The notes under the pieces: model-generated
Seen by the model: only the letters and a program-made list of their open reading frames with translations
Database searches by the model: none
Told to the model about the DNA's origin: nothing
DNA from: Botryllus schlosseri
Lineage: Eukaryota
DNA length: 64,000 nucleotides
NCBI GenBank assembly: GCA_051294905.1
Contig: CM119372.1
Coordinates: forward strand, 35,342,001-35,406,000
Reading direction: 5' to 3'
Made by a program: the position numbers and the translations under genes
Shown: positions 1 through 64,000 of the stretch, in pieces
Layout of the letters: every line of letters starts with the position of its first letter
How positions within the stretch are numbered: the first letter of the stretch is position 1

Positions 1-164
1 TCGGATTCGGAGTCTGAGTCAGGGTCATTTTCACCCACTCCGACTCCAGTCAATATTGTTTCCACGACTCCAACTGCGACTCCGACTGCAGCCACTATAG
101 TTTTCACGACTCCGATCCATCAAGCGAAAATGAGTCAAACTCCGACTCAGGCTCCACAGCCCTG
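1..164. mobile_element. Right end of a hAT-type MITE (truncated by window edge)
   Basis: Arrayed GACTCC/CGACTCC subterminal repeats ending in CTCCACAGCCCTG (reverse complement CAGGGCTGTGGAG, a typical hAT terminus). Confidence 0.6.
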
Positions 165-2077
165 TGGCAAATTCAAATTTATGACAAAATTATTTCACAC
201 TTCACACTCATGCTGAGAACATTTTTAAGACAAAGACTCTTCACCGAGAGAATCTTCTTCAAATGTTGGTAAGACTTTGGAATGCAATGGAATTGTGACA
301 TCTGTCCCATGAGGGATCGGTCGCATTGCGCAAGTCAAATTGGATATTGAATTTTATGCTGATTTTTGACATTGAATAAAAAAAAACATGAACAAAAGTA
401 ACAATCTTTTCCATGTCCATGTGGCTCTCTCCAAACCGTTGGCACACTGAATACTAGAGATTTTCGTTTTTGAATGCTTCACAGCCTCAATGTCGCTTTA
501 TTTTTCATTGTTTGTGCTGTGCAATCTGCATACCTCTTCTTTACATCGCCTTGACCTTGGTGGGTGTCTGATTTCAAAGGCCACTCCAAGTCGTTCCGAC
601 ACATCTTTTCATCGTATCGCAGTTTTGCAATGTTTTGAAAGTAATAAATTATTATTAAATTGATACTGATATCAAAAACTAGGCCTAGAATAATTGCATT
701 TGTACATTCTTATAAAAAGTTACTTTTACTTCTACTTGAGTAGAATAAAAGTTACTTCTACTTCCACGTGAGTAGAAATTGACGCCGCTATATCTACTTC
801 TACTTGAGTCCCTATGCTAAGTACTTTTATCACATCTGATGACGTCAGAATGGTTATAGCTACGACCAAACAGCAAGCAATACGTTCCGAGAACAGGCTA
901 TTTTTAGCACTGAAATGTAAGATTTTAAATCAGAGATTATAAAAATTCTTCATGCGATAGAAAAGAAAGCGAATTCATATTCATAATCAACTAGTAAAAA
1001 CCCAGAAAGCAACAATCCTGTCGATCAGTGTAAATTCTTCCCCTGTATATATGTAAGTGTGATTCATCGATGAAATCACAATGTCTCAAAGTGAACATCT
1101 TAGCAGTTCTAATATTGAATTCATGGTATTTCATAATATTGCATTTGAACACTTCGTTATAGTTGTCAACAAATTAGTTATTCGGGGTGTCAAGCGATAT
1201 CATGGTTTCATCCTTTGTCGCTGTACTCATTGCCGTGTGACTTTTGATTTTGAATCTCATCATCGAAAATTTCATCATGCAAAATTGTCTTGATATATGT
1301 CTGAAGCGACAGTGTAACTATGATCTATCGCGTAGGAGTCCAGAATATCATGGCTCTTCTGAATAAAATGGACATTGCTTACTGGATGTTAATATTATTA
1401 TATTTATTATTATAAGTAAAAATCGTGATAGTGGCGTCTATCACAGCACAGATTTTGTGCGCTACTTCTATACTGGTTATTACAATGAATTTGCATTATC
1501 CAAATATATACAGCATCGCTCAGTCCTATTGGCATACCAACAATAGGGTTGTTCAGAATTGACCGACTTTCAAAAAGTCCAGGTTTTCAGTCCGATTCCC
1601 ATGCCTTATACCTTAAAAACATATTCTGGCTACTTTTTTTTGTAACTCGTCCCCTGCATCCGTGTGCACATTGAGCTGGAAGAATAGCAGCTGAAAATAG
1701 GGGATTCCCCTAAAATCTGAGTGTCACGATTTTACCTAGCCTAGTTAAAGTGACATATAACAGGGATTTATGCAGCTGTTGCGGTTTGGAGTGCTACAGA
1801 ACCTCACTATATAAGTCATTCCTAGTTCAGGATATCATTTCCATGTCCCACACTGCCTTAGAACTGCTCAAAACTACCTAAAACTGATAGTCATTTTGTT
1901 GGATCACATATCCTACACCCCTCAAACCTATCCGGCACTGCTCATCAATTTCCTGGATCCCCATGTGCAAGAATACAACTGTAAATGTAACATCCACTCA
2001 CAGCCACATAATAAACATCACAGGAAACGAAAAAATAAGGCAAAGAAAGAGATCAACTTGGCAAAATATTACATAAA

Positions 2078-4440
2078 TCAGGTGGATGAAATGGTTGCTT
2101 TCGAGAAATCTGCATATCTGTTCCGGTGATCTTCCACAGCTTGTAGGAGGCTCGCTCGCTGTTTTTTGTCATCCGTTATGAACGCAGCATAGTCGGTATT
2201 CAATTTTACCATACGCTCTGCTGCATCATTAACTACTTCAACAGTATTCACAAATTCTTGAGCAGTCACGAAATCCGGATCAGTTTGCCATTCCGATACT
2301 GGAAGACTCAACCAATCATGTTCCACATGTATAGCATCAAATAGAAACCACGATTCTGGCCCAATCAAATCGACCATCCTCATTGACTCAGAGACAGAGT
2401 CAGAGATCAGACTGAGAGGCATACCTCTGCGAAATTTTTCAGGGATTGGCATTTTCAGCAATTTAGCAGCCATCGCTTCCTTCAGTTTGTCAGGAATCTT
2501 TGGATTAGCCGAGAACATGGTAAATACCACCATTTCCTCAGTTAGATACCAATGATGTTTTCGCAATTTCTTGTATGCCACATCAGCAACAGTGAGATCG
2601 CATAATGAAAAGTTTTTCATGTCATGAAGGAATTTGAGACAATTCCAAGGTGCGTCACATGCAATACCAGTTTTCAACCAAGCTGGAACATAAAACAAAG
2701 CAATGAATGTATTGATTCGTTCCAACTTTTTAATGAACTCTTCAGAATAGTCCATTTGCTCACTCCACATGAACATTTTTTGACAGTACAGGACTTGACT
2801 CATCCATCTAGCGCTATGAGTAGCACCAGGCTTGCGAAAACGATGATCAACATATTTGTCATCCAAATCGCCAAGGTGCCTGTTGCACATTCTCTGTAGT
2901 CATCTCTTATCAAGACTTTTTTCTGCTTTCCATCATTGGGTTTCATCAGTGGAATTATTTCTTGCTTTGCTTCATCAGCTTTCATCGCCAACCAGCTGCC
3001 TTCAACAAACTTCAGCGTTTTATAGCTTCTTGATTTATCAATATGTTTCCACTTCTTCTTGAAGGTATTAAAATCCGTGTTTTCAGGGCCTGTGGTTGTC
3101 GATCCAAACAAACACTTCCAAACCTCTCGAATGACCAGTTCATAAATATGATGGCGACAGGCATTGTAGAAAACTTTCCTGGTAATCAATTCTTCAAGTA
3201 ACGGAACCGCACCTTTGTTTTTACCAGTGTTTGAGGATGTTGTGTCAAACACAAGAGCTCTAACAGATTTTGTTAAATTCCAAAGTTCCAGCAGTTCAAA
3301 TGATGCATCAGCCTGTGCTTTTCCTATAGCACTTTCCAGAGTTTGAATGCCAAGAAGTTTCCCTTTCTTAAATGCGCCGGAATACGCAGACGATGCGAGC
3401 ACTGCCAAGGCCTCAGATTGATATCCTAGACGACTCTTAGTGAGCTTTCCATCCCAGTGCAATGCAATGTGCTCTGGCGGATTGGTGGATATTTTTTCAA
3501 AGATAGATTCGGAAATTTTCAAACGATTTGCAATGCGTCGTCGATAGGTCCCAGATCTTGAAAGATGGAAGTCATTAGGGTTGCCATCGCAAGCTTTAAT
3601 CAGTGCTGCAGTTATCATGGTAGCGGCATTATCACTGACTTTCAAGCGATCGAAAACCTGGCATAGGTCTTCGTCGCTGAATAGGTTTACAGGAGCTTTT
3701 AGAGTCACAAATTTAGCGGAATGACCAGATGTCGACTGTGCAAGTTCAAAATCAGTGCTGTGAGAAGTGTCAGCTACCTGTGAAGATATAGATGAGCTCT
3801 CTGTAAATTCACCTTCGCTACTTGATGCTGGTGCAGACTCTCTTGCACTCATGGTCCGTCTCTTTTGTTGCACGATTTTCGCTTTCAACACTTTATCTTT
3901 GCCACCGATCGTTGCTAATCTCGGACCCCTTTGATCCTGATAAAATGCTATGTCTTCACGTTTTTTATCGTCAGAAAGAAGTCTACTTGCTTCAATTGTC
4001 GCTATCGCGTCAGGGGCTCCAATATCCCATAGCTTACTCAGTTTGACTTCAAAGTCGCTTTGTTTTTTTGATACATGTTGCCGGCCTGCAGTTTTCTTTA
4101 GTGACAGCCATTGTTTCCATACTGTTTCCAATCTTTTAGTGGCATTGACTTTTGTGATAGTCTTTATGCCAGCAAGTAACCAAAAACCGATCACTTCATC
4201 TACTGCGATCTGGATGTGTGACTTGACTGGTTCATTTTTTAAAAATGAATGCTCTCTCAGGTGCAGCACATATTGCATAACTTGCCTTAGAGTGGGCAAC
4301 TTCGATCCCGCAATGGCTTCCTCAGATGGCCCAACTAAGAAATGCTGTGTCTGCGATCGTGTTCTTCTAGTTTTCTTCGGTACTGCTGCACTATATGACG
4401 ATTTTCTTTTTTTTCAGACATTTCGCACTACACTAATCCT
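2078..4440 (-). pseudogene. hATm-type transposase with one frameshift near 2880-2890
   Basis: ORFs 2800..4299 and 2078..2890 join into one DDE transposase: HWDGKL, VFDTTSSNTG, ACRHHIYEL (CxxH), RDDYRE, PGATHSARWM, HHWYLTEE, VVNDAAER. The frame is open upstream of 4299 (TRSQTQHFLVG...GSKLP) to a candidate acceptor near 4441. Confidence 0.88.
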
Positions 4441-4800
4441 AGAAAAACATATATACATAAACTCAGTCAAGCAACAAAGAATAGTGGAAAACATTTCAGT
4501 TCTTTTAGAGTTTTAGGTCGAACACATACTGCATAACTTGCACAGGAGTAGCCAGATTAGATCCAGTTATAGATTATCGAAGATAGTTATTCCTAAATTG
4601 GAAAAACTCATACCAGTATATTGATATCTTGGGATATAACAAAAAATTTAGAGCAACCAACTGGCGGTTTTCCCCAGTCACTAGTATAGACATTTGCAAG
4701 CTTTGTTTCTATCCCAGTAAAAAGGAAAAGAGTATCAGGTCTATTATATCAAATAGTTGTATACTGCTATAATACTATGTTCACTAATCACACGCTAAAC

Positions 4801-5943
4801 TAGGGTTGCCATACGTCCGGAATTTCCCGGACATGTCCGGAATTTCACTGTTCAAACTAGCGTCCGGGAGGAATTTGTAAAATATGCCAAATGTCCGGAA
4901 TTTTGACGTAGGCTCATAATTTTTTTCGTAAATCAGCATAAAAACAATATTTTTGGGAATATTTATGCTGATTTATGATATTTTTCTTCGCGCTGCGCGC
5001 GATTTACTATCACCTTTATTGATTTTAATATGGAGACTACCACCCTCGCCAAAACCGCCGTAAAATATAAATAAAAACGACCTTCATTTACTGGAATAAG
5101 CCTACTTGTAATCACAATTATAGGATAACGGTATATTCCTAGAGATCGTTAAGGCCGTTCACATGCTTTATTCAAAGATAGTGGTTTCAAACGGAAGGGG
5201 GTCTTTTGCCTTTATTCTGGGGTTTGTGAATATCTTGAACGTAATCAGCTTCCAAAATATCCCGTGAGTAAGTCTGGGCAAAAGTGCTGACTTCTTTTAG
5301 TAATCAGCTCGTCAAATTTTGAACTGGGCCACGGAACATTTTCAAATTGGAGATGGAGTCGCGACCATGAAAGGTTGGAAACCACTGGATGTGGGGTGTT
5401 TATAAAGCCCCGTGGTGAGCACCGGCATAAGGCTGATAAACAATCTTATACAGGTAGAACATGAACATGACTTAATGATGTGCAATTACGCTCCCTGTAT
5501 TTTCGAACTCATCATCCTCCACCAGCACTACCGCTAACTCTGATCGTGAGGGCGGAGAGTAGTAGGCTTATCTATATAGTAATACATGGAACGACCAATA
5601 TTATTGACAGAATTTATTCAAATAATTTACCGACCAGATGCATATAGAGACCAGATTCATAAAGCAAGCACCCCCCCCCCCCCCCCCCCCCCGCCCAGAA
5701 GTTGCATCGATTACCCCATAGTGTGGGCTCAAAACCATTGTTTATTTGGGCGGAAGGGGGCTGAAAATATGTGCTTTCGGTCCCGGTTACACAACACACA
5801 GCCACATACTCCTGAACCGGACCGTGGCCACCTCTGGTCTATGAGCAAAGCTTTGCTAGTGTGACGTCATAACTCATTTTGAAATCCACTAGTGGGCGCT
5901 AAAGAGTGTCCGGAATTTAGGTTGCTGAAATATGGTAACCCTA
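4801..5943 (+). mobile_element. Non-autonomous hAT MITE nested in the hATm element
   Basis: TIRs TAGGGTTGCCATA / TATGGTAACCCTA, TCCGGAATTT subterminal repeats, perfect 8-bp TSD CGCTAAAC (4793-4800, 5944-5951). A second copy lies inverted at 15131-16211. Confidence 0.92.
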
Positions 5944-6607
5944 CGCTAAACTCGCTAATAGCATGAGTCAAAACGCCGCCTGATAAGTCCTGCACCTCAA
6001 TCGTAAACACAGTCCATCAACAACAAAGCAGCAAGGCACCTGACTAATCAATGATCCCCGTTTCACAGCCGTGCGCAGCGCTTCATCAGCGCTAGAACAT
6101 ACGCGTCACGTCAATGAGAACACACGCCATTCCTGTCGAGTCACTGACAACGGGGGAATCCCCTAATTCCGAATAAATTTTTAGGTGCATGAGACAACGG
6201 CAATGTGCACACGGATGCAGGGGATGAACTACAAAAAAAAGTTGCCAGAATTTGTTTTCAAGGTATAAGGCATGGGAAACGGACTGAAAACCTAGACTTT
6301 TTGAAAGTCGGTCAATTCTGAACAACCCTAACCAACATGCATGTTCATATTATATCTAACGATTGAACTTTTGATTTGCATCTGATCGTTTCAACACTAA
6401 TTCCATTACGAGACAACCCGAACTTCAACTCATGCCTGCTTAAGTCCGTCCCGTTATAGTATGGTGAAAGGATTGTGTTGTGCAATGACAAGGAATTTTA
6501 TGACCCTCGGGAGTCGGGATCTCATTACCTAAGTTTAGTGACTTACTCTCGGGTTGCAATCGATCTTGCAGCTCGTAAATTTGTATTTAATACATGCATG
6601 TCCATCG

Positions 6608-8097
6608 ATGGACGGAATATCACAACGCTTCTATAATATTACAGGATATGCTAATTTGAACGCAGGGGTTATCCAAATTAGTGAAGCAGTGACCCATCTT
6701 AACATCTCCGGAAGTAATATCGGAAAAATCGAAATTATTAATTCACCGCAAGGTAAGCGAGTATCTTTTATGGGAGAGTCATTTGCTATATTCTGGTAGT
6801 TCATTAGAATACCCAACACAGAATATTATTGAGCAACATCTTCAGCATATAATTTCCAATGCTAACCTATGGAAATGATATTCCGTTTCATAAAACGTAC
6901 GGAGATTTCGGTAGCGGCCGACCAACCATTTTCATCCTCATGGGACGATTGGACGTGTAGTAATTTAACAGACAGAAGAAAACGTTACATCAGCACCGAG
7001 TGCTTTAAATTACGCCAACCAGCTGCGCATTTTAGAGTGTGTGAAAATACGCGGTAGTCCACATTGTGCTCAGTCGTGGTGGGAATGAATGTGTCGATTG
7101 AAACAAAAGTTTGTTTTCGGCGAAAAGGATTGCAATTCGATTTTGGTACAATATTATCAATTAGAATTACTCCTGTGAAACGAGTCTTGAACAATAGAGA
7201 TGCTATATTTGGATCTTTTAGATCCGACAACGTCAGGGGAGCTGATCACCACCATGAAAGCAAGGGAAACCCTCAAATGTATTTCCAGGGTACCGTTTGC
7301 GTCAAAATCTGTTGATGTAGAAAACACAGGATGCGACATCGAAGTCGGTGGCTGCGTCGTAACTTTCCCCGCAGGAGCATTTTCCGAAATGCAAACTGTC
7401 ACTGTTTCCACGGAAATTGACGTAGATAAATGGCCGGAAAATATAGAGGCAATCAGCCCCACTGTATACATTACCGCGGAAAGACTTCAAAAAAGAGCCT
7501 CAGTGAAATTGCACACTTGGTGTTCTGGTGGGATGGAAAGCCAAGAGATAGATCTGATGCATTACGATGAACGTTCCGAGACATGGTCGTGTATGAACAC
7601 TCTGTCAGTGGATAATTCCGGATACGTTGAATTCCAAACCCGTCATTTCAGTTCCTGGATCGCGGCCTATTCCAACCCGATCAATCCAACTTATGTCATA
7701 AGGCCAATAATCTATTTCAAGGAAAGTCACTTCGTCGTAGCTATGGTCCGTGATACGCTTCTTGCCAAAGCGCATTTGATGGAGAAAATGAAAGAAGAAT
7801 ATGGGTGTGATGTGAAGAACAGACAACTTCCTCCATTGGAATGCAAAAAGAACCTAACAATTCGAAGTAGTGTCGAGTGCCTTATTCCGAAGCAGGGTTT
7901 TCTATTTGAGCCAACCGGTTCGTTCACGCATGCCATACGGGATATTATTAAGCACTCCGCTCCGAATGTTCGTTGTTTCCAATTACGACCGGAGAGTTCT
8001 GCGACATCAAATGTCAACCTCACAATTCAGGTTCAGCTGAAAGATGGAACAAGGCTGTTACAGGCACAGGACTGCATCATACATAATATTCAACATG
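6608..8097 (+). CDS. ZU5-UPA domain protein (PIDD/UNC5CL/ankyrin-type module); exons 6608(or 6645)-6752 and 7222-8097; 3' end unresolved
   Basis: The 876-nt exon encodes ZU5-like GCDIEVGGCVVTFPAGAF...ISPTVYI...KRASVKLHTWC...FQTRHFSSW followed by a beta-rich UPA-like region. The upstream exon ends G|GTAAG (6752) and joins TTTAG|AT (7222) in phase 1. Donor G|GTTAGT at 8097. Confidence 0.72.
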
Positions 8098-10988
8098 GTT
8101 AGTGACATTAATGTTCTGCTCTGGAATGTATGTGTCGAAAACTATATTGCGTGTTGTTGACAAAAACTCATTTTAAGTATGGATAATCAATGATGCCGTC
8201 ACCAACGCATCCAGGACGGCCAGTATGACGTGAAATAACTATCTCGCTAAATTTTGGGTGTTACCTGTTCAGAATACGTTTTATGTTGCAGTTATAGGCG
8301 ATTGTCTTGCGTACTGGTGTGGTTGTGCGTCTTTTCTACTCAAACAAGCATATAGCTGCTCCGTAATGACATAAGTTAAAACGAAATACGACGATAGTTT
8401 TGGGTGGTGAAGACTCGGGATAAATCTGAAGTGGAAAATGAAGACAAAAAGGTTGGGAACCACTGATCTATAAAATCCGACTTTAAATGAGCGATAAGGT
8501 CATGACCTGAAGCCAACCGAACGTGTCCGCGTTTGGGAAAAATAAATGTTAACAATATTACCAATGTCTACCTAAATGAAAGCGGGCAATGTTCAGAATT
8601 GTCGACTACTTCAAATATATTAGATGTTTGTCAGTTAATCATGACATTTTCCACACTTACCTATTTGAGGGAAGTTTCGCATCCTATTGGCAGGGGTGGT
8701 CGTAGAAGAAAATGTGTGCTGCCGTCGACACGTTATTCAAATAGTGTGTTGGCGACCGTCGAGATAATAAATTATTTTAGGAATTAACCTCGAATTTTAG
8801 AGAGAATTTGATTATTATTGCAATTTTCTTAGCGCAATGCGATATTGAATGCAACTTCACATTTTGATTTTAATATAGAACGTCCTTTCCAATCTGAGCC
8901 CAACAGTACAGATCTGAACTGCAGCGGAAAATCATGCGCCCCTTATAAAAATAAATTTGTCACGAAGCAAATTTGTTTCTGGTACATTTGGGCGATTCCA
9001 ATATCTTTCCACCATACCTCGAATGCTGATGAAAGGTAGAGGAATGAAAGCATGTAATAATGACACGACTAATAACAATTGGCCCCCCAAAGATGCTCTA
9101 TAATTTTTAACACGCCCTAAATTTTCGAAAACACTCACTCCATCAAGTCTACCGGTGAATCTAATCACATGGCCTGAGAACGGTGAATATTTGATAATGA
9201 TATTGGAACAACTAATATTAATGACGAAATTCATTACTGAATGTGAAATTGTTTTACTACGCGCGGCCATAGCGAAGCTACGTATAGTAAGTGCATTAGA
9301 GCGGAGTTCACTGGAAATGGACATGTACCGTAGAGATGATCAGATTCGGACATTTTTTTTAAACTTGTTTTGCGCAGCTCTAAATGATAGTTTAGTACAT
9401 AAAAACACTTTTACAAGCGATTTTGGTCATATTCATCGCGATCTTCCTTGTCCGCAAAGCTCGACATCCAGTTAGTTAATTATGGTTAATTGGATATGTC
9501 CGGAATGCTGCGGTATGCTACGTAAGTAATCGAAACGCTGCCACAAATAGCAGAAAGCTGGACCACCAATGCTATTAGCATAAATATACCAAGCTAAAAT
9601 GCAGATTTCGTGACTGAAGTGACTAGAGACTGCATGTACCATGCTAATTGCTACCGGATATGCCTATAGACTCGTTGCATCTTATAGCTTTAAACTGACT
9701 TCAATGGCGTGCTAAGAACATACAAAATCGGCATTGGGAAATTCTTCAAACTTTGGAACCGTGTCACTCGGATCTGAGAACTGTATATAACAATGTCCTA
9801 CAGTGGGGCGAAGGGGGTGTTTCGTTCAATACTAAAATTGTTCATGCTATGCTTTACCTACGGCGTAGCTCCTACACCGACATTGATCAATAGCTCTATT
9901 GGGATATCTATAACCCGTCATATTCAATGACTGACCGGATAATTGCCACTACACATCTTTAAACTCGCTATAGCCATCACGAAATATTTCACTTTCGACA
10001 CGAGAATATATTGTATTTTGGAATTTATTCAAGATGTCGTATATTTCTGAAGGTACTGATAAATTTCATATAAACACTGTTGATTTTTGTGAATGCATAA
10101 ATCCACCCAATAAAAGATTTTATTATGACAAATTGATAAAATACTGATGATACCAATTCTTTGGATTCTTTTGGTTAGGAATGTGACTAATATGTCATAA
10201 TGTGTATATGGCCTTATTTGTCTACATCACTGTTTTTCTTTACGCGTTTTTCATATATAAATTATTCACATTGCCTGTTCAGTTGGTCCTGACCAAAGTA
10301 ATGCGGATGACTGAATGGAAATTGCCAAAGCGACGACATCAAAATTACATCGGAAAATACAACATTGGATGGAAAGTGTACAGTAATAACGAAGCAGATG
10401 ATTATATCTGCCTCAAGCATTGATGACTTATTGTTGTTAAGTGTTAATTTTCTTACCTCTTTTGAAATCCTCATTTATTGATCGATGTTATCTAATTACA
10501 TATTGTTGACGTGGGTCCTAATCCTAAAGTATAGTATAGTTTCCTTTGTATTAATGTTTGATAGGGGTGACCATGATTTAGATACTGTAAGTAGCTACAG
10601 AATCGTTAGCATTTTTTAAATCTAATATAGTGCTTCCAAATTCTTACCTCACCAGCAAATGACACGTTCGTTCGAGGAAAGCAAATTTATTATTCCTACG
10701 ACCAGCCGTTGAACTATACCCTTCTACAGCTGTGTAATACTCGCATTGTATTGGCATATCATCGTTTATAACAATTTTTCACTGTACATATGTGTTATAT
10801 CTTTGTCGCATAAATTGTGAATACATCGCATGAAATATAATTTGTCGTCTATGTTACTCTGTCAGTAAACTCTCCTTACATCTTGAAGAACTATCCAGCG
10901 GTATAGAAAAAATAGCTATTGCACTTCACCTTGGAGTGGTCGACAGAATAAATCCGCACAGATAGGAGACAATACCCACCATCTATGT

Positions 10989-11463
10989 CAGAGGTGGGCA
11001 ACATACGATCCGCGGCGCCACAGGATTTCGACCTACCCGCAGAGCGTTTCTACCCTGAATGCGACATTCTAATCTGAAACCGTTGAAATTTGTTATACGT
11101 CACAGAATGAATCCAAGTTTTCCAACCTGAGAAAGATGGTCATAAAAGATGAAACTAACTGTTCTGCTCGAGTCTGCAAACATTTGCGAGCAAACCAACA
11201 TTATTAACAAGAAGAGGCTGCGTTCCGATATAGCTGAATTTCACATGCAGTCTTTACTAAGAGTTACATCGAACATGCGGTCAGAGTGCAACATAATCAT
11301 TAGAATTTGTTTTGGGTCTCTATGGTTTAAACTTAAATTTTACGTTAAATACAATGTATTCATTGTATAGCTGAATGAATACGTGATTAATGTATCGATT
11401 ATGCAATCCGGCCCGCCAGTACTTCCTTTTCCCATACCAGACCAAAGAAGTTGCCCGCCCCTG
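10989..11463. mobile_element. hAT (Buster/Charlie-like) MITE
   Basis: CAGAGGTGGGCAAC ... GTTGCCCGCCCCTG termini; degenerate TSD ATCTATGT / ATCTACAT; ends related to those of 32793-34465. Confidence 0.7.
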
Positions 11464-13299
11464 ATCTACATCTAACTTTGGTAATTGTCGGGATCTTCAT
11501 TGATAGGTCGCGTTAAATCGTCCATTTATTTTGCACAGTGGCTATGCGAATGACTTAAAAGTTTTTTACTTTGAAATCTGGCACAATAATTTCACCTTCC
11601 GCTCCTTCGACATCAGTTTTTTTCTCGCTTTTACGCGTCCAGCCGTCCATATCTCCCGCTGGCGATTTCTTTAGATTCGGCTCACCTTCAATTTCAGTTT
11701 TTTATATTCACTGCATTCTCAGTGAGGTCATCCGCAAGGAATCACTGGTAAATTATTGGAGATCACACAGTTCGACTGTATGTGTCAAACACAATGACGA
11801 GATAGCCATAGAAATTTTATTTTGATTAGAGATCGCTACTGTGTGTAAGGAAAAGTTGAAAGGCGATACTTGGTATATTCACCCTGATTACCTAAGATTG
11901 GACACCAAAATTTAATCCCCAGTTAAGAATCACATAGACAACATGTCGTATCTAACAGTTCACTAATTCCATTCTTCACACGTTCTTCGAGGCCACTGGC
12001 GTAGCCAGAGAGGGGCGAAAGGGGCGATCGCTCCCCCAAATTTTTGGAAACTTTTCCTAAAATCAATAAATATAACAGTATTTTGGGGCAGATGAATGCA
12101 ACCTAAAAAACTTCTTCGCGTTTTGCGCGATTTAGTGTCCATACACGTCTTGTTTTTATTATCGGAATCCCGAAAAAAAAATTATTCTGCAAATACCATG
12201 AACACCCCAATACAAACAAACAAATACTGTAAGCACTAAGCAGTACCGGTAATTGGTAATTACCAAAGGCAAACCAGTACCGGCAGTACCGATACCGCGA
12301 AACTCTCAGTCATTGTATGTCTACAGGTGGATTTATTAGATATATACCTTGTCTGATACATTTTACCTGTGCAGTGTACATTGGTTAGAAACTGGGTTAA
12401 GCAGGTACATATAATCGTGGTATGTCATGGGTTCGCTGATGTATATCTCAGATACCGGTACATCTCGGTACACGACGTCTGAAAACCTTTTTGTTGACTA
12501 GTTAACAGCAGTGTAATTCTTGATGTCAGATCTCGTCTATTCTCCTCTTTATCAGACTTCGTTACGAAATGTAGTGGCGCATATTATAATAGTCAGAAAT
12601 GGAGTATGCATCATTATGGAGAATGAATCAACCAGACCCAGGGATCATATTCAATGCTTGATACCTGAGGGCGAATCGAAGATTGAAAAAGAAAGAATCC
12701 CAGAGTTATATTTGAATATTGTTAAGACTTAATTCATTTACAATAAAATTATAATGCATTTGAATGTTGTTCTCTATCATATCGAGAAATTCATCTATGA
12801 TTACTTGACAGTTGATGCAGTCACTGAGGCAATGGAACACAGAAAGGCTTGGTGTGTGTAGCATAGCATAGTAGGATACTGCTAGAACTCCAAAAATTTG
12901 GATCGGCAACCGTTCAACTGGGTCAACTAGATTATGCGTTTTCAGCATTGAAATATGATATTGGTTCGTTAATGGAAAAGTGTGTGCATATAAGACGTCA
13001 TTTTATTCATTGACAAACCTATGTATACCCATCGAAATATTCATTTTGCGATCTATCAGGAGCTGTGCAATGTGTATCCATTTCGAGACTTAGGACAGAA
13101 CGCGCAAGAGCTGTAGTTGCCGCTTGTGGGCACTGCCGGGACCATGCAGTGTGCACTGCTTCGCGACTTACGACTCGCAACGCCCAACTCGCTATGTTGC
13201 GTCGCGAGGTCAGTGTGCAGCGGGCTTAATACAGATATTGCGATCTGCCGTTTCAAGTAACGGCAAAGAACAAGTCGGTTATGATATATATCTGCACCG

Positions 13300-13895
13300 T
13301 TGATTGTTAATGCTGCGATGAGGAAATCGTGATGTTTCATTTGACGAGTACAAAATTTCGAATCGTTGTCCGGTGTAGGCTACGACGTACATAGGCCTAC
13401 TCCCCGCCAAGCTGCAATGCTCATGTTCAATCTCAATTTAACTAATAACCCTTTAACTAAGCCTAACCAAACCTCAATACATAAGTTAGTATTTAAAACT
13501 AGGCAGAGTGGTTAATATTATCCTGCTGTGAGATAATTGCGTTTGGAGTATATTTATAACCTGATACACGACATGCCGGTCATTCTTACATCACACTACT
13601 ACATTATACATCGAATTCACTGCTTGTGGATAATTCGTTACACAATGACGAGCAAAAGTAATACTAGTGACGTTATAATGAGCAGTAGCGTTTGAATGCC
13701 CTACGTTTCTGCTATCAATAACGTGATTTAACGCATTCTTCCTTGTTTACGAATGTTCAGTTGTCAGATCCTTGTAAAAGTGAAAACTAATCGTTCTTTC
13801 ACAAATGAATCAATTATATATACGATATAATCGATTACGATTACGATTACTTTGGATTTTTTTCGAATGTAATTGATTGCGAATACGATTACTTG
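13300..13895. mobile_element. Fragment of the GATTAC-repeat hAT MITE family
   Basis: Aligns by eye with 48930-49010 and 49674-50170 (e.g. AGGCAGAGTGG..TATCCTGCTG) and ends in CGATTACGATTAC repeats. Confidence 0.6.
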
Positions 13896-13899
13896 AAAA

Positions 13900-14690
13900 C
13901 ACTGTCCACTCCCATTACAAGAGATCCTCATCAAAGGGAAATGTCTACTCGCGCCCCAATAGCAACCTAACTAAGAGATCTATTGACTACTCAGGACCTA
14001 TCATCTGGCAGGGTTGTAACCAAGTCACAAGGCTCCGAGTCACAAGTCAATCTCACTTTTACAGTTTTGACTCGAGTCAAGTCGAGTCATATCAATTCAC
14101 CACCAAGTCAAGTCCGAGTTCAAGTCAGCGAGCAGAGGGTCGAGTCCGAGTCATGGAATTATGACTGGAGTCCGAGTCCAAGTCATTGTGTTGACTGCTC
14201 AGTTTCCAGTTAAATTATTGATAAACCCACTTTTTATAACTCTGTTTGGTGATGTCGAATGGTTCGCATGTATAATATAACAACTTTCCTCACTTTTAGC
14301 AGTTTCTGGTCGCATTTTCAAGTACCAGTACCAACAGACGAAATCCCAATAGTGTGTTGGCTTTGGAATTACAATGAAATGTCGGTCTTGGCCGTCTGAG
14401 TCTCGAGTCAATGACTTGGTTCGAGTCATGCGCAAGTCCAAGTCGAGTCAATACACAGATTGACTCAAGTCGAGTCGAGTCATTTCCGTATTTTGAAAAA
14501 ATGACTCGAGTCAAGTCGAGTCATCAGAAAATCGTGACTCGAGTCGGACTCGAGTCGAGTCATGACTCGAGTCATTACAACCCTGTCATCTGGAATGGAT
14601 TACCACAAGATATTCGTGAAATGCCCTATAATAACTTTAAAAAAAGACCTACTTAGTCACCTCTTGTCGTAATATTTTAACACTGTTGTC
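13900..14690 (+). mobile_element. 3' remnant of a CR1/L2-type non-LTR retrotransposon, split by a MITE
   Basis: Removing 14009-14585 and one TSD restores ...TKRSIDYSGPIIW-NGLPQDIREMPYNNFKK, the C-terminal 'GPxxWNxLP...FKK' signature of CR1/L2 ORF2. Confidence 0.7.
14009..14585 (+). mobile_element. hAT MITE with GACTCGAGTC palindromic subterminal repeats
   Basis: CAGGGTTGTAA ... TTACAACCCTG TIRs; perfect TSD TCATCTGG. Second copy at 61000-61579. Confidence 0.92.
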
Positions 14691-15130
14691 CTACCTTGCC
14701 CAGACATTGCTTTATTCAGCATTTGCTACCATTAGTCACTTTTTCTTTTTTCTTTTCCTTTTTAAACCAACATTTTTTACAGCCTGACTGTGTGGAGTCA
14801 AGTGTATCTGTTTGATGCTAGTTGACCTTCACGGTCGTGTCGATCATTACTATCTGATACCGAATACTGTGCATGCATTTTGTCTGTACCACCATCATTG
14901 CCGTCTGTCTTTCTTATGTATTATGGTTGGATGAAAATAAAGACTCTCTCTCTCTCTCATAGATATACCGAGAGCAAAAACAGCTATTTGGTCTATTTGT
15001 GAAAACACACGCACGGCTGTTCGGTGTTCGGTGGGTGTTCGCTTTCTGCGTAAACAAACATGTAACTGCGTATCTCTAACACCAAACAAAACTTTGGGTG
15101 CAATTTCATCATTTCGTTATCGGCATAGAT

Positions 15131-16211
15131 TAGGATTGCCATATTTTTGTTTCACAAATTCCGGACGCTCTTCGGCGCCCACTAGCGGATTTTAAAATGA
15201 GGTGTGAGCACATTGTCGATGAATATGACGTCACACCAGCAACGCTTTGTGTATGGACTAGAGGTGGTCACGATTGGGTTCAGGAGTATGTGGTTGTGTA
15301 TGGTAAATTGGAACCAGGGCCGAAGTCACATTTTTTCAGCTCCCTTCCGCCGAGATAAACACTGATCTTGGGCCTCCCGTTGGGTATTCAATGCAACTTC
15401 TGGGGGCTTACTATATGCATCTGGTCGTTAAATGATTTGAATGTCACTAATATTGGTTCTTCCATATATTACTGTATAATTTTGATTCTCTCTCCGCCCA
15501 CATGATCAGAGTTAGCGGTCGAGCTGGTGGAGGATGATGACTTCGAGAATGCAAGGAGCATAATTGTACATCGTTAAGTCATGTTCATGTCACGCCGATA
15601 AGATTATTTATCAGACTAATGCCGGTGCGCACTGAACCACTGAGCTATATAAACACCGCATATCCGGGGGTTTCCAACCTTTTATGGTCGCGACTCTATT
15701 TCCAAATTGAAAATGTGCCGTGGTCCAGCTCAAAATTTGAAGAGCTGATTACTAATTTAAAGTCGGTATATTTGCCCAGACCTACTCACGGCATATTTTG
15801 GAAGCTAATTACGTTCAAAATCTTCGCGAACCGCAGAATAAAAGCAAACTACCCCCAGGTTTAGAAACACCATATCTGAATATATCATCCGAACCGTTAT
15901 CTTATAATTGCCAATACAATCACACTTCTTTTTGTATATGAATGTTATTTTTTTATTTATTTTTGATCGCCGTTTTTGCGAGGGAGATAGTCCCCATATT
16001 AAAACCAATATAAATGATGCTAAATCGCGCGCAGCGCGGAGTAAAATTTCATGTGGCATATATCTGCCCAAAAATAATCTTGTTTATGTGGATTTACGAA
16101 AAAATTATTAGTTTACTTCAAGCCTTCAAAATTCCGGACATTTAGCCAGATTTTAGAAATTCCTCCCGGACGCAGTTTTTACAGTGAAATTCCGGACGTA
16201 TGACAACCCTA
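15131..16211 (-). mobile_element. hAT MITE, inverted copy of 4801-5943
   Basis: TAGGATTGCCATA ... TATGACAACCCTA termini; perfect TSD GCATAGAT (15123-15130, 16212-16219); colinear with 4801-5943. Confidence 0.92.
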
Positions 16212-16438
16212 GCATAGATCCGTACTGTTCAGTTGTTGCTTATTAACCCATCCTGCTGTCCGCGTTAGACTTGTTCAGATCACAAAGGTAGATTAAAAGA
16301 CTTCAATTTATTAGTACTAATGCACTATACGACGATATTCAACAAAACACTTACCTTTGATGGGTATTTCATTATGTTAGTGAATAGCATATATTGAAAC
16401 TGTGTGACCTCTTGTGATTTCGCAAGGGAGACAAAGTA

Positions 16439-17400
16439 GGGGAGATGTGGTACCGATGGATCACTGGGACCGAAAATACTTGAAAAATTCTCCATGATAA
16501 TTCCTTGATTACACTCCGGGAATTTGTCTACAATTACATACTGACAGAATCTTCCCTCACATGCAAAAAAATTCGACCTTCGTGAGTTATTGGGTCTGTG
16601 ACGAATGATTTACGTTTTATGGGGTCTAAAGTAAATTTCGATCGACATTTTCATTTTTCTATATCACCTTTCAGACTAACAAACCCGCCATAATTTTTGA
16701 TGTGAAGTATAGGGCTTGTATCAGGGTATATAATGGCACATATTTTTTGAATCAATACCATCCTCGAGTGGACTATTTTCAAGTCAATTACAATATTTAG
16801 TGGGTGGGGGACCTATGGTACCATAGCCAAATCAAGCAAAATAGATAGACCAACTAATCACTTATCAACAGAAACTAGCCTACACATATACAGGCTGTGA
16901 ATTATAGTTACCTGTGGTGTTTTATCGCTATTGCGAGGTATTTGAAAGCCCAAATGTCGATTTGCGGGTAATACGTATGTGGCATTAATTTTGTAAGTTT
17001 AGGCGTAAATCAAAACATGATTTTACGCCAACATTTGAGTTGATATAATCAATTTTTTTCTTAAAGGTCGCAACGAAACATTCTTCATTGGCTTGCTGTA
17101 GCTTAGCTTATAGTACACAACAAAACAAGTTAACAAATTTGAGTTTTTGAGCGTTTCTCTCATTGGTCCCATGGTCGTGTGCCTTTGGACCCACCGGGTG
17201 GGGACCGATGACACGTTCGAGCAACAAATTTTAAACGTTTATAAATATTTTTTGAAAAGGCCGGTATTCATGTAAATGTCCGCGATAGGTAGAGCTTGTA
17301 TCGAAGTGTTGAGTCAGCAAAAGATCTGCTATTCCCGGCTGAAGATTTGAGGGCCAGAGATCATTTTGCGATTTTTGATCCATCGGTACCACATCTCCCC
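16439..17400. mobile_element. Non-autonomous TIR element with TA target duplication (Tc1/mariner-like target)
   Basis: Perfect TIRs GGGGAGATGTGGTACCGATGGATCA / TGATCCATCGGTACCACATCTCCCC flanked by TA on both sides; internal copies of the GGGACCGATG motif. Confidence 0.85.
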
Positions 17401-19109
17401 TAGCTATCACTGCTGAGGTTTGTCGAGGGCAGTGCTCTTCAACCTTTTTCGCTATGGTATACGCTTTTAGCGTTTACTAAAAACTCGTACACCCGTGACC
17501 ACATAATACACCGATTACCCAGTAAGCCGCATGTGGATTAGATATATAGCACATGGTAAGGTTACCATACATTGCAATAAGGAAAGGAGGACACTTTTTA
17601 AAACACATAAAAGTTAATTTACCGAGAACGAAATCAGCATATTATGGAGATTTTACTGGAAATATTCATGTGTTAAACAAGGTCTCGACCCACTTTTAAC
17701 GTTACTTCAGCGGTATTGACTAAAATAAGGTCCTCACTTTGAATCGTATGGTAGCCTACGTATGGACGCATGCCGCATGGTACGTAAAGTAACCCTAGCA
17801 TACGGCCGCATTCCAGCGGAGCGAGTCGTCATAGTCCCTCTGGACGACAAATACCCAGGTGAAATTGGCTACCGCGAAGTTTGCACCGCGGAGTGTCTAT
17901 GTGGTTTTCTTTGCCATCGCTGATTTCTTGAGATGTACCTTGCGTATAACTGTTTCTAATTGTAGAATCGGAACATCCTTGCCGGAGTACTATATGTATC
18001 ACAACCACCAGTATAAATATCAGGACAAGTTATTGGTATTAAATTTCTAGTCGCTTGGAGCATAAACATTTTTCCGCCGTCTTGATTGAATTTCGTCGAT
18101 AATGGTGGTAGTTTCACTTATTACCTTCGGAATTGAATTTATACTTATGCCACGTGATCAGAGCAACGGAGAGGGCTGATGGAGAGGGTGTATACGAACA
18201 ATTTCGACACAAAATTAATGATGATGCATCTTCTTGTTTTTATGAATTGCTCTGTTGCATATTGTTATTGCTTGAACTCCCATCTGGATCGTCGGCGGAG
18301 TCAAAATATATTGGAATCGCCCAAACGTACCAGAAAAACCTTCAATCGTGAGACGTACACGATTCAAACTTGGTATTTCTTTATATGGCGCATCGTGTTC
18401 CCAATAATGCGTTGAGGACACTATTATACTGAAAACGAAAAATCCAAGTCACCCTGCATCGCGCTAAGCGTGAAGAAAATTTTTAGGTTACGTTTATTGT
18501 ATTATAAAAGCCAAATCCGTCCGATACTGAGTTACGGAATTTTGAGTTAATATCTGTAGCAAATAGTGATTGGGTAAATCATCAGGTTCACGTTCGCGTC
18601 CGGTGTGTTTGGAGGTTCACGTTAACAAACGAACCTTGGTAATCTCTGCACTGGGAACCTTTTTGATGTATCTTTCAGGTCATCGCAGTATGTTCGGTTG
18701 AAATTCCTAGTATGTCAACTTCGGCTCACTCTGTACATGGCGCTGGCAGCAGGAATCGAAATTCAGCCGTAAACGTACATGGCCCTTGCGAAATTCAAAA
18801 TGTTTTTTGCTTTGCTAGAAAAGTTTGGTCGAAATTTTCAGCTTACCGTTTGTGAATATTTAGGGACTCACTGCAATCATACTACATTGACTACAGCAAG
18901 AACGAAAACACTACATGTGGCGAGATGGCGCAGTGGTATGAACCACAGCTGCAACACCAATAATTTGCGGTTTCAAAGTTTATCTAGGTTCCTACTGAAT
19001 CATAACAAAGAATATCGGTCTACGGGTATAGTGTAAATGACCATTCTGGTCAAAAGCACCAATATTGCCATAAACAACAACAACACTACATGCAGGTCGT
19101 AAGCGGACA

Positions 19110-19790
19110 GACTGGCCAAAACCGTTTCCGACTCCCCGCCGAATTACCGGGATTTGCCGATGCTCTCGGAACAAGAAGCTCGCCGTGTCGTACGTCGTCA
19201 CTGCATGACGTTGTGGGATCAGGAATACCGTATATCCGAAAAAGGATGTCAATATAAATCCTTCAAATCCTCGGTTTGTGATTCTCCCCCTACTTGTGGA
19301 AACCGCCTTATAGATGGCATCATGTTTCGTTTGAAATCTGGACATTGCCGATTGAACGCTCATTTGTTTAGAATTGGAATAGTTGAATCTCCATATTGTA
19401 GTTACTGCCGATACCCCGAAACCGTCGAACACTTTTTAATATGTTGTCCAAAATATGCTTTTCACCGTGAATTTCTCATAGATAAATGTGCGCAATTAAA
19501 AGTGAATTTTTGTATTACCGATTTACTCCTGAATCCTCGAATAACGCCTTATGTTGTTGAATTTGTGTTATCGTGCAACCGCAATTTGTGACTTGAGTTT
19601 ATCATGCTGTTCCGATAATTGATTTGTTTTCTTGTGCAACCGCCTTACCCTCGTGTTTTTGGTCTACCCTCGTGTCCTTGTGATACCGCCTGCTATGATC
19701 TGAGTGTATCCAATTCATTCCGTTTCCGCCATTATTCATGTACAATGTTATTGGCCGTGGCGGCCCGCCCCAATTTAATCCCTATTATTG
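19110..19790 (+). mobile_element. 3' end of an I/Jockey-group non-LTR retrotransposon (5'-truncated)
   Basis: ORF 19154..19591 has RLKSGHCRLNAHLFRIG...CSYC..PETVEHFLICCPKY, the C-terminal CCHC zinc finger of I-group ORF2, followed by a 3' UTR. Confidence 0.85.
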
Positions 19791-20910
19791 GCCCCGAACC
19801 CAGAGCGGGGCGGGCGGCATCCTCAGGATTGTCTCTTCATTGTTTCCGCGGACTCCTTTTTACCAGAACGGACCCATCTTAGAACCTCGAAACTTACAAT
19901 ATCACAACTTAAGTCTACGACAAATAGTCACAAGTCAATGGAGCCGGGTAGCCTATTCCTCGACGGTGTACGAAGCGTGACGACACGCAACGGATGCCGC
20001 ACGAGACAACTATTTACATCGTACCGAAGGCGTAACGATATTTATGTAGCGATAAATATTACTCAAGTAAAATAGTTTTATTGCCGTCGACTCTGACGAT
20101 TAGCTTAATATCTTACAGTCAATTTCAAAATTTATCAATTAGCTTGTGTCATTGATGAAATTAATGATAGCTTGTTGTTAAAAAACACCTTCGTTATTAC
20201 AAGTACCCTACCATGATTATAATAAAGTATATAAATTATTCTTATAAAGTAAAAACCAAAGCTTAAACTTTTTGGATGTTTAGTTCTAATAATTTAGTCC
20301 ATACATTACTGGAAAATAATATAGTTTTGACTCTTGGATAAACTTTATGATGATGTAATTGGATTAACTCGATATTCTCATAGCGCATAAACTGTACAAT
20401 GGTTGACTAAACTCTGCAAACTAGCATGATTTAGTCTTATGTTATTGGCATATACGTGGATGTGTTGGTACTGGAGCAGTTTCTTGCTTGAGTATATATG
20501 CCACGTATCATCATTTTATCCGACTTATCGAAATATTGAAATCGTCCAACACCAAAACACATTGGATGTTGATTAGAATGAATAATAATTTTATTTTCTG
20601 ATCACGAATTCACGATAATTCACATATGCTACAGGTGATAAGAGGATGTATCATCAATCAATACTTATGGATCATGATCAAGTTGAAATTCCTTATGTTG
20701 AGTAGTGGTCAATAGTCACATTCTTTATGACTGGTTGCAAAGAGTCCATTTGAGAGGAATCACGGAAATGCTATTTTAATCTCAGAACATTTCGCTAATC
20801 TATTATGACGTGACTGGCTAATCAATATTTCTCTGTTATAAGTTTGTAATGTTTGTCTTCATCGCCGATTAATTCTTGTCGTAAATTGTCAGTTTCCCAT
20901 ATTCGTTTAG

Positions 20911-22138
20911 CGCCAATATCTCGACATCAGTTATAATTGTCTGGATGAAGAGTGTATGGCTGCACTGCCGCCCTTATTTTGTAAAGACAAAGCAGTTAGC
21001 CTTGTGATGAAAGGATGCGACCTTACACCCGATGAAATTCATGCTTTTGAATGTTTTGGTGAAATCGAGGTAGCCATTCGTTTCCACAATTTTGTGTGTC
21101 GTTTTCAGAATAGTTTGCTGTATTTTGTAGGTTGATAAACTCGATCTAATGTTACAATACGGATTTGGAACCGGTAGGATTGCAAGAAATCGGACGCTTC
21201 GCGAAAAGGCATAACACGAAGGCAGTTCGACTCTCAGCTTGCGAATAAGATGATCACTGAACAGTCATTAACTTCGTTGAATAATGGTCTCGGAAATCAT
21301 GAGGTGATCCATTTTAGCTAGATCTGTTTTGTTTTCTTGCAAGTTAAATAAACAAGCATAGTGTACTACTAATATGAGTTCCAATCAAGGTCAGGCATAG
21401 CATTTCAATTAGCGAGCGAATTTATCATCAATAAGGCATTCGTGATCACGTCTGCTGATAAAAAGTGTCATATTGCTTATGAGCGGAAGGTTTTCTATCG
21501 CTCATTCATATTAATGGTAGTTTCGGCAGTTTCTTCAAGTCCTATCGACGTTTATCAATTTCTGTATTACACCAGTTTTACGATGAGGCGCAGAAATTGA
21601 TAATATTGCTCTGTCGTCGATAAATATCATTGTTACAGCAACTGAGCTGTTTGTAGCGTCGTAAAATATTTGATCATCACACTGTGTTTAAGCTGCATTC
21701 GTTGGATTTGAGTAGAAATCCTGACATTTCCTCCTGCTACAAAACAGTAACTGAAATCCTGCATAAAACCCGCGTTGAAGAATTCAACCTGAGTAATTGC
21801 AAGATGCTTTCATTGCAAATCAGGAATTTTACCGAAGAGATGGGGAAGCGATGCGCTACAGTAAGTTATTTCCTGCTCTGTCGTGGTTCTCAATAAAGCA
21901 ATGTAGTTCAGATTTCGTTTATGAAATTGATCTAAACCGCCTAATAATCAATTATTCAATGAACAGCTAAAGGTATTCGACCTCAGTGACAGCGATAGAA
22001 CAAGAATCGACGAGGAATATGTGACTACCATTCAGAGCTTCGTGAAATATCATCCTGAATGTCGCCAACACAAACTGATCTTACCGCGCTTGAATGGCGT
22101 AGACAGGAACACTTTAAGGAAACAATTGCATTCTTCCG
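20911..22138 (+). pseudogene. RI-like (NLR-type) leucine-rich-repeat exons, frameshifted
   Basis: Four AG..GT-bounded exons of 159-173 nt (20911-21069, 21131-21303, 21693-21860, 21967-22138), each opening with LxxLDLSxN (YLDISYN, LHSLDLSRN, LKVFDLSD). The second exon (173 nt) has frameshifts and in-frame stops. Confidence 0.72.
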
Positions 22139-22700
22139 GTAAGACGATATTTCCGCATAAACACGCATCTATACATTGGGATTTGGCCCCCTTATTCCTT
22201 CACTTCATATTACTTATCGTGTTCGCTACGTCTTGGTAAAAGTGTAGGTAATTACATAACACTACAGGTTAACCCAGGTAAATGTAACTTGGCTCACTTG
22301 CATGTATTGAAGTTTAGAATCCCCGTGAAATTAATTACTGAGCAAAGTATTCTTCGTAAATAACAACAAAATAGCAACATTTATATCTGATCCATATACA
22401 CAATATTTATAGAACACGATATTTGGTCGTGGAGAACCAACGATATTTGGCATAGAAAGATGGATAATTTTGAGCTGTCATAACTCCCTGTCGCAACTAT
22501 GGTCGGAATTGGGTCAAATATGACCTGCGGCGTTTTCTAGGTAACCTAACAATTCCCTTACGCAGCTGGATAAATTTGAAGAATAGAAATGTTCCAGATA
22601 AAGACGGTTTTATGGATTAATCTTTCATGTAATCTCAGAAGAAACTGCATCCGTCCTACAGTGATTATTGATGTAATGAAACGGCGAAGAAATATATTAT

Positions 22701-23582
22701 TTAAAAAATATTACATGATGTATGGCAAAGGAGTATCCATGATCTTGTTATTGCCATTGCAATAGACGTCAGTCCAATTCCGACAAACATGAGCCTCTTC
22801 CAAACTTTGCTATCATCGAAAGCTGCGTTATCAAAAAATCCTACAGAACTGTCCTGAAACAAAGAAAAAAATGTAAGGGTTCCTAATCTTGCAGAGGAAA
22901 GTCACCGTACTTGCTAGGTAATTCAAAGCTCGGAGCGCTTGGTCTGTAAATTTCTGTGCCTTATGACAAAATGTGAATTGAAAACCGAATTGTGAAGTGC
23001 AAGCTAAGTTTCATTATCGATAGATGGTATTGGCTCTCGAGAGCAGATACACAGTACCTCAAGCTAAACGATAATTCCCAAATCCTTATCAGGGCATGCA
23101 AAATCGCTTACCCATCCTCCATTTTCCCCTATCCACTTTCGTCTTCTTCTACCGATGTAATTCCCGACTGACTGTATGATACCTTCTATATTATCACCGT
23201 GATGCTCTTCCTCGTTTTTGCGAGCAAGAATGCTACCCAGCACAAACACAGATACAATCCGACCCCAATTTTCTTGGGTATCTTTAAAAATTTCATCAGC
23301 TATCATCAGAAACATCCGCTCATCCGCAGAATATTCTTCATATTTTTCATCGACTTCAACAATAGTGTATCGGAGACGTTTAGAGATTGCGTTTACGACA
23401 GTTCGATGTCGCTCGAACATTTCATCACCAACTCGCCGTAAGGTTGCCTCCGCATTCGTATTTGCTTTAACGCTTGGTCCGTCTAGTTCGTACATGATAA
23501 AATTCCTGGCCAAGGAATATGCCCCGGATATAATATCATCCTTTTCTTCAGTGACCGATGGTGATACTCGTAATAATTCCAT
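22701..23582 (-). CDS. Multi-domain Bcl-2 family protein (Mcl-1/Bcl-2-like), 207 aa; exons 23582-23112 and 22853-22701
   Basis: BH3 LRRVGDE, BH1 ENWGRIVSVFVLG, and BH2 WIGENGGW|D split by a GT-AG intron at the family-conserved GGW|D position. Exon 2 encodes a C-terminal hydrophobic anchor (VWKRLMFVGIGLTSIAMAI). Confidence 0.92.
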
Positions 23583-23691
23583 GATTTGAAGATAACAGCG
23601 AGTCAGAGCTCATTCAGATATCTAAGCTAAGCTACTTTGAAAATCAGGATCCAAGGATTTGCTAATTCATTATTATGAGACACTGATGATG

Positions 23692-24068
23692 GGGTTGAAA
23701 TTACGAATTAGAACATATTCTCTGGTAACCGCAAAGAAAATATTGCCTGTTTCATAATACATACCACATTAATGATATTTTTATGTTTCCCAGACCTTGC
23801 ATGATAATGTTTCGGATTAATTACTATTCAAGGAAAATTCATTAAGAGATTTACGTTATTTTGAAACTAGCATCAAAGTATTTGTTTATTTATTTTTATG
23901 AAAAAACTACCAATGCGGTTGAAATTACGAATTGGAAACTAATTGCGGTCTACCGCAAATACAATATTTCCAGTTTCATAATACATACACCATTGATGAT
24001 ATTTTTATGTTTCTTCAACATTATCTATTTATCATAATGTTTCGGATTGATTACTATTCCGGGGAAAT
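23692..24068 (+). repeat. Direct duplication (~145 bp x2) upstream of the Bcl-2-like gene
   Basis: GGTTGAAATTACGAATT...GTTTCATAATACATAC...ATAATGTTTCGGATT..TTACTATTC occurs at ~23692-23830 and ~23917-24060. Confidence 0.75.
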
Positions 24069-27008
24069 GGCTACCAAATTTCGCATCGGTCATATAACTA
24101 TATTACTGTAATTTCAGTGCTCGCTAATTAAATTTTACAACTCGACTCGAATCATTATGACAAACATAGTCGATTCGGATTTCAGCACTCGAATTAGTGC
24201 ACTAGGCGCATCGAAGAAATATCGACTCCTTGAATATCCAATTCTAAATGGTCACTATGGCCAATGTCAGAGCAAATTTCATGTATAGCAATGTGAATAT
24301 TATGAATATTATTCATTTTTCAGGGATATTCAATCTCGCCATTCGGAAGGGATCAGATAACGTGTTGTTATTTAGGTTTTAGGCAAAACTGGGTCCGTAA
24401 TACTTATTTTCTAATCATCTTACAATCGCTACTTCTCTTACTTGAGTAGAAGTTTACTATGTTATGATAGTTAAATGTTGATAAGTACTTTTTCAACGAC
24501 CTTGATGAAAGGTAGCAGTTTATTCTAAATTGTAGGCTACTATGAATTTTCGCGATGCTGAATGGCTATTGCACGGAAAACATGACTAAATAAATCGAAA
24601 AATATTGCAAAGTTAGGCTATGCGATATTAGAGTTCTAAAAATTGCCCTCGACATGAGCCCGTATGTTGGATTTATCGAAAGTAAACGAATGTCATTTCT
24701 CACTACTATCGACAGCGCAATGCCGAGTAACGTTTTACTCGGTCGGAAATAGCTATATACTTCTACTTTAATTGAAAGGAATTATCGGACATCGTAGCTT
24801 CATGTCCTGTTCATATTGCATGCTGTTCATTTATTTCGAGAGGTCGCGATTGGTCACCCATTTTGTGTTACTGAAGAAGTTGCTAACGAAAGGGGCTCGA
24901 TAACGATTTACTCCCGCATTTATCAAAATATACTCTGGTAGGGCTTGCCTACCAACGGAACTCACTTGAAAGATTATGATTAAAACCAGGGATGAGCAAA
25001 CTACGGTTAGCGGATCGCATGCGGACAACATTTTAGTGGCTCACGATAGCATCAAGATATATTTGTAGATATGGACGAAATGTATTCAAAAAATATATAA
25101 TATTTTATCGACCTGATTAAACTTACTATGTTAATTTTTTTTATTGCTGGTGCAATGACCTGACTTCGGGGCGCACGCATTTTCAAAGGTAGTTTATAAA
25201 AATATCATAAATTCAAAATGGCAATGACTTATTTCGTATCATGAATGTGATTTTAGATTGACAACTCCAGCACGTTTATTACTTTAAGCGATTTATTTGG
25301 AATAAGCGATCGATGCGCGTGTTAAGTAGATTCCGCATCTATAGGTGCACTGGACAGTAGGCACAATATTAACTTATTCATAACTACCGCCACGACTCGA
25401 AGCAATCTAAAATGCGACGAGTTGAATATAAACGCTTTTTGCAGTAAAGAAACGATCAAGAAGTAACGTAAAATGTAAGACTTGTAATGTAATGAAGTCG
25501 TTGCTGATTTCAAATTATGAGCTGCCAGATAAAGTAACCGAATTAATTAAATATTTAGGACATCAGTAAATTACGTTCGTCTTCACGGAAGAACGTGCAG
25601 GAAGCAAGTTTTACATAGTAAGACATTAGCTGACGGGTAAGTAAAGGTCGCATGGTTATGATGCTGTCAGCAGGTACCATAAGCAAATCTATAACCAGAT
25701 TCTCGTGCTGTTCTAAGAATCCGTACAATCCACTTCTTCACTAGTTTCCACAAATTGGTTAGGCCTATTGAGGATAAGCAGCTTATAAAACTCGCTAAAT
25801 GTTTATGACGTTATAACGAATACGTTATCATAAATTCAATACTTGATTTGCTCTAAATATATAGGCTAGTTATTATCTCCATTTCCTCGCCTACGCGTTT
25901 TGGCTCATCATCCTAAATAGGCTATATTGCGTCACGCGAATGGATCCATATGTTGCATTCAACCCTCGAGCCAAAACAAGCCGCAGGCACCTTAGCTGCA
26001 ATTAAATTACCCTTATTCTCGACCTACAAAAATTATGCTGGTATTAGATTGAAGACCAATGTGTCAGCTGTTGGGAGTTTATCGCATCGGCGGGCGACGA
26101 TGACACTACAAATAACAACTGTACGTGTACACAGGTTTGTGTTGCCACATATTGTAGTGTTGCGACATAGGCCGGACGTATCAGTCCAAATTCTGAAAGC
26201 GAGAAAAGCCACTCTGATCTTATTTGATGTGGAATTTAACCCCACGGAATCTCAAGTTCGTGCCCATTGGACTGACAGCTGTGTCATAGATGTCTGCGAA
26301 AACGAGCTCATTCGATTTATTGGGGTCGTCAATATTCAACGAAAATTGGGCTACATAATTGTGCGCGGGTCGCATTGTTAAATGTGAATTGGTTAGCATC
26401 CAGCTACACATACTGCGCTATATCGATAAAGCATCAATGCTAGTTGAATATGCTCGTTTGTGCGTCTATAATGTTATGGCACACTCGTCGTTTATTATTG
26501 CTCATGATTTACAGAGCCACTTACATTGAGCGCTTGTTGTACGTCTGCAATAGTAATTGTACACTCGTCGCCTCGCCGTACAATTGAGGGCGCGGGCTCG
26601 GAAGCGTACGGTAACCATCTCTAATTTAATGGCAGCTTTCTTGAGGCTGGAAAATGGACCTGAATCCTTTTCTGAGGTCGACGAGAAACATTATAGCAAA
26701 CATATCACAATATGTAATATCACAATATTAAAAGAATAACTGGAAAAATGTGTTTCAATGCTTGAATGCTAATCGTCGCGAAATCGATGTCGTATTAATT
26801 AAAATATTTATCAATGAACATTAATAATGAACGTAATTAGATGTAGCTAGCAATAGCTTAGTCGTATATAGCCAATGTAATTATCATTAATAACGAACGT
26901 AATTAGAGGAAGCTAGCAATAGCTTAGTCGTATACGAGCTTCGTTCAATGTTTATACTTGAAAGTTGCTGATAGCCTTTTAAAAGCTTCAATACGGACGG
27001 GGATTGGC

Positions 27009-27250
27009 AGCGAGTGCGATAGTGTAATGGTCACGGTTCTGTTCTACAAGACATAGGGTCCTCGGTTCAAATCAGGGAGAGGAGCCGTTTTCATTCGGTT
27101 CAGCACATACGGAATTTCTCAGCGAGCGCGGTAGTGTTAATGGTTACAGTTGTGGTCTATAAGACATGAGGTTCTCGGTTCGATTCCAGAAGAAGGCGCG
27201 TTTTCATATCTGAGTCGGGAGGTCCTCGGTTCAATTCTCGGAGAGTAACC
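27009..27250 (+). repeat. Tandem degenerate tRNA-derived (SINE-head-like) units
   Basis: Two units with A-box-like TAGTGT(T)AATGG and B-box-like GGTTC(A/G)A(A/T)TC, plus a third partial B-box unit; no intact cloverleaf. Confidence 0.55.
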
Positions 27251-29523
27251 GTTCTCATAATCCACTGAAATTCGAGACATAAAATTAGAAGAAAATTGAA
27301 AAAATACGCTGCAATATTTAAATTTGAAAGTGGGCGTGACAGGACACGTGGCGTAATCTCATTCGTGGCTATAATCGGCCTATCTCTACTACTTATGGTT
27401 ATTGCATGATAAACAACCAAATCCGTCCTCAGTATCAGTTTATCCCTAATTTAATCATTTCAAAACACCACATGACTGCGAAAACGGAGCGTAGGTTCGC
27501 TACAAACTACCGCATTCCAACACACGGTGTTAATTTCAATCTCCCTCGGAGCAGTTTACATAGTGTAGCGAGGGCAGCCATACCTCAATTGTTCTACTGC
27601 ATGGATATCTGGAACTTTTCTACACATCCCTGATTCTACTGCCAGTCACTCAGGGTCCAATTAATTCCTCCAAGCCGGATATTAACTGGTCAATTTTACC
27701 TCTCAATTCTCACATGCTTATAGACGGCAGGGATATCCTTGTTAGACCGTAACGCAACTTCGCGCTACAAGATTGCATTTAACGGCAGTTGCAGCATGCG
27801 CAGTAACCTACCTAATAATCGGGAATGTTAATGGCTATGTTTGTAAATGTAAATTCGTAACCGCGAATACCACTTCGAGCGGTTTTCATTCCGCGTCGAT
27901 AACCAGGAAGACAATCTGGATGAGAAAACTGCATACTCATACACACGTCGCCATGTCTGTTTCATATCTGATCATTCAACTAATCGCGCAATAAAAGATT
28001 TAGGGATATGCATCGAAGTCCCGAGTGATAACGGTTGCAACTTTTTTTTGCAATTTTGCAAACTTCATATCAAACTCAACGGATCATATTTGGCGGATGT
28101 GGATCACTGAATAACTTTGAGGTATCATACTTGCTCTACCATAAAAAAAGAAGTATTATATTGGACTGAAATACGAGAAATCAATATTTGACAGATAGTT
28201 TGGAATTTTAAAAAGGGGTACTACGTGCCCCTGAAATCCCAGAATGGGTCAATGTATTTACCTCTCAAAGACGGGCTGAAGTAGGCCTACCTTACAATAA
28301 TGATTGTGGCTGTTGTGAAGATGAGCAGCACGGTTACAGTCATATTGATAAAAAAAGATGTGAATTAAGTGTCAAATTAAAACCTATAAGAGACCCATCA
28401 TATCATATCATATCATCGAAAGAGCCATATGTGGGTCGCCAGCGATATAGGTTCCCAACCCCAGGTTTAGTGTAATTTATGATAAGTTTTCACAGCAAGA
28501 TATTGCCTCTCGAATGGCCTTTCTATCGGGTAGACTCGTAGCGAAACTACTTCATATAATATAGCTTAAATTGGAAAATCACGTATTAGGTTATCATACA
28601 TGTTGTAATTAAATTTACAGCAGTGGTTCTCAAAACTTATTTTAGACAGCACGCCCACCTTTATGATAGTAAAAATCCCCCCCCCCCTTGTCGTCATATA
28701 ACAAAATACAACCGAAATGCGAATGGATAGTTTGATGGCATGCAAGACTATGGCTGTTGGCTCGGATTATCGAAGACAATGCATTGACCACTAACAATTT
28801 GCCACCCGCGACAACCCGAGGGCACGTTTGGCATTATCGAATTAACGATCAACGATAAACTGTTTGCAGTAAGTATCTGAAGAATCACAAAATATTGACA
28901 AAATCAGGTTTTGTCGTAATTGTGAACGCATTCTCAGCGTCACAGTCGTGATAGACTGCAGCGTGTGGTCTGACTGTTCTGGGAACTGTTGATTTTGGAC
29001 TCCCTTTGTTCCGTATCAAGACGGCTAATGGGTGTATTGCAGCGGAAATTAGGATCGGACAATTACATCAAGATCATTTCCGTATGATTGAACTAATTCA
29101 AATGATACGTTATGGTAATACTCCTTGGCGCGCTTTCAAATGGTTTTAATTCATCGAACGGCATTCATTTACCAATTGTTGGTGATTGATATGAGCCGAT
29201 GTAGTAGTAAGTTATGTCGTAAATACCGTGATCGAGTGATAGCCAACATTCTGTAGTATCATTGTCTCCTCAATCCATTGTATTTATATCAACTGCCTAA
29301 TCCAGTCGTACAAAAGCAGAGTTGTTTTAAAAATGATGCAAGACGCCAACACAAACGACGTAGATTGAATACAACATTATGAATGTTACAAATCAAAGGC
29401 TACTTCACGCAATCGTGACAATGTCGAGTCAAAAGCACTAAAACGTTTCTGCGGAGCTGTTGCCAGGATTTGGTATTATATTTCTTCCGAATTAGTTCCA
29501 GTATGGATCCAACCAGTAAGTGC

Positions 29524-29805
29524 ATGCAATTCGTGTTGATTTTCCAACATCGATATATCACTGTGAATGCGATAACGTCAAGTAAGTCAAGCAATGTGTT
29601 ATGATTGACTTGGGTGTATAAATTTATGGTGCAACCTTGTCAGTATTTCTACTTCCGTCGAATTGCGGAACGGTGCAGCCCGCGGACGTTGGATTAATTA
29701 TCCGATCAAACGAAAACGAAAATTATACGATCGGCGCCGAGAATTGTACATTCGTGATGACAGCTACGTCGGCCTCTCATCGGTTAAGGTTCGATTTCAA
29801 CACAG
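29524..29805 (+). pseudogene. CUB-like domain exons (29524-29581, 29644-29805), probably decayed
   Basis: A phase 1-1 exon encodes NCGTVQPADVGLIIRSNENENYTIGAENCTFVMTATSASHRLRFDF, matching the CUB N-terminal pattern. 62-nt GT-AG intron upstream; no clean downstream AG exon. Confidence 0.5.
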
Positions 29806-32792
29806 GTAAATATCAATTTTATTTGTGATTGGTAGAACCAATCTATTTAAGAAAATAGGCTGAAGAATTGGGTTGATCGGGCTGGGATACATTCGATCCA
29901 CCAAGCTTCAATCATTACGGCTCGGGACTCCCGAGATGCAATGAAGAAATCTCCCCAATTTACAATACAGATATTATACTGATGCACTGCAAGCTAGTCA
30001 ACAGCTCAATCATTCCTTCAAAACCAAATACAAACTGCAGTCGCCACATTCAACGCATAATGTTCCAACCACGCTCAAGATTCTACGGAGTAGCATGACG
30101 TTATTTAGAATCAGGTTTGATTCGACTCCCCGATGTGTAACGAATACGGCGGTCCAACAGTCTATAATTTTCTGACATCATGCTTCCACTATTAGTTTCG
30201 TCGATACATCGTTTTTACAATTTATTACAATGGATGCATATCCCGTTCATCCTATTAGCAACTTACATTCGCTACCCCAATTGACCCCCTCCATCGGTGA
30301 GTTTGGAATGTGGGGTAAAATGTCCATTTACTCATCGATTGATTTAAGTACACACACGCGGTGGTGCAGGTGGTAATCCGCAATAAGCACCAACTAACTT
30401 TTCAATTAATATATTAATAAATTTATCTAGCCTCCCTCTAAAACCGATGCCAATTTTTCCTGTACCGCAATTATGTAATATTTCGTAATAATTTATCTGT
30501 CGAATAGGAACAACACTTTGACTTTAATACTGAAACGTTAGAGGTTTAATGTAATCTAAACATTTCCTTATGGCGCAGGTTGCTCCAGGATTGTGATTGT
30601 ATTTACCAGTTCTGCTGTGGACCCAGTAATGATAATACTACACTCTAAATTTAGAAGTGTTGCTCAACCCGGAAAATTGAACACGATTTGTGATCCAAAA
30701 TTGAACACTTAGAAGTGTTGCGAAGTGTTTAAATTTAAAGTGTTTACCTAAACAAGTGTTCAGTCTCAAAGTGGCTGGTTGACCTGTCACCGGAACGCAG
30801 GGCTCAAAATGAAATCGGATTTTATTGCTTCATTAATAAATGCACTTATAACACCCAACCTGGGTGAATATTGAATAAATACGTGCAAACATTCAAATTT
30901 CCAATAGCTGCTGTGACAGGGTTTTATAAATTCAAATCAGCAATTGAAACGGTTTCCGGAATAGTTCATGAAATCACCAACATCACAAATGATTCAGAGC
31001 AAACTCACTACAAATATCATGCAACTCACTCAATCATGGGAATGAAAACGATGCACTGGGATAGTGATAACAAGATATCATTTAGTGTCTTAACTTTTCG
31101 TGGCAGGGGCATGGAGTCAAATTCATTGGTTACGTCCATTAGCAGAAAACAAGATCAACGCAAATCATTACAACTAATGGAAAACGTATCAAATTATGGT
31201 TTGTAAATTGCAAAGTTCATTATTAACAAACAAAACAAATGTATCAGTACCACTTCCACTACCAAGAAAACCAACCACAAGTATTTCTTAATTCTTAATG
31301 AAATTGGGCCCGCTAACCAGGCAACAAAAATATCCTAGTGCTCGCATTACAAGTATTTATATCAGGGTAATGCCTATCACTTTTAGTTTAAACAACAAGA
31401 ATGGTTTCTTCGATTCAATACAAATTTTGCAGATTTATAGAAAAGATTTTTGTTGAACTTTACCACAGTGTGCTGCAAAAAAAATGAAATCTGGAAGTCA
31501 TTACGGCAGTGGTTCCCAGCCCCTCCTTTATGATAGCAAAAAATATCACACACCCCTTATCGTCATATCTTAAAATAAAAAACAACCAGAATGCTAGAAA
31601 TCCTAACGGAAGGATAGTTTGTGGGCATGGAAGTTAATGGCTGCTAAGGAGAGAATAGTCCAATATGAAATTCTGGCTATGCAAAGAGAAATAGCTATCG
31701 CACCGCGTCAAAAAAATTCAGTTGACTGCAGTATCGCGCGCCCCTTCAAATGCTTTCACGCCCCCAGTTCGAGAACTCCTCGTTTAGGATATGATAACTC
31801 CAATGCATAGCAGCTCAAAATGTCAACAATCTTCCTGAATGCTCCATCTTTGCCGAAGCATTTTTATATTCTTGCGATCAGCTTGCAACCAAGGTTTGAT
31901 GAATCTTTGCTTCGAGGCGTGCCATGGCGGCTCCGGCTTTTTACTGGTCGACTCCGAGTGGTGCTTCTTGAAAATATGATGAAATACCAAAGTTTTGAAT
32001 ATGTCAAGGAAAATTCTAATTTTTATGCAGAAATAAATAAAAATATTTCAGATAGGTAGGTTACAGAAGCACGGGAAAGGCGCTCGGCTACATGTGAAAT
32101 CCTATCACTGAGTTAGAGTAAGACTAAAATTAGGAAAACGACTAATAAAAATATCTGTAATCAGGTCTGTATTTTTTTCTATTCGGCCATTTTGTCATTT
32201 ACATTAACATGGCAGACATTGCCAGGCAACAGTGAAAATGCAGAAATGTAACTTTGAATGAAATCCATAGCAAAACGTTGCAGGTCTTTCTAAACTTGTA
32301 TGGCCCATAAAACAGAAAGATTACCTGATTCAATGATAAGACATGCCCTCGGAACTTGAACATATATTCGTTTGTCACTCCATTTGGCTTGAAGAAGAAG
32401 GCAGTTGACTTCATCAACCTCATTTTGCTGAAAATAAAATTGATTGCAAACAAGATCAGACAATAAATATAGCAAAATAGATTGTATTGATGGGGTTAGA
32501 ATCGCTGTTTCTATGGGTTCAGATTTCCATTATGATAATTGACATAGGATTTACATATAACTTTTAATCTAAGATTATATAGCTGCTTTGAATTTAGACG
32601 AGAAATATATCAGACAAAGGACACTTCGATTGTCTTTAGTGCAAAAACTTTGTTACATCTTATCGAAGGTGTTGAGAACTTTTCCTTCATTGCAGGAATT
32701 GTAACTGTTGTCAATCATTTAAAATCCTTCCTTCCTGATTAAATTTAATTAATGCAAATTGGAAATTCTCCTAAATTGATGTTCACCTAGTG

Positions 32793-34465
32793 CAGGGGCG
32801 GGCAACTTCTCCAGTCGGGGGCCGGATATAGGAAAATTAAATACTTGGCGGGCCGGATTGCTGAATCGATACATTATTCGCCCATTTATCCACATATACA
32901 AGGAATAAATCGTATTTAATGAATGTATTTTAACGACAGCAATGTAACTTCAAAGCCATTTCTCGCCAATAATGACAAAGACAATGTGGATTTGAGAACA
33001 GCATTGTCATACAGGCACCACTATGTTTGCTTCTCTCTGATCGATCACCACGGTGCAATCCCTAATTAAGATTTCAAGGCGTTCGATAAGCCCGGTACTA
33101 CAAATTCACCAATATATCTCTTCATTAGGATTTAGTACAGGTATGACCAACCTTTTTGCCATTCACGGCCGCATTTCGACTACTCATGTAGCCTACGGCC
33201 GCATTCCAGGGCATAGTCGTAATGAACTATCTGGACGCCAAATACACATGTTATAGTGTCCATGTCCTTTTCCGGTGAACTCCGGACTTATCCGTTTAAT
33301 CACATAGGCTTACTATACGCACTGACTTCGCGAGTGGTCACTGGTGACTGGTCATGGTTATGTTATGGGCCGTACATAATCGCGCGAAGCGCGAAAATAT
33401 TTTCCGATTCACCTATGAATTTCGTCCCAAATAATAGTATTTTTCATATTATTTCTCATCCGATGTCATCAGATTCAACTGTAGATTTGATGGAGGGTGT
33501 GTTTTTCGAAAATTTAGGACAAGATATCAATGATGATGCATCTTCGGGTGGGCCCATTATAATTAGTCACTTGGTTGCATGCTATTATTTCTTGACCTAC
33601 CATCAAGATTGTCCGTATAGTGAGGAGTACAAGACTCCGAGTTGGTATTTCTATATGAGGCGCATCATTTTCCTCTGCTGTTCACGTCTGTACTGTGGGG
33701 CTATGATTGCAAAGGGCGCCACTATATTAAAATCGATAAACGAAGTCACATTGAATCGCGCGCAGCGCGAAGAAAATTTCAAGATTGATTAGGATCTCTC
33801 AAAAAATCGAGACTCAATTTGTAAATTCAAATTGCATGTCGATGGCCGCCCGCACATACGGTACTAATTGAATTACTTGTCCACAAATTTCCCTTCTACG
33901 GCCGCAGGTTGGCCACCCTGGTTTAGTAGGTGACGAGATATAGCGTGGTTGTTCAACTGTGTGGCCTATTTTATCTCGATATTGAATTCATGCGGCCCGC
34001 GGCCTCTACAAAATTTGAAAGTGGCCCGCGACCCGTTTCGAGTTGGCGACCCCTGGTATAAGCGATGTCTTACAAAAGCCTAGAAGTGTGTCGTGCTACA
34101 AGTCGACGGTTACGGAATCAAAAATATGAAATATCGGCCTAGTGTAAATGACCATTGTAGTCGACAAACACCATCATTACCACAAATGACATTAGGGTTG
34201 AGTACATCGTAAATGCCGATAATGCAAGTCTTCTCGCTTCGACTAACTTACGAGTAAGCACCACCCTCGCTCACTGCGCAGTGCGCATACATGTGTATAA
34301 TAACATACAGTCACTAAAATTTGCCGCTTACGCAAGTGGCAGGAAATCTCTGAATACTGGGGCCGCGGGCCACATTATCATGTAAGACAGAAAACTGTCC
34401 GCGGGCCGGACAAAATCCCTTCGCGGGCCGGATCCGGCCCGCGGGCCGTATGTTGCCCACCCCTG
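32793..34465. mobile_element. Buster/Charlie-like hAT MITE with nested elements
   Basis: CAGGGGCGGGCAAC ... GTTGCCCACCCCTG termini; perfect TSD ACCTAGTG. The empty site (single ACCTAGTG) is visible in the other duplicate arm at ~43411-43418. Confidence 0.93.
33138..33920. mobile_element. hAT MITE nested in 32793-34465
   Basis: CAGGTATGACCAACC ... GGTTGGCCACCCTG termini; TSD ATTTAGTA/GTTTAGTA. Internal sequence related to ~8930-9200 and ~18150-18480. Confidence 0.8.
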
Positions 34466-35441
34466 ACCTAGTGCGTTATAGTTCAGTAAGCAATAGCTCA
34501 AATACAAGTTACACGAGCTCATTACGCTCAACTACACCTCTGTTCAATGTATACAGATGAAGAAGCCTTTTTCAGCTCATATCGGCTCTACTAGATAGTT
34601 TGTGAGAAAAGTAGGACTGCAAAAAACCAGCACAAATGGTGATATATAAAATTAATAAATAGGCTTACATAATCATACGTTTCCATGGGTTCTTGAGACA
34701 AACGTATGTATCGCATAAGATGACTGCACCGGGGAAAAAAAATCCGTTACGAGTGAGTCCTCACGTCACTGTCAACATTGTCTGATAGCGCAGGTACAGT
34801 AGAACAAGAGGGCTCTTTTCAAGAAGTTGATATCAGTTGGACAAATGCTGATACTTTGATATAAGCCATACATATGTCTCAATTTGGAAATCACCCCTGA
34901 CGTAAAAGGGATGAGAAAGTATCACTAAAGAGAAGTGCCGCTTTGCGGATTATGATAAACCTTAACTCGTGCTAGCCTAACGAATACAAAACCTTACTAA
35001 TTCAGTGCTACAATAGCTCAGAGAAAGACACGTTTCACACAATGTCTTGTTCAATTGATACCATCGCACACAAATAATTCGTGGAATAATAGGCAGAACT
35101 AATGAACATATGTGTTCAAATATTCATATTGCTATTTATTCATAAAGTACACAGTGCAATGTCTTCATATTGACCTGAATATTAATACTCTGAAGACCGA
35201 GAGAGAATTCTTAGGTTTAGGGTGACAGTTGCCTGACGGAATGTCTCAGTTCAATAGGGCATGTGCAGTATTGGTGGGGGTATTGCACCTTGAAAATCGT
35301 ACACAATTTAGGAATGGTTGTAGCTATATCAAAAAGTTTTGAAACGAGCCTGATAAAAAAAAAAACAGATGTGTGACGTCATAACTTCAGCGTGCGTTGT
35401 GTGTAAGAAGCGTTGGTAGTAAAAACATTGATGGCGGAGAA

Positions 35442-36202
35442 TAGGGATGGTGTGACCGTGAGGTTCACGTTCGTGTTCTGTATGTGAACCTCACAAATTT
35501 AGAGGTTCACGTTCACAAAGTAAATCTTGGTAGGTTCTTCACTGTGAACCTCTACATTTTACATTTACATTTTTTGACGTCATTATACCTTCGGACCACC
35601 CAAGGCATGGCGCTGGCAGCATGAAAAATCAACAGTAAAGGATCATACATATACCTTGCCAATCTCGGAAACTTTACGTGATTTGTTACAAATGTTTGCT
35701 CCAAATAATCAGCTTTCTGTTAGTGAATATTTAGTGACTCTCTTCATGTGAGCTTGACCCGCAATCACACCACATCAAGAACGAAATAAACTACATTTGA
35801 ATTGTAGATAGTCACTAGTCAGCGAATGATGCTTATTCAAATAAGGTAATTGGCGTTAGCTTATATTTTCTTGCAAGTCCTCGTCGAAATTGTTGGCAAA
35901 GTCACAGAAGATAGTGATTTTATTGGATTATTATAGCATTTGATTTCTCCAGTTTCTTCATTTGGTGGTGTTTATAAAGCCAACATGTAGGCCTACTTCA
36001 GCATTGTGGCATAATGTGGCATGAATCGTCGCTAGGTATCTTGTATATTAATATAGGCTATCCCTTCACTGAAATGTAGGGTTGGTATTAGCAATGTGCC
36101 GTCACGCGACGTCATAGGTTCACGTTCGCGTTCACACAGAACCTTTCAAAAAGGTTCGCGTTCACCCTAACCAGAACCTTTCAGGGGTCCACACCATCCC
36201 AA
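35442..36202. mobile_element. hAT MITE with GGTTCACGTTC repeats
   Basis: TAGGGATGGTG ... CACCATCCCAA termini; TSD GCGGAGAA/GCGGAGAG; related fragment at ~18580-18920. Confidence 0.82.
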
Positions 36203-36929
36203 GCGGAGAGCATAACGATAGGATATTCGGATGAATGCTGATCGACTGATTAAAACGTGGTGCATGAAGTTTGATAGGAATTGGAGTAATGATTGTCTCG
36301 AGTCGTCTGGTGAAATGTTCAATCCAGCGCGGTAGATTGCCACGATCTTCTGATTTTAATCAGACGATTAGCATTCTCCTCAATATGCTAATTTTATGAT
36401 TTCCAACTCTAAATATTGAGATTTGTGGAACATGTGGAAATGGGTGGATGTTAGATGTAGTCGAATTCGCCACAGTCTCTATGTAGTTCGACTCGTGGAT
36501 ATGAAGCGACCGTCATATTAAGATTATGACTCAAACACTATGACTTGTCACAATACTGTGCTGTATCACAAATATCGTTATATCGCTCACAGAGGCGAAT
36601 TTGAGTGTTATAAAGAGTTATTTTAAATAAAAAATAGTTTGATAACGATATATTTAGAACATGATAGCGAGAGTTTATGTAGCCTACTTATCGTGCGCGG
36701 TTATGTTGGTAATTGAGAAGTCGAATTGTATGAGTAACAGTGATGAGCGAAGTCTGCTTTTCGAGACTCCGAGTCCCTCCGACAACTTTGGTCTCTGAGG
36801 CAAAGTCCCTCCGACTCCGGGCATCTCAATCCCAGACTCCGAGATAACCCGCAGAATCTTGTCCAGTCTCCGAAACATCCATATCGGTAGAGGTAGTTTT
36901 TCAAAATCATTGTCGAAGAATCCCAATCG

Positions 36930-37565
36930 ATGTTTTCGATAGCCTGTCTGATATTCAGACCAGTTTTTTTAGTATCCGTGAATTGCCGAACAGTCGCAAC
37001 ATCACTTCTGAGAGTGAAGTTCTCTCCAACAAAATGGACAGTCAAGCTAATAGAACTGCGACCCTTTAGATCGGTCCACATATCTGGGTTGATGCCAGCC
37101 AGCCCATAAGACTTGATAGCAACTCTTAGTTCCTCTGACAGCTTCTGCTTCAAAGATGAAGCCTCCTCATCCAACTTACGTTTCGCCGTAAATCTGGATG
37201 GCAAAACGTCTTCTGCACAACACCACGGCAAACCGGCACTTATACGGTATTCCCCACCCAGCGATCAGTGTTCCCCATGATCACCTTCTTCTTCGATTTC
37301 TCGCATACTTTTTTGTTGGAAGAAAGAAAGGAACTTTCTTCAACTGCGATCAATTCTTCTTACACGCTTCGCTATGTCTTCGAAGATGCGACGTACCACT
37401 TGTCGACTTGTGATGCTTTAGCTGAACATTGCAATTTTTACATCTCGCAAACCCAGTATACTGGCCGTTATTATCATGCAGCATCAGAGTGAAATCCTTC
37501 CACACGTCACTCTTTTTCTGCGTCTTTGTGGGTAACCCACTTGACGTCGACGGTGCTTCCGCCAT
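36930..37565 (-). pseudogene. Ac-like hAT transposase, 5' half (BED zinc finger to first catalytic Asp), frameshifted and 3'-deleted
   Basis: KKSDVWKDF...ARCKNC....GTSHLRRHSEAC (BED finger), LPSRFT, and DMWTD..RSSISLTVHFV spread over shifted frames. Confidence 0.88.
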
Positions 37566-39215
37566 TATATTAAAACGACGAAGGAAGACCAGTCAGTTCG
37601 AACTAACTACCACTAACACCACTGAAATCGACGATCACATCACAGGTTTCAGTAAATTAAGTCCCGCATCGCCATGAAACAGTTGATGGAACTGCACTGC
37701 GCTAAACATACATGATGCATCACTGACGCACCGATCGGCGCTCCTTGGAGTTGACTAAATGACTATTGACTAGTGAGAGTGACTTCCAATTTTGAAGCTG
37801 ATACATGATATCTGGAATTTGGAGTCTGAGACAGACCAGCAGCAGAAACTTGATTGCGGTGCTGATTTTTCTTATCACATCAAAGTCATTTTTCAATCAC
37901 ACCAAACATTACATGACGAAAATTCAGAAGAGTTCTGGATGACTGACTACGTCAATCAATATTGAAGGAAGCGTAGTTGAGTTGATGCGAGCAGAGCAAA
38001 GCAGACGGTTGTAGTTATTTAGTGTGGCTGTTCAGAAATTCGGAATATTTTGTTTTTACAGGGTGAAATTAGCTTACCTTAGTGATTTATGTATTGTTGA
38101 AATCTTTAAAGAGGGCTTAGATGCTGGTATGCCTCTGTGAGCGGATCTTACTAGCGAAAATTCGTCGCAATGTCATTAAATCATTGTAACACATTGCATA
38201 AGTTATTATTGTTTCCATCCAGAAACTTGCTTGTTGTATGTACACTCTAAATCCGCAAGGTCGTATTGAACACTTCATAACACTTTTTTCTGCGTACAGA
38301 CACACTTTTTAGGCCTATAAACGCATTGGGCCATTATCGTCGCAACGCTTCTGCGTATTTCTCCGTTTACATGTAACACTTTGCCACTGCGGCTTACTTT
38401 CAAGCAAATTTATACTTGATAATTTATCATCAATTTCGCATTCATAAACTATCGCTACGTTTGGGGATCACATAAAATCATGGTATATGTAAAATAATAT
38501 TGTTAAACTGACCAAACCAACGTTTAAGGGTATTATTTCAATAAAATATACATATGTCCCTGTGACGCAGAGCGATCACCACCTTCGTTACGGTAGAGTG
38601 CGCTCGATTTCAGTTTGGAATTTGAATTGGTGGTTTGTCAGGCTTCAGGCAGAGAGTAGGGTACACGAAAAGACTTGGAGGAATGGATATATTGAAGCAG
38701 TTGCTGCTTATTGATGGCGTAAAGGATCATAACATCCATTTACTGTAAGGTATGGAAATGCGGTAAATGTTATTGAATATATGTAATGTGAGAATAGTCA
38801 TAAAATGAGCTCGTTTTGACATTGCAGTAAGGTCGTTAGTTTTAGATGTTTTAGCAGGCTACTGATATCCATTATTCATATGAATGTTCTTTAGATGTTT
38901 TGTAGTATATGATTCGTCTGACCTTATTGCTTGATGATCGAGCTTCGAATCTGATAATAGACCAGGCAGCGACCACGTCCAGTACTATGGTACTGATGGG
39001 AAACTGCTATCGAACTAACTTTTTTGATATATAGATAAGGGATGTTCTCTCTATCCACACTGAAATATCCCTATGTAGGCGATAATGTTGTCCATTGTGG
39101 ACAAGTACTGCAATGTCAGCAATTGAATACCGGTATGACAGTCATGCAACGGTAATGATTGTTTTTCAACTGCAACACATTTTACACTACTGTTTCTTCC
39201 AAGTGTTAACTAAGG

Positions 39216-40591
39216 CAGTGGTTCTCAACCGCCGGTCCGCGACGACATTCCTGCCGGTCCGTCAGGTATATTACAATTTTATACCTTAATTCCAAGATGC
39301 AATGGTGAAGGTTTGACCATTGATAAAATAAATAAAACATCAAATTTTAAACTGATTCATAATTTCGGGTGGTAAAATTAGGCCTGGAAACCTGTTCGAT
39401 TTGACTTAAGGTTCAAGATGTGTCATTTGAGGACATGCGAGCGACAAGTACAGAACAGATACGAGCTGACTCATCGCTAAACAGCGCAGTTTGCGCGATC
39501 ATTCGTTTTCGATTCATTCATTTTGTGCAGGACTGTAAATGGGGCAGCCCAAACCGCCCAATTGGAGAGGGGCCGAGCTTGAAAAGGGCCCAAAATTCTT
39601 TTGCAAATGAACATATATCATAGCGTATTTTTTGAAACTTTTTCCAACATTTTTCAATTTCTTTTCGCGCTTTGCGCGATTTAGTGTCTCTAATTGTCTT
39701 GCTTATTAGGTGCCCTTCTCCGTGGAAAACGCATGATTTATAAAAATAGGCATTTTGGCGTCATCCATTACCGCGCCAAGACGTACCAGCACACAATGAA
39801 GTTTTGGTTAATATGAGACTTTCGAAAGGTGTGCCAAAAATGCGGCAGTGAGAAAACCGATTCAATCATGAATGAAAATCTTCGCTATTGTCGCGATTAA
39901 GCTGCATAAACTCTCTGCTTACACCGAATGGAATGAATGTTCTCCCAAGTACTGGTGAAGCATCCATTCAACTGTCGGGTCTGGGCGGGGGCGAAGCCCC
40001 CGGAAGTTCGGCTTATCGCCCTGTGGGCTGACCAACGTTTTTTGAGGTGGGCTGACGAAGTGCATTTTCGGCCAGGATTTGCGGATGGCCGGTATAGCTG
40101 CTGCCTGCTGCATAAGGTGTTTTCTTGCGGCACGCATTGTATTCGTAGTTGCCGGAGTAGCCTGCGTCCAGTGGCAGTGAGCAATGAGCAAGGTAGCACG
40201 ACAAGGTTCTTGGTTCGACTCCGAAACACTTCTTCGCTCGATATTGTCAAAGTGAAGGATAGTATTCGAGTTGGCGTGGTCGGTTAAACCTCGGCCTTCG
40301 GTGCGAAAGACTGTAAACGACTCTTCGGCGGTAGCAGCACGTTTTTCTGGACAAGGCAATTTAACCTCAACTCAGCAGACTCACTTCCATAAACTAACAT
40401 AGATGCCATCATGAAGATAATTAATTACGATCCAAACCCTCTAAATGTCACTCTCCAGCACCATAAATTGGACAAAAAACGGTTGCATACTCTACATTTT
40501 GGCTTCATTTCAGTTTTGAAAGTTCACCGGTCCGCCAGACATTTTTTGAAATTTTACCGGTCCGCGAGGTGAAAAAGGTTGAGAACCACTG
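39216..40591 (+). mobile_element. Buster/Charlie-like hAT deletion derivative with inserts
   Basis: CAGTGGTTCTCAACC ... GGTTGAGAACCACTG TIRs, CCGGTCCGCG subterminal motifs, perfect TSD AACTAAGG. Confidence 0.92.
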
Positions 40592-40594
40592 AAC

Positions 40595-41453
40595 TAAGGC
40601 GATTTTTTTGAAATGTAAAAATAGGTCAAAATTTTGTCAAAATTGTACCGTTAGGTCAAAAAGTGCCGAAATTGTTTATAAAATCAATTTTTTTTGGCAA
40701 CTTGCATTTCGTTTGTATCATAGATGATTGCAGTGTCGGTGAACTTATCATTTTACAATTTACATCTTGTAGCCTACTTTATAGTCCTACTGTTGCAGAC
40801 GGACCATCGTCTGCTCATTGTGAATCATAAACTGTCAAATGAAACAAATGCTCAACGTAGCCTACTGCACTATCCTAACTGAAGCAAGACTGCGTGGGCA
40901 TTGTTTTTTCTATTGGAAACCGTATGATGAAAAATTGCTATGTTGACAGCTTTGTCGTAATGAGAGAGAGAGAGAGTGAGTGCAGTGTACGTACAACTTC
41001 AGTGTTGCCAGCCAACAACTGCCGCTGTGAACGTTCTTTTTTCATCCTTGCCAAGCTACTTAGTAAGGACAGACACTTTCTACCCGAAAACGTCTCAGGA
41101 AAGTATCTTTCGTTGTACTATAACAACGTTTTAATTATTTCTACCATAATACGAGATGTAACTAATACTGGAATTCTTCACGGGTCCAGATTTCAATAAA
41201 ATAGGGTTTTTTCATGTAAATATTTGTCAGTTTTCATGCCAAAAGATTTTTTTCCGGTCAAACTATCTCGTAAGAACAGACAGCTCCAGCCACAAATAAA
41301 GATAAGTACCGGTAGTAAAATTATAACATTATGTGAGAAACACCTAATTTAGGTACATGGGGTCAAAATTAAGTTTTCATCGTCAAAATATGTGTGAATT
41401 TGGATTTTTTAGTCAAAATCTTCCCTTTTTTAGGTCCAAAAATTCGCCCTTAT
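40595..41453 (+). mobile_element. hAT remnant with C-terminal dimerisation-region fragment
   Basis: LPANNCRCERSFFILAKLLSKDRHFLPENV (hAT 'ERSFS' region) at ~41000-41120; GTCAAAA subterminal repeats; TAAGGCGATTTTT / AAAATTCGCCCTTA termini. Confidence 0.65.
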
Positions 41454-41559
41454 AATAGCACAGCCAAAAAAACAATCTTTTCAACAAACCATGGATCACA
41501 AGGGGTAGTATTTGTTTTGCCCGATCCGCAAATTTGACTTTACTGAATTTATGTATTAT

Positions 41560-43420
41560 ATATTATGTATATGTATTGAAATTGGCTCATTTTTGAAATG
41601 TATTAGCTGTATGGAATACGGGTAAGAATCACGGTGTTTTGTAAGTGAACTGGTATATCCTTGGATAATGAATTTGATGCTGTTGCATTCGGTTATCACC
41701 GTGATAAAGATTTTTATGAATGTTTGCTGATAAAATTTCACTAAAATTGTTAACAATCCAGGAAGTATACTGCCTGTGCCAGAGTAAAATTGGTGGTAAC
41801 GTCATGTGCAACTTTCCATTCCATTTCCTAATTATTCTATGAAAGACACCCTTCTGTCATGCACAACTTATTGCAGAAAACAACAACTGTATCCAGTATG
41901 ATATCTGCGTGATTACTGAGTATATTTCATTTGAATTTCGAATTAAACAAATATTTTCTTTTCAATAGTCTTGGATTGATCCTCAAATTTGTCCAACTGA
42001 TGTCGACTCCTTGAAAAGAGCCCCCTGGGTCTACCGTGCCTGCGCTATCAGACAGTGTTGACAGTGACGTGAGGAGTCGTTCGTAACTGGTTTTGTGCCG
42101 GCACAGTTATCTTATGCGATACAGACCTTTGTCTCAAGAACGCATGGATACATGTGATTATGTAAGCCTATTTATTCATTTTATATAACACCATTGATTA
42201 TGTAATTTGCTGGTTTTTGCAGTCCTACTTTTCTCACGAACTATCTCGCAGAGTAGCCTACGGACTATTCGATATGAGCTGAAAAAGGCTTCATCTGTGT
42301 ACACTGTACAGAGATGTAGTTGAATGTAATGAGCTCGTGTAACGTGTACTTTAACTATTGCTTACTGAACTATAATGGGCTAGGTCAGTGGTTCTCAATC
42401 TGTGGGGCTGATCATCACCTCTCTTGCGCTTCTGTGACCTACCTGTGTGAAATATTTATATTTACTTCTGCATAAAATTTACAATTTTCCTTTGGTATTT
42501 ATCGTATTTTCTAGGAGCAGCATTTGGATTTGACCAGTAAAAAGATGGAGCCTCCATGGCACGCCACGAATCAGGGACTCATCAAGCCTGGGTTGCGGCT
42601 GATGGAAAGTATATGAAAAATGCCCTAATGTGCAGGTAGTATGTATTGCAATTGGCACCTTTTTGAAATGCATTTGGTGTTTAAAATACTGGTAAGCATC
42701 GCAGTGTTTCGTAATTAAACTGGTATATCCTTAGATAATGAATTTGATTCTGCTGCACTCGGTTACCTTGGTGATAAAGATTTTCCTGAATGTTTGCGGG
42801 TAAAATTCACTAAAATGAATAATAATCCAGGAAGTATGCTACCTGTGCCAGAGTAAAATTGGTGGTAGCGTCGCGTGCAACTTTCCATTCCATTATTTAA
42901 TTATTCTATGAAAGACACACTTCTGTCACGCACAATTGTATCTAGTCTGATATCTGCGTGAATACGGAATAGTTAGTTCACTTTTATTGCAAATTTTTGA
43001 AACAAATATTTTCTATTCAATAGTCTTGGATTGGTCCTCAAATTCGTCCAACTGATGTCAACTTCTTGAAAAGAGCCATCTTGTTCTACTGTGCCTGCGC
43101 TATCAGACAATGTTGACAGTGATGTGAGGACTCACTCGTAACAGATTTTTTTTCCCGGTGCAGTCATCTTATGCGATACATACGTTTGTCTCAAGAACCC
43201 ATGGAAACGTATGATTATGTAAGCCTATTTATTAATTTTATATATCACCATTTGTGCTGGTTTTTTGCAGTCCTACTTTTCTCACAAACTATCTGGTAGA
43301 GCCGATATGAGCTGAAAAAGGCTTCATCTGTATGCATTGAACAGAGGTGTAGTTGAACGTAATGAGCTCGTGTAACTTGTATTTGAGCTATTGCTTACTG
43401 AACTATAACGCACTAGGTGA
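41560..43420 (+). repeat. Diverged tandem duplication (~800 bp: ~41560-42385 and ~42640-43420)
   Basis: Colinear blocks recur ~1.08 kb apart, e.g. GTGATAAAGATTTT, CCTGTGCCAGAGTAAAATTGGTGGTA, GTGCCTGCGCTATCAGACA. Confidence 0.88.
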
Positions 43421-45586
43421 ACATCAAATTAGGAGAATTTCCAATTTCCAATTTGCATTAATTAAATTTAATCAGGAATGAAGGATTTTAAATGATTGTC
43501 AACAGTTACAATTCCCGCAATGAAGGAAAAGTTCTCAACACCTTCGATAAGATGTAACAAAGTTTTTTCACTAAAGACGATCGAAGTGTCCTTTGTCTGA
43601 TATATTTCTCGTCTAAATTCAAAGCAGCTATATAATCTTAGATTAAAAGTTATATGTAAATCCTATGTCAATTATCATACTGGAAATCTGAACCCATAGA
43701 AACAGCGATTCTAACCCCATCAATACAATTTATTTTGCTATATTTATTGTCTGATCTTGTTTGCAATCAATTTTATTTTCAGCAAAATGAGGTTGATGAA
43801 GTCAACTGCCTTCTTCTTCAAGCCAAATGGAGTGACAAACGAATATATGTTCAAGTTCCGAGGGCATGTCGTATCATTGAATCGGGTAATCTTTTTGTTT
43901 TATGGGCCATACAAGTTTAGAAAGACCTGCTACGTTTTGCTATGAATTTCATTCAAAGTTACATTTCTGCATTTTCACTGTTGCCTGGCAATGCCTGCCA
44001 TGTTAATGTAAATGTCAAAATGGCCGAATAGAAAAAAATACAGACCTGATTAAAGATATTTTTATTAGTCGTTTTGCTAATTTTAGTCTTACTCTAACTC
44101 AGTGATAGGATTTCACATGTAGCCGAGCGCCTTTCCCGTGCTTCTGTAACCTACCTATCTGAAATATTTTTATTTATTTCTGCATAAAAATTAGAATTTT
44201 CCTTGGCATATTCAAAACTTTGGTATTTCATCATATTTTCAAGGAGCACCACTCGGAGTCGACCAATAAAAAGACGGAGCCGCCATGGCACGCCTCGAAG
44301 TAAAGATTCATCAAGCCTTGGTTGCAGCTGATCGCAAGAATATAAAAATGCTTCGGCGAAGATGGAGCATTCAGAAAGATTGTTGACATTTTGAGCTGCT
44401 ATGCATTGGAGTTATCATATCCTAAAGGAGGAGTTCTCGAACTGGGGGCGTGAAAGCGTTTGAAGGGGCGCGCGATACTGCAGTCAACTGAATTTTTTTG
44501 ACGCGGTGCGATTTACCTCTATCTCATAGCTATTTCTCTTTGTATAGACATAATTTCATAATGGACTATTATCTCATTAGCAGCCATTAACTTCCATGCC
44601 CTCAAACTATCCACCCGTTGGGATTTCTAGCATTCTGGTTGTTTTTTATTTTAAGATATGACGATAAGGGGTGTGTGATATTTTTTGCTATCATAAAGGA
44701 GGGGTTGGGAACCACTGTCGTAATGACTTCCAGATTTCATTTTTTCTGCAGCACACTGTGGTAAAAGACAACAAAAATCTTTTCTATAAATCTGCAAAAT
44801 TTGTATTGAATCGAAGATACCATTCTTGTTGTTTAAACTAAAAGTGATTGGCATTACCCTGATATAAATACTTGTAATGCAAGCACTAGGATATTTTTGT
44901 TGCCTGGTTAGCGGGCCCAATTTCATTAGGAATTAGGAAATACTTGTGGTTTGTTTTCTTGGTAGTGGTAGTGGTACTGATACATTTGTTTTGTTTGTTA
45001 ATAATAAAATTTGCAGTTTACAAACCATAATGTGATACGTTTTCCATAAGTTGTAATGATTTGCGTTGATCGTGTTTTCTGCTAATGGACATAACCAATG
45101 AATTTGACTCCATGCCCCTGTCACGAAAAGTTAAGACACTACATGATATCTTGTTATCACTATCCCAGTGCATCGTTTTCATTCCCATGATTGAGTGAGT
45201 TGCATGATATTTGTAGTGAGTTTGCTCTGAATCATTTGTAATGTTGGTGATTTCATGAACTATTCCGGAAACGGTTTCAATTGCTGAATTGATTTTATAA
45301 AACCCTGTCACAACAGCTATTAGAAATTTGAATGTTTGCACGTATTTATTCAATATTCACCCAGGTTGGGTGTTGTAAGTGTCATTTATTAATGAAGCAA
45401 TAAAATCCGATTTCATTTTGAGCCCTGCGTTCCGGTGACAGTTCAACCAGCCACTTTGAGACTGAACACTTGTTTAGGTAAACACTTTAAATCTAAACAC
45501 TTCGCAACACTTCTAAGTGTTCAATTTTGGATCACAAATCGTGTTCAATTTTCCGGGTTGAGCAACACTTCTAAATTTAGAGTGTA
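43043..45586 (+). repeat. Second arm of the inverted duplication (inside the 9.7-kb hAT)
   Basis: Reverse complement of 30639-34845, lacking the 32793-34465 insertion. Confidence 0.95.
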
Positions 45587-46548
45587 TATTTCTCACAGAT
45601 ATAAAGGTAATATTGATGTAACACTTATTATCGATATCTCTCACTGCAAATTGCAAGTACGATGAAAGTTGCGAAAAGTTATCACGAAAGTGGTATCGGA
45701 TATTATCTTGTTTCAACTGATACCAACGTTGGGAATACATTTTCACAAAATGGACCTATTACTATGTTGAATGTCATCAGGATAATGGGATATATTCCGT
45801 TATGATCATGAACTTGCTGGAAGAATCAGAGTAGCTAAAGGTTTTACCTTAGGGAAGCCCCGCTGTATGTTGCTGATTGTAAATGTTTCGCACAATTACT
45901 GGGGTGGCATGAAAATCAGTCACCAAACAAATACGTAAGGAGGAATGTGACTATAGAAGACTGCAATGACAGCAACGTGGAAGATTCTGGAGATCCTATC
46001 TCATAATATGGTGACATTCAGCTGTGGATTCAAGGCAGGGAGCAAATGATGCACTGCGAATGATATTGGGCGCCTTTAATTTTGTGAACTACAGACACTG
46101 CTCAACGAAAATGCCTTGGTAGATCACTAGGTTACTCTCCAGTCCCCAATTGCAGTGCAGATGGCACTTAACAATCATTTTTGCATGTTACCCGTCATAT
46201 TACAACTTTACAAGGTGTCAGCTGTCTGTATTTTGGTTTGAGATCAATAGTGTCTTCTGGTCAGAGCTATCGAAAGATATCGGGGGCAAAACTTACAACA
46301 CTCCGGAAAACTCCGGAAAAATATCTGTAGTAAACTCCGAGCCCACCCCGAGTATCACAAAATTGGCAAAACTCCGCTCCGGAAACACTCCGACTCCGCT
46401 CCGCTGCTCATCACTGATGAGTAATACAAGTTTAGTTCTTATCATAGTGATAACCGATGTTGGTTGTGACGAGATCTTATATAACTATAACTATTGCGCC
46501 TTTTTGAAGGGTTCACATGGTAACTTCTACGGATGGATCTCGCGTCTT

Positions 46549-49500
46549 CTAAATTTCAAAGCACTTGTCTTCAATTCTCTCACGGCTATGACGAATGGTT
46601 ATGGCATCACCCGATGTTATCTCACCGAGACTCGACGATCTACGTCGGTTCCATTGTCGGCACAAGTCTCTCATTAGGATCAGATTTTCCTCGATAGCTG
46701 ATGCGAGTTTGTCAGATGACGTGCTTGAGCAACTGCGAAACGATGCGACGCAAAACGTGATGTCATGAGAGTGTGGATTGTAGGACACCCCGTATCCGTC
46801 CTCCACGACTGCACCGTAGCACATGAAGGAGTCCGACACTGTTGGTACCTATAAGTAAATAAAATAACTGCTAATTTAAAATTAATCTGTATTATGGAAC
46901 GTATTGGAAATTCTTATTCACGTAATTTTAATATTAAATTCATTAGGGGAGCAAAGTATTCTATTCGTTTCATGAATCATGGGAAAGAGACCTGAAAGCA
47001 AAAGAATAATTGCAATTCGCGACTTGAGTCCAGACATGGGGTGATTACTTCATGAATATAATCGATTGCGATTACGATTACTTCGGAATCACGCGATTAC
47101 GACTACGATTACGAATACAGCAAAATCAGGAAGTAGTCGATTACGATAACGATTACATTGGAAAAGTAATCACGATTACTCACGATTACATTTGTTTTGC
47201 TTCTTAGGACTATAATCTTAAATGATATATTGGTAGACAATACAAGGATTGCGATGAAAAGGCTTAATGAGATATCCACTGTCTTCATACATCATGCGTC
47301 ATTTGCTTATTACGTAATAATATACCAATTGCCCAACTTTATAGTGGATGATTTCTTGCACCCAACGATTTGCATTATTGCCAGGTCTTTACCTGCCGCA
47401 CCCCAAATTCCTTAATAGGGTGGGGAGCGTGCTCGAAGGGGACTCAAAAGTTTTTCGTAAACCAACATAAACTATAGAGTATTTTCGAGAATTTACTTAA
47501 TTCTTGAAAATGTTCTTCGAGCTTCGCGATTCAAATGTCTCTAGTACAGGGGTCAGTAACGCGGACCAAATGAGTCGCCCGCGGTCGCTGTAGCAAATAT
47601 CCAAATAAGAGATTTGAAAGTTGAAGCTGGCTTCATATGAGCAGCAGTTGAACATGGGTCGGCCGACCCCAAGGAACATACGATCGCAGTCGCTCGGGGC
47701 TTTGCTTGTCTTCGCCCACGCGGCGGCTCAACGGGAATCTATAGTTAATATTCCCGAGTCTCGACGCGGAGATCGGCACTTCGGCGCGCACTGCAGCAAC
47801 GCAACCGAGCCCGGAGGAGCTGGTGTGAGTCCCGGCGAGTGAGCGTTTTTGTTCTTGGTAAGGGGCGGAAACCCGGCCCAGTGCTCTGATTGTCTTACTC
47901 TAAGTGAAGAAATCCAACTGAACCCAGATAAACGGCGGGAGTAAGTAGTAACCCATCGGTCGTCGCAATAATCAGTAGGCCTACACACTACACAAGAAGT
48001 AGCTTCTCGTTTCAAAACGGTTGGTGACCCCTGCTCCAGTAGATAGCTGGGTTTGAAATGCATACCTCTTCCCCTCAAGAAAAACATGCATAGGCTATTT
48101 TGTGGGAACAGGCATTTCGGATCAGGTTATTGCCGCGCCACGATCCCACAACACACCAAAAAACATATGCAGTTTCGGCCAACACGCAACTCCACGGGAT
48201 GTGATACCAAAGAAATACCTTGGCCGAAACTTAGGGTATTCGTCCATTGTCAATAGCCGCGCTGGGTGGACGTGACTAATAATAACTCATGTCCTTCCAA
48301 TCTGGGCCCACAATCCAAATGCCACCCGACGCATCCACAAAGGAATAAAGTGATGACAATTTGTATGTGCGTCTCACGATAGATATTCTTTTAGTCTGCT
48401 ACGTTTGGGCGAGTACAATATCTTTTGAATATACAACAGACTGGAGGTCGCGAATTAACAACATACAATAAAGTAATTATAACAACATACCAGCTGCTAT
48501 GATTATGAATTACGTGCCCCAGCTCTACAGGGAAATCTGACACTCGGGGCTGAAAGAGGTTATAAATGAATAGTAATATAATGCTATCACCAATATTATT
48601 GACGAAATTCAGTTTTGAAAATTGACCAACGGTTGGACACGGGGACGAATTGCTGTTGTGGCTGAATTGACTGGATTGCTGATTCTAGCTAAAACCCACG
48701 CTAACATGTCAGGCTATATAAGCGGATGGTTATGGCTGCAGGTCCAAATGCTGAGTAATGAACTGTGAAATAACGATTTGCGCCCGTTTCAAGTAGTGTT
48801 ATGAGAATAAGATATAGTGAACATAAAAATTCTGCCTTCAACTTAATACATATACAGCGAGCTGCTATTACGAGAAACGGCTAAGCACGGCTCGCTTATG
48901 ATATATATCAGCAGCTGTTTATTTGTAATGCTTAGTTGTGGAAACTGCAATGTTTTATTCGACGAGAACAAAATTCCGAATCTTCGTCAGGTGCACGTGC
49001 GTACGTAGGCTAGGGCTCTTCAAAAATGACTTTTTTTCTCAAATCGTACTGGCTACTTGATAAAATTGTTAGGTTACCTAATTTAGGCCTACACAAAAAA
49101 TTTGGTTCAATTCCAGCCAGCAACCGCTTTGCTACAGGAGAAGAAAGTTTCTATTTATTATATAAAAATAAATGATAAAAAATTTAAAAATTTTCTGGTC
49201 ACCCCATGAAAGTGTTAGGCTATCTATAGAAACGATGCTCACCAAATTTGGTTCAATTCCAACCAGTGCAAGCGGAGTTATTGCCGTCAAAAAATTTGGA
49301 TTTGAATAAAATAGTATTTACGGTGACCACAACTATAATAAATAAACAAAGAATCGGTCACCGTAAATACTATTTTATTCAAATCCAAATTTTTCGACGG
49401 CAATAACTCCGCTTCCACAGGTTGGAATTGAACCAAACTTGGTGAGCATCGTTTCTATAGATAGCCTAACACTTTCATGGGGTGACCAGAAAATTTTTAA

Positions 49501-52500
49501 ATTTTTTATTATTTATTTTTATATAATAAATAGAAACTTTCTTCTCCTGTAGCAAAGCGGTTACTGGCTGGAATTGAACCAAATTTTGTGTGTAGGCTTA
49601 AATTAGGTAACCTAACAATTTTATCAAGTAGCCAGTACGATTTGAGAAAAAAAGTCATTTTTGAAGAGCCCTAACGTAGGCCTCCTGCTCGCCAAGCAGC
49701 AACGGTAAACTGCGTTTAACTAAGCACAACCAAACATCAATACATAAGTTACTATTTGAAACTATAGGCAGAGTGGTGATCAATATCCTGCTGCGAGGTA
49801 GGGGCTTCTCTAGTGTATTGATAACCTGATATACACCACGGGGGTTGTTCTTACAATCACACTACAATGTCCATCGCATGTCTGTTTACTATGTGTGGAT
49901 ACTTCTTACGCAATGACGAGCGGAGCTAATATTTCTGACGTAATAATGAGTCAGTGGCGTTTGAGAACAGACGTTTGTGCTACCGCTAAACTGGTATATT
50001 ATCTCATTCTTGTTCCCGAATGTTCAGTTTATGTCGTAGTCCTTGTACAAACAAAAAGTAATCGTTCTTTCACAAAACAAATCGATTAAATATTGGAAGT
50101 AGTCGATTACGATTACGATTACTTCGGATTTTTTTCGAATGTAATCGATTGCGATTACGATTACTTCAAAATGCTGTAATCGTCGCAATCGATTACGATT
50201 ACTAATCGCGATTACCCCATGTCTGCTTGAGTCACCACGAAAATTTTCGCGAAAAGAGTATATTTTCACACACAAAAGCTGCTACACTTAAAAAACAGAA
50301 TCTACCACATAATCCAGAAACTCAGTTCTCTAGGTGTCGATCGTATATTTCGTCGGACAACACAGTTTTTCCTTATGTGCTTCAATAATTAATAATGTGC
50401 ACAACGGTTTGAGCCAATCATCAAAAGCAATCGGAGTTTTCTTTCTCTGTATGTATCTCATCGCTAAATTTGCTCTTTTGGTTACTTTACGGTAGCGACG
50501 GGTAGGTCTTAAATTAAAGTTTTAAGTGTGTGAAACTCTTGGAAGCAAAAATTGCCCTAACAAGGTCAACTTTGTCAAACAGCAGCTAAATGATTCTGAC
50601 GAGGGATTCTATTGCACTCCATCAATGTATGTGTCATCGAAGTCACGAGTCATCGCATACTGACGCTCTTTGAAACTTAGGCACGTATTCCTTCGCTGTC
50701 TAGAAGCTTTCAAGTGGTCACCCACGGAACAAATTTGAGTCATTTGTAAGCCGACCCCATGAAGGAATTTCAGGTATAGGTCGACTGACATCATTTGGAA
50801 ATTTCGCAAAGGGTTAAGAATTGACGACATGTGACCTCAGCACCACAGGAATTGATTACAGTGCAACATCGACACTCGCGAAAATCGTTCAGCGGCAGTT
50901 CGGATACAGTAGCTTTCTTAGTAAAATGATCGACCCATCGATTCTATTGATCTGTATTCAACTCCTGCATGTTGGTATGCCAATAGTACTGAGCGATGCT
51001 GCATATATTTGGATAATGCAAATTCATTGCAATAACCAGTACAGAAGTGGCACTCAAAACCCGTGCTGTGATAAGCGCCACTGTCACGATTTTTTTATAA
51101 TAATAATAATAACTCTTGTCCTCATTCGCACAGTTTTAACTTCAGCCTGTTGACGTAAAGGATCAATCTGTTATGGCGATCCAGTGATATGCTACAATAC
51201 GTCGGTATATCGTGACTATATTTAGTTAACCCTATCTTTCATTCCGGGTTTATGATACGTGAATGGATATAAACCAATAGATGAATTATTCATTGAAGAG
51301 TAAGACAGAAAACAGCGTCATCGTACTATGAACGTACTCTGACTAACAGGTAGGTCTACTTCGTTTCTCACCTGACTCGTGGACATTGTGAAGTAATTGA
51401 AAATGTCGAAAGAAGGATCCGCAAAGATCTCGGGTTCTGGCATTCCTAGCTCTTTAGCAATCTGCAATTATTGTAAATCAGTATAAATTATAGGTTTTAA
51501 TAGGTTTAATGAAGGAAGGAAGGCGAAATAAAATTACTGAATTATTGATCAGGTAATTCGAGTTACCGGAGGGCTGTGAAGCTTTCAATATAAATACGTT
51601 GTGGCTCATTGTTGGAAAATATATAGTTAAATTATACAGAAAATTACAACTCTAATCGAGACTGAATCCAGACTAAAACATGATCGGATGAAACCATTAA
51701 AACAATGAGTATTCATGACTATAAGCTAGGCAAAACGGTCTCGGGATCATCCTGTTCGGCTGTGTGTGATTTCACAGGGTATTTCGAGTTGACACTATCG
51801 CTTTGTAATCCAAGAGCGATGTGCTATTAAACTTGAGTTATGTGGTTACTACAAAATACGTTATTTGTTACCACTTGACGTAAACGTTTGTTTGTTTTGT
51901 AACGCGTTTCTTGACGATGTAGCCCGAGTCGTCAATAAAACCATAGTTACAATCATGAGTACGTCACAATGTGATGACACAATAGAGATTATTCTTACTG
52001 TATATATACGGCCAATTGATTGTCCTAAGACCCGAAAATTCTAAAGGCATGGGCGACAGTTCAGGAACGCTCAGTGATGTGTATAAAACATGTTTTCAAT
52101 AAGGCTAAATCTACACGAGAATTGTTGCAAATGTGAATTTGGATGATTTCATCTGGGTTGCTGATGTCTAAATGCCTGCGTAGTACGTTATTTTAATAGA
52201 AAAACAAAACATATGTTCATCTTCCAGACCTGTCTCAATCCTAAGAGGTGACAATCAATACCACGTCCTGAAATAGCCGCGATGGTGTTGTCCGTTTGAA
52301 CTTTTGTGGCTCTCCGCAACAGCATCATATTACGGGCGTCCTGAAAGATGGATCAGTCAATGCATCAGTATTGAATAAAAACTACAAAAGCCATAAACCA
52401 CCAATTTTGCTTTTCTAGATCCTCCCTTTTTCGTTCTTAGACTTCTTGCGAGTTCTAAAGCTTGGATTGTGGCCCCTCGAATATTGTCCACTCGGCCGTG

Positions 52501-55500
52501 GCGGTATCGCCTTGTGGACGCGCTCTCGTACGTTGATACCAGGTGCCCGTAAACCCTTGTAAAACAAATATTTTTAATTTACCATTGATGATATCAGGTT
52601 CAGTTATTTACTGAAAAAATGCGAGCTGCAGCGCTACTTGGATGAATGCGTCCGGGCTGATGTTCTGCCGCTTTATGAACTCCTTCCCATAATGTGTGAA
52701 TCTCAGGATTTTCAGATCAAAATTGAGAGCCATTTTCATCAAAGCGGTTCTCGCCAGTTCGATATATCTGTGAAATCAAGTGAATAGCGAATGGAGCATG
52801 GGCTTGCAAGTACTTTGCTAATTCATACAGTGTGTGATAAATGAGATAACATCACCTGCGTTGGACACGTGACAGTATCATTACGCAACGTTTTCCTACC
52901 GTTTATCGACCCATTATAGACATTATTGTGTGATATTTATATATCCAGCGTCCATTGCAATTCATAATTAATCAACAACGTAATGCGAGTAATGTATGAT
53001 TGATGAGGTATGTGTAAATTTTGGTCTAGCAGGATACCGATGGGGATGTAGCCCAGATGGCAGATCGCGCGCTTAGCATGTGTGAGGTACCGGGTTCGAT
53101 GCCCGGCATCTTCACTTTTATTGTCGCTGCAGCTGATTGCTCGTTGCCCTATCAATCATCACGGTCTATACATGGTATACACATTCCGCATTCCGATACC
53201 CCTAATTATAGGAGCAAGCTCGAACTTAAAATATAGTACTATTGTGCACCTTTAGTCAACATGGTCATTATTCTCTTCGCTCGTGGAATGATTTACTGTC
53301 AACTACAAAAAAATAGAAACAAATCCAAAATTTTTCGAGAAGTGACAATATTCACCTAAGGCAGGGCCGGCCAACCCGTGGCCCGCGAGGTAATTTCCGA
53401 AATTTCAAATATTATCAAAAATGGATTGCACAGATTATGAACTTGCAACGCCAACCAAAAATTTGATTAGTCGGGCCGCAACACTTGAGATGTGATGACT
53501 AAAATATCAGTTCCGACGCATTGGCAGATCCACGAGCCAGTCACATTTTGGTAGATCTTCGTACACTACAATAAAGCAGAATAATTAGCGATAGATTTAT
53601 CGAAAGTAAAAATTGGTTTCGCGCAACAGGTTTTGTCACTCGATTTCTTGCTGTTCATATTGTTGCTCCTTTGTGAAAATGATAGAACGCCTAATGTATC
53701 AGAGTGAGTCCAACTGTATTCGCGATTACGAGATAAAGTGTCGTTCAACATATGCGATCTTGCGTTTGCACTCGCAGTAAGACCGTCGACTATGAAACCT
53801 AGACACAAAGTGATTGACGCATGTTGGTCGAAGCTTCTGATATCGATATGTTCAGGCGCCGAATAGTCCAGTCCTTGCAAACTGAGCCCAGCGATATACA
53901 GCAGGCCCGCAATACGGTCAAGTGACAAAATTATTGACCGATGAACTTCAAAAAATTTTCGCGCCTGGCGCGGCTAGTGGCCCGCGCAATAGTTCGTCAT
54001 TCGAATGTGGCCCTTTGGCTGAAAAGGTTGGCCACCCCTGACCTAAGGTCACGAAATAAGAAAAGCTTCAACAAACAATGGCCCCAACGTTAGTTAGCCG
54101 GCGAGAACGTCGTCAAATTATGCTAGCTGTGACGCATGAATGTGACAAAAGATGTATAGTTACGTGCTCTAAATTTTTGATGACACCAACTGTCCATTTC
54201 AATCAGCTTTACCGTGAGGCCGGATCGTGTATGTGCATTGTGCAATATATGGAATCACAGCAAGAGTATTGAATACAGTAATTGATTAACTTTCAAGATT
54301 AACCGTAAGCGCGACTAGAAAGCTAATTCACATTAATTTGTCATAACACTAGAATTTTGAAGCACTATTCGCTAAGGAAAAGGTGCATGTTGTTTCCCTT
54401 CTTGGGGAGTTACGCGAGAACGCAACCCACTACATCGCTGTGATATAACATTTTTAAAACTTGAAAAAAAAATGTCTTTGAAAAATTTATAATTTCGGCC
54501 ATATATTCGCCATGGTTAGGTTAATCTCATTGTTTCAAAGTAAACCATCGTCAATATATGGCTGAAATTAGATGAAAACTTTACGTAAAGTTAATTTTCT
54601 CAAAATGTGTAAAATGGTCTTACGATACTTTGATTCCACCGAGGCGAGCCGGGAAGTCGGCTACTGATGACTTAACACTAGAACTACCGAAATTTCGAAC
54701 TACCTAGAACTACCTTGTGGCTTTTTTGACGCATATTGAATTTTCTTCGATAAAATGCATTCACCGGTGCTAAAAATCAGCACAAATCTCACCAAACGGA
54801 ATCAGAAACCATTGTTTATTGCGCTCACAGCTACCTGCAATATTTTACATACACCTTAGTGCAAGACTTATATAACAAATCGCCGTTTTTGGGTGTAACA
54901 TATAAGTGCTGTTCTGGTGCGCATTTGGTATTTGAGCACGTTCTTTAAAAATTTGGAGTAGGTTCCAGATCCGCTTTAGCCACATCATCATTCTTGGTTA
55001 TTGCTGACATATCATAAAGCTTATCACATAAGATTTGCATAATGCAATCTCGCAACTAATCCTCGATTTGCATATTTTTATAGCATCGGCATTTTGGCAA
55101 GTAGAAGATCATTCACTTTCTAAGAAAACATGCACGGACCATCGTCGAGACGTCGACTTGTTGGTACCCTCATAGAACACTGCCTTGCAACCAGGCCAAT
55201 AATATCCCCCTGGTTTTGTTTCGTTATAACATTTAACCGTCACTGGTTTCTTGTTTGTGTTGTTTCTGAAGGAAACAGTTACCTCCGGTTGGAGTGAACT
55301 CAATATGTGTACAACTTCGATCTCTACACTGGCATCTCGCCGTTACGCTTATCAACAAGATGATAGCTTTGAAAAGTGTGGCTACATGAAGCTGCTTGTG
55401 TTCCTTCTGATCATGGGTAGCTTCAAGCAACTTTTGACAATAGTGTCAATTGGGACTTCGTTTGCTTCTCCAAGCGTATACAGCCACATTCACGTTACAT

Positions 55501-58500
55501 TATTTCAAGATGGATTACATCAGACTCTTCACATTACTATGCTTGGCAAACGTATAAATTATGGAAGAGGTGTCCTGTCCTATCCTTGCCTAAATATGAG
55601 ACGCCCGTGTACAGATACTTGGTAGCAGCAGCGTACACCATCTGACATTTTACCCCAATTATTTGCTGGCATTTCGACCATGTAATGAACGAAAACAATA
55701 TTATCTTTATCGAGTCCGCACCTTTTTGTACTCCTTATGTCAATAGAAAGCTCATGACTTCCATAAACCTGTTCCTCGAGAGGGCCTGACTAAACATAAT
55801 GCACCCATGCCCTCAGTCCTCATATGCATTCAATTTACTAGATTCAGCTCCCCCCTCCCCCCGAAGATCCATCTCGTAGACCGGAGCAAAGGCCCTTTGC
55901 CCTTGTACAACCCTAGTATATTAGTATGGACAATAAATATGTAGGCTTGGTCTATTGGTACATTTCAAATGTGATGTCCTGTAACTGATGTCCTGAGCTT
56001 CAGAAATATAACATTACAGAGCTTTGGTGACTCGGAACGAGGAAGATCCAGGGCCTTCTGTTACAAGGGATGTTGTTGCTAACACAGTTAGACCAAGTAG
56101 ATATTAACAAAGTTCTGTTGTTACAAACGACTTTTCTGCGTTTATCAGATATATAACCACGTCAAGAATATGAAACTGCGATTCCTGAAGGTAGAAAAAC
56201 TGCAATGCGTCAAAAAAGCCACTCGGTAGTTCTAGGTAGTTCTGTGTATAACTTTTTTATTTGTACTAGATGAGTGATGAAAATCATAGGTAAGGTGGCC
56301 TACATAAAATAAATAAAACTCAAGAAGTTTCAGCCGAACAGCGTAAGATTTGACTGAATGCCAGCTCTTCAAAAATGGAAATGCGTCAAAAAAGCCACTT
56401 GATCGTTCTAGTGTTAATTTGAAAGCTGCGGTACATTACACGAATTTCGTTTAGAAAGTTTGCCGTGTTTGTGGTTATTATAAGACATATATTTAAAGCT
56501 CGATTTTGCATATATTTTGCTACGTATTTGTTTACGAATATATGTCTTACCCCGGGACTTGAGATATCGAATCTAATGTTTATTTTGAAACGAATTTCTT
56601 TATGTTTCATTGCAGATTTGAGCGTGTATTAGGATGTGGAATGTGGAAAACGAATGTGACGATGAGAAAAACGGTGTTTAGGATTCAGAGCAGAGCTGGA
56701 TTTATGGTCTCTACCATCTTCGATTTGGACTTGGATTGGAAGATTTAGGCTTAATTCGGATCGAGTGAGGATTTTGTAAACCCGAATTTTGACTTGGACC
56801 TGAACCCAAATAGGATTTGGATTTGGCATAAGTATATCCGCTTACCTTGATGTTTTCGTATCATTGACATCCCACCTCAGTCGCTCAGGCGTTACAACAC
56901 ATTGTGTGTGAGGCGTATCCAACTCAGCTTCTTTTCCGTCGAGGTGTAAGTTATTGGTTATTCATAATAGGCGTTACCTTCCACGAGATAAGCTCTCACA
57001 TATTCCTGAATATTTCCTCCATCAAGTGAATGACGGCGATCCCTTCCGCTGCAGAATGCTCGTAGTTGAGCCCGAACGAGCCATCACGGCCCACAACAAA
57101 TTGTATGGTTTTATCGAACCATCTGAATTTAAGAAGTCATGCGTGTACTACATGGATCAGTTTTATAGCGTTAGTGTTGGCTTGCCTGTTGTAAGATGAG
57201 GATCCGTGTATCATTTGATGAGCCATATCAGTTTCGTTGCGAGATGTCGCTGTTGGGCAATCGAGACAGAGTAGAGCAACGGAAGTTTCGATCAAGTCAA
57301 CTGAATTGCGGTTCATTTGCTCTGCAACAAAACACAACGTACAGCGATGTTTTCAAATTCAATGGTGCATTGCGCTGCTACTTTTAAGTAGATTGTCTCT
57401 TGCATCCGCCCATTCCGATCTACCTAACGAGGTCAATACGCCCACCGATCCGCGTGGATTTTCGTGTTTAGCAGCATCAACAATAGCACGGATTTCATTG
57501 ATGATTTCGTCCTCTGTGAAATCTATTCCAAGTTTATCCGTGACGTACAGAACAAAGAACTATGAAAGAGAGGCGCTGTTAAAAGACAGTGTGAGGGCGA
57601 GCTATTCGAAATGATCATTACCTGGTTGGCGATTGCTACAATAAAATGCTGTTGTCTGTTGCTGTTTTTGCTCATTAATTGCGTGTCCATTTCTCTGCCC
57701 GGCACGCGGTATGATGATAAAATATGGAAGTACTGGCGCATGCAAAGGGCTTGACCTGCTAATTGTCCCCTCGCAATGTCCACAGGCAATTTGTCCCTTT
57801 GTTGATAGAAAGGAAGAATTGAAATTGCGTGCAGCGTTAGGGCGGGTGTTCTGGAAGAGTTTTAAATTTCGTACCCTTTCGAATTATATGCATGCACGGA
57901 GCACCATTAAATAATAATGTTACATAAAATCTTGGCAATTGAAAGTTTAAACACGAAATTACGTAGTTAAATTTCAAACATACATGCGTAGACTATGTTC
58001 AACGGAAAGTCTATCACGAATATGTTCTTCGGCATGAGCATGCTGGAAAGACTTTGCTCATCAGCTCAACTGTAAGCGGAAGGGAGAAGCACAATACTAC
58101 ACATTTTTTACGTGGCTGAATTCGAATTTACCGTTGTTTACCGGTCCCTCAAACAATAGCCTGCTTACCACGACCTGGCCGATCGATCTCGCCTTCCGTG
58201 ACATGCCACCTCATTTTGTCGCTTGCTTTTTCTATACTATCTTCTTTTACTTTTCATTCAGTTTGCATGCCCCTCTTTACGTCGCCTAGGTCGACGTGAT
58301 AGTCTGATTCCAAACACTACTCCACCTTACTATCTTTCAATTGTATCTCATATTTTGTGCTGTATTGAACTAATAAAAATTGCAAATAAACCGAACCGAT
58401 CATTGTGCATGTAGTAAGCATTGACGATTGCAACAGCCCTAATCAAGCCCCTCATGATCAGCAGATGACACTGGTTCTAATAGAACTTACCCAGATATAA

Positions 58501-61500
58501 AGTAGGCATCGAAGTAACCCTCATCGCTATACGGCAATAGAGAAGCAGAATTCCACTACAGGTAATGTAGATGAGGCGAGTAACGTTTCACGGTAATGCC
58601 TAATCATGCTGGTTTACGCCTCAATTTACAAGGCATTTGGTCTCCGTTGCAGAAAATTGTCACAGTATAAGAAAATTCTACCGTATACCCCGGTTTGAGA
58701 ACCCCTGCTATACGAGTACATAACACTGGTCAACACATATTTTTAGGCAGACAAAGTAAGAGTGGTATTGGGGGTTCTGATGGGCACTGATTCCGGATAT
58801 GATCTTAGTTTTTTTCTAATTGGCTATTGTTTTCGAGATAACCCATGGGTCTATTTGGACCAAAATCTATTATTTTTGCTGTTATGGCTAGACGGAAAAT
58901 CGGCTCAGTCGTACTATAAAGTTTAAAAATTCAATCTCTTTGTTATTTTTAGACACAGAAGTCTCTTTTAAATCAAAATATAGCAACAGCACTATATGTT
59001 TAGGGGTATTAGATTTATCATAGTTATAGACTTTCTCGGATATCATGTACATTGTGCATTAATAAACTCCAGTCATGTATATAAGTATTTACCTAGATAC
59101 TCGAATAACGTGGCAATAATTCAATCAGTTTTACGTTAACCCCCCTATTGTAAATTTGAAATAATCAGTTGGAATAAAATATTATTAATTCATTTTAAAG
59201 CACAATTGTTTTTGTACGACTTTCACATGTAAGCAATTTCGTGCAGTTTCTCGAAAGGTTCCAGCGATGGTCTGACATAATATGTTCATCTCATCTGCCC
59301 TAATATCTCTCTTCTATTGTTTTGATGTCTTGGTGATCCCTCTCCCCTTGCTAATTAACAAGATCATCAGGAAATATATTAAAATGAACAAACTGGGAAA
59401 GAGCTTTTTTGCTCATGCTGGTTCCAAGTTTTCCATACTCAGATACGAATTTTCGGACCGACTGTTTGTATCCAGTGTACCTTCCTAATATGAAATTGGA
59501 ATCTTTCATCCGTACTAATCTGAAATCTATCAGATACACCAGATTCAAGGTTCTCGTTTGATTTGGATACTATAGGTAGGGCCGTAACTGCCGCACCGCA
59601 AACCCCCCAATTGGGGGGGCGAACTTAAAGGGAGCCCAAAAGTATTTCGTGAATTACCATAAATTAGAGAGTATTTTTTGAAAATTTAATCATTTTTTTG
59701 AAAATTTTTTCGCGCTTCGTGCGATTTCTATTTGCCACATAAATTGATTTTGGGGTACTCTTGCCCAAAGAAAAAATAAGCAAGATTTATAGAAATGGGC
59801 GTATCGGCGTTGGCCATTACCGCGCCACGATGCACCAAGATATATAACGTTTCAGGCCATGTAACCTGTGACTCCAAGAAGTGTGCTAGAAGGATCGGCA
59901 GTGAGAAACCTTGTCTGAAAAAGACTGCCCTTATTCTGACCGAAAACCTCGTTATTTATACAAAATACATATAGGTTTAATAGTCCATAGGCGCCTAAAT
60001 AACTGGCGCCGAATGTTTCTGGATTGGCAATCTGAACCTCACAAGACAAATACCATCCCGCAGGGAAAAATTATATGCCAGTGAAGAAATACCAATTTGA
60101 AATCGTGTGCGTTTTCTAGCTTAGTAGCCTACGTTTGGGCGATTCTATATTTTTTGATATAGCAGACAGGAGGTCACGAAATAACATCATGTTACGGAGT
60201 CATACCAACGGGCCCTACACTTTCCAAAACACCTCACTCAGCTCTACCGGTAAATCTGTTTACGTTTGCATGGAGGACAAGAAATTGAGAGCGATATATA
60301 TGCAATTCCCGATCTTAATTACCGATTTTATCATGAATTTATTGAAAATTTTCGCGCTTGGCGCTGGTTTAGTAAACGGTACGACTCATTTCGTGGCAAA
60401 AGCGAACAACGTGATTGAGGGTAGGTATCACCTTATTGGATCCCAAGACCCAAGCTTTTTTTGAGGGGCCCGATGAAGTGCTGTTTCGTTCCTGCCAATA
60501 GTTATACGTCCGATGATGTTTTAATATTATTGAGTGGTTCTACTTTTTCAAACACACCTCCCTCAGCTCTACCTGTAAATCTGAAAACGTGAGCAGAGGG
60601 AGGATAAAAATTGATAGCAATATGTATGTAATTTATGCAATTCCCGATCATATTTACTAATTCAATCATGAATTATAGAAATTTCACGCGGTCGTTTAGG
60701 CGAGAAATGGTGACTCAGTAAACGAAGCCCAATGTAAATGGTAGCGGTAAACATCCTAAAGCCTGAGGGCGGTTCGGGGGCGATGCCCCCCAGAACTTCG
60801 GTTTATCAACATATGGGGGGGGGGGGGGGCAAGACCTAGGTTTTTTTTGGGGGGGTGACGAAATGCTGTTACGGCCCTGACTATAGGTATACCCACTTTG
60901 TTTACTCAGTGAGAAATTATGCATTCGCAAGTCAGAGGAAATGGAACGCATATGAATATTGTAGTTGAGCTTTTCAAGGATAAATTTTTATAGCTTTATC
61001 AGGGTTGTAACTAAGTCTCAAGGCTTCGAGTCACAAGTCAATTTCACTTTTATAGTTTTGACTCGAGTCAAGTCGAGTCATTTTCAACTCACCACCGAGT
61101 CAAGTCCGAGTCCAAGTCATCGATCAGGGGGCCGAGTCCGAGTCATGGTATAATGACTCGAGTCCGAGTCCAAGTCAATGTGTTGACTGCTCAGTTTCCA
61201 TCTACAATCTTACTAAACTCACTTTTATTAACTCTGTTTGGTGATATTGAATGGTTGGCATTTATAATATACTAATTTCCCTCACTTTTAGCAGTTTCTG
61301 ATCACATTTTCAAGTACTAGTACCTATAGACGAAATCCCAATAGGATGGTAACTTAACTATTCTTCCAAATTACGATAAAATATCGGTCTTGGCCGTCTT
61401 TGTCTCTAGTCATATGACTTGGTTCGAGTCATCCGCAATGACTCGAGTCAAAGTCGAGTCAATACACAGATTGACTCGAGTCGAGTCGTGTCATTTCCGT

Positions 61501-63860
61501 ATTTTGAGAAAATGACTCGAGTCAAGTCGAGTCACCAGAAAAGCGTGACTTGAGTCTGACTCGAGTCATTACAACCCTGAGCTTTATACTTTTATTTAAT
61601 CTTGGTTTAATGACCAATTGATACAGGAGAATCTGGATTTCCGTTGTGCAAAAGTACAATTCTTAGACTCGACAAACTGTGTTTTGACCAAAAAATATTT
61701 CGCACGGGGTCATTGTAGTATTGATAGAATGACTACGAACGACATGATGGTTCTTCAGAGTCAATTATCTATTTATGCGCAGCATAAAATTTCAAAAAAA
61801 CTACGATTTTCTTCCTATCAAGTGAAACATTCAAGGATAAATAAGTAATTTTGGACTTTTTAGGGGTATGAATATCTTCTGAACAAAAGCCAATCTGTCT
61901 GTCCAATGTGTCTCAAATATCCCTCACGGAAGAATTATGTTCCACGATCCAAGTGACATGGCCTGCAATTTACATATCCCTAATTTTGCCCCGTCTCCAA
62001 CGTTCGATTGTGTACTTACGTTTAGTGCGGTCGAGGCACACAACCTTGTCGCAAGACTATACATGTAATCTACTTTGTAACGACACAGAACTCTGAATTC
62101 CTGATATAGAAGTTGTGTAAATAGAGTCACTTTACTTTACTTGCCTATTTTCTGTGTAGCACTTCCACTCATGAAATAATCCGCTACCAATATCGAAGAT
62201 GACACCGTAATATGATATACCACGTATCCGTTAATCGACAGTTAACCCAGCGCCTATGTAGTGTATCCCATCCCACACAGCGACCACATTCTACGCCAGC
62301 GCAAAAAGCTATCAGGATTGTACGGCTGGAACTAATTGAGTGCTGGCGAAATTTACAATATCGCAGTCTAAATGCGTCACGGCGTAATTAGATCGGCGTA
62401 TCTAAAATCCATTCAGTGACGTAGACGTAACGTCGATAAGCGTGATATTGGACGTATATTATCGATTTTACTCTGGACTGCACGGTAAGCATTACACGCG
62501 AGCGTAACACGTCAGGTGAATAAGCGTTTCAGATTCATTATGGTTTCAAAGTAGCCGACTCGATTTCGTGCGGCTCGCTGTTAAAACAATACAATTCGCA
62601 TTACGGAAGGCCCTATTGAATATTGAACTAGTACACCAGCACTAAACAGATTATAATGTATTCAAGTGTAGCGACACTATAGTTCCATTGCCATAGTCTA
62701 CTGTCAGCTATACTTTACGTCTACCTTCAAATATGTTGCAGAATTTGTCTGTGTTACGGTAGACGGAAATACCATTCACATTTGCCTTGCAAATTTTTAT
62801 AAGTGATTTTCTATTTATATCTATACCTGCTGCAACAGCAATAGCAATGTTAATTCTATTCACACCCATGATGAATCCCTTGGATATGGATGTATATTTC
62901 AAACTTAATTGACAATACCAAACCAAGTTCAAATACACATGCATGAATTCATGAAACAACGAATGCCGTCACAAACCTGCCGTAGACGTTTACATCGACA
63001 ATAAAATGCGATCACTCTGATGTTGTTAAAACTCATTTCGGACAATAACACGATGATTACAGTTCTGACGTAAAGTATAGAACAGAGATTGACTGGACGG
63101 TGTGGATGCTGAAAAATAATAGTTGTGATGATGGTTGCACTGCACAACACATGTGAAACGAACTCAAACTGGAGACCTGCATCTATTCAAATCACGCGCA
63201 TTGCGTATTGGGAAGAAGAAGAAGATTGATCGTGATGTGACACGGACGAAACCACGAGCAATGTCATATACGCACGTACAATAACATACTCATCTAAATT
63301 TCTTTTGTATTTCATAACTTCAGCAACTAGTTTTCCCGAAAACCTGTGAATCGTGATGTAATGAATGACACCGTATATATACAATTATACATGCACAATC
63401 GACTGAATACTACGTTATCCATGCATTTTCCGACTTGAATTCCATCTTTGGCAGAACCATGCCAGGATTGGAGTTGACTGGTAACGGCGCTTTGTTCCTT
63501 AGATACATGTCCTCCAACCACCAATCGTACGACTGACGAAGAAAAGTGGTAATTGAGATTGTATGTCCAGAGGAAGACAGACGAACTCACCCAATTCTCA
63601 TACTTTGTTGACTTTTTGAGCAGACTTTCCTGTAGAGTCGCGCCAATTCCACTCGGCGTTGCGAATTTGTCGACTATTCTCTTAGTTTTATCGAATTGCA
63701 CTTCTGGTACCAGTGGTTTGATACACAACAAATACCTTTCCAAGGTTTCCGCGAGATCCGGCACTGGTAACGATGGAAGCTTTGCCTGCAACAGATTTTA
63801 GGGGCTGTATTGGATTTGTTTGAATCCGGTATGCTTCCTGAGCATTACAGTTTCATTCAT
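46549..63860 (-). CDS. ChAT: Choline O-acetyltransferase, 14 coding exons, 630 aa
   Basis: Exons 63860-63849, 63785-63591, 63532-63414, 63343-63290, 57796-57622, 57559-57382, 57321-57186, 57122-57000, 56935-56846, 52767-52612, 52555-52402, 52340-52230, 51461-51372 and 46848-46549 are phase-compatible and total 1893 nt. Motifs: LPSLPVPDL, WWLEDMYL..PLPVNSNP, NRWFDK, catalytic EHS, SPDAFIQVALQLA, TYESASTRRY..GRVDNIR (VDN = choline-type), GIDCHL, STSQ, YGAVVEDGYG..YNP. Confidence 0.93.
47547..48033. mobile_element. Nested Buster-like hAT MITE
   Basis: CAGGGGTCAGTAAC ... GTTGGTGACCCCTG termini; TSD CTCTAGTA/CTCCAGTA. Confidence 0.78.
49011..49673. mobile_element. Foldback (palindromic) hAT MITE
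   Basis: ~318-bp near-perfect inverted arms (49011-49328, 49356-49673) around a ~27-nt loop; TAGGG termini; perfect TSD ACGTAGGC. Confidence 0.95.
53042..53114 (+). tRNA. tRNA-Ala(AGC), probably a pseudogene
   Basis: 73 nt GGGGATGTAG...CTTAGCATG...GGTTCGATGCC...CATCTTCA followed by TTTT. The D-stem is mismatched (GCCC/GATC) and there are extra G-U pairs. Confidence 0.72.
53362..54040. mobile_element. Buster-like hAT MITE
   Basis: CAGGGCCGGCCAACC ... GGTTGGCCACCCCTG termini; perfect TSD ACCTAAGG. Confidence 0.9.
54676..56413 (-). mobile_element. piggyBac element with decayed transposase
   Basis: TTAA flanks on both sides; CACTAGAAC ... GTTCTAGTG TIRs. Minus-strand remnants KKPVTVKCYNETKPGG and STSRRWSVHVF match the piggyBac 'YNxTKGGVD...RRW' region. 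Confidence 0.88.
59577..60879. mobile_element. hAT-type MITE
   Basis: TAGGGCCGTAAC ... GTTACGGCCCTG termini; perfect 8-bp TSD ACTATAGG; related fragment at ~39530-39860. Confidence 0.88.
61000..61579 (+). mobile_element. hAT MITE (GACTCGAGTC family), copy of 14009-14585
   Basis: CAGGGTTGTAA ... TTACAACCCTG TIRs; perfect TSD AGCTTTAT. Confidence 0.92.
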
Positions 63861-64000
63861 CGTCAGAACTATAGCTTTATTACTTGATAGGAATTTCTAC
63901 TCAACTAAATTCCACGTGTCAATTGAATTGTTCAATCTACACTGTTGTTAGTAGAAAACCATAAAAATCGTTAGTTATAGGGTAAAGATATCTGAAGGGA

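Follow-up and report, generated by a model that had tools for sequence, protein, structure and literature searches.

Among the systems close to the locus described here are the Pack-TIRs, of which 370, including 208 hAT elements, are on record across 100 animal genomes; their cargo is described as non-TE sequence of 100-5,000 bp, derived from a parent that is unique and flanked by no TE (PMC8277862). The opinion of an earlier note on this DNA, that Pack elements are little described in animals, is outdated by these 208 Pack-hATs. For hAT elements of the Ac family, the consensus of the target site duplication (TSD) is nTnnnnAn (PMC8961557). Furthermore, the CMCT clade has CA..TG termini and 2-5 bp TSDs, with TA TSDs in ESTA (PMC12730594), and a 2-bp TSD has been described for an EnSpm element of an animal (PMC4298943).

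The window, that is the whole 64-kb stretch of DNA analysed, contained 12 hAT-type TIR/TSD elements, several of them nested. The outer hAT unit studied here spans 9,679 bp from TIR to TIR, including a nested insert. It is bounded by perfect 11-bp TIRs, CAGTGATGAGC, at 36738-36748 and 46406-46416 (no third match in the window), and by a perfect 8-bp TSD, ATGAGTAA, repeated at 36730-36737 on the left and 46417-46424 on the right. Of the motif ACTCCG, the first 104 bp at the left end contained three copies and the last 112 bp at the right end six. All these features, already listed in the earlier note, were found again, and an 11-bp TIR with an 8-bp TSD appeared by chance in 0 of 30 resampled sequences. 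The left arm (36738..38242, minus strand) carries the 3' end of the element, a truncated transposase and its upstream region, and its last letters are the first copy of a TA duplication. The right arm (45585..46416, minus strand) carries the 5' end and opens with the second TA. Since the two arms are directly fused in other copies, the sequence belonging to the hAT itself amounts to 2,335 bp (36738-38242 plus 45587-46416), instead of the ~0.6 kb estimated before. The outer element is a member of a multi-copy family of ~2.3-kb, non-autonomous hAT elements of the Hermes/Ac type with an internal deletion.

The BED/DMWTD transposase relic reported earlier was located on the minus strand at about 36938..37565. 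It comprises the BED zinc-finger part and the DMWTD part with the first catalytic Asp; with a stop, frameshifts and the C-terminal two thirds gone, it leaves the copy without autonomy. The relic matched four Hermes chains (E 1e-4 to 5e-4), while the zf-BED profile match was weak (E 0.065). A word-index search with the DMWTD piece gave no homologue among 224 candidates, and the later full phmmer search gave 62. DBD_Tnp_Hermes was present in six of the seven relatives scanned, above the cut-off in five, and Dimer_Tnp_hAT in two; the relative P0001 was 90% identical to the relic and truncated identically. In addition, ATGAGTAA fits nTnnnnAn on both sides, which as a single TSD is weak evidence alone, and the 11-bp TIR falls within the short-TIR range of the Ac family (10-25 bp). 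The assignment to the Ac family was thus upheld by the TSD type, the Hermes matches and the domains of the relatives, as a placement by similarity and domains. Because both TIRs and the ACTCCG motifs are kept, the element could be mobilised in trans by an intact transposase. A search of metagenomes with the 20-bp hAT terminus gave two matches, in contigs of 66% and 50% GC, which were discarded as chance, the similarity ending at 20-22 bp.

What the earlier note had taken for ~8 kb of mixed cargo is one TIR element of 7,342 bp (38243..45584), which it had overlooked. This inner element has a 10-bp TIR, CACTCTAAAT, is flanked by a TA duplication (38241-38242 and 45585-45586), and carries AACACTT/AAGTGTT subterminal repeats at both ends: 11 in the whole element, of which three lie in its first 140 bp and six in its last 120 bp, with 0.19 expected per 400 bp. 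A 10-bp TIR with TA flanks is weak by itself, as resampled sequences gave 0.47 of them on average and the region contains another pair of this kind (40679-45297); the inner element therefore rests on the read data and on an outside copy. The joint 38238->45583 was found in all four sequencing runs and skips 7,344 letters, which equals 7,342 plus one TA. It was supported by three contigs in X1, a run that may be the source of the assembly (depth 42.3), by two contigs in X5, a run of unrecorded kind (depth 3,779.7), by 12 reads from eight starts in X23, and by one read in X21. Relative to the total depth at five hAT-arm sites, the X5 depth of this insert-less joint was 0.71-1.06; relative to a single-locus contig it was about 80-fold, summed contig depth not being equal to copy number. 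Moreover, the match of X1 record 4 starts at 38241 and is preceded by 234 foreign letters, as at the inner left end in another flank, and that of X1 record 3 ends at 38242. Every bin of the inner element was repetitive by run depth; the lowest exceeded the higher of the unique-flank bins 73 times in X1 and 16 times in X5. These data show that the 7,342-bp insert belongs to a multi-copy TIR family unrelated to the hAT and that it entered at a TA, which was duplicated.

A truncated copy of the inner element lies outside the hAT at 30641..34846 (minus strand), 3.4 kb from the inner element. It begins with the same terminus after a TA and matches 43042-45584, with 96.8% and 97.6% identity over 2,183 and 381 aligned bp, in agreement with the inverted outside segment noticed earlier. 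It carries a hAT MITE of its own (32793-34465; TSD ACCTAGTG). At 12 sites, the outside copy had the letter of the window at four and the read-majority letter at eight. A single foldback element from 30641 to 45584 was considered and rejected, as it would cross the left end of the hAT and break the TSD nesting.

Several older and younger parts were resolved within the inner element. A hAT-type MITE with a 15-bp TIR and the TSD AACTAAGG occupies 39216..40591, confirming a nested MITE of the earlier note, and X5 contained joints lacking it (39188-40592 and 39188-40604). Next to it lies a very high-depth repeat block (40592..41455, boundaries approximate) with short TIR-like ends, which includes the deepest bin of the element (40723-41093) and is probably an older MITE. 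The tandem duplication seen before (41570..44351, plus strand; copy 1 41570-42623, copy 2 42640-44351) is old, and its copies are ~80-81% identical. In copy 1, a ~30-bp MITE end at 42386 is followed by a deletion; this junction was seen as the joint 42414-44130 at a depth of 460 in X5, and therefore appears to be a family trait. A decayed hAT-type MITE at 44426..44717 (left boundary approximate) is shared with the outside copy. As for the exon-like cassettes of the earlier note, the splice-like signals were there, some stretches of the insert being bounded by AG/GT, while support for coding or splicing did not come from the Pfam, homologue and joint searches. The 98 stop-to-stop segments of the inner element (at least 40 aa) gave seven weak Pfam matches, none at the cut-off. 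The stretch 43765-43890, the single candidate exon searched individually, had no homologue, and its matches in the Atlas were hypothetical or low-share clusters. No GT..AG joint outside the MITE was present among the 15 joints listed, and Rfam gave no match over 29000-47000.

The inner element is likely of the CACTA/EnSpm type and non-autonomous, a placement that is a structural guess because no transposase was detected in it. Its CACTCTAAAT TIR reads CAC..GTG, its TSD is TA, and its removal in the reads is precise; AACACTT/AAGTGTT clusters stand at both ends, and subterminal repeats in this arrangement are a trait of CACTA elements. Literature searches on animal EnSpm elements (CACT ends, 2-bp TSDs) and on ascidian genomes did not turn up a description of this family.

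The host gene was closer to choline acetyltransferase (ChAT) than to carnitine acyltransferases (74.6 vs 44.3 bits for one exon and 64.6 vs 53.5 bits for another), and the best named match was a ChAT-like protein of Styela clava (73%). The ChAT exon at 46626..46848 (minus strand) ends ...RRSSSL, and a GT donor in phase 1 comes next, at 46625. The TAG at 46551-46549, read as the ChAT stop codon by the earlier note, is probably the splice acceptor of a 77-nt intron (46549..46625, minus strand). The putative last coding exon (46442..46548, minus strand) would add 35 residues and end with the likely stop TGA at 46444-46442, 17 nt from the TSD, in place of the ~125 nt between stop and insertion proposed before. 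No further exon was found in the window by tblastn with three ascidian ChAT tails (best E 0.18). An interruption of the ChAT 3' UTR by the insertion is plausible from the sequence, and likelier now that the stop has been moved to 46444-46442. AATAAA is indeed lacking between 46548 and 46425, as the earlier note stated; this is non-diagnostic, because the empty-site continuation (36737-36000) also has no AATAAA and a variant ACTAAA occurs at 46436. The RNA runs had depths of 0.97 and 0 over 46659-47000, too low to place the ChAT 3' end.

The insertion is polymorphic, some chromosomes having it and others lacking it, because an X5 contig crosses the site and is too short there to contain the element: in record 9, 36400 is joined to 46502 within 387 letters, where the empty site expects 414. 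In addition, X1 contained the insertion junction without substitution as well as a second haplotype departing at 36737. The exact joint 36737->46425, which the earlier note proposed to look for, was not among the 15 joints listed, 530 others lying outside that list. In the same record, 28 extra letters were considered as a ChAT frameshift, which was dropped, as a difference in intron length explains them without a broken gene.

Taken as a whole account, nested DNA transposons very probably explain the 9.7-kb unit. One ~2.3-kb hAT copy entered the DNA at the ChAT 3' end, where it generated the 8-bp TSD, and the hAT received the 7,342-bp TIR element at a TA upstream of the start codon of the relic. 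The tandem duplication and the older MITE remnants would be traits of the inner family, with the 1,376-bp MITE added later. The nesting may have taken place here at ChAT, and a local hop that involved the inner element and its truncated copy could have brought it about, a step of which we are less sure. Probably lying 17-25 nt past the real ChAT stop, the insertion would take the place, on this haplotype, of the 3' UTR or poly(A) region that the gene originally had. The earlier note had offered a small element that was inflated later as one of its options, and the insert-less joint of the arms in all four runs (in X5, 71-106% of the depth at five hAT sites) supports it.

A rather improbable alternative is that the inner element entered the hAT at another locus, after which the 9.7-kb unit moved to ChAT as a whole by means of the hAT ends. 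It would fit the intact hAT TIRs, subterminal motifs and TSD, the presence of the later MITE within the inner element, and the polymorphism of the insertion, which is hence not old. However, the insert-less joint makes up most of the hAT depth in X5, none of the 16 contig pieces listed, with over 100,000 more outside the list, spans 38242/38243 or 45584/45585, and a sister copy of the inner element is only 3.4 kb away. Moreover, high-depth X5 contigs differed from the inner element at 5/411, 10/360 and 13/365 letters, while the hAT arms differed from single-copy X1 contigs by 6-10%, which in this rough comparison suggests that the inner element is no older than the arms. Far less credible is the headline of the earlier note, a true Pack-hAT that captured host DNA through gap filling or template switching. 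The AG/GT-bounded exon-like stretches speak for it, as does a near-identical segment within 15 kb, a distance typical for single-copy Pack-TIR parents (PMC8277862). However, the supposed cargo is a multi-copy TIR element in its own right: it has its own TIRs and TA TSD, is precisely absent from other hAT copies, occurs in another flank, is repetitive in every bin and has no protein match. Furthermore, the sole candidate parent in the window, 30641-34846, starts at the terminus of the insert and is itself a TE copy. The joint 38238->45583 largely refutes this origin. An assembly artefact fusing repeat copies, suggested by the highly repetitive region and by a whole stretch spanned by no listed piece, has a negligible probability given three independent, perfectly nested TSD pairs and X1 record 1, which crosses the left flank/TIR junction with 0 substitutions.

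With the nesting of transposons, a call of a giant cargo transposon resolves into an ordinary arrangement, and exact termini are now given for two unnamed ascidian transposon families. At the 3' end of the acetylcholine-synthesis gene, the locus also varies in whether the insertion is present, and a naive ORF reading misplaces the last exon of this gene; if the allele alters the ends of ChAT mRNA, it would be a usable natural variant. If the composite is mobile, a non-autonomous animal hAT would be moving at four times the size of its family. A more far-reaching reading, which we consider unlikely but conceivable, is that the inner element is an undescribed ascidian 'Pack-CACTA' with amplified host-exon fragments, carried piggy-back inside a 2.3-kb hAT, the two moving as one 9.7-kb unit to within 25 nt past the ChAT stop, where they would form a segregating allele whose ChAT 3' UTR is new.

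Compared with the CMCT clade (CACTA/EnSpm, Mirage, Chapaev, ESTA), the inner element shares 5'-CAC..GTG-3' termini and a 2-bp TSD within the range; a transposase of the C(2)C / H(3-4)H DDE type was not detected in its 98 segments. Differences are that the description of ESTA comes from fungi and that the termini of the Hydra element read CCC instead of CAC..GTG. The TA TSD alone would also fit Tc1/mariner and PHISTA. The outer element resembles deletion derivatives of the Ac family (the Hermes/hobo group; Ds-like) in its 8-bp nTnnnnAn TSD, short TIR and subterminal motifs, and in a BED plus first catalytic-Asp region matching Hermes; in contrast, it represents a new, unnamed ascidian family, and the present copy is enlarged four-fold by the nested element. 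With the Pack-TIRs, such as Pack-hAT-N8_XT (Tan et al. 2021, PMC8277862), it has in common foreign sequence between hAT ends and a similar segment within 15 kb, but the cargo here, 7.3 kb long, is itself a multi-copy TE that has a TSD of its own.

The 11-bp TIR CAGTGATGAGC occurs exactly twice in the window, at 36738 (plus strand) and 46416 (minus strand), and ATGAGTAA, the 8-bp TSD, flanks it at both ends. Such a TIR pair with a TSD arose in none of 30 resampled sequences, which bears out the bounds that the earlier note had drawn for this outer hAT. A broken transposase relic starts with an ATG at 37565 and extends on the minus strand as far as about 36938. It matches Hermes, and Hermes DNA-binding domains and hAT dimerisation domains are present in the relatives of the relic. 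The related protein P0001 is 90% identical to the relic and its truncation point is the same, and the deletion is therefore common to another copy or allele. In the raw RNA of run X23, 9 molecules terminate at 37568, where the depth is 36; a pyrimidine-rich tract precedes this point and the ATG follows three bases later. This is possibly a splice or spliced-leader acceptor of hAT-family transcripts.

A second TIR pair, CACTCTAAAT, with a TA beside each copy, was found within the outer hAT at 38243 and 45584, and AACACTT/AAGTGTT repeats cluster at both ends of this 7,342-bp inner element. A 10-bp TIR with TA flanks occurred 0.47 times per resampled sequence, and with a CAC start in 0 of 30. Since the rate of 0.47 makes the pair weak by itself, the inner element was tested on reads. 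Four of the 24 listed runs were compared with 35900-47000 at 86% likeness: contigs of X1, which may be the source of the assembly, and of X5, whose kind is unrecorded and whose 131-kb contig suggests DNA, and raw RNA of X23 and X21. A joint 38238->45583, which omits 7,344 bases (the inner element plus one TA), was present in all four. Its depth in X5 was 3,779.7, about 80 times that of a single-locus contig; relative to the depths at five hAT sites it came to 0.71-1.06, indicating that most hAT copies are without the insert. The unit of the hAT family is 2,335 bp.

The inner element is likewise repeated. X1 record 4 passes from a foreign flank into it at 38241, and every bin of it lies far above the unique flanks (lowest 73-fold in X1 and 16-fold in X5, as summed depths that do not equal copy numbers); none looks single-copy at 370-bp resolution. 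The joints 39188->40592 and 39188->40604 represent inner elements without the 1,376-bp MITE (39216-40591), and the joint 42414->44130 (depth 460) falls at the junction of the tandem copies, which is therefore a family trait. RNA depth over the non-MITE parts was mostly 0-7, and a peak of 233 at 45175-45545 in X21 is probably due to transcripts of other copies.

Three insertions are shown: that of the hAT, which made an 8-bp TSD, that of the inner element at a TA, and that of the MITE, again with an 8-bp TSD. Trans-mobilisation by intact partners presumably drove them, and the nesting would have happened at the ChAT site. Transposition of the composite as one unit appears quite improbable. Capture of about 8 kb of cargo, one of two options in the earlier note, was not borne out: the note had missed the cargo's own TIR pair and TA, and the cargo is skipped in all four runs. 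No Pfam family scored above the cut-off in 98 inner-element segments, a homologue search with one exon-like stretch found none, and Rfam gave no match for the cargo region; host-fragment capture by the inner-element family may have occurred but has no support in these searches.

An inverted, truncated copy of the inner element lies outside the hAT (30641-34846). It opens at 30641 with TA and a terminus identical to that of the inner element, and its identity to 43042-45584 is 96.8% and 97.6%. The distance of 3.4 kb between the two suggests a local hop, but of 12 sites compared the outside copy agrees with the window letter at just 4. The outside copy holds a hAT MITE (32793-34465) that appears to contain two more MITEs (about 33138-33922 and 33942-34055), and a 53-bp MITE end (34847-34899) adjoins its truncation point, suggesting a MITE-linked deletion. 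Tandem copy 1 (42378-42386) and the outside copy (34458-34465) each have a hAT MITE, not the same one, at a homologous site centred on CTAG; this site is empty in tandem copy 2 (43411-43418).

The insertion is polymorphic, which follows from three observations. In X5 record 9 (974 letters), 36400 is joined to 46502 within 387 letters, 414 being predicted for an empty site, a case judged by span length; X1 carries the insertion junction with zero substitutions; and a second X1 haplotype, 10% divergent, ceases to match at 36737. Allelic divergence at 36253-36737 is very high, with 50 differences in about 484 bases between the X1 haplotypes.

The window comes from an ascidian, as the best match of its final ChAT exons is Styela clava ChAT (73%), followed by Ciona and Clavelina. 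Scores of these exons against carnitine acetyltransferase structures are lower than those against ChAT. The open frame of the earlier note terminates at TAG 46551-46549, which is probably not the ChAT stop. Conservation with other ascidian ChATs ends at RRSSSL; in 2 of 3 full-length ascidian relatives the next residue is E, and their tails, counted from this motif, have 127-146 residues. The GTGAGA donor at 46625 is the hexamer of the previous ChAT intron's donor, and splicing to the AG at 46549 is predicted to add an in-frame E and 35 residues up to TGA 46444-46442. Judged from the sequence, the 77 nt at 46549-46625 (minus strand) are probably the last ChAT intron; four other ChAT intron candidates have 58-70 nt. 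The spliced tail frame aligned weakly with the S. clava and Clavelina tails (1 and 4 of 300 shuffles as good, respectively) and not with that of Ciona (64 of 300), while the other two frames aligned with none of the ascidian tails (94-296 of 300). With the stop re-placed, the TSD probably lies 17 nt past it. The sole poly(A)-like hexamer between them is ACTAAA at 46436, and from the usual spacing its cleavage would presumably fall at about the insertion point. No further ChAT exons were found beyond the outer hAT, though the tail is of low conservation. The outer hAT is likely an insertion in the ChAT 3' UTR. Between 46502 and 46786 one X5 contig is longer by 28 letters, and there is a break at 46605 in an X1 contig, which suggests that the last intron is polymorphic in length.

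The window holds 12 hAT-type TIR/TSD elements. One of 4.8 kb (1544-6330) contains a nested 1.1-kb MITE (4801-5943) and long transposase-like ORFs (2078-4413) with no significant Pfam match. An ACTCCG array of five motifs at 1-145 may mark one terminus of a related hAT. ChAT introns contain an almost fully palindromic 663-bp MITE (49011-49673, TSD ACGTAGGC) and a tRNA-Ala(AGC) gene (53042-53115) on the strand opposite to ChAT. A Bcl-2 family gene lies between about 21931 and 23609 (minus strand; Pfam E 7e-22 for 23064-23609). Run X7, labelled as another organism, contains 0.25 of the words of 36950-46949, which may mean that the run is mislabelled, comes from a close relative or has repeats in common with this region.

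Termini and TSD are a basis for classing non-autonomous elements (PMC4455052), and the Ac target consensus is given as nTnnnnAn (PMC8961557). The CMCT clade is described as having CA..TG termini and TSDs of 2-5 bp, and fungal ESTA as having TA TSDs (PMC12730594); a Hydra EnSpm has a 2-bp TSD (PMC4298943). By analogy, the inner element would work like a non-autonomous CACTA/EnSpm element, the class assignment being structural. Tan et al. (2021, PMC8277862) report 370 animal Pack-TIRs (208 hAT, four multicopy) and define them by non-TE cargo below 5 kb with a unique parent, a definition outside which the 9,679-bp unit falls. The region 36738-46416 is a real structure of ordinary biology, that is, nested non-autonomous DNA transposons.
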